Of a DNA stretch of 20,000 nucleotides, positions 1-20,000 are shown in pieces. The stretch comes from Psammoneis japonica. Lineage: Eukaryota. The translations under genes were made by a program, and so were the position numbers. The DNA is taken from contig QPGO01000273.1 in NCBI GenBank assembly GCA_008632985.1, positions 59,200-79,199 on the forward strand, in the 5' to 3' direction. The notes beneath the pieces were generated by a model. That model had not been told where the DNA came from, made no database searches, and saw only the letters and a program-made list of their open reading frames with translations. The number at the start of each line of letters is the position of its first letter. The first letter of the stretch is position 1.

Positions 1-348
1 CAACCTTGGGTTGAGCTGCAACCTGGGTTGAGCCTCACCGTGAGGCAGGTTGATGGGTGTCAGGGAGTGCTGTGCGAGGATTTTTCCCCTTCTTCTCTGC
101 ATGATGATGCAAGATTTCTCCATTGCTCAGCTTGTGTTGGCAATTGTTTGTGCCATTGTTGTTTCGTCATGCACCTGCTGTGCAACAGGGTTGTGGCCAA
201 TGTGCTGAACGCCGGTTTCCGGCAGTTGTCGGACTCATTCATGCGGGCGGTGCTGGTGTCCGCACGTTGAAGTTGAAGCAGGGCTACAACCTTCGCCCAT
301 GTAGAAATCTGCGCATTCGTCGTACTGGCACTTTTGAAAATTCTGCAT
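1..348 (-). pseudogene. Possible eroded gene of unknown function, divergent from the monooxygenase (5' part only in window)
   Basis: Minus-strand ATG at 348 is preceded by CAACACAAACAAC, an A/C-rich leader. The frame reads MQNFQKCQYDECADFYMGEGCSPASTSTCGHQHRPHE*VRQLPETGVQ...NTS*AMEKSCIIMQRRRGKILAQ... with two TGA stops (plus-strand 235-237 and 127-129), compatible with CGA->TGA. No homolog recognised. Confidence 0.3.
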
Positions 349-483
349 GTTGTTTGTGTTGATTGATTGAGTGATGGGTGACGGGTCGTGTCAGCAGTGA
401 CACAAGACACAACATCATCATGTTCTCCAAGGGAGGCCATGACATGCACAACTGAAAACCGTCAAAAGATTCTTTGATCGAAG

Positions 484-576
484 ATGATCCTTCCAGGACC
501 TTTACGTCTCCTTGCTTTGTCTGCCGCTGTGGAGGTGGCTAAGGCCGCTTCCCTTGTCGACCCATCTTCGCCATCT
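484..576 (+). CDS. 5' segment (signal peptide, 31 codons) of the DOMON/copper monooxygenase gene, cut off by the TIR element
   Basis: ATG at 484 gives MILPGPLRLLALSAAVEVAKAASLVDPSSPS, which looks like a signal peptide. Removing 577-3465 plus one ATCT copy joins it in frame to 3470 (SEPYSRWLDAF...GGMPGADI), giving a 569-aa reading frame. Confidence 0.85.
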
Positions 577-600
577 TCATCGTGGAACCCCGCAAATGCG
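577..600 (+). repeat. Left terminal inverted repeat of the TIR element
   Basis: 21 bp perfect plus 2 of the next 3 bp matching the reverse complement of 3442-3465. Confidence 0.92.
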
Positions 601-1517
601 GCAATTTTTTCACATTCGTGGCCGGTTTAAAGGAAAAGGGAAAAAAGGAGGGGATTCCGACAGTTGAACACACACACAATTTGACCATGCAACCAGGGCC
701 AGAGTTGCACTGGCTTCTTTTGGTCCAGGGTGGTTGCTGCAGGTGCAAAGAGTGGGGCACATTGCAGCTGCAGGAGGGCAACAATGTGACTCTGAGTGTG
801 TGCTGCCAAGCTGAGAAGCCCAGCTTGGTTGTGAGCCAAGCCCTGCCAGGCCTGCTGCCCTGGCTCCACAGCTGCTCCTCCCAGTGTGTGCATCAATTGT
901 TGAAGGAGCACCACATTGACTCAAAGGCTGTGTTTTGGGTGGAACAGAGAGGGAAAGAATTGTTGTCCTCTTGACTGGTGCTTGCTTCAGACCCCGCATC
1001 ATGAGCACAAGCTCCTCTTGAGAAATGAGTGAGAGACACTTCACACAGTCATTTTTGGTGCCTCTCTTTGGCTGCCCACTTGGCATTGCCAACAAACTCT
1101 TGAACCCAACCTCACTCACAATTTCTTCACCCTTCAACCACAAAAGCAGGCTCAACTTTTTGTTGGCTTTTTTGTGGCCAGGGATCACTGTTGCAGGCAC
1201 AAATGGTGGGCACATGCCATGTGGCTCTGCTTGGCAACAATGTGATGCCAAGCAAGCATGTGCCACCCACCAAGGAGCCAAGCAGCCCAGCTCAGCTTTG
1301 AATGGAGCTCCAGGACAGCAGCCAGCTCTTGGTGCTCCCAGCATGGCTTGCTTGCTCAAGCTGTGCTGCATTCACCCCACAATGCTCTGTGTTGTGGTGG
1401 CTTGTTGCAAGCCATGAGGAGTCTGCAGTTGGCCAGGGGCCCATTTTGTGAAGGCCACACATGTTGTGTGAGGGGCCAGGTGCAGAGATCTGCAACAACA
1501 GCTTGTGGCTGTTGGCA

Positions 1518-1805
1518 CCAAGTTGGCATTTGATTGGGAGTCAGTGCTGAGGGGCTGTGAAGTGGCTGTGCTGGGGTCAGGAGCCCAGCCAGCTCACACT
1601 CTCTTGTTGTCACAAATTGCTGTCACAGCTGTCTTTGCATTGCAACCAGCCAGGTGCAGTTGGTCCCAAGCTGGCACTTGATTTGGAGTGACTGCCAAGG
1701 AACTGTGAAGTGTGGGGTTGGGCAGTCCAGCCAGCTCACACTCTTTGCTGACAGCAGAAAGTGCTGTCACACCTGTCTTTGCATTGTGGTGCCAGCCAGG
1801 CACAC
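1518..1805 (+). repeat. Diverged tandem duplication (~148-bp period) inside the element
   Basis: CCAAGTTGGCATTTGATTGGGAGT...CCAGCCAGCTCACACTCT...TGCTGTCACAGCTGTCTTTGCATTG from 1518 recurs as CCAAGCTGGCACTTGATTTGGAGT...CCAGCCAGCTCACACTCT...TGCTGTCACACCTGTCTTTGCATTG from 1666. Confidence 0.85.
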
Positions 1806-2630
1806 ATGGCCAGAGCAGCCTTGGCACATCCTGCTGACAAAACTGGCAAAACAGCAGCTCTTGTGGTTGGGCCAGCATGCAGGCAGTCTGGGCACACCCC
1901 TGGGAAGTCAAACAGGAAGGAGGGCTCAGCATTGCCGCCAGTGCCAGAAACATGCTCAGCAGCTTGTCTTGAGAGAGATTCGAGCCCACACAGCCCCGAG
2001 CTGGGTGTCTTGGCTGGCAGGTTGGAAAGCATTCTTGAGCACAGTCTGGTGTGTGGGTGGCACTGTCACCAAGAGAGCTGCTCTGCAGAGGAAGAGGGAA
2101 ACAGGCAACAGCATTTTGCAAGAACTTTTTTTTTTCAATGGTTGGGTGGGATGGGGCAGCATCTGGACTTTGACGGAGCATTTGGCGGACAAAGCTTGAG
2201 CACAGAGAGCTGTCCACTCAAGCTCCACAAGTGGCACATTCCAAAGGTGACACCACACATGGGCCATTTGTTCATGCATCAACATGCATCAAGCTGCAAG
2301 TCTCACAAAAAACCACCACCAACCTTTCAACCAACCACCATGGAGGAGAGAACAGGGCAAGAGGTTCGAAACAAGAGTGATTCGTTGACTCTCTTCTTGT
2401 TTCATGCATTCAAGAGCTTCTTGTCCTTCTTGAACATTTGTTGTGCATTGTTGTCTCTTTTAATTCAAGTGCAAAGAGGAATCACTTTTCTTGTTTCTTT
2501 CTCTTGAGGGGTTGTTGGTTGTTGAGTGATGCAATTTTTGTTGTCACATTTTTGGAAATGTTGGCAAACCCGATCACTGGCTTGATTGTCAACCCATTCA
2601 CCATTTTAAGTCTCCATGGCATAAAATGCC

Positions 2631-3197
2631 ATAAGCCCAGAGCCCTCAATTGTTTCATCAAACGCAGTGCTTTGCACACGTCCAACATCAACTCGACTCA
2701 GTTGAAATCCCAATTTGTGGGCGATGAAAAATCACGAATGTCAAACAAATGGCTACTTTCGACACCAACATCCCCGAGTTCAATCCAAATGTGACGGTAT
2801 GCCTTACAGCTTATGACCATGACACATACAAGCATGCTTTATTGTTGTCATCGCGTACTCGTATTGAAAATGCCGATAGATCAAAGTTTACGAAAAGGAT
2901 GGAATACAAATTCATTTGTGTATTCATTAGTGGCATTGGAATAATGACATTAAGGGCAGAAGGGATCTAAAATCCTTATTCATCATTGACATTTCTGTAT
3001 TGCTCAGAATTTGAATTCTGACCACTGCCGTTAAGCATTTAGCTTTCTTTGTGTCGAAGTGTAAATGACACTTAACGATTTGCACTAATCATATAGCTGT
3101 CTCTGTGTCGAAGTGGAAATGACACTTAACGTTTTACACTATTCATTTAGCTTACTTTGACTCGAAGTCAAATGTCGAGTTTGGGTTATGGGCTTAT
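2631..3197. mobile_element. Candidate nested MITE (~567 bp)
   Basis: Imperfect inverted ends: ATAAGCCCAGAGCCC (2631-2645) vs the reverse complement of 3183-3197, ATAAGCCCATAACCC. A 2-bp AT or TA duplication is possible. The interior is AT-richer and non-coding with subterminal tandem repeats, and its composition differs from the flanks. Confidence 0.5.
3036..3177 (+). repeat. 54-bp tandem repeat, ~2.6 copies
   Basis: Units start at 3036, 3090 and 3144: CATTTAGCTTTCTTTGTGTCGAAGTGTAAATGACACTTAACG... / CATATAGCTGTCTCTGTGTCGAAGTGGAAATGACACTTAACG... / CATTTAGCTTACTTTGACTCGAAGTCAAATG. Confidence 0.85.
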
Positions 3198-3441
3198 CGT
3201 TATTCAGCCACGATCATGAAGTCTTTGCCGCAAATGCGCGGGGACCCTCCTGTAGAGGTCTACGCTCATTTTTGTATGTGGCATTGAAACATGTAGCCTA
3301 CATACGCAAAACTGGTACAGTTTCTACGAAAAAATTTCGAAAAAACGCCTAGTTCGCGAGATAGCTCTGGTACAAAACCTACGCAAATAGTCCCCATACA
3401 TGCACGTACAACTCTACGCATTTCCGGGTTACAGGTCCCCG

Positions 3442-3465
3442 CGTATTTGCGGGGTTCCACGATGA
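3442..3465 (-). repeat. Right terminal inverted repeat of the TIR element
   Basis: CGTATTTGCGGGGTTCCACGATGA followed by the TSD ATCT. Confidence 0.92.
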
Positions 3466-3469
3466 ATCT

Positions 3470-5086
3470 AGTGAGCCGTACTCGCGATGGCTTGATGCAT
3501 TTGGTTCAGACTACACCCATTCGACGTTTGTTGGCAACGGCAATAACGTTGCCGTCCACTGGCGAATCGAAAACGATATCCTTAACCTTGCAGCTGCGGC
3601 GGGAGCCAGCGGATGGATTGGCTTTGGCATTGCAGAGGCAGGTGGAATGCCCGGTGCTGACATCGCTGTGTATGAGGCGCTTGCTGATACGCTTGGGGAC
3701 TACCACGCCCTTACGTTCGGAAGGCCAGAGCTCGATAAATGTCAGGATGATTGGGAACTGATTAGATCAACCGCAGAGGACTCTTTCATTGCCTTTCAGG
3801 CCACCAGAGCCGCATCAACTGGCGACCCACAAGATCGGGATCTGTTTGATGATTCGGACCTGTCTCTTCCTGCCACTCCAATCATTGCAGCATGGGGAGA
3901 TGAGGATGAGCTCTCGTTCCATGGACCGAACCGGACCCGAGGATTTGCTCGATTTTATGGCCCGGAAGGTCTACAGGCGGGGGATGTTTCGAATTTGGAG
4001 GCTGAGAGCGACGGAAGCTTCATAGTCACGGCTCAAAACTTCACTATCCCCTTGGAAGAGACGACTTACCACGAGTTTTGTATCAACGCGACGGACTTCG
4101 AAAATGCACCTAATTTGACCGAAGCTGTCCACATTATTGGTGTTGATTTGGAAAGTTCCGCTGACGTGAATGGAGTTGACACTTCCAAGTATGTCCATCA
4201 CTTTGCGCTATTCGGTCGAAGCTCTACTTGCGACGATCAATTTACTATACCTGTCTTCTTCTACGGATGGGGCCCCGGCCAACCGCCATTTATCCTTCCA
4301 AGTGACGTTGGTCTTCCCCTCGGCGGCCAGAATGGCTTCCAGAGTTTGGGTCTCGAGATTCACTACGATAACGTCGACAAAGATGAAAATATTGTCGACA
4401 GCACCGGCGTCAGGTTGTACTACTCGAACGAGAAACGTGAGAACGAGGTGAATGCCATGATTGTTGGTGACACGTTTACTAGATTGAGGCCTCAGAGCGT
4501 TGGTTCGGGAAAAACCCAGCACACGTTTGACTGTCCATCCAGCTGTTCGCAGTCGAACCTACCGGGGCCCGTCACTATCTTCTCCGAGGCGATGCACACC
4601 CACGAGACTGCGACCAGGACGGTTAATCAAATAGTTCGGGATGGAGTGGTAGTACACGAGGCAGTTGTTGATTTCTGGGACTTTCGTCGAGCCGGAATCA
4701 AGCATGTTCAACAGGAACGCTACGAACTCCAGCCCGGAGATGTCTTCCGAACCACGTGCTACTACGAAAATAGCGACAACAGCACTGTGTTTGGCTTGGG
4801 TACTCAAGAAGAAATGTGTCAGGCACTTCTGTTCTACTATCCTGCCATTTCCCAATCTCACGGGTTTTGTGGCCCTGGACTAACTGAATTTCTTGGAGAT
4901 GAATTATGCGAGGCCTCGTACATGGGCACGGTGCAAGCCGAGGACGACTTTGGGCGTGCTTTTGGTTCACCGCAGGAGGAAGAGTGCTCAACCTCGCCCC
5001 CGTCTACGGCCACTAGAGGAGCTGCGTCACATGTTGCTGCTGCCTCACTGCTTCTGTCCTTCGCTGTTTTCATTTCTACCGCTTAA
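3470..5086 (+). CDS. DOMON domain + copper type II ascorbate-dependent monooxygenase (DBH/MOXD1-like), main coding segment; hydrophobic C-tail suggests a GPI or membrane anchor
   Basis: DOMON signature GWIGFGIAEAGGMPGADI. CuH-site motifs YVHHFALF and LEIHYDN, CuM-site motifs MHTH and QEEMC, plus YGWGPG and DSTGVRLYY. Ends with a Ser/Thr spacer and hydrophobic tail AAASLLLSFAVFISTA. The frame is open from 3470, 59 codons upstream of the supplied ORF start at 3647. Confidence 0.93.
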   Translation, partial: SEPYSRWLDAFGSDYTHSTFVGNGNNVAVHWRIENDILNLAAAAGASGWIGFGIAEAGGMPGADIAVYEALADTLGDYHALTFGRPELDKCQDDWELIRSTAEDSFIAFQATRAASTGDPQDRDLFDDSDLSLPATPIIAAWGDEDELSFHGPNRTRGFARFYGPEGLQAGDVSNLEAESDGSFIVTAQNFTIPLEETTYHEFCINATDFENAPNLTEAVHIIGVDLESSADVNGVDTSKYVHHFALFGRSSTCDDQFTIPVFFYGWGPGQPPFILPSDVGLPLGGQNGFQSLGLEIHYDNVDKDENIVDSTGVRLYYSNEKRENEVNAMIVGDTFTRLRPQSVGSGKTQHTFDCPSSCSQSNLPGPVTIFSEAMHTHETATRTVNQIVRDGVVVHEAVVDFWDFRRAGIKHVQQERYELQPGDVFRTTCYYENSDNSTVFGLGTQEEMCQALLFYYPAISQSHGFCGPGLTEFLGDELCEASYMGTVQAEDDFGRAFGSPQEEECSTSPPSTATRGAASHVAAASLLLSFAVFISTA

Positions 5087-5779
5087 GGATCGACGTCCGT
5101 CAGGATAGATGATGTTGATGCTTTTTTATTCTCTTCATGACATGCTCGTATTCATATCGCAAGATACAAGACCGTATTTGTGGTGTACCTCAGGAGGACG
5201 AGTGTCGCCTTCGTGTCATTTCCTTGCTCTGTGTGTGCCTGATTCTTCAAAACAAAACAAAATTGTGCGTGGGGACGCCGAATCCTCAATCCGTTGATGT
5301 GTAAAAGCAACCCTCTTTGCATGACACTACATAATAAAAAACATCGCAACAGAATAGTGCCGATTCAAAACAATGACAATGCTCGTATCTATGCTAGCTA
5401 ATGAAGGCAAAGTAGAGTAGACTCAACGCTACTCATACACAGAGAAAAATGCGAAAAAAGTCATTCACGGACAACGCACCGAGCTCGAAAACTGAACAGA
5501 ATGCCTCCACCCGCGGATTCTCCTGTGAAAGCACCAACTGTGATGATATACTATTGTGCAACGAGATAAAATCTCAGTGCTCTACATTATTTGTTAAACG
5601 CTGAAAGAAGAAAACCGATTATTGTTCTCCAGCACGACTCTCCCAACAACCCTAATGTCCCCCCCCCGGTACAACTTGGCACTCACGATGCGTCGTCCGG
5701 CAACCGACTTCTACACCAACAGAATGCTTCTCCGACCACAGCCTCGTCACTCCCCGCCCCGCCACACCGATCTTTCAAA

Positions 5780-8340
5780 CTCAAAATTGCGCCAAAGAAA
5801 GGCGTTGACGTTTGTGTGTGCCTTGCGATCCATCACCACCTTGCGAGAAATGTGACGCTTCATCTTTCAAAATCCATGCAATGCCACAGTTTTCACGTGC
5901 ACCACTGCAATCCTTGCTCATCGCCCTCCAGTCTCCACATTGCAGTCATGGCATGATTTAAAGCCACAACATCTGCACACAGTGGCTCCATTCACAGATG
6001 TCGCGCCGCATTTTGAGCGGCACAGCGGCGCAATGTCTGCACAAGGGTTCCTCACAACCTTTGCAATCAAAATTTCCCGCACACTTTCCGCAGTGGGTGG
6101 TGTGACAAAATCAACATCCTTGCAGACATTTGCCCCTGCCCTCCCAACAGAATGCCCCACCCATGCTGTTGTCTCAATCCATGGTGCAAGCGCCCCTTTG
6201 GTTTGTCCTTTGACAACTGCCGTTGGCTGTCAGCGCACAATGGTCAGCAGTGTGGCAAACACCCAGACTGTGATGATCGCAACTCTCATGAAGCAATGGG
6301 TTCTGACAAAGCTCCTCCCACACAGCATGTGATTGTGAATCATGAGGCATTGGCAACATCAAAAGATGTGCAGGTGCCCTTCTGGCTCCCCCACCTTTGC
6401 CTGAGGAGCAGCTGGTTTTGGCCAGAGTGCAAAGATGGGTGGTGTGCTGACTTTTGCAGATAAAATCAGGTTCAGTTTTGCACCCAAACCTGCAATCAAA
6501 GCAGAAGCACCACCACTTGGTCTGTTTGGGAATGACAACAATGCAGTGGATGCATTCCCGTCAAGAGGTGACAACACGCTGACAGCCTGTCCAGTGCAGC
6601 GGGCGAGCTTCATTTTGATGACGTGCCTGGAAAATGGCTTGCCAGCATTGGTGGCTCCTGATGATTCTGGAGATGATGATGATGACACACCAGGTCCTCT
6701 TGTTCCTCAAGTGGCAACAACAGCATGGACAAAATTGGTTCAAGCAATCATTGCAAGCACGAGATGCTTTCTCAATGTTTGTCAGACAGTGAATCGCATG
6801 ACTGCAACTCTGAAAATCCTGTGCTGTGCAGCAATTGTTTGAAGAGGCAGCCTGTCAGATTGCTCTTGGCAACTGCAACTCATCTTGACACACAACTTTT
6901 CCTGTTTTAAAGTCAACACATCTTTGGAGCATCCAATCAAATTCGGCATTGTCTGCATGACAAGAGTGAGCATGCAGTGGCAGGTTTCCTGGTTGCACTC
7001 CTTTGCCTGCCTTGCATGATGATGAGAGATTCAGTTGTCAGTGGTGCACACATCATTGCACATTGTTCAATGGCTTTTTGTGTCACATTGTGCGCACATC
7101 CAAAAGAAAACATTTTCCACAATCGCAAACCCCATGTCAAGAACAAAAAAAGAGCCACGACACAATGGCAAACATTGGGCCATGAGGATGCCCTGTGAAA
7201 AAGAAATCAAAGAGACAATGATGCTGCTGGAGCCACCACACTTGCGCCTGTCTGGGACATCACCGCTGTGTGATGTCTCATCCATTTGATCAACTTGTGA
7301 CAGGTTTTTCACCCAACACTGGCAAAATCTGCTTTGCATGTTGTTGTCCAATTTTTGAAATGACTGAGTCAGCAATCAACCACTGTTGCAGCACCACTCA
7401 ACTCTCCACATTTTGATTGGTGTGCTCCTTTGGTTTGTTGATGTGGAGTTAAAGAAAGGCGTTTGAAACTGCGCCAACGATGCCATGGTTGAGTTCACTT
7501 TTGCATCAAAAAGCATGTGCGGCAGCCACTCACACATCCCTTTGTTTGTCCAGACCTTCAAGATTGAACTTTGCATGCAAAATGTTTCTGACAGCAACTT
7601 TTACATTGGTTGTTTTCAAGTTGGACAATGCACAAAACATGTTGGTGTTGCGCGTGAAAAATGGGCAAACGCACACACCCAAGTCTGGTTGTCAGCAAGG
7701 CAAAAATGTCAAGGAACAATGGCTCAAGAATTTTTGTTGAATTGGTGCAGAAGGATCGCCTTGGATCTGGAAATGCTCTGCCTTGCTGGCAAAGCATGCA
7801 CAGCTGCCAAGCTTGAGACCAGCGCGACACTGCGCCCATGCCTTTGAACAATCAAGGACCCTTTTTGCAGAACAAAGTCTCTTTTGAGCTTGGCGACAAC
7901 ATTGCTTTTGTTTGACACTGTGTGTTTGCAGTGTGTCGAAGCATCTGGAAAAGGCAGGAAATGTGAGAGACCCGGGGTGGAGCCATTGAAGAGAGGACAC
8001 TTCAGCTTTTGAAAATTTGGTGGCGACACTTTGGAAAAAAGCGTGCTGCAAGTCAATTGTGAAAGGAAGGAGTTTGCACTCAACAAGTCAATCATGAAAG
8101 GGGGGGAGTCCCACAAAGTTTCCTGCACTGCGGCATGTCACACTTCTTGTCCTGGGCTGTGAGGACTGTGGTTTCCCTGCTGGAAGCCCTCAATGAATTT
8201 CAGTCTTGCAGCATGACATGTGCCTGCTGACGCCACCACACAACTCATGTGAACAGATGATTCGCTCCAAAGAGCCAGACAAAAGAAGGTTGGTGGCAGG
8301 AAAATGCTGTGCAATTTAAGAGCCCTGTTGTCATGTTGTC
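5780..8340. other. TpA-depleted (partly CpG-depleted) degenerate tract, probably decayed TE or pseudogene sequence
   Basis: Only a handful of TA dinucleotides in ~2.5 kb, mostly TTAA. ORFs essentially lack Tyr and are Cys/His/Gln-rich. A fragment LPALVAPDDSGDDDDDTP (~6640-6690) suggests former coding sequence. Boundaries are approximate and no element family was recognised. Confidence 0.6.
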
Positions 8341-8424
8341 AAATTATTTTGTAAAAAAAACGTACGACCACACCACGCACGGCACACAGCATTCAATGAT
8401 GTGCTGCACCGGGATTCCAAAGAC

Positions 8425-8430
8425 AAAAAA
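8425..8430 (-). terminator. Pol III T6 terminator after the tRNA pair
   Basis: A6 on the plus strand (T6 on minus) lies just 3' of the truncated tRNA-Asn copy. Confidence 0.55.
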
Positions 8431-8431
8431 G

Positions 8432-8504
8432 CTCTCCGTGCTGGGATCGAACCAGCGGCCTCAAGATAACTGTAGCAGTTAAACGGTTATAACAGTCTCG
8501 CGCT
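8432..8504 (-). pseudogene. 5'-truncated, intron-containing tRNA-Asn(GTT) copy
   Basis: Minus strand: AGCG CGAGA CT GTT A [22-nt intron TAACCGTTTAACTGCTACAGTT, plus-strand 8468-8489] A TCTTG AGGCC GCTGG TTCGATC CCAGC ACGGAGA G. The intron is at the canonical 37/38 position. The 5' acceptor strand and D-arm are absent. Confidence 0.8.
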
Positions 8505-8533
8505 GAAGAGATTGCAAGGTGCAAAATAGATAA

Positions 8534-8607
8534 CTCTCCGTGCAGGGATCGAACCTGCGACCTCAAGATTAACAGTCTTGCGCATCTACCAGCTGAGCTA
8601 ACGGAGA
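8534..8607 (-). tRNA. tRNA-Asn (GTT), intronless
   Basis: TCTCCGT TA GCTC AGCTGGTA GATGC G CAAGA CTGTTAA TCTTG AGGTC GCAGG TTCGATC CCTGC ACGGAGA G. It has a 7-bp acceptor stem, perfect anticodon and T stems, and A/B boxes, with one extra T in the 3' D-stem strand. Confidence 0.92.
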
Positions 8608-10565
8608 CGAATGTTTTGTTGGAGGCGGGGAGCAATTTCACCAATGTGATCACTGTTGGTGTTCCACGAAAAAGTGCCAAGTAAGTTGCACATCACACAC
8701 AGACAAACGTAAAAAAAAATCATTTTTTGATCACAACAAACGTCACACCACTCTCACTGCCTCTCGGTGTTATTTCTCATCAACCAAGCCACACCCAGAG
8801 ACATGCAGGGGCATTTTAGAAATGTCTTTGAATGCTTGACAAGGCCACAGTGCGAAAGAGATGCGTTCCAGGTCCAGGTGGGACCTCGCACTGCTGAACT
8901 GTGACATCGACAGTTTTTTGAATCGCGTCGTATGTGGCGCACGTACATTTCTACGTGATTTTGGCAAAATTTTGCATCATTGCAGTGCAATTGTCAGGCG
9001 ATCCATTCAACAACTTTTGACATTTTTTTCTTCTATGCTGGGCTGCGCGCAAAACTGTCTCACCTGCCACCTCTTGCTCCAAACCCAAAGCTGGTCAAAT
9101 CAAAAATTTGAGCACACCTTGCACACCAAAATCGACCATTTTCTTTCGATCTGTCGGTGGACCTGATGCAAAAAACGATCAGAAAGTCGATTTTTTGATG
9201 CAGAGGGTTTTCAAAAACTCAAAATAGACCCACTCTGCTCATTTTCGAGAATGGGTCCGCCGACAGTTCATTTTCTTGTTGCCCCCAGTGCAAACATGCG
9301 CAACTGTCAACCAAAAATTCCATGCATTTGGTTTTGAATGAGCACTTCCATCTTGTTCACTTTTGCCCGCAGCAACCACACTGTCTCCTGCTGACAGTGT
9401 CTCTGAATGCACGAAATGACCCCGTTGTGTGCACCCCAAATGTCACACACAAATTTGTGTGCACGTCATTTCATGTGAATGCCTGCACAAAATGCACATC
9501 CCTTCAACTTTGAACGTTTCTAGTTCACTCTAAACATCTGCCAGAGACCACAGCAAAGGCACCATTGGAAAGAGCAGATTCTCAGCTTTCCATCGATGTG
9601 CCGTTTGTTCCCCACGTGCAATTTGCGCTGGAGATGCAGTCGTGGCAGTCCAACCGGTTTTATGTCCAGCACAGCGCACGCCATTCTCGAGTGTCTTAAG
9701 AATGGCGCAGGGCAGGCACATTGTCCAAAACTTTGAGTGCGAACAGAGACATGTGCACTGCAAACTTGGCCGTTCATTTCATGTCGAAGACAAATGCATC
9801 CATCAACCAGACTGTGAACTGCAGAGCTCGCACGTAGAATTCTGCGGGGCAAATGTCACAAAAAGTCCCACCTGGGACTGGAACCCGTCAAGAGTGAATG
9901 AAGTGCGCACTGCCAATGAGAGTTGGTGAAAATTGACGAACAAAACATTGTTTTGTGTTCCTGTGAAATCGAGAAAGGTTGTTTGTTTGCACAGATTGCC
10001 TCTTTCCCCAAACGCTGCCCGGCTCTGCCGAACTGAGCTGACAGAGAGTTGACTGTTGTTGCTTGTTCAGCATTGTTTTGACATTCAGTTGCTGATTTGT
10101 TCAAGTTTGGCAACCAAGCCAAACATTTTTCCAGAAGGCAGAATTTGCGCTCGCACACAACACGCCGGCGCACATTCGCGTGAAACCTTCAGGACAACAA
10201 CTGACATGCGATTGCACACAGATTGACTTCGGACAATCATGCTGGACTTTTTGCAATTGTTGGTGCTTTCTTTGGGTGGCTGAAATGAGGTCCAGGGTCC
10301 AGGGCCACCTCTCACAGGTGTCATCTGTCTGCTCATCATCAAGGGGTCAGGGAGTGCGGCTGCTTTCTTGTTTGTTGGCGGGCACGTGGCGCGTGGCACA
10401 AAAATGGTCTTGAGACAGCTGGAGAAGCAAGTTGTGCCAGTGCTGTGTGTGAAAAAAACAAGTTGCTGCTTTGTTTTGCAATCTGCCCACCAGAGCTTTG
10501 CCCATTGCCCCCTCCCCACCAGCAGCAGCAGAGATGCGCTGCTTGCTGGAAAGCCAGTGGCCAAC

Positions 10566-10786
10566 CCGCTCTCTGACGGCAGCTGCCAGGAGCACTTTGA
10601 GCACCTGGGGAGTGACCTTGCATGTCTCTGACCCACAAATTGATGCCTGCCACACTGGTGCTTTGAAGAAAAATGACACATGGAGACTTCTGCACCTGGG
10701 AAGCCACTCTCAGATGGAAGCCTCCAGAAAAGCCCTTTGAGTGCCTGGGCAGCAATGGTGCACATCTTTGACCCACAATGTGATGG
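10566..10786 (+). pseudogene. Fossil protein-coding internal repeat (two ~46-codon-period units) of an unknown protein
   Basis: Unit 1 PLSDGS..FEHLGSDLACL*PTN*C and unit 2 PLSDGS..FECLGSNGAHL*PTM*W. Many differences are synonymous third-position changes (TCT/TCA, GAC/GAT, GGC/GGA, GGG/GGC, AGT/AGC, CTC/CTT), so this frame was under coding constraint. Unit 2 contains a frameshift. Confidence 0.7.
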
Positions 10787-12086
10787 CCGTTCTTGCACTG
10801 CTGCTTAAAAATGTTGGAAGTTGAGGTGCTGTCAAAGGCTTTTGTGTGATCTGGGTTGTCCAGGAGCCCTCCACAGGGCACTGAGTCTTGAAAGTTGCAG
10901 ACAGGAAACTCACCCAGGAGCACTCCTCCTCAGCAGGTTGATGCCCTGGGACATTGGCCTGGCCTGTTTCTTCCACCTGGACAGAGATTGTCCCACAATG
11001 AGCACACAGCTTTGGGCACTCAAAATGCATCCGCACATTTGTGGGCTGGGTGGGCTGGCACTGCACTCACCCTTGTGCTGGCAACAAAGAGACGTCACCT
11101 GGCCGCCAGTGACACAGCAGGGTGTGAATGTTGACAGTGCCCTGGCACCAGCTTCATTGCCATTTTGGTGCACAAGCCTGCACATTTGAAAAGCTCCATG
11201 TGAGTCACTGGAAAGTGCTGTGTTGCTGCAAGAGTGGCAAGAAGAAGCTGATTTCTTCTCGAGATGGCTCATGAACAAGGTGAAAAATGGACAGAAACTG
11301 CCTTCTGACAGAATTCAAACAATGTTGTGAAATTTTTGTCATCTCTTTCACGACCACACCACAATGGGTCAAGCCAAAACATGCCCAAACAAGATGCTGT
11401 GTGCAGGGCACCTCTTTGTGTTGTGCAGCTGTGTGAAAGAGGGGCACGTGCATGAAGCCACAGGCCTGGTGTTTTGTCTCTGCTCGTCTTCAGTCATCTG
11501 CAAGAAGTGCATGCTGGGATTTTGTGTGGAAGGCTTGCTCACCACAAATTGTGAAACCAACAACACTTTGAACTTTTTTTGTGAATCCAATGAAGAAATC
11601 TCAGTGGTGTGTTTTGTTTTGTGGGAATGACAGAAAAGAAAGTGCAGCAACAAGTCATGGCAGAGAGGAGCACCACCATTGCTTTGGGAATGCAGTCAGC
11701 ATTGCACATTGGGGTGAATGACAGAAATGAAGATGCAGGGGTGAGAAGTGTGTTGGGTGACACTGTGTTCATGGCAAACATGGGCAGTTTTTTTTACAAT
11801 GCCACAACACGCCAATCATCTCTCTCAGTGTTGAAACATTGACCCAACAATGGTTTTGTTCTCTTGACCTGTTGTTTTGTTTTTGGCTTTGTCCATTTTC
11901 CACAGAAATCATGCGGCATGGCTCAAAGCAGCACTGCATCATCATGTGGCATGACTCAAGGTGATGTGCCAGTTTTGTGCAGTGTGACTCAAGAGCTGGG
12001 GCTCTGCCCACCTCTGAACATTGAAGTGGCTGATGAGAGTGAGGCTCAGCTTGATGCTGCAAGGGCAGGAGAATGTGTTGGCACCA

Positions 12087-12106
12087 GCTGCTGCTGCTGC
12101 TGCTGC
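12087..12106. repeat. (GCT)n microsatellite
   Basis: GCTGCTGCTGCTGCTGCTGC seen directly. Confidence 0.8.
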
Positions 12107-14987
12107 CACTGTGACTCCTGGTGCTGGTGGTGCCGCTCCTGCTGCAACTTTCAGTTTCACTCATGTTTGCATTTGTGCTCTGGTCCATGCATGTGTTCTG
12201 GAGACCAAGTCTCTCTGAGTTCTTGTGTGTGCTGCTGTTGACATTGGCATGATCTTGATGCATCCTTTGCATGCCAACTGCACTCTTTTGGTGCAGAGCA
12301 CACAAAGAACTGGCAGTGCAACCCAGGTTTGTTGACATGATCAGATCTGTTGTTTAAGACATGCAACCCCTCCTGCAGACTGAGGGGCCATTCATCATGC
12401 TTGCTTGCAATGGTGGAGCTGGCCTTCAACCAGGCAAAACAGAGAGATGCTGTCAGAGCCAAAACACATTGTTGTTTTGCATTTGAAGCACACTTTTGTA
12501 AAACTGGAAGGCAGTGAATTGGCTGCCATCTGCCCAAGCCAACAGAGAATGGAGTTGGTCTTTTTGGTGAAAAAACAGGCGCCACCCATTTGGGTTGGGC
12601 AACATGAGCCACAGTGCAACCTGTTGAGACCATGTTGTTTGGCAAACATCTTGCACAGCTGTTGCAGCCAGGGTGGCTGCAGCTCAATCTCAAGTGCTTG
12701 GTTTTAGCTTTGATCATCAAAGTGCCATTGCAGGCAGAGCCAATGAGTGAAGTGGCACAAGCTTCATCAGAGAGGGGGCATTTGACTGGGAGGCAGGAGC
12801 GGCATTGGCAGCAGAGTGAGTTGGCACAGTCACAAGAGCAAAACAACAAGAGAGTTGGAGAGGTTGCAACTGAACTCAAGAGCAATGGCAGAGGCATGCT
12901 GGCAGTGGGAGGCTGAGTCTCAAGAATGATGATGGAAGTGGTGTTGTGCAGCAGGTCACAAGCAGCAGCCAATGCAGAGCAGTCAAGAGCCAGTGTTGCA
13001 GCTCCAATTTAGATGGCTTCAACAGCAAGAGTGGGTGCATTGGGGCAACAGGAGAGTCATGTTTCAAACACTTTAAATGAGAGCACTGAGTCAGCAACAT
13101 TCAACATGCAATTGTGTGCCTCAACCCAATGTGTGTGTTTGATTTCCAGCGCATTTGCTCACCAGGCTCAATGCCATGTCAGTCATCCCAGACCTCTTTG
13201 TGCTCTCAGACATGTCATCTTAGAAGGACCCTCACCCCTGAAGCTTCTTGTCTTCTTTGATTCAAGAGGCTCCTCATCTTCCTTGGTGTAAAAAATGGCT
13301 GTCTGTCATCACAGTCATTGTTCTTGTCAGCAGAGTTGTCGCTGACAGCGGTCTTGCCAGCCATTGGCTCACTTGAAGCTGCATCTGAGATGCTTGTTGC
13401 CAAGGAGGGAGATGGGTTGGTGTTGCTTGACAGGGCACTTGCAACATTGGCAGAAGGTGAGTCAGTGTTGGCAATGCCAGCAGAGGGCAAATCAAGAGCT
13501 CTTGTGGGTGGTGGGGATCAAAAGAAGAGCTGCTTGTTGGTGGAGCAAGCAGCTTGGTCATTTTTGAGGCTTTCACCTTCTTGTGCATGGGTCTTTCTGC
13601 TGCTGTTTTTTTGTTGTGTTGGCATCTTGGCAGCTGTCCAGAACTTGCAAGGAGAGCTGAAAAATGTGGTTGGCCACTTTTGGTGGAGAGCAAGGCCAGC
13701 GGCACTTTCTTTGGTTGGCTTCAGAGCACAAGAAGCAGACATGCTGGCAGCAGAATCATTGCTGTGATTTTTGGCAACAAGGAATCTGACTGTTGATGGA
13801 GGCTCCTTGGTGCTTGTGTGCTTCATCTCACTTTTTTCATGCCTCAGCATGTTGGCACAAAAAATTCAGCCAGGGTCAATGGGCTCCCATCATCTACAAG
13901 CTGAAAGCATCGAAACAGCATGCACAATGTCAAACACAGCAAAATCAATGAACAAATGAGAGAAAATGCAAAAAAGAAAAAAAAGAGAGAAATGCAGGAG
14001 TTGAACACAAGTTCTTGCCATGGTGTTGAGTCAGCATGACTGTTTGTCTGGACCCAATGTCTGCCCACTGTCCATCAACATTTTCATGCACAGCACTGCA
14101 AAGTTTTCTCTCACTGGTGATCGCATGGTGATTCTTGCAGGAAAAGTTGTCTCTGCAGAAGGCCATCAAAAGAAAGAAGTTCTGCTCTTTTTGGGTCAAT
14201 GTGGGCAGCTGAGAAGTGTGCTTTGATCCTGCATTTTCACCCCAACATCAAACAGACATTTTTTGAAACCTCATGTGGGGTTGAATTTTCTTGTTCTCAC
14301 TGCTGGATCTTTGTGCAGCTCAATGGTTGAGCAGGCATTTGATCATGCTGTGTGGCTCTGTGGTTCCTTGCAGATGTCCTGGCCCAGCTGCAAATGCAAA
14401 GAATCACAAACTCAAAAATCTGCAGGAACATGCCAACAACTTGGTTGACTTTGGAGTGGCACATGGCAGAGAGGACCTTTTCAAGAAAGAAAGCTCCTTG
14501 TGTAATTTCAGCAGCGTGCTGCTGCATTTCATTTGTGGCTGCCAGATCTCAACTGCCAGCATTTTTTGCACCACACATGAAGAGCAATCCCATCATTTGT
14601 TTGAGAGGGAGAAGAAGAAATAGAAAGCTGAGTTTTGAAATGAGTGCCCCCACCCTGCTTTTTCAAACTGACCAGCTCTGTAGACTTCCTTGGCAGCTGA
14701 CACCAATGTCTTCTCTCTTGACAACATTTTTGACATTGGTCTTAACTGAGTGCAGCCTTGCAGTGCTGCCCAGCCACCAAAGAGGTTGTCCTTGCCAGAA
14801 CCTGAAAGATCTGCCACATGCCTGGGATGTAGAAAATTGCAACATTTGAAGCTGTGGCTCTTGTCCATGTGCTTGTGAAGACACTTGCAAGACAAGGAAG
14901 AAGCATGATGAAGAGGCACACACGAAGCCCCGAAGTTGAAGCTGTTGAAGTGTGTTGAGGCTTGGAAAAGTGAGTGCACTCAACGAA

Positions 14988-15030
14988 TGTTGTTGCTGTT
15001 GTCGTTGTTGTTGTTTTGTTGTTGTTGTTG
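14988..15030. repeat. Imperfect (TGT/GTT)n microsatellite
   Basis: TGTTGTTGCTGTTGTCGTTGTTGTTGTTTTGTTGTTGTTGTTG seen directly. Confidence 0.8.
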
Positions 15031-15409
15031 CATTTGGGCTTGGACAAGGGCTTTCTTGAGCTCTTCTGTGTTGCCAAAAAATGAATGCAAAGAAATGGTG
15101 GCTTGCAGAGTGCTGTGTCAAGAACATCATGTGAGGCACTGTCCAATCCATCCATGGCACTCCAATGGTGGGCAATTGGAGGTTCATGGGCAGGAGGTGC
15201 CAGGAGACTTTCTGTGTGCATGAACATCACAACAATTGCTCATTGATGGCAAGGCACATCACACTGATGATCAAAAATGCATTGAGGAGGAGGCAGCTGT
15301 GATTTCAATGATGCCTTTCATGATGTGGATTGTGGAAGGATCCAGCCTCAATTTCCCATGTTCTCAAAGTCATCCATTCACTGTCAGTCACGCTGTGCTC
15401 TCCAAAATG

Positions 15410-15424
15410 CCCCCCCCCCCCCCC
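15410..15424. repeat. C15 homopolymer
   Basis: 15 consecutive C near the right edge of the degenerate tract. Confidence 0.85.
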
Positions 15425-15966
15425 TTGCTCTTTGTGATGAAGATTCTGTCAAACTTTTGCATCAGCAAATGTACCCAAAATGCAACCAATTGGACCCTCG
15501 TTCCTGTCTCAAACAAATTTGCTGTGGTTTGTCCTGTCTTTGGTGGGTTCCTGAAAGTGATGACAAGGACGACAATGGAACCTGGTTCATAGATTTGCCT
15601 TTGGAACGGATGGATGAAGACGTGATTTCTGACTGAGGAATAAGAATGGAGCAATGCTTTCGAACTTAGCTCCTCACAACGGCCTTGTCGTTAAGGAAAC
15701 TATTTGCAGTGCCCTGAAAGCAACTCGTAAGAATTGGCGCCTCCACAGTGAAAAGAGGATGTCAATCTCTCTCTAACACTTGAATGCGAAAAGCGCAGTT
15801 GCAAAACAATTCGATTCAACTGCAAATGATTGTGAGAGGTTGTACGATCTTGATTCTACTATAGTTTGACTTTGACAATTGACCTGTAAAACAAATTTTA
15901 CTCTCTAGAGAGCGAGCTATTCAGTGCGGTAGAAATAGCATGTGCTCGCACAATGCGCTCCGCTAT

Positions 15967-17484
15967 TTATTTCCGATTGTTGTACTTTTTCTTTTTGAAC
16001 TTTCCACCTCGTTGATTCGGCAACGCACCACCTCGGCCACCGGATCCTCCGGCATAGCCTCGCTTGATTTCTCGTTTGACTGCACTTTCCAATCCATCTT
16101 CATCATCGCTCTGTCGTCTCTTTTTGTGACGACGTCCACCACTCCCCTTGGAGGCTGCCAATTGTTCCTTGAGTTCACGAGTCGCCAGCCGTTGCGCCTC
16201 ACAAACGCGTTCCAGCAAAATCAACACGGTTTCTTCATCCAGCTCGTACTCGGGTAGCTTTTTCCCCAACAATCCCTCCAAACGCTGGTACACTTCCACA
16301 TCGTATTGAGTCACCATGGCAATGGCCTTTCCAGCTCGTCCCGCTCGAGCCGTCCGTCCGACTCGATGGATATAATCCTTACCGTGTCCTGGTAAATCAA
16401 AATTGATTACAACATCGACGCTGGGGATATCCAATCCTCTCGCCGCCACGTCGGTACAAATCAAGATATCCCGTCCTCCGCTTTTGAACTTGTGCAAGGC
16501 ACCCAACCGCTTGGGTTGACTCATTTGACCGTGCAAACAAATGGCGGGGAATCCCAAATTTCGAAGCATCAGGGCGAGTCGCTGCACGTTATTGCATGTC
16601 TCGCCAAAGACGAGAATCGATTGTCCGGCGTGTTCATTAATGAGATAGGTCAAGTAACAATCCTTGTATTTGGAAGGACACAAAATGTACGATTGAATCA
16701 GTTTGGAAGGAGTGGAGAATTTGGTGCTGACTTCAATCTTGACTGGATCGACAAGCGACGCTCGTTGTAACTTTTGTACCTTGGAAGTCATGGTGGCACT
16801 AAACAACATGGTCCGACGTCCCTGGGACGCATCGGGAATAACGTTTAGGATTTCATTCAATTCTTCTTCAAAGTCCAATCCAAGCATGCGATCGGCTTCA
16901 TCCATGACGAGGTAACGAATCTTTTGCAAATGAAATCCCTTTGTGTTGGTCAAGTGATCGACGAGCCGCCCCGGCGTGGCAACGACAATGTGAGGATTCC
17001 GTGCCAATGCAATGGATTGGCTGGCCGAATCGACACCACCCACAATACAAACCGACGTGGCACCCATGCTCTGCCCCAATGCTTGAACGACCTCGAGAAT
17101 CTGAAAGGCTAATTCACGCGTCGGGGTTAGAATGACTGCAAAGACGGCGCCCCGCACGGGATTTTGCAACAATTCTTGTAGAATGGGAATGCAAAAGGCA
17201 CCTGTCTTTCCCGATCCCGTCTCGGCCAATCCAATAATGTCTCTGCCCTGTAATGCGTGAGGGAGTGTTTCTTGTTGAATTTTGGAACAGTACTTCCAAC
17301 CCGCAAGCGACGTTGCTTCACAAAGAGTTTCACAAACTCCCACCGAAGCAAAGGTTGCTTTTGACATGATTCCATCTTCTTCTTCATCATCATCCGAAGA
17401 TGATGACGATGACGCTGCTTGTTCTTCTTCTTCATCCGAAGATGATGGCGACGCTTGTTCGTTCTCGTCTTGCTTCTTGGACAT
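15967..17484 (-). CDS. RRP3: ATP-dependent rRNA DEAD-box helicase RRP3/DDX47, 505 aa, intronless
   Basis: GRDIIGLAETGSGKTGAF, LTPTRELAFQI, ATPGRLVDHLTNTKGF, DEADRML, SAT, HGQMSQPKRLGAL, TDVAARGLDIP and YIHRVGRTARAGRAG motifs, typical of the DDX47/Rrp3 subfamily. Acidic N-terminus and basic C-terminus. Start chosen at ATG 17484 (MSKKQDE). Confidence 0.95.
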   Translation of the reverse strand: MSKKQDENEQASPSSSDEEEEQAASSSSSSDDDEEEDGIMSKATFASVGVCETLCEATSLAGWKYCSKIQQETLPHALQGRDIIGLAETGSGKTGAFCIPILQELLQNPVRGAVFAVILTPTRELAFQILEVVQALGQSMGATSVCIVGGVDSASQSIALARNPHIVVATPGRLVDHLTNTKGFHLQKIRYLVMDEADRMLGLDFEEELNEILNVIPDASQGRRTMLFSATMTSKVQKLQRASLVDPVKIEVSTKFSTPSKLIQSYILCPSKYKDCYLTYLINEHAGQSILVFGETCNNVQRLALMLRNLGFPAICLHGQMSQPKRLGALHKFKSGGRDILICTDVAARGLDIPSVDVVINFDLPGHGKDYIHRVGRTARAGRAGKAIAMVTQYDVEVYQRLEGLLGKKLPEYELDEETVLILLERVCEAQRLATRELKEQLAASKGSGGRRHKKRRQSDDEDGLESAVKREIKRGYAGGSGGRGGALPNQRGGKFKKKKYNNRK

Positions 17485-17820
17485 GGTTTCAATCGAACAA
17501 GAACAAAAAAAAGTGAGCAGGAAATCAAAATGTGGGATGAAAAATCGGTGGCGCAAGCGCGAAGCGGGAAATGTGTGAACACAAAGTTCCTGATTCCATC
17601 AAACTGTTTCCGTGCGTCAGTCGGTCGTTCCCTCCCGTCGTCTGACAGCACGCTCGCCCAAACGAAGAACGAAAGTTTTTTCTGAGACTGTGGCCATGGC
17701 GGTCGGAACGCCGTCGCTTAAATCCCTGTCTGCTCTCGCGTTCTTATAAAGTGCCTGGTGTACAGTGTAACAAGAGACAGCACAGTGGAGCAAGACACAA
17801 GCCGTGCTGTGAAGGATTGC
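17485..17820. promoter_or_regulatory. Short divergent (bidirectional) promoter region between RRP3 and the pseudouridine synthase
   Basis: 336 bp separate the head-to-head start codons; a CTTATAAA TATA-like motif lies at ~17743-17750. Confidence 0.5.
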
Positions 17821-19425
17821 ATGTCTACACTCCTACAACGATCAAGATCAATTCTCCTCAACTCAACTCGGCGTAGCTGGATCCCGAAAGTCATGGAAAG
17901 TAGTGGCGCACGACAAACACGTCCACGAAGTTCCGCCACAACGTCTTCAATTGCTACTGTAGAATCCACGGCTCCTCCTTCTTCTAATATCCTGGATGAT
18001 CCGTGCTGGGGTGGACCTGAGCAACACGATCTATCAGACCTCTTGAAGCTGATTGATAAGCCGAGTTGCATTCTCCATGAAAGCAACGATCTGCTCGTCA
18101 TGAACAAACCACCCGATTTGAGAATGGATGGCCCGTATCCGTCGACGGTACACAAGCTACTGACGTACTGGTATCCACCGCCCTCCATTAGTCAGAATTC
18201 AAACGAAAATCTCTTGGAGACGGTGTCGAAGCTTGCCAAGCACAATGACTTGAACGACAACGCGTTGAGAGTCTGTCATCAATTGGATTATGCAACGTCA
18301 GGAGTGTTGTGTGTAGCACGAACCAAATCCATGGCTGCCACTGTTTGTCAAGCCTTTGAACAGCGGCGTGTACAAAAGGTCTATTTAGCACTGGTGCACG
18401 GACACGTGAAGCTTGTGCAAGACGAAGAATTGCCGTGTATCGACAAGGCACGTGTCGAGGCTGTGTTTGATAATGCCGAATACGTCTATCGCAAGACAAG
18501 GGCAAAGCAATCCTCGACGAAGGCAAACTCAACCTTTGTCGGGTACTTGCCGCCGTCTACCATTTATGTGAAATTCACAAGCCTCAAAACGAAAAGGAGA
18601 AGGCAAGCACAAAATAATCAAGCCAACACTCCGAAGAAGAAGAAAAAGTACAAACACAAAAAGACTACAGTGTTGAGTGATGACGAGTTTGAATCCTTGT
18701 GTCACGACGTCTTGTCGGGGTGTTTGTCCGTGGACCAACAGGAAGAAATGCTCGACAAAAAGTGGTCGAAGTTGACCAAGGACGAACGAAAACCCTTTGA
18801 AGAGTTATCACGTCGATACAATGATGCATTAAAGAAGAAACTCGATCAAGAAAAGCAAACGAGTCAACCAACAGAGCCAACTCTTCCTACTCTTTTTCGA
18901 GTCAAGGAGGATACAGACAAGAGTGCTTTCTACATCAATGCAGAATTGGCCGAAGTCAAGAATGATTTTCGAGTGCGGTTGCACCCGAAAGGAAACTACG
19001 TATTGTCATCCAACGGCCCGTCATCCTCTCTTGCAGCGTGCGGCGCTGCGGATTTGGATTACAAGCCATCCCTGACACGGTGTGTGGTGTTGCAATACGG
19101 GTACATGAATGGAATGCCAGTCACAAAGGTGCGGCTCGAACCCAAAACGGGACGACGGCATCAGTTGCGGTTGCACATGGTTGCGATTCAGCATTTGATT
19201 GTCGGTGATGTGACGTATGAATTTGCTGTCGCCAAGAATAATGGCCAAAACAAGAATGATGATTTGTGCAGTCGCATGTGCTTGCACGCACATTCCTTAT
19301 CCGTTCCCACAGAAGATGAGACTCTGCCGTTCTCCTTTGTTGCGCCAGATCCTTTTCTTGTCGAGGACAGGAATGACAGAGTTGATTTCAAAGTTCTCCT
19401 TTCGAACTGTTTCGAAAAGGCATGA
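17821..19425 (+). CDS. RluA-family (RPUSD1-like) pseudouridine synthase with a large internal insertion, ~534 aa
   Basis: Motif I LLVMNKPPDLRMDG; motif II HQLDYATSGVL (catalytic Asp, HQLD variant as in RPUSD1); YLALVHG; KTGRRHQLRLH; IVGDVTY; RMCLHAHSL. First ATG is 17821, with an alternative at 17893. Confidence 0.92.
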   Translation: MSTLLQRSRSILLNSTRRSWIPKVMESSGARQTRPRSSATTSSIATVESTAPPSSNILDDPCWGGPEQHDLSDLLKLIDKPSCILHESNDLLVMNKPPDLRMDGPYPSTVHKLLTYWYPPPSISQNSNENLLETVSKLAKHNDLNDNALRVCHQLDYATSGVLCVARTKSMAATVCQAFEQRRVQKVYLALVHGHVKLVQDEELPCIDKARVEAVFDNAEYVYRKTRAKQSSTKANSTFVGYLPPSTIYVKFTSLKTKRRRQAQNNQANTPKKKKKYKHKKTTVLSDDEFESLCHDVLSGCLSVDQQEEMLDKKWSKLTKDERKPFEELSRRYNDALKKKLDQEKQTSQPTEPTLPTLFRVKEDTDKSAFYINAELAEVKNDFRVRLHPKGNYVLSSNGPSSSLAACGAADLDYKPSLTRCVVLQYGYMNGMPVTKVRLEPKTGRRHQLRLHMVAIQHLIVGDVTYEFAVAKNNGQNKNDDLCSRMCLHAHSLSVPTEDETLPFSFVAPDPFLVEDRNDRVDFKVLLSNCFEKA

Positions 19426-19542
19426 CAAAGATGATGAACTATATTGCATTAAAGTTGCCACGGGACTACCTCGCCCCAACTGGGATCCACGTCATCAAAT
19501 TGCGTGGAGGTTTGCGGTGACTAGCGCTCACGCCATAGTACT

Positions 19543-19938
19543 TCAATTCCTCACAGCACCCATTCTCAGCAATCGTCGACCCCGACGTGCCTCTGCCAAA
19601 AAGTATCGGGCGGGGTAGCGTCTCCTGTTGATGCTTCGTTGGCACGAGTACGCACTCGCGGACAGACGTAACACGAACCAGAAAATAAATATGCGAACGA
19701 GTGCAAAAATACGATCGACAATGGGACTGCTTAACCAAATCAACAAAGCCTTGTGGTGGGGAGGGAACAAGGTGCTTAGCATCATCCTTGTTGTCATGCG
19801 AACGTTCAACCCCCTAATACCTGAATCGTTGCTACAGATAGAATCACAAATTGCTTTGAAGATCAGTGATGTGATCAATTTCCGCGTTCTTTTGGATCTT
19901 CCCCTGCATATTGCCACGAGTTTAGCCATTTGGTCCAT
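19543..19938 (-). CDS. Hypothetical ORF (131 aa; frame open to window end), function unknown
   Basis: ATG-started ORF in normal-composition DNA with one hydrophobic stretch (IFALVRIFIFWFVL); no recognisable motif. Confidence 0.2.
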   Translation of the reverse strand: MDQMAKLVAICRGRSKRTRKLITSLIFKAICDSICSNDSGIRGLNVRMTTRMMLSTLFPPHHKALLIWLSSPIVDRIFALVRIFIFWFVLRLSASAYSCQRSINRRRYPARYFLAEARRGRRLLRMGAVRN

Positions 19939-20000
19939 TGGTAAAGAAAAGGGACAACAAGAGGAGGAAGATACTAGAGTTTTCTTTCGATTGGGTATAA

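Follow-up and report, generated by a model that had tools for sequence, protein, structure and literature searches.

The window, a 20,000-nucleotide stretch of contig QPGO01000273.1 from Psammoneis japonica, carries a copper monooxygenase gene split by two nested transposable elements, a 251-bp MITE and, inside it, a 2,630-bp non-autonomous transposon. The gene starts with an ATG at position 484. Deletion of positions 577–3469 restores the uninterrupted frame that the preliminary description had predicted, comprising 1,710 nucleotides and 569 amino acids with a single terminal stop. The features of the locus, in window coordinates, are:

484–576, + strand: 5′ coding piece of 31 codons, probable signal peptide and linker (N-terminal homology; single copy)
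573–576, + strand: left copy of the MITE 4-bp TSD, ATCT
577–599, + strand: left part of the MITE, its left TIR; bases 592–599 double as the left copy of the inner 8-bp TSD
582–583, + strand: candidate donor GT inside the TIR, in weak context; with AG 3470–3471 it gives an in-frame intron of 2,890 nt
600–3229, + strand: inner element with imperfect short TIRs, GGCAA...TTGCC (copy comparison; 8-bp TSD)
628–630, + strand: in-frame stop for the host gene, within the inner element
700–2600, no strand: TA/CG-depleted interior, 1 TA and 9 CG in 1,901 nt, common to other copies
3032–3193, + strand: subterminal tandem repeat, three units of 54 bp, at the inner element's right end, which is not eroded
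3230–3237, + strand: right copy of the inner 8-bp TSD
3238–3465, + strand: right part of the MITE, including the right TIR (3443–3465); at least 40 places match most of this piece at 85–100%
3466–3469, + strand: right copy of the MITE 4-bp TSD, ATCT
3470–5086, + strand: remaining coding sequence with DOMON, Cu2_monooxygen, Cu2_monoox_C and a hydrophobic C-terminal tail (Pfam; ligand motifs)
about 3542–3862, + strand: DOMON (Pfam)
about 4025–4384, + strand: Cu2_monooxygen (Pfam)
about 4514–4858, + strand: Cu2_monoox_C (Pfam)
4196, 4199, 4361, 4595, 4601 and 4814, + strand: copper-ligand codons, the first five His and the last Met (motif alignment)

The rejoined host protein has the DOMON domain and catalytic core named in the preliminary description, and its three domains all exceed the curated Pfam cut-offs. 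The six copper ligands are all present, in a His/His/His motif, which we take to supply the CuH ligands, and a His/His/Met motif, presumably the CuM ligands. The VHHF, EIHY, MHTH and EEMC motifs are kept across 11 aligned proteins, and HY, HTH and EEMC align to the closest solved structure, human DBH (PDB entry 4ZEL, E 8.8e-25). Domain order and copper ligands are those of the DBH/MOXD1-type copper type II ascorbate-dependent monooxygenases (PF03351, PF01082, PF03712), from which the host gene differs in its interruption after codon 31. The nearest relatives are 51–53% identical, and diatom-associated proteins 34–35%. As judged from its sequence, the product is likely to be a secreted, membrane-anchored dopamine-beta-hydroxylase/MOXD1-like copper monooxygenase.

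The open-reading-frame track misses the N-terminus, as had been noted, since the stop-to-stop frame at 3365–5086 lacks it and has its first Met at 3647. The product of 484–576 aligns gap-free with P0001–P0003, the three closest homologues, at their N-termini (shuffle P 0.0001–0.005, six of six tests); homologues thus use a related N-terminus, and the assignment of this piece to the gene stands. It is single copy in the assembly, which holds one close host-gene locus, other matches being 27–30% identical. The core of the N-terminus is moderately hydrophobic (a mean of 1.9 across 9 residues), the signal peptide being judged by hydrophobicity and homology alone. Elsewhere in the window, an Rfam scan found only a tRNA, at 8534–8607.

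The insert had been read as a single TIR transposon. The TIRs and the flanking ATCT pair are real, but they belong to the outer of two nested elements. The outer inverted repeat (577–599 and 3443–3465) matches at 22 of 23 bases and lies directly between the two ATCT copies. The element has the properties of a MITE: it is short (250–256 bp across the family), with TIRs, a 4-nt TSD, many uniform copies and no transposase. The family has at least 40 long matches in the assembly, and the TSD is 4 nt at 27 of 29 other loci (5 nt at one, with one unresolved by the script), so the ATCT repeat is no chance match. The window MITE differs from its nearest copy at five positions, three of them private; its right 228 bp have normal TA and CG content (o/e 1.0–1.3 in 3200–3465), and together with its TSD it measures 255 nt, a multiple of three.

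The inner element sits in the left TIR of the MITE; it has ends of its own and is flanked by an 8-bp TSD (592–599 and 3230–3237). Its matches span more than 2,300 nt in 42 of 51 cases, a count that, like that of the MITE, is a lower bound; an 8-bp TSD is present at 10 of 19 other copies. Three long frames within it (610–1371, 1561–2199 and 1752–2507) match no Pfam model, show nothing significant against the candidate helper protein described below (best E 0.068), and exist because TAA and TAG have been lost. Insertions of nested MITEs and non-autonomous DNA transposons into exons are known, and the present case shares with them the short TIR element, the TSD, the near-identical copies, the second element inside and the gene disruption; there is no difference of principle, the pre-eroded interior of the inner element being an addition. 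The nested TSDs suggest the order of events, in which the MITE would have inserted first at ATCT, duplicating it, and the 2,630-bp element would then have entered its left TIR, duplicating 8 bp and bringing the stop at 628–630. This two-step course at the host locus, as opposed to the arrival of a ready-made composite, depends on the absence of a second MITE-plus-inner composite, and none was found among the scored matches.

The interior of the inner element (700–2600) is almost devoid of TA (o/e 0.01) and CG (o/e 0.07), whereas the host coding sequence on both sides has no stops and the normal composition reported earlier (TA o/e 0.58, CG o/e 0.99). The preliminary description attributed heavy mutation to the interior of the insert as a whole; the depletion is real, but it belongs to the inner element, is inherited and spares that element's final ~600 bp. 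All 19 other copies have the same depleted interior (TA 1–8, CG 9–23). Its near-identical sister copies show that the inner element had lost TA and CG from its interior before it arrived. It is scarcely credible that an old insertion was eroded in place while the gene escaped a mutator that was very fast or sharply bounded. Such a reading can draw on the mutator that does hit inserted copies, two of which have lost most of their right-end TAs (36 in the last 700 nt reduced to 21 in one and 4 in the other), and on the single private change of the window copy, a TA>TG. Independent decay, however, would randomise TG versus CA in each copy, whereas ten copies at other loci are 98–100% identical to the window copy. 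The final 700 nt of the window copy still hold 36 TA, and no copy is less eroded there. The interior common to the sister copies refutes erosion in place, and a very fast mutator acting at the host gene, one of the options raised earlier, is not needed.

Among 12 young inner-element copies, 42 transition events fall on 80 TpA bases and 26 on 1,275 other T/A bases, most of them stemming from two copies. Three MITEs are also eroded, with 2–6 TA compared with 17–21 in others; all three lie in TA-poor flanks, but flank TA content is no predictor of MITE erosion overall (Spearman 0.27, P 0.16, 29 loci). TpA hypermutation of integrated viral DNA has been published for Bigelowiella natans (bioRxiv 10.64898/2026.01.13.699255), where T/A>C/G transitions are confined to TpA and patchy between copies, as among the inner-element copies. 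Here, in contrast, DNA transposons are hit, with CpG loss alongside, and the pattern comes from copy comparison rather than from mutation-accumulation lines. Diatoms are absent from the main text of that preprint, and a literature search for a diatom TpA mutator found nothing relevant.

Compared with 11 young copies, the window inner element has one private substitution in 2,630 bp (position 1450, TA>TG), and it differs from its nearest copy at seven positions. Given ten near-identical sister copies and a single private substitution, the insertion is young. The proposal that a non-autonomous copy, mutated beforehand, was moved in trans and inserted recently is thus supported by the interior shared with 19 other copies and by the one private substitution. 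At divergences of 1/2630, 7/2630 and 3/251, the probability that the host coding sequence acquires no nonsense change is 0.98, 0.84 and 0.46, respectively. With so little divergence an intact coding sequence is expected without selection, and the suggestion that the gene is still expressed and under selection finds no support. The coding sequence would still be intact as too little time has elapsed. The locus is very probably a recent two-step knockout, after codon 31, by two nested non-autonomous transposons, and on the sequence the interrupted allele is likely to give no functional enzyme.

Removal of the insert by splicing, as an introner-like intron in a living gene under selection, is very unlikely. 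At least 12 in-frame GT–AG pairs would remove the whole insert. The pair GT 582, in the TIR, and host AG 3470–3471, for example, would preserve the frame without loss of host sequence and yield a protein of 570 residues, one more than the uninterrupted frame encodes. With the MITE alone in place, a GTATGT donor at 3274 could likewise have been joined in frame to an acceptor at 3390 or at 3471, and the MITE insertion by itself may have been leaky. The donor context at 582, GTGGAA, is nevertheless far from the usual GTRAG-type consensus, and an intron of 2.9 kb is very long for a diatom. An in-frame AG lies within 15 nt of the right end in just 9 of 54 other MITE copy-orientations, and the intact coding sequence can be explained without selection. 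The MITE was also considered as an introner family and rejected: of the 26 empty sites, 8 fall within an open frame of at least 600 nt, and by inspection none is clearly mid-CDS of a host gene.

The read contigs bear on a further reading, that of a heterozygous or subclonal insertion, with the enzyme supplied by an intact allele and only the broken haplotype displayed in the assembly. The reads come from one sample, possibly the assembly's own. Diatoms are vegetatively diploid, the read contig and the assembly disagree at 504 (A>G) and at 84, so that two versions may exist, and read contigs drop rare variants. Across the left junction, however, a read contig covering 1–628 runs unbroken through 576/577 at depth 64, compared with 60 in unique flanks. 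A common empty allele would be expected to break this contig, and its even depth argues against one. At the right junction the read contig has just 26–30 letters on the transposon side, below the 31-letter rule. No empty-site joint is present in the read contigs among the 15 of 17 joints shown, or at 98% identity, although such contigs speak for presence rather than absence; the assembly has no second close locus. We regard a heterozygous or subclonal insertion as improbable, though somewhat less so than splicing, and retain the young knockout.

Movement in trans, which had been proposed, is supported by longer relatives with the same ends that carry a transposase-like frame. Two 6.25-kb elements, C115 and C361, have the ends of the inner element, which are all that it has in common with them, an 8-bp TSD and an open frame of ~1,490 codons; the DDE transposase encoded there would have moved the inner element. 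In this candidate helper the D, D, DxxH and E motifs are conserved over 22 aligned proteins (D417, D487, D902xxH905 and E1054), with a helical region, giving the C/DxxH RNase H DDE with helical insertion of IS256/Mutator-like transposases. The best transposase fold match of the helper model is ISCth4 of the IS256 family (Z 12.1, r.m.s.d. 3.6, 219 aligned). A WRN-type 3′–5′ exonuclease is inserted in the catalytic region, and Foldseek with the whole model returned exonucleases only, among the matches listed. For the MITE, the C98 element (5,094 bp) has MITE-type TIRs, a 4-bp TSD and a DUF6589-like ORF in pieces, which matches no Pfam model and scores 0.96 to DUF6589 clusters in Atlas, with recognition below threshold. 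DUF6589 has been linked to Academ. No clearly competent helper was found, the known copies being fragmented (C98) or TA-eroded (C115 and C361), with 10 of 13 conserved Tyr codons reading Cys or His.

The 8-bp TSD of the inner family and of its 6.25-kb relatives falls in the IS256/Mutator-like range of 8–11 bp (PMC6446971). The eukaryotic Mutator (MULE) group proper was rejected: none of the 22 proteins matches Pfam MULE/Mutator models at E≤1, the TIRs are short and imperfect, and Atlas MULE rows reach just 0.75–0.77. Kyakuja-Dileera-Zisupton (KDZ) was likewise rejected, with none of the 22 matching a KDZ model at E≤1, although an 8-bp TSD is given as typical of Zisupton and Dileera in the available text of PMC12730594. 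For Merlin only the 8-bp TSD fits, the IS1595-type PF12762 giving no match in the genome or the helper. In metagenome contigs, no TIR/TSD pair was found around the best locus of a related element (L087), and none of 16 loci compared for end similarity gives a significant result. A search covering sources other than subscription journals and Repbase found no published description of a family of the inner type.

The inner family also forms tandem arrays. Its head-to-tail junctions have a 6-bp spacer in 17 of 19 cases and the full 8 bp in none; in 12 of 14 checkable cases the spacer repeats the 6 nt with which the right flank of the array begins. In each of seven independent arrays the junction lacks the same two bases, the final two of the TSD. 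Two contigs have one spacer in common that is absent from their readable flanks, one array mixes spacers, and copies within an array are near-identical. One junction in the read contigs is missing from the assembly; such contigs cannot separate a circle from a tandem. A fixed-length, flank-derived spacer at joined ends is likely the mark of elements that move by copy-out/paste-in.

Tandem dimers have reportedly been seen for IS256. ISCth4 and the IS256 family, as described in the parts of PMC7780238 and PMC3219604 used here, share with the inner family the 8-bp TSD, the junction with a flank-derived spacer (recovered lengths 6–8 bp, with 6 bp giving the highest efficiency in vitro) and a C/DxxH DDE with helical insertion. 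They differ from the inner family in its eukaryotic host, its ~1,490-codon transposase with a WRN-type exonuclease in the catalytic region, its short, imperfect TIRs, its spacer always taken from the right flank where readable, and its evidence from tandem junctions. Among eukaryotic DDE transposons, KolobokP likewise forms multimers, and its authors liken the way it excises to copy-out-paste-in and consider a circular intermediate (PMC9587614); its multimers share long direct repeats, and the available text does not describe a fixed 6-bp flank-derived spacer.

The 6-bp spacers and the ISCth4-like fold point to copy-out/paste-in chemistry in a eukaryote, a reading to which we give roughly even chances. 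The left end would attack 6 nt beyond the right end, producing junction circles or sister-chromatid dimers, and integration would produce 8-bp TSDs, the same geometry as in ISCth4. The tandem arrays would be explained if, in the manner of IS256-family elements, the left end becomes joined to DNA 6 nt past the right end. Alternatively, a second cut-and-paste insertion at the same target, loss of 2 bp and unequal crossing-over could have built the arrays with no copy-out. Double insertion gives rise to P-element dimers in which the TSD lies between the two units, and hobo dimers commonly have TSD deletions (bioRxiv 10.1101/158386); the sole eukaryotic MULE examined in vitro makes cuts in both strands and forms flank hairpins (PMC5499845), and the near-identity of copies within arrays fits later expansion by recombination. 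Double insertion predicts an 8-bp TSD at the junctions, however, which none of the 19 shows; nor does it readily account for the constant loss of the same two bases, for the spacer common to two contigs yet absent from their readable flanks, or for the array with mixed spacers. We consider it less probable than copy-out/paste-in.

As for the split host gene, it is very probably an unremarkable case of recent knockout by transposons. The paradox of a clean coding sequence beside a ruined insert dissolves once the sister copies are seen to share that interior, and the caution that follows is that TA/CG erosion of an insert gives no date for its insertion. The inner family is the part worth following. 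According to PMC7780238, DNA transposition in eukaryotes proceeds mostly by cut-and-paste, and the one biochemically studied MULE follows that route (PMC5499845). It is an even question whether the inner family is an unclassified eukaryotic IS256-like DDE family with a WRN-type exonuclease (DUF6729-associated) that uses copy-out/paste-in and is still active here, with this gene among its newest targets. A family still active in this way would spread copies whose interior offers the host TpA/CpG mutator nothing more to hit. With its 8-bp TSDs, 6-bp flank-derived junctions and ISCth4-like fold, it would make copy-out/paste-in transposition in a eukaryote testable.

The copper monooxygenase gene, which begins with an ATG at window position 484, is interrupted by an insert with ATCT on either side (573–576 and 3466–3469) and a terminal inverted repeat (TIR; 577–599 and 3443–3465, one mismatch). 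The right end of the insert (3228–3469) matches at least 40 places in the assembly at 85–100% identity. All 29 of the other loci fetched, two of which have common flanks and may be a single locus, are miniature elements (MITEs) of 250–256 bp, with the duplicated target site (TSD) being 4 nt in 27, 5 nt in one and unresolved in one. In the window, the MITE comprises 577–599 and 3238–3465, which sum to exactly 251 bp. Between them lies an inner element (600–3229; 2,630 bp) bounded by an 8-bp duplication (592–599 and 3230–3237). It has at least 51 matches in the assembly, at least 42 of them longer than 2,300 nt, both being lower bounds with 37 of 133 candidates scored; at least ten other copies are 98–100% identical. 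Among 19 other copies, ten have an 8-bp TSD, two adjoin a tandem neighbour and seven have no TSD. Judged from the sequence, the insert is two elements, one nested in the other; the preliminary description of one TIR transposon with an ATCT TSD had the repeats and the ATCT right, but had missed the 2,630-bp second element.

Removal of 577–3469 leaves 569 codons with a single, terminal stop, as described earlier. The part downstream of the insert (3470–5086) contains DOMON, Cu2_monooxygen and Cu2_monoox_C domains, each exceeding Pfam cut-offs, and among solved structures the best relative is human dopamine beta-hydroxylase (E-value of 8.8e-25). The His-His, His, His-x-His and Met motifs, which we take to be the ligands, are kept in an alignment of 11 proteins, bearing out the claim that all copper ligands are present. 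Relatives that bear names are diatom-associated, which makes a diatom the probable host. The assembly has one close locus, the remaining matches being 27–30% identical, and window 1–575 is single copy. An ORF caller would begin the protein at Met 3647 and, as had been noted, miss the N-terminus. In a check set beforehand, BLASTP alignments of the read-through protein with its three closest homologues start at residues 23, 9 and 9 and run gapless over the break. When its final 9 or 23 residues are taken, the upstream piece scores 20 to 36 against these homologues (shuffle P of 0.0001–0.005 in six of six tests), and the frame entering from the MITE scores −5 to −33. By this homology, 484–576 is the correct N-terminus.

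The TA/CG-poor interior is common to all 19 other inner-element copies compared. Seven substitutions separate the window copy from its nearest sister; against 11 young copies it has one private substitution (TA>TG at 1450) and two single-base gaps. The window MITE and its nearest sister disagree at five sites, three of them private; both copies of the inner TSD carry one of these, TA>TG at 598, which is therefore older than the second insertion. On these comparisons the erosion came with the element and the insertion is young, and the earlier suggestion of a pre-mutated copy moved in trans was right. Because 3.8% of possible substitutions create a stop, the neutral chance of a stop-free coding sequence is 0.98 (one private substitution), 0.84 (seven to the nearest inner sister) or 0.46 (three private in the MITE). 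A clean coding sequence is thus no evidence of selection, and the idea that the gene is still under selection is unsupported.

In read contigs from one sample, one contig spans 1–628 at depth 64, bridging the left junction, and a second starts at 3440 at depth 60, with fewer than 31 letters on the transposon side. The proposed search for an empty-site allele thus shows the insertion in reads, and for this sample suggests that an empty allele is uncommon. Position 504, one of only two TpA steps within the 5′ coding piece, is G in the read contig and A in the assembly (TTA>TTG, synonymous), which might reflect heterozygosity, an error in the assembly or a mutator of TpA reaching host coding DNA.

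Rescue of the gene by splicing out the insert is possible on paper, with 12 in-frame GT–AG pairs (the neatest 582–3471), and with the MITE alone in place, a better donor (3274) could have preserved the frame. However, a stop of the inner element (628–630) now lies upstream of that donor, the donors are poor against the consensus, a suitable in-frame AG arises by chance in nine of 54 MITE copy-orientations, and other MITE copies have no clear coding positions. Three of 26 MITE sites (L009, L018 and L026) lie 21–33 codons inside long open frames; those of L018 and L026 are upstream of the first Met, and so are probably 5′ UTR or promoter insertions. The observation as put forward holds up, though nothing about it is out of the ordinary: the nested insertion is young and the allele likely null.

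The DNA directly before the ATG (1–480) is TA-poor yet single copy in the assembly, and a reverse-transcriptase (RVT_2) frame lies further upstream (C274 55,700–59,200; L071); the promoter region may lie inside an eroded domain. Two large TA/CG-depleted blocks (5750–8250 and 9000–15500) are probably transposon relics. A short un-eroded island holds the tRNA gene and, 102 nt before it, a 36-nt partial repeat (8432–8467; 92% identical). The two divergent genes have normal TA/CG.

Other genes in the window
8534–8607, minus strand: tRNA gene (Rfam)
15967–17598, minus strand, and 17722–19425, plus strand: divergent host genes, DEAD-box helicase and RNA pseudouridylate synthase

Among 12 young inner-element copies, the 80 TpA bases carry 42 distinct TA>TG/CA departures from the majority and the 1,275 other T/A bases carry 26; for the 68 CpG bases the count of CG>TG/CA departures is ten, compared with 14 on 1,207. 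Two copies contribute most TpA events. In three of 29 MITEs most TAs are gone and CGs retained. The TpA changes match the TpA-only hypermutation (T/A>C/G) that a preprint describes in Bigelowiella natans (bioRxiv 10.64898/2026.01.13.699255), and from this one preprint such a mutator is already known.

Exact end patterns of the elements picked up longer relatives that could supply transposase in trans (helpers), and 15 places were fetched.

Candidate helpers
L066, 488–4960, plus strand, and L070, 3003–7472, minus strand: open DDE transposase frame of ~1,490 codons, including a WRN-type exonuclease, in 6.25-kb elements
L056, 257–5350, L060 and L058: 5.1-kb elements with MITE-type TIRs, 4-bp TSD and a DUF6589-like ORF in pieces

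The two 6.25-kb elements are 97% identical and have inner-element ends and 8-bp TSDs. The motifs LS.DH, TTDRCC, QDIEH and RGTSALEG, kept in 22 aligned helper-type proteins, give a D-D-DxxH-E pattern, and a 3′–5′ exonuclease is located inside the frame. Its Atlas neighbours bear DUF6729 together with such an exonuclease (0.94); 24 database relatives are 26–52% identical, with a transposase named in none. In a structure model of residues 400–1110 (mean pLDDT of 73.8), fold matches 1–25 are all exonucleases; the first transposase match is ISCth4 at rank 26 (Z-score of 12.1, r.m.s.d. of 3.6, 219 aligned), with foamy virus integrase below it (Z-score of 10.4). Profiles of MULE, KDZ and Merlin gave no match. 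Helper copies are TA-eroded, with Cys or His at ten of 13 conserved Tyr. The likely helper of the MITE is an element 5,094 bp long, whose TIRs are related, whose TSD is 4 bp and whose DUF6589-like ORF is broken into fragments; by Atlas's own measure the DUF6589 link is weak. The 5.1-kb elements have an N-terminal motif that looks RING-like by eye. Elsewhere, an 84%-identical half inner-element copy (L067:425–1721) and a 6.1-kb helper relative are placed back to back, and another ~2.2-kb non-autonomous family bears inner-element ends (L064, L069, L065 and L068).

The inner family also forms tandem arrays.

Inner-family arrays
L073–L086 (C2, C15, C23, C56, C84, C87, C90, C123, C423, C467): head-to-tail, up to five copies, 6-bp right-flank spacers

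A search of the assembly with a pattern that lets right and left ends lie 0–12 nt apart gave 19 junctions, with spacers of 6 nt in 17, 5 in one, 7 in one and 8 in none; the reversed control pattern found none. In seven arrays with a readable outer right flank, 12 of 14 spacers are identical to the flank's first 6 nt; of the remaining two, one lacks a base in a T run and one is foreign. A single 8-bp TSD encloses four arrays (C23, C56, C90, with five copies, and C123), in a fifth the TSD agrees except for one A-run base, and two lack a left TSD that matches. Outside these 14, four of five junctions (on two contigs) have one common spacer. Read contigs add a junction absent from the assembly (depth 24.6), whose spacer, CAAATG, is the right flank of an inner-element copy on C169. 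The left end of the inner family would thus make an end-to-flank strand transfer, and circles may be the transposition intermediate. Circles of maize Mu are known. A double insertion would leave a complete TSD at the junction (bioRxiv 10.1101/158386); Muta1 is cut-and-paste (PMC5499845) and KolobokP is likened to copy-out (PMC9587614), and TSD ranges come from PMC6446971, PMC12730594 and PMC10045372. ISCth4 produces 8-bp TSDs and junction spacers of 6–8 bp from the flank of the recipient end, 6 bp working most efficiently (PMC7780238), in a pathway set out in PMC3219604. ISCth4 and the inner family, the latter as read from its DNA, thus both have an 8-bp TSD and a 6-bp flank-derived spacer. 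The chances are about even that this IS256-like junction signature reflects copy-out/paste-in transposition in a eukaryote, and the signature of the inner family is what is new here.

Follow-up and report, generated by a model that had tools for sequence, protein, structure and literature searches.

Genomic context

The window, that is, the whole stretch of 20,000 nucleotides from the diatom Psammoneis japonica that was analysed (contig QPGO01000273.1, positions 59,200 to 79,199 of the forward strand), harbours a copper type II monooxygenase/DOMON gene with a transposon-bearing intron, a tRNA gene, a DEAD-box helicase gene and a pseudouridine synthase gene and, between and within these, tracts of non-genic DNA from which the dinucleotide TA has nearly disappeared (Table 1). 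Splicing of the first exon of the copper monooxygenase gene to position 3472 yields a product of 570 amino acids, which aligns with its homologues over nearly the full length. By two of its genes, the window is assigned to a diatom. On introners in diatoms, no pertinent literature was found.

Table 1. Coordinates of genes, transposons and TA-poor tracts in the window.
Feature	Position	Strand	Remarks
TA-free tract, runs past the left window end	1..284	.	TA 0, CG 11, TG 41, CA 21; single-copy by depth; X1 contig covers 1-628
Exon 1, copper type II monooxygenase/DOMON gene (signal-peptide end)	484..581	+	2 TA in 98 bases, normal
MITE-1 inverted repeats, 25 bases	left 576..600, right 3442-3466	.	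24/25 match, inverted; outer small transposon
GT...AG intron, 2,890 bases, nested transposons	582..3471	+	GT 582-583, AG 3470-3471, frame kept
Nested transposon, 2,627 bases, multi-copy	601..3227	.	11-base direct duplication 590-600 / 3228-3238
TA- and CG-free block, left 2 kb of nested transposon	629..2606	.	601-2606: TA 2, CG 12, TG 223, CA 235
Right 0.6 kb of nested transposon	2607..3221	.	Ordinary TA 36, CG 22; 2.5 copies of a 54-base tandem repeat
Exon 2, copper monooxygenase gene	3472..5086	+	TA o/e 0.58, CG o/e 0.99 (over 3470-5086)
TA-poor tract B	5713..8316	.	5 TA in 2,604 bases; single-copy by depth; no coding remnant found
Island with normal TA and CG, interrupts TA-poor DNA and surrounds tRNA gene	8317..8952	.	
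tRNA-Asn (GTT) gene	8534..8607	-	58.8 bits
MITE-2, high-copy small transposon, approximate ends	8800..9980	.	TA-poor border 8953 falls within
TA-poor tract C	8953..15640	.	24 TA in 6,688 bases; mostly single-copy by depth
DEAD-box helicase gene, DDX47/RRP3 type	15967..17556	-	Normal TA, CG; right border of tract C about 330 bases from stop codon
Pseudouridine synthase gene	17758..19425	+	Normal TA, CG

No Pfam family above cut-off was recovered with 105 stop-to-stop frames of at least 70 amino acids or with the six read-through frames of the three TA-poor blocks as first drawn; weak matches to TMEM71, the SUZ12 zinc domain, Myc_target_1 and PKD_channel (17-21 bits) fell below cut-off and were rejected. 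Equally, minus frame 1 of tract B had 0 relatives among 1.84 billion protein representatives, and neither viral nor transposase remnants were found in the tracts by the six-frame Pfam search and the tract B frame search.

Extent and borders of the TA depletion

The four tracts (1-284, 629-2606, 5713-8316 and 8953-15640) sum to approximately 11.5 kb of non-genic DNA and contain 36 TA, where the TA rate outside the tracts predicts approximately 417 (Poisson log10 P about -128). In the tracts, 93% of TA and 35-90% of CG are gone and TG/CA is nearly doubled. With 500 mononucleotide shuffles of the three first-drawn blocks, 153, 175 and 451 TA are expected, compared with 7, 5 and 24 observed. A first-pass annotation of the sequence by eye had claimed that TA is absent between 630 and 2460 and that both TA and CG are absent between 997 and 1935, which is borne out by the counts, with 1,833 bases without TA from the TA at 628 to the next at 2461 and no CG between those at 995 and 1936; 630-2460 has 0 TA and 9 CG (observed/expected ratio, o/e, 0.07) at an o/e of 1.71 for TG and 2.04 for CA. 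Its near-absence of TA also holds for 5780-8340 (6 TA, o/e 0.03; 52 CG, o/e 0.36), but the tract said to start at 8720 really begins near 8953, with five TA at 8771-8952 (8720-15600: 29 TA, o/e 0.06; 96 CG, o/e 0.24; TG o/e 1.75; CA o/e 1.82). The TA-poor regions named are real, although the equally TA-free segment 1-284 had been missed and 285-628, which includes the promoter of the copper monooxygenase gene together with exon 1, is with 5 TA not depleted.

The neighbouring genes and the tRNA island had been described as ordinary, in agreement with the o/e ratios of 0.37-0.58 for TA and 0.99-1.09 for CG: 54 TA (o/e 0.58) and 108 CG (o/e 0.99) occur in the gene at 3470-5086, 84 TA (o/e 0.37) and 221 CG (o/e 1.09) in the genes at 15967-19425, and 15 TA (o/e 0.57) and 20 CG (o/e 1.01) in the tRNA island at 8341-8719. 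Thirteen consecutive 500-base bins (9001-15500) have a TA o/e of 0.00-0.15 and TG and CA o/e of 1.46-2.31, a profile shared by the bins of 1001-2500 and 6001-8000. The borders of the tracts are sharp, within approximately 150-250 bases, and the genes, one promoter with its first exon and a tRNA gene are spared. Comparable tracts are absent from 25 metagenome loci of copper monooxygenase relatives (26-40% protein identity), short and mostly genic loci of control value only, in which 1 sliding 500-base window combines a TA o/e <0.2 with TG/CA >1.4.

Probable conversion of TA and CG into TG and CA

Pyrimidine-purine steps constitute 0.242 of all steps in the tracts versus 0.244 elsewhere, and TG and CA together make up 0.92 of these steps versus 0.61 elsewhere. 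As the pyrimidine-purine share is unchanged, the loss of TA looks like transitions into TG/CA. After in silico conversion of 92% of its TA and 65% of its CG, the normal DNA of the window resembles the word spectrum of the tracts more closely (correlation 0.93 instead of 0.66 for 3-mers, 0.91 instead of 0.62 for 4-mers), with a misfit at ApT (0.051 observed, below the predicted 0.067-0.069) and GpC (0.077 observed, above the predicted 0.058).

The two depletions differ in extent. In tract B, CG is kept at 5713-6100 (o/e 0.86) and depleted at 6101-8316 (o/e 0.29); in tract C, 8953-10500 has a TA o/e of 0.07 and a CG o/e of 0.63, and 10501-15640 has 0.05 and 0.11, respectively. A CG-poor zone that is smaller than the TA-poor zone and nested in it, with 5713-6100 and 8953-10500 retaining CG, points to two processes. 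The segment 8953-10500 looks like the younger part of tract C, and its low TA at a CG o/e of 0.63 suggests that TA loss outruns CG loss, as expected from the 1000-fold rate discussed below.

The surviving TA are biased in context. TTAA accounts for 10 of the 36 survivors versus 16 of 284 TA elsewhere (odds ratio 6.4, P 1.4e-4), and survival, calculated from the same 36 sites, is 0.03, 0.06, 0.10 and 0.17 with T, C, G and A as the 3' neighbour, an order that the product words did not confirm (pooled odds ratio 1.16, P 0.08). Strand-coordinated runs of TG or CA in the tracts were not detected by a runs test (z -0.7 to -1.5).

Copy number, transposons and polarised sites

Contigs of a public run of approximately 60x (run X1), which may be the assembly's own source, were compared letter by letter with the window. 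The summed contig depth of 5337-8671 and 10006-15400 is at the single-copy level of 60-72, as for the genes, and most of the affected DNA looks single-copy by depth; that the process acts on repeats, as first proposed, is not supported by these depths. Long repeats shared between tracts were not found by seed search, by blastn with word 9 or with exact 30-mers of the purine/pyrimidine pattern. No RNA library is listed as containing the stretch. A further run (X2, labelled "DNA?", unclassified library) has contigs over the genes and none over the single-copy tracts, and carries no weight on silence.

All 263 differences between X1 and the window comprise 104 A>G and T>C versus 86 G>A and C>T changes, a balance by which the repeat copies in the window are not clearly more converted than their relatives. 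As approximately half of random transitions in TG/CA-rich DNA touch a step that forms TA or CG, the 40 of 282 difference rows listed for inspection give no enrichment test. Among those listed, three single-copy differences lie in the first-drawn TA-poor blocks, a TA-to-TG difference at 504, which sits just outside the refined tracts, and CG-to-CA differences at 6008 and 6030.

The nested transposon at 601-3227 has a summed depth of 70-110 times that of its flanks and weak inverted ends, whose score is reached by 3.4% of shuffles, and a loose X1 contig end links the left repeat straight to 3228 in another copy. As 0 of 13 high-depth differences to other copies in 601-2606, among the differences listed, would create TA, the family consensus is already TA-free; this block was free of TA before its spread and has not been mutated in place here. 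One diverged copy of the family shows a TG/CA swap at 1430-1431. Adjoining the TA-free block, the left inverted repeat of MITE-1 has TG where its right partner has TA.

MITE-2, with a summed depth 380-850 times that of the flanks, occurs in long and short forms (joints 9027-9038 to 9679-9699); a search with a 24-base stretch of it gave 0 matches among metagenome contigs and likewise 0 among viral ones. In all or most of the depth of its other copies, TA is present at 9101, 9121 and 9124, where the window has CA, TG and CA, and CG at 9158, where the window has TG, such that the family has 3 TA in 89 bases and the window copy 0. At five positions, among the 40 of 282 rows listed, no other depth supports the letter of the window; the family has A/T at each and the window G/C, and no more than 2 of the 5 are at TpA. 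In-place loss of TA is seen only at few sites, namely in MITE-2, in one inverted-repeat pair and in one X1 difference. The lack of an excess of TA-to-TG/CA change relative to other copies, by which the first-pass annotation would have seen its proposal refuted, was found for 601-2606 only, with few in-place losses elsewhere.

Origin of the TA-poor tracts

We consider it likely, at a probability of approximately 0.65, that the tracts are the accumulated footprint of a TpA-specific mutation process, over which a slower decay of CpG has been laid. A process with this outcome has been described in the text of a 2026 preprint on TpA-targeted hypermutation of integrated viral DNA in Bigelowiella natans, where A-to-G/T-to-C changes in mutation-accumulation lines occur approximately 1000-fold above background only at TpA, 230 of 231 new mutations in two viral inserts are A-to-G/T-to-C, all of those at TpA, and 124 TpA-poor, CpA+TpG-rich clusters exist genome-wide; an ADAT2-like adenine deaminase is proposed as the agent, without a direct test (Mettrop et al., bioRxiv 10.64898/2026.01.13.699255). 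The initial statement that no such pathway has been described is outdated by this work, while the proposal of a second process beyond CpG decay, which turns TA into TG or CA by transitions, is supported by it and by the mass balance of pyrimidine-purine steps.

Accordingly worded for the diatom, A:T would be changed to G:C at 5'-TA-3' on either strand, resulting in TG or CA, in non-genic, partly transposon-derived DNA, with ordinary, slower CpG decay (CG to TG/CA, as after cytosine methylation) superimposed. By extension from the B. natans experiment, the loss of TA might be an active, locally targeted hypermutation. The agent could, tentatively, be a DNA adenine deaminase, possibly ADAT2/TadA-like, giving rise to hypoxanthine that pairs with C, and chromatin state or small RNAs might direct it to DNA that is foreign or silent. 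TA before T or C would be converted most readily and TTAA least. DNA scrubbed in this manner could also travel, as a TA-free block carried within an intron by a still multi-copy transposon would suggest.

Alternatively, though this is unlikely, the composition was inherited or selected: mobile or captured DNA of old date would have come in without TA and CG, either scrubbed elsewhere in the distant past or selected so as to escape recognition by the host, and nothing would act on this locus today. The TA-free consensus of the 601-2606 family, the end of the TA-free block inside a single transposon copy (approximately 2461-2606) ahead of a remainder with ordinary TA, its position in the intron of an apparently intact gene and the balanced change kinds versus other copies are in line with such an origin. 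A process that first removed TA is, however, still required, and the TA loss of MITE-2 relative to its family, the TG/TA difference between the inverted repeats, the TA-to-TG difference at 504 between window and run and the stop of the single-copy tracts at the genes and the tRNA island are left unaccounted for; selection is hard to motivate over 11.5 kb because coding remnants are lacking.

The same footprint would be left by a thymine-directed chemistry: the T of TpA would be altered, for instance through oxidation to 5-hydroxymethyluracil by an enzyme of the TET/JBP type, and would then pair wrongly or be replaced by C during repair. As TA is self-complementary, T-to-C on one strand is A-to-G on the other and any context rule carries over to the opposite strand, so that the signature fits an A- or a T-directed change. 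5-Hydroxymethyluracil favours TpA in dinoflagellates, and the absence of strand coordination conforms to this route. We nevertheless regard it as rather improbable, with no sign of base modification in the window and adenine deamination favoured, as a proposal, in the text on B. natans.

That modified bases cause the base-caller or polisher to read TA, and CG, as TG/CA is very unlikely. Like the tracts, a base modification would be confined to certain regions, and the sole run with this DNA is of unrecorded library type and possibly the assembly's own source. However, X1 contigs of depth 59-71 match 3440-8790, 9963-12075 and 12144-15423 with 2, 1 and 0 other letters, and the almost exact reproduction of the tracts by De Bruijn contigs of raw reads of up to 5.3 kb, which needs accurate and concordant reads, argues against a base-calling artefact. 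Furthermore, TA and CG adjoining the tracts are called as usual, the 36 TA that survive show a context bias instead of a random choice and the B. natans signature, as its text describes, comes from Illumina resequencing of lines that differ among themselves.

Disfavoured as scarcely credible is RNA-level A-to-I hyper-editing of retroelement double-stranded RNA, with the edits made permanent when the RNA is reverse-transcribed ahead of integration: ADAR-type enzymes prefer an A that follows a U (cited in bioRxiv 10.64898/2026.01.13.699255), but no reverse transcriptase, integrase or long terminal repeat was found in six frames of all tracts, the repeats show inverted ends and an 11-base duplication as features of DNA transposons, the border at 8953 falls within an element and the change in B. 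natans, according to the same text, arises in place in DNA.

Implications

TpA-specific chromosomal hypermutation is known so far from one 2026 preprint on one chlorarachniophyte, with the enzyme only proposed. The same scar in a diatom, if of the same origin, would not be the quirk of one species, and the process would be able to erase a dinucleotide over many kilobases and to work alongside cytosine methylation; the scar is far more complete here and adjoins ordinary genes. It is conceivable, although we would not yet count on it, that a DNA hypermutation defence aimed at TpA operates in diatoms as well as in the rhizarian B. natans and would then be old or recurrent in the SAR supergroup, that this defence is saturated here alongside decay of methylated CpG, and that some transposons have become TA/CG-free "stealth" elements, a substrate for neither process, that still multiply and even serve as introns.

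Among the diatoms, an ecologically dominant group, some species are open to genetic manipulation, such that the enzyme and its targeting could be sought by knock-outs; a natural DNA adenine editor would also have practical interest. Equally, the scrubbed repeats are a warning for annotators, as they diverge by up to approximately one mismatch per ancestral TA or CG and consequently look single-copy and lose all protein similarity.

Comparison with known systems

Fungal RIP likewise hypermutates non-genic or mobile DNA region by region, by transitions only, and leaves a scar at the dinucleotide level. RIP, however, converts C to T mostly at CpA and creates TpA (bioRxiv 10.64898/2026.01.13.699255), whereas here TpA is destroyed and CA enriched, and it needs duplicated sequence, in contrast to the single-copy depth of most affected DNA in this diatom; with TA lost instead of gained and CA enriched instead of depleted, RIP was rejected. 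CpG decay after cytosine methylation accounts for the CG-to-TG/CA part (tract CG o/e 0.07-0.36) but cannot remove TA, and as the depletion of TA is both stronger than that of CG and more extensive, this decay is only a component.

APOBEC3 and ADAR, by which animals restrict viruses and retroelements, resemble the proposed process in that invading nucleic acid is inactivated through editing by an enzyme of the host. APOBEC3, acting C-to-U on DNA, gives G-to-A/C-to-T changes, and ADAR acts A-to-I on double-stranded RNA; the footprint here lies in chromosomal DNA on both strands. ADAR-type hyper-edited retro-copies were rejected, as retroelement structure and strand-coordinated clusters (z -0.7 to -1.5) are lacking. 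The tRNA adenosine deaminases TadA/ADAT2 and the TadA-derived adenine base editors act on A after T/U, as would be the case here; the apparent preference in the tracts for a pyrimidine after TA derives from 36 survivors and was not confirmed by the product words. We know of no natural genome-defence role established for TadA/ADAT2 or TadA-derived editors. Amphioxus ADAT2 is reported to edit DNA at A and C and Trypanosoma ADAT2 to deaminate C in DNA (cited in bioRxiv 10.64898/2026.01.13.699255).

The closest counterpart is B. natans, a rhizarian chlorarachniophyte, whereas the host here is a stramenopile; no report on TpA erasure in diatoms or other stramenopiles was found in the literature, including the accessible text of a 2025 diatom transposon preprint. 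According to the preprint text, its inserts are viral and its targets foreign DNA such as integrated virus, virophage or transposon. Here, viral genes were not found by six-frame Pfam search. Two transposon families are involved, and for the single-copy tracts, whose foreign origin is putative, the six frames gave nothing in Pfam beyond one sub-threshold match of 17 bits. CG is co-depleted here, and the preprint's main text mentions neither CpG, TTAA, diatoms nor stramenopiles, although supplementary tables may list contexts of relevance to the TTAA excess seen here. A mutation rate was measured in B. natans versus footprints here, where the polarised sites comprise TA lost at 3 MITE-2 sites, in one inverted-repeat pair and at 504, but 3 of 5 fixed A/T-to-G/C differences of MITE-2 are not at TpA. 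Erasure is near saturation here (o/e 0.03-0.07) compared with a Rho of 0.45 for the giant-virus insert of B. natans, two measures that may deviate slightly from each other. As in the clusters of B. natans described in the preprint text, which are several kb in size and enriched in unannotated and transposon-like sequence, regional loss of TpA is accompanied by gain of TpG and CpA, and the dinucleotide signature is identical.

Extent and borders of the TA- and CG-poor tracts

The depletion of the dinucleotides TA and CG described in the first-pass annotation is confirmed: the TA at 628 is followed by the next one at 2461 and the CG at 995 by the next one at 1936, while the near-absence of TA with enrichment of TG and CA in two further blocks and the ordinary TA and CG content of the neighbouring genes and the tRNA island are borne out by the observed/expected (o/e) ratios in the table. 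The whole window holds 325 TA and 663 CG. In the three TA-poor blocks as first drawn, 7, 5 and 24 TA were seen versus 153, 175 and 451 in mononucleotide shuffles; in the tracts, 36 TA were seen versus 417 expected from the TA rate of the remaining window. The refined tracts span 1-284, 629-2606, 5713-8316 and 8953-15640, in sum 11,554 bases. The control set, 25 metagenome loci surrounding relatives of one window gene, contained one 500-base window with a similar signal.

Composition, borders and genes of the window
Feature	Position	TA (o/e)	CG (o/e)	TG o/e	CA o/e	Remark
TA-poor block	630-2460	0	9 (0.07)	1.71	2.04	
TA-poor block	5780-8340	6 (0.03)	52 (0.36)	1.89	1.78	
TA-poor block	8720-15600	29 (0.06)	96 (0.24)	1.75	1.82	
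Gene	3470-5086	54 (0.58)	108 (0.99)			
Genes	15967-19425	84 (0.37)	221 (1.09)			
tRNA island	8341-8719	15 (0.57)	20 (1.01)			
Tract section	5713-6100	(0.04)	(0.86)			
Tract section	8953-10500	(0.07)	(0.63)			
Tract section	10501-15640	(0.05)	(0.11)			
Border	284/285					precedes promoter and exon 1 of monooxygenase
Border	~2461-2606					inside inner element of the intron
Border	5712/5713					~630 bases beyond monooxygenase stop codon
Borders	8316/8317, 8952/8953					flank tRNA gene
Border	~15590-15640					~330 bases from helicase stop codon
Copper type II monooxygenase/DOMON gene	484-581, 3472-5086					two exons
DDX47/RRP3-type DEAD-box helicase gene						one of three protein genes
Pseudouridine synthase gene						one of three protein genes
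tRNA-Asn gene						sole tRNA gene

At the borders, TA density changes over ~150-250 bases. The depletion leaves out the genes, including the tRNA gene, and its border at 8953 lies within a small transposon (MITE-2, ~8800-9980). About 100 bases beside the tRNA-Asn gene, a 36-base fragment (8432-8467) is 92% identical to 8534-8569, the 3' part and low-coordinate end of this minus-strand gene.

Loss of TA and CG as two processes

The CG-poor zone is nested within the TA-poor zone, so TA loss is wider and faster than CG loss. Loss of CG fits ordinary decay of methylated CpG, and loss of TA needs a cause separate from this decay. Of the second process proposed at first pass, the need for such a cause stands and the targeting of repeats is not supported. 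In contigs built from the reads of a public sequencing run (X1), summed depth at 5337-8671 and 10006-15400 is 60-72, like that of the genes, which makes most of the TA-poor DNA single-copy at a likeness of at least 85%; multi-copy are ~600-3440 and ~8700-10000, with 70-110x and 380-850x the depth of the flanks. For each ancestral TA or CG, scrubbing would introduce as much as about one mismatch between copies, and old repeats could thereby escape the 85% threshold. No Pfam families were found in the TA-poor tracts, and one frame of 5713-8316 has no relative among 1.84 billion proteins. The transposon at ~8800-9980 exists in long and short forms, with many contigs skipping about 9035-9690, and 9244-9544 within the skipped part is at single-copy depth.

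Evidence for and against conversion by mutation

As a fraction of all steps, pyrimidine-purine steps amount to 0.242 within the tracts and 0.244 outside, which matches the prediction of conversion since transitions preserve the purine/pyrimidine pattern; TG and CA contribute 0.92 of these steps in the tracts versus 0.61 outside. In silico conversion of the normal DNA of the window, with 92% of its TA and 65% of its CG changed, raised the correlation of its word spectrum with that of the tracts from 0.62-0.70 to 0.91-0.95. Site-level comparisons between the X1 contigs and the window cover 40 of 282 recorded differences. Other copies of MITE-2 carry, at all or most of their depth, TA at 9101, 9121 and 9124 and CG at 9158, where the window copy has CA, TG, CA and TG, respectively. 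Furthermore, the inverted ends of the outer transposon in the monooxygenase intron differ, with TG in the end adjoining the TA-free block versus TA in the other end, and positions 1430-1431 read TG in the window and CA in one diverged copy. Within the first-drawn TA-poor blocks, three single-copy differences from window to X1 are listed: TA-to-TG at 504, which lies inside the undepleted 285-628 just beyond the refined tracts, and CG-to-CA at 6008 and 6030; they could be allelic or culture-to-culture change of precisely both inferred kinds. Limiting this evidence, the 263 places that differ from X1 show a balance of directions (104 A-to-G/T-to-C versus 86 G-to-A/C-to-T).

We read the tracts, with a probability of roughly 0.65, as the saturated footprint of TpA-specific A:T-to-G:C hypermutation of the kind found in Bigelowiella natans, together with CpG decay, in a diatom. 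The agent of the TpA change might tentatively be an adenine deaminase, at somewhat less than even odds; a chemistry directed at thymine would produce an identical footprint. The case for conversion is limited by three of the five fixed differences of MITE-2, which are A/T-to-G/C outside TpA, and by ApT below and GpC above the prediction of the TA and CG conversion model. Even with this conversion modelled, the four tracts keep a shortfall of ~25% in ApT and an excess of ~33% in GpC, besides raised AG/CT and lowered GA/TC; one family-to-copy change in MITE-2 (9090-9091) is from AT to GC, and there may be a wider A:T-to-G:C pressure.

Among the 36 TA that survive in the tracts, 10 stand in TTAA, compared with 16 among 284 TA outside them (odds ratio 6.4, P 1.4e-4), with survival on both strands of 0.03, 0.06, 0.10 and 0.17 before T, C, G and A; the product-word test of this following-base order gave a weak signal (pooled odds ratio 1.16, P 0.08). 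Strand-coordinated runs of TG and CA were not seen in the tracts. Local asymmetry of products occurs at 1-284 (TG 41 versus CA 21) and 11953-12452 (80 versus 46), and 8953-15640 overall has 797 TG versus 695 CA.

An apparently transposon-built intron with inherited TA-free DNA

The monooxygenase gene looks like a single frame but has a short exon 1 sitting 2.9 kb upstream; joined via GT...AG, the two exons encode a 570-aa protein that aligns with homologues across nearly the full length of these homologues. The intron (582-3471; 2,890 bases) consists of a small transposon whose inverted ends measure 25 bases each (576-600, 3442-3466), into which an inner element (601-3227; 2,627 bases) has inserted, flanked by an 11-base direct duplication (590-600/3228-3238) and with ends of weak inverted similarity (3.4% of shuffles reach an equal score). 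A copy of the outer transposon uninterrupted by the inner element is seen at a loose contig end in X1. As the intron consists wholly of nested transposons, it apparently arose when a transposon inserted into coding sequence. In the inner element, TA and CG are missing from the left 2 kb only (TA 2, CG 12), and the right 0.6 kb are ordinary (TA 36, CG 22); the TA-normal part contains a 54-base tandem repeat in 2.5 to 3 copies (3032-3193).

For the block at 601-2606, in-place loss of TA is contradicted by the copies: none of 13 high-depth differences to other copies would create TA, so the family was already TA-free when spreading. By the copy comparison, this one block is inherited TA-free DNA carried in a transposon.

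Authenticity and host lineage

The stretch occurs in one public study, which includes run X1. A base-caller or polisher artefact as source of the tracts is unlikely because long, deep, near-identical de Bruijn contigs need accurate, mutually agreeing reads, and X1 contigs at depth 59-71 differ from the window by 2 letters in 3440-8790, 1 in 9963-12075 and 0 in 12144-15423. Independence is incomplete, as no library type is recorded for X1 and the assembly itself may have been made from this run.

Among helicase relatives that carry an organism label, the best are from diatoms, with 70-76% identity (Fragilaria, Fragilariopsis, Cylindrotheca, Nitzschia, Seminavis, Thalassiosira, Skeletonema); its match list is headed by an odd, long insect entry, and the best match without organism label reaches 82%. 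Organism-labelled relatives of the monooxygenase are diatoms (36-41%) and brown algae (32-34%). No near-identical protein is among the relatives of either. Judged by protein similarity, the source of the window is a diatom and not B. natans.

Comparison with known hypermutation

The first-pass annotation knew of no described pathway with this signature, a view superseded by a preprint on mutation-accumulation lines of B. natans (bioRxiv 10.64898/2026.01.13.699255). Of 302 new point mutations in the nucleus, 231 lay in two integrated viral regions, where 230 of 231 were A-to-G/T-to-C, 230 of 230 at TpA, at a rate of ~6e-7 per site per generation, ~1000-fold above background; the genome has 124 TpA-poor/CpA+TpG-rich clusters, mostly unannotated, and an ADAT2-like deaminase is the candidate agent (bioRxiv 10.64898/2026.01.13.699255). 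CpG, TTAA, diatoms and stramenopiles go unmentioned in the preprint text (bioRxiv 10.64898/2026.01.13.699255), and no comparable TpA erasure in diatoms was found in the literature searched. On the reading favoured here, the TpA-specific A:T-to-G:C hypermutation of B. natans and that behind the diatom tracts are of one kind, and the tracts are a further member of this very recently described kind. New relative to this precedent are the diatom lineage, the completeness of TA erasure, its coupling with CG loss, the context of surviving TA and the scrubbed DNA in a mobile element within an intron.

Follow-up and report, generated by a model that had tools for sequence, protein, structure and literature searches.

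In our literature search, TpA-specific hypermutation was found only in Bigelowiella natans, in which integrated viral DNA undergoes de novo changes from TpA to TpG or CpA (Mettrop et al., 2026 bioRxiv preprint, 10.64898/2026.01.13.699255). As far as the main text of the preprint goes, no enzyme is identified and an ADAT2 homologue is proposed as candidate. The changes are A:T to G:C, occur solely at TpA, and give TpG or CpA depending on the strand. The hypermutated regions adjoin normal genes, TpA is low and CpA plus TpG are high in the long term, and a single-copy region is a possible target. These features are shared by the DNA analysed here, which is a 20-kb stretch of a diatom-like genome (the window) with three TA-depleted tracts.

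Repeat-induced point mutation (RIP) of fungi is also a regional hypermutation by transitions at the DNA level that strikes both strands. It destroys the sequences concerned, and its trace is visible in the dinucleotides. However, RIP turns CpA/TpG into TpA, so that TpA rises, and it requires duplicated DNA. Because TpA falls about 25-fold in the tracts and because most of tracts 2 and 3 is single-copy DNA, RIP was rejected. The Discussion of the B. natans preprint describes RIP as a C-to-T process (Mettrop et al., 2026). Methylation-dependent CpG decay, which we compared by dinucleotides alone, resembles the present case in the CG observed/expected ratio (o/e) of 0.14 in the tract cores with its gain of TG and CA, but it cannot remove TpA, and here the loss of TA extends past the loss of CG. 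TadA and ADAT2-3 share with the present case an obligatory T (U) 5' of the edited adenine, and the natural target loop of TadA reads U-A-C-G. ADAR acts on RNA and favours G at +1, a context that is slow here. ADAR-type editing via an RNA copy was rejected because of this slow G, because the DNA is single-copy, and because both strands are struck in the same places.

Layout and composition of the tracts

The tracts have a total length of 11,183 bp (Table 1). Pooled over them, the o/e ratios are 0.04 for TA, 0.23 for CG, 1.77 for TG, and 1.83 for CA, compared to 0.51, 1.04, 1.27, and 1.14 in the non-tract DNA. In the 250-bp profile of tract 1, between zero and three TA are seen per 250 bp where 11-21 are expected. 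The read depth over this tract is about 4300-6600, while single-copy DNA has about 60. In tract 2, CG is near normal over 5730-6250 and gone from 6250 onward. The first part of tract 3 lies inside a very high-copy element (~8860-9889) and has retained most CG, while the single-copy part is poor in CG. The loss of TA thus reaches farther than that of CG in three places (1-560, 5730-6250, and 9040-10250). The signal-peptide exon of a DOMON gene falls within the partly TA-depleted zone at the left end of the window. The effect is regional, and the genes at 3470-5086, 15967-17556, and 17758-19425 retain TA o/e of about 0.5 and CG of about 1. CG steps still present in the tracts are enriched in GC-rich flanks, with a survival of 0.52 for GCGC. 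TG and CA are even in most 400-bp windows and both strands are struck in the same places. Strand-specific editing was rejected because of this balance.

Table 1. Positions of depleted regions, remaining TTAA, and sites compared directly between copies or contigs
Feature	Position	Strand	Remark
Zone with partial TA depletion (5 TA)	1..559	n/a	CG mostly retained; 250-bp profile
Tract 1, TA- and CG-depleted	560..2615	n/a	left 2 kb of multi-copy TIR element 577-3465
Tract 2, TA-depleted, single-copy	5730..8335	n/a	depth ~60-65
Tract 3, TA-depleted	9040..15560	n/a	9040-10005 high-copy, 9963-15560 single-copy
Surviving TTAA, inside TTTAAA	627..630	n/a	tract 1 edge
Surviving TTAA	2460..2463	n/a	tract 1
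Surviving TTAA	2606..2609	n/a	right edge of tract 1
Surviving TTAA, inside TTTAAA	5958..5961	n/a	tract 2 edge
Surviving TTAA, inside TTTAAA	6907..6910	n/a	
Surviving TTAA	7449..7452	n/a	
Surviving TTAA	8316..8319	n/a	right edge of tract 2
Surviving TTAA	9696..9699	n/a	
TTAA, perhaps new rather than surviving	10805..10808	n/a	sister copy of 140-bp tandem duplication has 5 more bases here
Surviving TTAA	12354..12357	n/a	
Surviving TTAA, inside TTTAAA	13073..13076	n/a	
Surviving TTAA	14742..14745	n/a	
Polymorphic TA to TG, context TTTAC	503..504	+	window TA; single-copy contig of run X1 TG
Window CA, TTAA context	9101..9102	+	TA in all 11 other repeat-family contigs
Window TG, TTAC context	9120..9121	+	TA in 55% of family depth; adenine before C converted
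Left terminal inverted repeat	576..600	+	inverted-repeat pair of element 577-3465
Right terminal inverted repeat	3442..3466	-	in TA-normal DNA; paired with 576..600

Neither the 63 ORFs of at least 90 aa in the tracts nor their 18 read-through frames, in which each stop was replaced by X, gave a Pfam family above threshold, and there is no recognisable viral or transposon domain among them. One PKD_channel match (E 0.0036) stays under its cut-off. Concerning a foreign origin of the DNA, tract 1 and 9040-10005 belong to repeat elements, while tract 2 and the greater part of tract 3 consist of single-copy DNA with no Pfam match. A metagenome scan with the closest DOMON relative gave no matches. 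The same scan with the DEAD-box protein of the window gave 80 loci, and in the ten most diatom-like of these (L001-L010, 86.5 kb) no TA-free stretch is longer than 202 bp. These ten loci served solely as composition baseline.

A change confined to TpA and giving TpG/CpA, as in B. natans, was found in the dinucleotide ratios, in 7 of 40 listed differences between copies or contigs, and in the arms of the terminal inverted repeat (TIR). A regional process leaving neighbouring genes unaffected was found in the 250-bp profile and in the three genes. Judged by these patterns, the tract process appears to match the hypermutation of B. natans. However, the host is a diatom-like stramenopile and not a chlorarachniophyte, and the depletion is saturated with a TA o/e of 0.04, compared to a Rho of 0.45 in the NCLDV region of B. 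natans (Mettrop et al., 2026). CpG is lost here as well, whereas the word 'CpG' does not occur in the main text of the preprint. In addition, the targets in B. natans are integrated viral DNA, and the tracts are devoid of recognisable domains of that kind. The present case is marked by the diatom-like host, the saturation, the mostly single-copy target, the loss of CpG, and a rule for the flanking bases.

Contexts of the surviving TA steps

Only 31 TA steps are left in the tracts, and all survivor statistics refer to these steps in a single 20-kb window of a diatom-like genome. They comprise 12 TTAA, 11 TTAB or VTAA, and eight VTAB, and 30 of them lie within 620..14840, for which an earlier note on this DNA had claimed that surviving TA steps are mostly TTAA, TTAN, or NTAA. 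The 12 TTAA and eight half-protected sites named there are all present, at most 1-2 bases from their places in the note, which lacked ten survivors (ATAA 6461, ATAG 9225, CTAG 9521, CTAA 9531, TTAT 9661, GTAG 9835, CTAC 13895, ATAG 14621, GTAG 14681, and GTAG 14830). The claim holds, because TTAA accounts for 12/31 of the steps in the tracts but 16/289 outside (Fisher P 8e-7), and TTAN or NTAA for 23/31 but 114/289 (P 2e-4). The half-protected sites exist, but the excess of their class alone over VTAB is weak (11 against 98 compared to 8 against 175, P 0.083). Neither base composition nor the frequency of T-runs and A-runs accounts for the share of TTAA. Base composition predicts a share of 0.065, and a first-order Markov model, which includes the runs, predicts 0.106. 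Precursors give 0.077 with transitions and 0.069 with all single substitutions. Against five nulls the excess has a binomial P of 4e-5 to 4e-8, and in the CG-poor core alone TTAA makes up 8/22 (P 6e-5). By density, TTAA shows no excess, with 1.07 per kb in the tracts compared to 1.94 per kb outside, while the remaining TA tetramers drop about 20-fold. This fits survival of TTAA and not its creation.

The strongest signal is a T at -2, which is present in 42/62 half-sites compared to 165/576 outside (P 2e-9), followed by a T at -1 (35/62 compared to 129/576, P 6e-8). The -2 position had been missed by the earlier note. Sorted by the count of flanking T/A from 0 to 4, the tracts contain 0, 5, 10, 12, and 4 TA steps and the DNA outside 81, 132, 61, 13, and 0 (Mann-Whitney P 2e-12). 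The ancestral sequence of the tracts was replaced by stand-ins (non-tract DNA and other diatom-like contigs), and the survival figures as well as the product direction given below therefore rest on the composition of these stand-ins. On this basis, survival for counts 0 to 4 is 0 (0/81), 3%, 12%, 68%, and about 100%, and with the independent baseline L001-L010 it is 0, 0.02, 0.09, 0.38, and 1.3. By context, YTAR has a survival of 0.26 and RTAY one of 0.009, with mixed contexts in between at 0.06 (chi2 27.5). TTTAAA is spared completely, and non-palindromic contexts such as TGTAAA and TAGA are also protected.

These data were fitted with an independent-strand model, where either strand of a TA step is struck on its own at a rate set by the neighbouring bases. 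The model yields 10.7 TTAA, compared to 12 observed, and improves on a context-free model with an LR chi2 of 39.9 (P 1e-8). The context fingerprint that had been proposed for the survivors is real. Given the 10.7 expected TTAA, the palindrome needs no protection of its own. By survival, the fitted exposure for the base at +1 is 0.37 for A, 1.32 for G, 1.76 for C, and 2.82 for T.

Products of the lost steps and their possible origin

In the tracts, TTGB/(TTGB+TCAB) is 0.636 (bootstrap CI 0.608-0.675), and with three stand-ins for the ancestral composition 0.63 is predicted if TTAB changes into TTGB. TTAB has become TTGB and not TCAB, and thus the adenine in 5'-TTA is converted. The relative rates by +1 base derived from the products are about 0 for A, about 0 for G, 1.2-2.2 for C, and 1 for T, which improves the log-likelihood by 12-14 units. 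For G the two estimates disagree, being about half the rate of T by survival and near zero by products. At the +-2 positions the product asymmetry is 0.546 compared to a baseline of 0.46. Some of this asymmetry could be imitated by a context bias in what CpG loss leaves behind, but the CG-retaining regions, although a small control of 1.7 kb, have the same asymmetry (0.633-0.647) and argue against this. If adenine is attacked, protection therefore comes from the 3' purine, above all A, with TAA being slowest, followed by TAG, and TAY being fast. An adenine-directed enzyme would have 5'-TAY as its target and a thymine-directed one 5'-RTA. The "VTA preference" of the earlier note would accordingly apply only to an enzyme acting on thymine.

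Other copies and contigs allow a direct reading of the changes in the window, on the assumption that TA went to TG/CA and not the reverse. Of the sequencing runs, X2 and X3 gave no coverage of the tracts. Among the 40 listed of 407 differences, 18 are TA or CG versus TG or CA. The listed single-copy differences to run X1 (504, 6008, and 6030) are all of TA-to-TG or CG-to-CA type. At 503..504 the changed adenine is preceded by TT and stands before C, and at 9101..9102 the hit fell on the adenine whose 3' flank is less rich in A. The latter place is also an example of a converted TTAA. The 3'-neighbour rule is obeyed in all four informative comparisons (504, 3388, 9101, and 9121). Tandem duplicates within the tracts differ by three and five TG-vs-CA double sites, and the sole mismatch between the TIR arms is a TG/CA step on the left where TA is retained on the right. 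Individual copies have thus changed after insertion, and the differences between duplicates, between copies or contigs, and between TIR arms reflect mutation and not original composition.

The tracts probably represent what is finally left by a regional hypermutation at the DNA level, from TpA to TpG/CpA with slower loss of CpG, in which context sets independent hits on the strands. A:T would change to G:C at TA steps on either strand, CpG would be lost to TpG/CpA at a slower pace, and the TA steps remaining would be the slow substrates. Both base pairs of a TA step would be attacked independently at rates depending on the outer neighbours. With adenine as target the preference would be 5'-T-A-Y, G at +1 would be slower, A at +1 about 5-8 times slower, and A at +2 would add protection. 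TA would then survive only with T-A-A/R-A on both strands, i.e. within T(T)TA(A)A, and for this reason TTAA, above all TTTAAA, would predominate among the survivors. The chances are about even that a TadA/ADAT2-like enzyme deaminates the adenine, as opposed to a thymine-directed route, judging by analogy with the Bigelowiella preprint and the TadA loop. The preferences for T at -1 and a pyrimidine at +1 fit the pattern of such a deaminase, and the latter resembles the U-A-C-G anticodon loop of TadA. A TadA/ADAT2-3-like gene is not present within the 20-kb window.

The earlier note had suggested an adenine deaminase preferring 5'-VTA, for which a TT-preceded adenine would be protected and TTAA would be protected on both strands. 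Such an enzyme predicts the same survivors as the model favoured here, with 12/31 TTAA, T-rich 5' flanks, and A-rich 3' flanks, but it would turn TTAB into TCAB and give a TTGB fraction of 0.45-0.52 with three ancestral stand-ins. None of 26 baseline chunks attains the observed fraction under this model or under equal rates, and in both informative direct comparisons (504 and 9121) the adenine following TT is the converted one. The products thus contradict the claim that an A following TT is poorly attacked, which makes a VTA-preferring deaminase very improbable. It is harder to tell adenine from thymine as the attacked base, because A-to-G on one strand is T-to-C on the other and all context results fit equally. 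Thymine could be oxidised by a TET/JBP-type enzyme to hydroxymethyl- or formyl-uracil and then mispair with G, with a preference for 5'-R-T-A that is blocked by a 5' T, and the "VTA preference" would then be literally correct. In dinoflagellates, TpA steps are enriched in hydroxymethyluracil, and mispairing with G is a property of formyluracil. However, neither a thymine-modifying enzyme nor a modified base is seen here, and the fast T and C at +1 resemble the U-A-C loop of TadA. Adenine deamination is the sole published proposal for TpA hypermutation (Mettrop et al., 2026). We therefore regard a thymine-directed process as unlikely.

The TA steps might also have been created after a context-blind purge, by TCA to TTA or TGA to TAA changes, or by small deletions joining a T-run to an A-run. 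Changes from TC to TT would give TTAN/NTAA with about 36% TTAA according to the TCAA and TTGA counts, which is close to the observed 12/23, and the o/e of TC and GA is slightly lower in the tracts (0.89 and 0.94 compared to 1.10 and 1.15). The TTAA at 10805 sits at a 5-base indel between tandem copies and may have arisen by it. However, uniform single-substitution precursors give a share of just 7% TTAA, and later creation explains neither the T at -2 next to G or C at -1 (19/27 such half-sites), nor the product asymmetry of the lost steps, nor densities of TTAA and TTTAAA at or below ancestral levels, so that we hold it for distinctly improbable. Finally, TTAA could be special as a whole word, either as target-site duplication of TTAA-inserting transposons or because protein binding or methylation shields the palindrome. 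Elements of piggyBac type duplicate TTAA, and 4 of the 12 sites lie at tract edges (628, 2607, 5959, and 8317). It is hard to see how this could apply, because independent half-sites already yield the count, non-palindromic contexts such as TGTAAA and TAGA are protected as well, and the depletion begins 250 bp ahead of the TTAA at 5959. Inside the 66 TTAA pairs there are no inverted repeats (best match 8/12 bases), for which reason a piggyBac-like duplication was rejected, and the one clear transposon of the window has a 4-bp ATCT duplication. A role of the whole word is thus scarcely credible.

Implications for a possible TpA-directed defence

Hypermutation of silent or foreign DNA at TpA has a single prior report, the B. 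natans preprint, whose main text gives no context beyond the dinucleotide. The words 'context', 'flanking', 'trinucleotide', and 'TTAA' do not occur in this main text (Mettrop et al., 2026), and the flank rule is therefore undescribed there. The mutation table of the preprint may already contain the flank information. Rules of this type are the fingerprints by which the activities of APOBEC and AID were identified elsewhere. The rule makes a preference for TAC/TAT over TAA/TAAA testable biochemically, and it permits a re-analysis of published mutation lists and the recognition of the process in other genomes.

Only tentatively do we suggest that the TpA-directed defence of B. natans also operates in diatoms, where it would be saturated and joined by loss of CpG, and that the TAY rule points to a SAR-wide defence enzyme derived from ADAT2/TadA. 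In diatoms, the process would run into single-copy flanks and even into a coding exon, and its substrate rule, 5'-T-A-Y with protective purines, especially A, at +1 and +2, would be legible from the genome. If this is true, the diatom-like, saturated, and CpG-coupled signature would widen the known range of the defence and show its long-term end state.

Three tracts depleted of TA

The window is eukaryotic and contains three genes, all intronless-looking, and a tRNA-Asn gene. For the pseudouridine synthase and the monooxygenase, every named homologue comes from a diatom or is diatom-derived (Cylindrotheca, Amphora, Seminavis, Attheya, Trieres, and a Kryptoperidinium transcriptome), with identities of 44-53% at most, and the genome is accordingly treated as diatom-like. 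A 36-nt piece 102 bp from the tRNA gene, 92% identical to its 3' half, is probably a truncated tRNA copy.

Features of the window
Feature	Position	Strand	Remark
Signal-peptide exon of the split gene	484-581		ATG at 484
TA-depleted tract 1	560-2615		
Element splitting the gene	577-3465		2,889 bp; terminal inverted repeats 576-600 and 3442-3466 (25 nt); ATCT target duplication (4 bp) 573-576 and 3466-3469
Tandem duplicates	1499-1646, 1647-1790		
Tandem 54-nt unit, three copies	3032-3193		100%, 87% and 63% identity
DOMON + copper type II monooxygenase	3470-5086	+	
TA-depleted tract 2	5730-8335		
Probable truncated tRNA copy	8432-8467		
tRNA-Asn gene	8534-8607	-	
Very high-copy element	8860-9889		inverted repeats 8860-8884 and 9865-9889 (25 nt)
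TA-depleted tract 3	9040-15560		
Tandem duplicates	10560-10700, 10700-10840		
DEAD-box helicase	15967-17556	-	
RluA-type pseudouridine synthase	17758-19425	+	

In three stretches TA occurs only 0-3 times per 250-bp bin, compared with 11-21 expected, and the longest TA-free run covers 1,833 bp. The observed/expected ratios in these tracts, which sum to 11,183 bp, are 0.04 for TA, 0.23 for CG, 1.77 for TG, and 1.83 for CA, whereas the comparison set, the other 8,258 bp of the window, has 0.51, 1.04, 1.27, and 1.14, respectively. TG and CA are in balance across most 400-bp windows of the tracts, and therefore both strands were hit at the same places. The loss of TA extends beyond that of CG. The stretches 5730-6250 and 9040-10250 have ratios of 0.06 for TA and 0.69 for CG, and 1-560 is similar. 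At these borders TA loss runs several hundred bases past CG loss, and the borders look like a front at which TA would be lost first and CG next. The near absence of TAA and TAG leaves numerous overlapping ORFs, 90-280 aa long, on both strands of the tracts. A Pfam domain search with the tract ORFs and all tract frames gave no recognisable match, and gene callers would likely report spurious proteins here.

Comparisons of related copies indicate that the tract composition is the product of mutation and not original. The duplicates in tract 1 contain three double sites with TG in one copy and CA in the other, and those in tract 3 contain five, the outcome expected if an ancestral TA or CG had been resolved independently in each copy. 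The terminal inverted repeats of the splitting element differ at one step, which is TA in the arm lying in normal DNA and TG/CA in the arm at the tract edge. In addition, contigs of a sequencing run (X1) were matched to the window at a likeness of at least 80%, and 18 of the 40 differences listed, out of 407, are TA or CG versus TG or CA.

Contexts of the surviving TA steps

The tracts retain 31 TA steps. The earlier note had described the survivors as mostly TTAA or "half-protected" sites, and each site that it named is found in the window. Ten survivors were not named, three of which also fit TTAN or NTAA. TTAA accounts for 12 of the 31 steps in the tracts compared with 16 of 289 outside. 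Its share is expected to be 0.065 from composition, 0.106 from a first-order Markov model, which covers the frequency of T-runs and A-runs, 0.077 from transition precursors, 0.069 from all single-substitution precursors, and 0.055 from the contexts outside the tracts. The excess over these five nulls is significant (binomial P 4e-5 to 4e-8) and also seen in the CG-poor core taken alone (8/22, P 6e-5). Thus, base composition and run frequency do not predict the survivors. The "half-protected" class alone is only weakly enriched versus VTAB (V, not T; B, not A; P 0.083). In absolute terms, the TTAA density drops about two-fold, from 1.94/kb outside to 1.07/kb in the tracts, while the other TA tetramers drop about twenty-fold.

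The signal reaches farther than the earlier note had seen. With every TA split into a half-site for each strand (62 in the tracts, 576 outside), T is enriched at -1 (35/62 versus 129/576, P 6e-8), more strongly at -2 (42/62 versus 165/576, P 2e-9), and weakly at -3 (25/62 versus 150/576, P 0.024). At -1 and -2, A is depleted. The T enrichment is therefore not general AT-richness, and the pattern has a direction, T lying 5' of the step and A lying 3' of it. If the T at -2 and -1 are summed over both strands to a score of 0-4, the tracts have 0, 5, 10, 12, and 4 TA steps and the remainder 81, 132, 61, 13, and 0 (Mann-Whitney P 2e-12). At least one T at the scored positions is present in all 31 survivors. 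Survival is 0, 0.03, 0.12, and 0.68 for scores 0-3, score 4 being undefined with the non-tract baseline, and 0, 0.02, 0.09, 0.38, and 1.3 for scores 0-4 if other diatom-like contigs (L001-L010, 86.5 kb) serve as baseline. TTTAAA (4 sites) appears to be fully spared.

CG steps follow another rule. In the tract cores (700-2600, 6250-8335, 10250-15560) their survival is 0.28 with a 5' G or 3' C versus 0.10-0.13 with other bases, and by tetramer it is 0.52 for GCGC and 0.06-0.08 for TCGA, ACGT, and CCGG. CG is thus spared by GC-rich flanks, the opposite of TA, and this speaks against a shared cause in simple duplex breathing.

The protecting neighbour and related systems

The earlier note had proposed that an adenine is protected by a T lying two bases 5' of it, which would leave the traces of a VTA-preferring enzyme (model A). 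Alternatively, an A on the 3' side protects (model B). Survivors cannot separate the two because the 5' flank of one strand is the 3' flank of the other. The products can: model A predicts TTAB to become TCAB, and model B predicts TTGB. The fraction TTGB/(TTGB+TCAB) in the tracts is 0.636 (block-bootstrap CI 0.608-0.675). With all non-tract DNA, non-coding non-tract DNA, or loci L001-L010 standing in for the ancestor, the predictions are 0.45-0.52 under model A, 0.54-0.58 under equal rates, and 0.63 under model B. Taking 26 eukaryotic contig chunks as possible ancestors, the observed value is reached by none under model A or equal rates and by two under model B. In a fit to all contexts, 12-14 log-likelihood units better than equal rates, the relative rates for the different nucleotides next to the adenine on its 3' side are about 0 for A (upper bound 0.06-0.2), about 0 for G (0.3-0.5), 1.2-2.2 for C, and 1 for T. 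The asymmetry is also present in CG-retaining DNA (0.633-0.647, 1.7 kb), so that CpG loss with biased products does not simply account for it, and it extends to the +-2 positions (0.546 versus a baseline of 0.46). Among the differences listed, all four informative direct comparisons (504, 3388, 9101, 9121) follow model B, and the two that bear on model A both contradict it.

A Poisson model in which the strands are hit independently, with exposures set by the +1 base (A 0.37, G 1.32, C 1.76, T 2.82; likelihood-ratio chi2 39.9, P 1e-8), reproduces the context table. Survival is 0.26 for YTAR (Y, pyrimidine; R, purine), 0.06 for mixed sites, and 0.009 for RTAY (chi2 27.5, P 1e-6). Since independent strands already fit the TTAA count (12 observed, 10.7 fitted), no protection of the palindrome is needed; TTAA would be the context in which the adenine of each strand is a poor substrate. 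A context-specific activity behind the survivors, as the earlier note supposed, is thus well supported, within the limits of 31 survivors in one window and an inferred ancestral composition, but its strand assignment has to be turned around should adenine be the target.

The TA steps could instead be newly made, through TC-to-TT changes or where an indel brings a T-run up against an A-run. A similar TTAA share might arise in this way, and the TTAA at 10805 coincides with an indel of 5 bases that distinguishes two tandem copies. However, new TA steps leave unexplained the product asymmetry, the TTAA density below the ancestral one, and the signal at -2 in half-sites lacking T at -1. As to TTAA being a target-site duplication, inverted repeats were looked for and none were found. 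All the sequence results fit a chemistry directed at thymine, with RTA preferred, as well as they fit an adenine-directed one.

For an adenine-directed chemistry, the tRNA substrate loop of TadA is U-A-C-G, which the T-A-Y preference of the window would resemble. ADAR favours G at +1, which does not match the context rates found here. RIP is the mirror image, as it makes TpA, which the tracts have lost, and requires repeats. A full-text literature search revealed TpA-specific hypermutation in a single report, a 2026 preprint on Bigelowiella natans (10.64898/2026.01.13.699255). According to its main text, 230 of 231 mutations in the integrated giant virus and virophage of mutation-accumulation lines are A-to-G or T-to-C, all at TpA, with a rate of about 6e-7 per site per generation, and the authors propose an ADAT2-like deaminase. 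The words "context", "flanking", "trinucleotide", "tetranucleotide", "TTAA", and "CpG" do not occur in that main text; its supplements may carry flank data. As far as the main text goes, the dinucleotide chemistry is alike but the lineage differs, and the depletion in the window is saturated, coupled to CpG loss, located largely in single-copy DNA, and follows a readable flank rule.

Copy number, mobile elements, and recent changes

Over 3440-8790 and 9963-20000 the depth is about 60, which makes tract 2 and the greater part of tract 3 single-copy at a likeness of at least 80%. The depth is about 4,300-6,600 over 668-3335 and 23,000-52,000 over 8672-10005. Tract 1 makes up the left 2 kb of a multi-copy element (about 70-110 copies); TA content is normal in the right 0.8 kb, which contains the tandem 54-nt unit. 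This element separates the signal-peptide exon from the remainder of the DOMON/monooxygenase gene, which starts at about 3467, and its in-silico excision restores the reading frame. GT at 582 and AG at 3470-3471 allow a putative in-frame splice as well, and the element could therefore act in the manner of an introner. In a contig of another run (X2), the left terminal repeat continues straight into 3228, and 3228-3246 pairs with 3434-3452. A short form seems to be present elsewhere in the genome, and the long copy may be a short MITE-like element with an additional 2.6 kb, two thirds of it TA-free. The very high-copy element at the start of tract 3 has hundreds of copies, and others of them skip about 650 bp (9035-9692) that are present in the window's copy, in which TA is depleted and CG mostly kept.

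Three of the listed differences between window and X1 are single-copy, TA-to-TG at 504 and CG-to-CA at 6008 and 6030, the latter two in a border zone where TA is already lost and CG not yet. Assuming this direction of change, and bearing in mind that X1 may be the source of the assembly, they suggest recent activity. The TA-to-TG polymorphism at 503-504 is synonymous (Leu codon). Because it lies within the signal-peptide exon, the process seems to spill into the coding DNA beside the tract.

What the first reader, a model, noticed from the sequence alone, without database searches (positions are those of the whole stretch)
5780..10200. TpA loss is decoupled from CpG loss
Seen: at 5780-6420 and 9900-10200 CG is still frequent (e.g. 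TCGCGCCGCATTTTGAGCGGCACAGCGGCG at 6001; GCGCTCGCACACAACACGCCGGCG at ~10147), while TA is absent apart from one TTAA. In tract cores (1000-1930, 10.6-15.4 kb) both are gone. Inference: TA removal is faster or spreads further than CpG decay, so it is a separate mechanism and not a by-product of methyl-CpG deamination.
Basis: partly seen in the sequence, partly recalled or inferred. Interest (0 to 1): 0.75.

Follow-up and report, generated by a model that had tools for sequence, protein, structure and literature searches.

The report
Fast TA-erasing mutation in silent DNA
In silent, transposon-rich DNA of a diatom, TA steps are turned into TG or CA several times faster than methylated CG steps decay, in the same places but by different chemistry, which points to a natural A-to-G DNA editor so far described only in one other alga.

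Summary
5780-6420 holds 1 TA and 20 CG (o/e 0.03 and 0.48); 9900-10200 holds 0 TA and 13 CG (0.80). The host is a diatom. The interval contains nested MITEs, which give before/after pairs: the window's MITE-A copy lost 26 of 29 TA but 8 of 26 CG. Over 47 MITE copies TA goes about 5-8 times faster at every stage, and the two losses correlate (rho 0.76). In 23 LTR pairs, 132 of 225 TA sites differ against 76 of 480 CG sites. TA and CG tract edges mostly coincide within 150-300 bp. So TA loss is faster, does not spread further, and is decoupled in chemistry, not in place. The change is almost only TA>TG/CA on both strands, fastest at TAY, and slowed by T, or by C of a CpG, three bases upstream, as if 5mC were read. 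AA is spared, which argues against polymerase-eta repair. Best reading: an adenine deaminase working in CG-methylated chromatin; the enzyme is not identified. Closest known: TpA hypermutation in Bigelowiella (2026 preprint). This scan noted the same process, and TA-before-CG, earlier on other DNA of this genome.

The parts
5713..8316 (.). TA-stripped, single-copy silent tract (5 TA in 2.6 kb, CG survival about 0.36); no Pfam family over cut-off in six frames
   Evidence: HMM segment, counts; 5780-7300 has one 137-bp relative elsewhere; depth about 60x; Pfam
5713..6120 (.). Left shoulder: TA gone, CG mostly kept (o/e 0.79 in 5780-6120); read as the most recently silenced rim of the tract (inference)
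   Evidence: HMM TA edge 5713, CG edge 5857
6007..6030 (.).
   Evidence: table 3, contexts
8317..8952 (.). Island that keeps both TA and CG, around a tRNA-Asn gene and a second, diverged tRNA-like copy starting at 8432
   Evidence: (D9)
8534..8607 (-). tRNA-Asn (GTT)
8860..9889 (.). MITE family B (about 390 bp, inverted arms 8860-8884 and 9865-9889), split by MITE A; this copy lost 26 of 32 inferred TA and 5 of 24 CG
   Evidence: (I10); read depth of 46,000-73,000 against 60 suggests about 1000 copies
9036..9676 (.). MITE family A (about 640 bp) inserted at a TA of MITE B; left target copy TA (9034-9035) kept, right copy now CA (9677-9678). Lost 26 of 29 TA (13 TG, 12 CA, 1 other) and 8 of 26 CG against intact copies
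   Evidence: Fisher P 7e-6
9896..10020 (.). Short repeat family C (9 other places, 79-87% identity); relatives L137-L139 keep TA steps that are TG or CA here
9900..10400 (.). Right zone of the finding: TA absent, CG o/e 0.80 in 9900-10200 falling to 0.34 in 10201-10600; position 10120 reads TA instead of CA in public contigs
10600..15587 (.). Old core tract, near single copy, both TA and CG gone; short decayed matches to repeats elsewhere
1..2606 (.). Left tract, TA- and CG-low; TA edge 2606 and CG edge 2659 coincide

Best explanation
Two clocks run in one kind of domain. (1, inferred) Transposons and adjoining DNA become silenced and CG-methylated. (2, shown) From then on TpA turns into TpG or CpA in place, on both strands, about 5-8 times faster on average than CpG decays. 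Young insertions and newly silenced rims therefore look TA-null/CG-normal, and old cores have lost both. (3, shown) The TA process has its own sequence rule: the mutated A needs a 5' T, prefers a 3' pyrimidine, and is slowed by T at -3 or by the C of a CpG at -3. (4, inferred) The simplest chemistry is enzymatic deamination of A to inosine, read as G, by a TadA/ADAT- or ADAR-type enzyme brought to silenced chromatin, not repair errors set off by 5mC deamination. (5, inferred) That C at -3 protects only in CpG, as T does always, suggests that the enzyme meets already methylated DNA and senses a 5-methyl group. The first two steps I hold at about 0.9; the stated confidence is for the whole chain with a deaminase.
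For: Before/after: window MITE A 26/29 TA against 8/26 CG, L009 22/29 against 1/26. Family B1, 28 copies: TA lost 653/896, of which 637 to TG or CA (305 and 332); CG lost 123/699; B2, 8 copies: 132/224 and 43/231. Without any ancestral inference, 23 LTR pairs (6384 columns): TA sites differ 132/225, CG sites 76/480, TG/CA 58, other transitions 22, transversions 13. In place and after insertion: one site gives TG in some copies and CA in others; two B2 copies with 29 TA sit in TA-poor flanks, o/e 0.05 and 0.27. Specificity in B1: TAN 647/1792 strand-sites, AAN 24/1984, CAN 29/1204, GAN 24/1344. Context fit with site bootstrap, 157 sites: +1A x0.31, +1G x0.46, -3T x0.37 [0.27-0.51], -3C x0.80 [0.51-1.25], CGTA x0.28 [0.10-0.76]; separate set of 127 copia-body sites: CGTA x0.26 [0.13-0.45], -3T x0.57, -3C x1.13. 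Same place; in copia leaders, copies that keep TA also keep CG. Methylation: CpG C>T 109/1399 against 18/3133 elsewhere; 27 C5-methylase matches in the genome; DNMT5a methylates TEs in Phaeodactylum (abstract, PMC9998398). Candidate enzymes exist: ADAT2-like and TadA-like genes and two ADAR/ADAT1-domain genes, one conserved across diatoms. In Bigelowiella the TpA process runs without a comparable rise of GC>AT.
Against: No enzyme is tied to the process; the candidates are housekeeping or diatom-wide genes. No methylation data: methylation is inferred from CpG decay. The CGTA effect was not seen in the TA-rich copia end alone (x0.76 [0.07-3.11], 9 strand-sites); copia-body sites are biased to survivors and under past selection; copies share ancestry. 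In the most recent duplicates CG differences outnumber TA ones (L009/L010 16 of 184 CG against 2 of 31 TA; L062/L063 12 of 248 against 0 of 46), which fits resistant survivors or an episodic process but not a steady faster clock at all sites. Events show little strand clustering (only <=10 bp, 97 of 166 against 86 expected, p 0.027, one of four distances), which a processive enzyme on single-stranded DNA might give. A T-side lesion gives the same product and cannot be told apart from sequence. The constant ratio and shared edges are also what a by-product model predicts.
Confidence: 0.5

Rival explanations
1. Indirect by-product: 5mC deamination makes G:T mispairs whose long-patch repair by an error-prone polymerase (polymerase eta, as in antibody hypermutation) mutates nearby A:T pairs while usually restoring the CpG.
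For: Same domains, no lag, constant ratio, rho 0.76. The route from C deamination to A/T mutation with a WA hotspot is established in B cells (passages of PMC6423074). The second A of TAA is hit more often when the first was hit on the same strand: 8/100 and 6/163, against background 47/2582 and 152/14735.
Against: AA is not raised over CA or GA in B1 (24/1984) although WA includes AA; the window's MITE A copy alone has AAN 8/101, partly one run. 637 of 653 TA losses are the two transitions; polymerase eta also makes many transversions (recalled). No patch-scale strand coordination (variance 14.1 against 15.4) and no excess TA loss near decayed CpGs (94 against 98; 285 against 298.5). An adjacent CpG slows the change. 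The polymerase eta gene was not searched for.
Confidence: 0.15
2. A thymine mark: a TET/JBP-like oxygenase modifies T of TpA in silenced repeats (5hmU, further to 5-formyluracil), which mispairs with G and gives T>C.
For: Dinoflagellate 5hmU is enriched in repeats and was reported to replace T preferentially in TA and TC (passage of PMC11572971). The product is the same as for A deamination. 5fU:G mispairing is recalled.
Against: T>C at TC is not raised (GAN 24/1344). Pfam Tet_JBP gave 0 matches, but the control rang nowhere, so the search is inconclusive. The passages seen do not mention diatoms.
Confidence: 0.15
3. A modified adenine or another unknown lesion at TpA in silenced chromatin that decays or miscodes without a dedicated editor, or a diatom-specific polymerase that replicates heterochromatin with a TpA error.
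For: Steady ratio to CpG decay, which is itself a passive clock; little clustering.
Against: No positive evidence; the known eukaryotic 6mA is at ApT and goes with transcription (search listing only). The -3 and +1 rule looks like a protein footprint.
Confidence: 0.17
4. Not an in-place DNA mutator: selection against TA, RNA editing during retrotransposition, or an assembly artefact.
For: The copia family amplified from templates that were already TA-poor, so some loss is inherited.
Against: DNA transposons and single-copy DNA are hit; both strands equally (305 TG, 332 CA); LTRs of one copy diverge at TA after insertion; public contigs agree with the window.
Confidence: 0.03

Closest known systems
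TpA-specific hypermutation of integrated NCLDV and virophage DNA in Bigelowiella natans (Mettrop et al., bioRxiv 10.64898/2026.01.13.699255)
   Same: TpA>TpG/CpA on both strands, nearly only transitions, confined to regions of foreign origin, TpA-poor clusters that hold transposon domains, adenine deaminase proposed (parts 1-3 of 5 read).
   Different: Here in a diatom; it covers MITEs, a copia family and single-copy DNA and runs to near completion (o/e about 0.03-0.05, against rho 0.45 in their NCLDV region). It is co-located with CpG decay; their text has no occurrence of 'CpG' or 'diatom'. Their rate is measured, mine is relative.
Decay of methylated CpG (5mC deamination) in DNMT5-methylated diatom transposons
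   Same: Accounts for the CG half: CG>TG/CA about 13 times over other C>T, same end products TG/CA, same domains.
   Different: Cannot change A:T pairs directly; it is the slower of the two clocks.
Polymerase eta / non-canonical mismatch repair A:T mutagenesis in somatic hypermutation
   Same: C deamination and A:T mutation in one region; TA is a hotspot.
   Different: AA is spared, transversions are rare, no strand-coordinated patches.
Repeat-induced point mutation (RIP) of fungi
   Same: Local hypermutation of repeats; plausible genome defence.
   Different: RIP is C>T and creates TpA (recalled); here TpA is destroyed, and single-copy DNA is hit.
TadA/ADAT and ADAR adenosine deaminases; adenine base editors
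   Same: A>G product and a 5' U/T: TadA reads U-A-C-G (passages of PMC10586758); ADARs can edit the DNA strand of DNA/RNA hybrids (abstract of PMC5389660).
   Different: No natural member is shown to edit diatom chromosomes. ADAR's liking for 3' G (recalled) is the reverse of the rule here; TACG is not favoured here (x0.83).

Membership tests
Bigelowiella-type TpA hypermutation | A:T>G:C transitions restricted to TpA, on both strands | tested here: met
   637 of 653 TA losses to TG (305) or CA (332); non-TA A>G 77/4532 strand-sites
Bigelowiella-type TpA hypermutation | Confined to regions of foreign or repeat DNA; genes spared | tested here: met
   MITEs, copia and dead tracts hit; the three genes and the tRNA island keep TA. 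Single-copy tracts are of unknown origin.
Bigelowiella-type TpA hypermutation | Rate about 1000-fold above background per generation | not testable with these tools
   Needs mutation-accumulation lines; only relative rates here
Bigelowiella-type TpA hypermutation | Active in only some lines (episodic) | tested here: inconclusive
   Recent duplicates show few TA changes (2 of 77) against 28 of 432 CG; copia leaders are two-peaked, 38-48 TA in 11 copies and 6-23 in 13. Both have other readings.
Bigelowiella-type TpA hypermutation | No comparable GC>AT hypermutation in the same regions | tested here: not met
   CpG decay runs in the same domains at about one sixth of the rate
Bigelowiella-type TpA hypermutation | ADAT2-like candidate present | tested here: met
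   L114/L173 with HAE and PCxxC-type motif split by a probable intron; a housekeeping gene, so it does not discriminate
5mC deamination | CG>TG/CA excess over other C>T | tested here: met
   109/1399 against 18/3133
5mC deamination | Explains the TA loss directly | tested here: not met
   TA sites change A:T>G:C
5mC deamination | 5mC measured at these CpGs | not testable with these tools
   The three runs listed are unlabelled DNA contigs
Polymerase eta / ncMMR mutagenesis | WA motif: AA mutated as well as TA | tested here: not met
   AAN 24/1984 against TAN 647/1792; AAN 0.4-1.4% against TAN 12-36% in copia copies
Polymerase eta / ncMMR mutagenesis | Strand-coordinated mutation patches | tested here: not met
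   Strand-imbalance variance 14.1 against 15.4; only a weak signal at <=10 bp. Near-saturation lowers the power.
Polymerase eta / ncMMR mutagenesis | Polymerase eta gene present and required | not tested
   No search was made
RIP | C>T mutation that raises TpA | tested here: not met
   TpA o/e falls to 0.03-0.05; CG>TA 0 of 930
RIP | Needs a duplicated sequence | tested here: not met
   5780-7300 and 10800-15600 are near single copy today; lost partners cannot be excluded
TET/JBP 5hmU marking | TET/JBP gene present | tested here: inconclusive
   0 matches, control silent
TET/JBP 5hmU marking | TC affected along with TA | tested here: not met
   GAN 24/1344

The most novel reading that the evidence does not exclude
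Diatoms carry a natural adenine base editor for their own chromosomes: a deaminase (ADAT2/3 or the diatom-wide second ADAR-like editase) recruited by the CG-methylation silencing system, which converts TpA to TpG in methylated DNA with the rule T[A]Y and is hindered by a 5-methyl group at -3. It would be a methylation-guided counterpart of RIP, shared with Rhizaria, that ruins tyrosine codons and TA target sites of transposons.
Probability: 0.3. Interest if true: 0.9.

Novelty: new variant of a known kind. Interest (0 to 1): 0.72.

Why it matters
The only published case that my searches found is one 2026 preprint on Bigelowiella, which does not relate the process to CpG decay. Here the relation is measured: same place and onset, different chemistry, about sixfold faster. 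That makes the question testable in diatoms, where DNMT5a knockouts exist (PMC9998398): does loss of methylation stop TA loss? The context rule is a fingerprint against which candidate enzymes can be assayed, and a natural enzyme that deaminates A in chromosomal DNA would interest genome-defence and base-editing fields. The TA and CG clocks together also date transposon insertions and silencing boundaries. By inference the process disables elements by Tyr>Cys/His changes (a copia ORF of 1925 aa has 27 Tyr, 52 Cys, 89 His) and removes TA target sites such as the one MITE A used.

Tried and rejected
1) 'Spreads further': HMM edges and edge-anchored profiles blur by 150-300 bp both ways (19 old edges each); rejected as a rule, although the window's left edge has a 144-bp HMM offset and a CG gradient to about 6120. 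2) WA motif: suggested by the window's MITE A copy (AAN 8/101), not upheld in 28 B1 copies or 23 copia comparisons. 3) Protection by TACG (x0.3) vanished once position -3 was modelled (x0.76-1.46). 4) The composition test of CGTA (OR 1.82 and 2.03 against 0.82 in intact DNA) is partly pseudo-replicated by copia copies, so I lean. 5) Local coupling of TA loss to decayed CpG: none, slightly negative at 25 bp. 6) Six-frame Pfam scan of both tracts: 1 weak hit below cut-off in 12 frames. 7) Tet_JBP search inconclusive. Five MafB19-deam matches look like TadA, dCMP deaminase (two near-identical places), a deaminase fused to an oxygenase, and ADAT2 (names are my reading). 8) No RNA holder listed. 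9) A phage search with the helicase gave nothing of use. 10) Literature: 'diatom, TpA, CpG, depletion, transposable element' 2 unrelated papers; dinucleotide search 22 papers, none on this by title; 'TpA, TpG, CpA, hypermutation, repeats, adenine deamination' 11 papers, by title RIP, 5mC or unrelated; 'diatom, mutation spectrum, TpA' 0. The library lacks most subscription papers.
Full report
Observation. 5780-6420 has 1 TA against 37.7 expected and 20 CG against 41.4 (o/e 0.48); only its first 340 bp are near normal for CG (16, o/e 0.79). 9900-10200 has 0 TA and 13 CG (o/e 0.80). The cores have lost both (1000-1930: 0 and 0; 10600-15400: 15 and 25, o/e 0.05 and 0.09), and the gene regions have TA 0.43-0.67 and CG 1.04-1.07. 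Inside the interval, 8301-8960 keeps both TA and CG around a tRNA-Asn gene. Public contigs of run X1, probably the same sample, match the window at single-copy depth over 3440-8790 and 9963-15423.

Setting. The window is G000:C274:59200-79199 of a 91.4-Mb genome. Its genes are a DOMON copper monooxygenase, a DEAD helicase and a pseudouridine synthase. The named homologues of one gene of this genome are from diatoms, and a copia element is present (name from my reading of the ORF). 5780-7300 and 10800-15600 are near single copy. At 8860-9889 lies MITE B with inverted arms, split by MITE A, which sits at a TA whose right copy is now CA; a third short repeat follows at 9896-10020.

Before and after. 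Against intact copies, at sites where two intact subfamilies agree (557 of 659 columns), the window's MITE A lost 26 of 29 TA (13 TG, 12 CA) and 8 of 26 CG (Fisher P 7e-6). Other copies form a series: L011 4/29 and 0/26, L009 22/29 and 1/26, L008 27/29 and 10/26, L013 13/13 and 13/17. For MITE B I aligned 37 full-length hits plus the window copy, dropped 2 duplicates and split the rest into 28 and 8 copies. B1 lost 653 of 896 TA and 123 of 699 CG; B2 132 of 224 and 43 of 231. These copies were the best matches to an already mutated query, out of 1423 candidates, and ancestral TA sites were inferred from the columns. Over 47 MITE copies the hazard ratio was 6.7, 4.4, 7.6, 7.3 and 4.6 from the least to the most mutated bin, the two losses correlated (rho 0.76), and 1 of 47 copies had lost a larger share of CG than of TA. 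A test free of ancestral inference agrees: the two LTRs of a copy are identical at insertion, and in 23 pairs (from 24 copies held) 132 of 225 TA sites and 76 of 480 CG sites differ, with 58 TG/CA pairs, 22 other transitions and 13 transversions in 6384 columns.

Faster or further? In 418 windows of C274 and C1, 17 are TA-low with normal CG and none is CG-low with normal TA. An HMM over 409 kb gave 81.7 kb TA-low only, 98.7 kb both low, 3.2 kb CG-low only and 225.7 kb intact; three of the six stretches were chosen around MITE B copies, so the first figure is inflated. Of 49 edges, 9 had no CG-low segment; of the other 40, 21 coincide within 150 bp, 11 have the CG edge further in and 8 further out (2 of these are the tRNA island). 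The longest TA-only blocks are largely copies of one 7.1-kb copia family. Profiles anchored on 19 old edges blur by 150-300 bp either way. Among the listed differences on single-copy contigs (27 further rows were not shown), the 4 in tracts are all at targets (504 TA/TG, 6008 and 6030 CG/CA, 10120 CA/TA) and the 3 in genes are not. The shoulders are thus early stages of one domain type, not a zone that only the TA process reaches.

Chemistry. 637 of 653 TA losses in B1 are TG (305) or CA (332). Per strand-site A>G is 647/1792 after T, 24/1984 after A, 29/1204 after C, 24/1344 after G. A competing-strand fit with bootstrap over 157 sites gives +1A x0.31, +1G x0.46, +1T x1.01 (C = 1), -3T x0.37 [0.27-0.51], -3C x0.80 [0.51-1.25], and CGTA x0.28 [0.10-0.76]. 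In 127 separate copia-body sites CGTA is x0.26 [0.13-0.45], -3T x0.57 and -3C x1.13; in the 77 copia-end sites alone CGTA is x0.76 [0.07-3.11] on 9 strand-sites. Survivors in 180 kb of tract agree: CGTA 0.21 and TGTA 0.18 against AGTA 0.04 and GGTA 0.07, with CATA 0.05 and CCTA 0.08. T and 5mC share a 5-methyl group (established chemistry), so I read this as the process meeting methylated DNA; a plain sequence effect of CG is not excluded. There is no patch-scale strand coordination and no excess TA loss near decayed CpGs. Against a simple picture: the second A of TAA is hit 14 of 263 times after a same-strand hit, against about 1-2% background, and in two recent duplicate pairs CG differences (28 of 432) outrun TA differences (2 of 77).

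Mechanism. Deamination of 5mC cannot change A:T pairs. The indirect route, repair by polymerase eta as in antibody genes (passages of PMC6423074), predicts AA hits, transversions (recalled) and patches, which are missing; I give it 0.15. A thymine mark like dinoflagellate 5hmU, reported at TA and TC (passage of PMC11572971), gives the same product, but TC is spared and the gene search was inconclusive; 0.15. Adenine deamination in methylated chromatin fits best (0.5). The genome has 27 C5-methylase matches, TadA- and ADAT2-like genes and two ADAR/ADAT1-domain genes. One of the two looks like ADAT1 (motif recalled); the other has 294 homologues, the named ones diatom, and both match ADAR structures weakly (84 used the homologue P0080). 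ADARs can edit DNA in hybrids (abstract of PMC5389660) and TadA reads U-A-C-G (passages of PMC10586758). None of this ties an enzyme to the process.

What is known. Mettrop et al. (bioRxiv 10.64898/2026.01.13.699255; parts 1-3 of 5 read; supplements closed) measured TpA-only A>G/T>C hypermutation in integrated viral DNA of Bigelowiella and proposed ADAT2; the text has no 'CpG' or 'diatom'. I found no paper on this in diatoms (the library lacks most subscription journals). Earlier notes of this scan describe the same tracts on other pieces of this genome, gave me the preprint, and two already state that TA goes before CpG in MITE copies; a look-up for the CGTA rule returned nothing. They are leads, not support; the counts above are my own.

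Verdict. Real and non-random. It works like the Bigelowiella process and differs in host, targets, completeness and its pairing with CpG decay: a new variant of a kind known from one preprint. Interest 0.72.

Noticed in passing
window 576-3466: High-copy element with inverted ends (I3; depth 3000-4800 against 60 over 668-3335) whose left 2 kb lack TA and CG while its right 0.8 kb keep them. Many contigs match at 92% or more, so it may have multiplied after being stripped.
   Followed up: no
L151-L170; G000:C274:47632-54743 and 21302-28560: 7.1-kb copia family (1051 candidates). A young copy has an open 1925-aa ORF although TA-poor (64 TA in 5.8 kb; 27 Tyr, 52 Cys, 89 His), so it spread from templates already stripped of most TA.
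   Followed up: partly
L168 400-1215 and the same part of 23 other copies: The copia leader is two-peaked: 38-48 TA in 11 copies, 6-23 in 13; the TA-rich ones lost 22 of 627 CG, the others 95 of 741 (summed). It looks like a protected promoter that switches to silenced.
   Followed up: partly
window 8317-8952: A 600-bp island around tRNA-Asn and a second tRNA-like copy escapes both processes, also outside the tRNA body; possibly Pol III chromatin acting as a shield.
   Followed up: partly
window about 9282-9288: In the window's MITE A copy a run TTTTTA of intact copies reads CCCCCA: five neighbouring A>G on one strand, not seen in the other 7 copies aligned.
   Followed up: partly
G000:C79:344.2-345.9 kb (L172 1572-3288): Second ADAR-like editase besides a likely ADAT1; its best homologues list only PF02137 and the named ones come from centric and pennate diatoms. 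Function unknown.
   Followed up: partly
G000 C43, C10, C59, C78, C27, C301, C297, C34: 27 C5 DNA methylase matches, several in long open frames and several with stops, clustered on C297 and C10; types not determined.
   Followed up: no
L113 316-1791 (-): A deaminase domain in one frame with what looks like a 2OG-Fe(II) oxygenase (my reading).
   Followed up: no
window 3032-3193: Three tandem 54-bp units inside the high-copy element (D1).
   Followed up: no
L053-L067 flanks: Nearly all 37 MITE B hits lie in TA-poor flanks (o/e 0.02-0.27), often inside copia copies; partly a bias of searching with a mutated copy.
   Followed up: no
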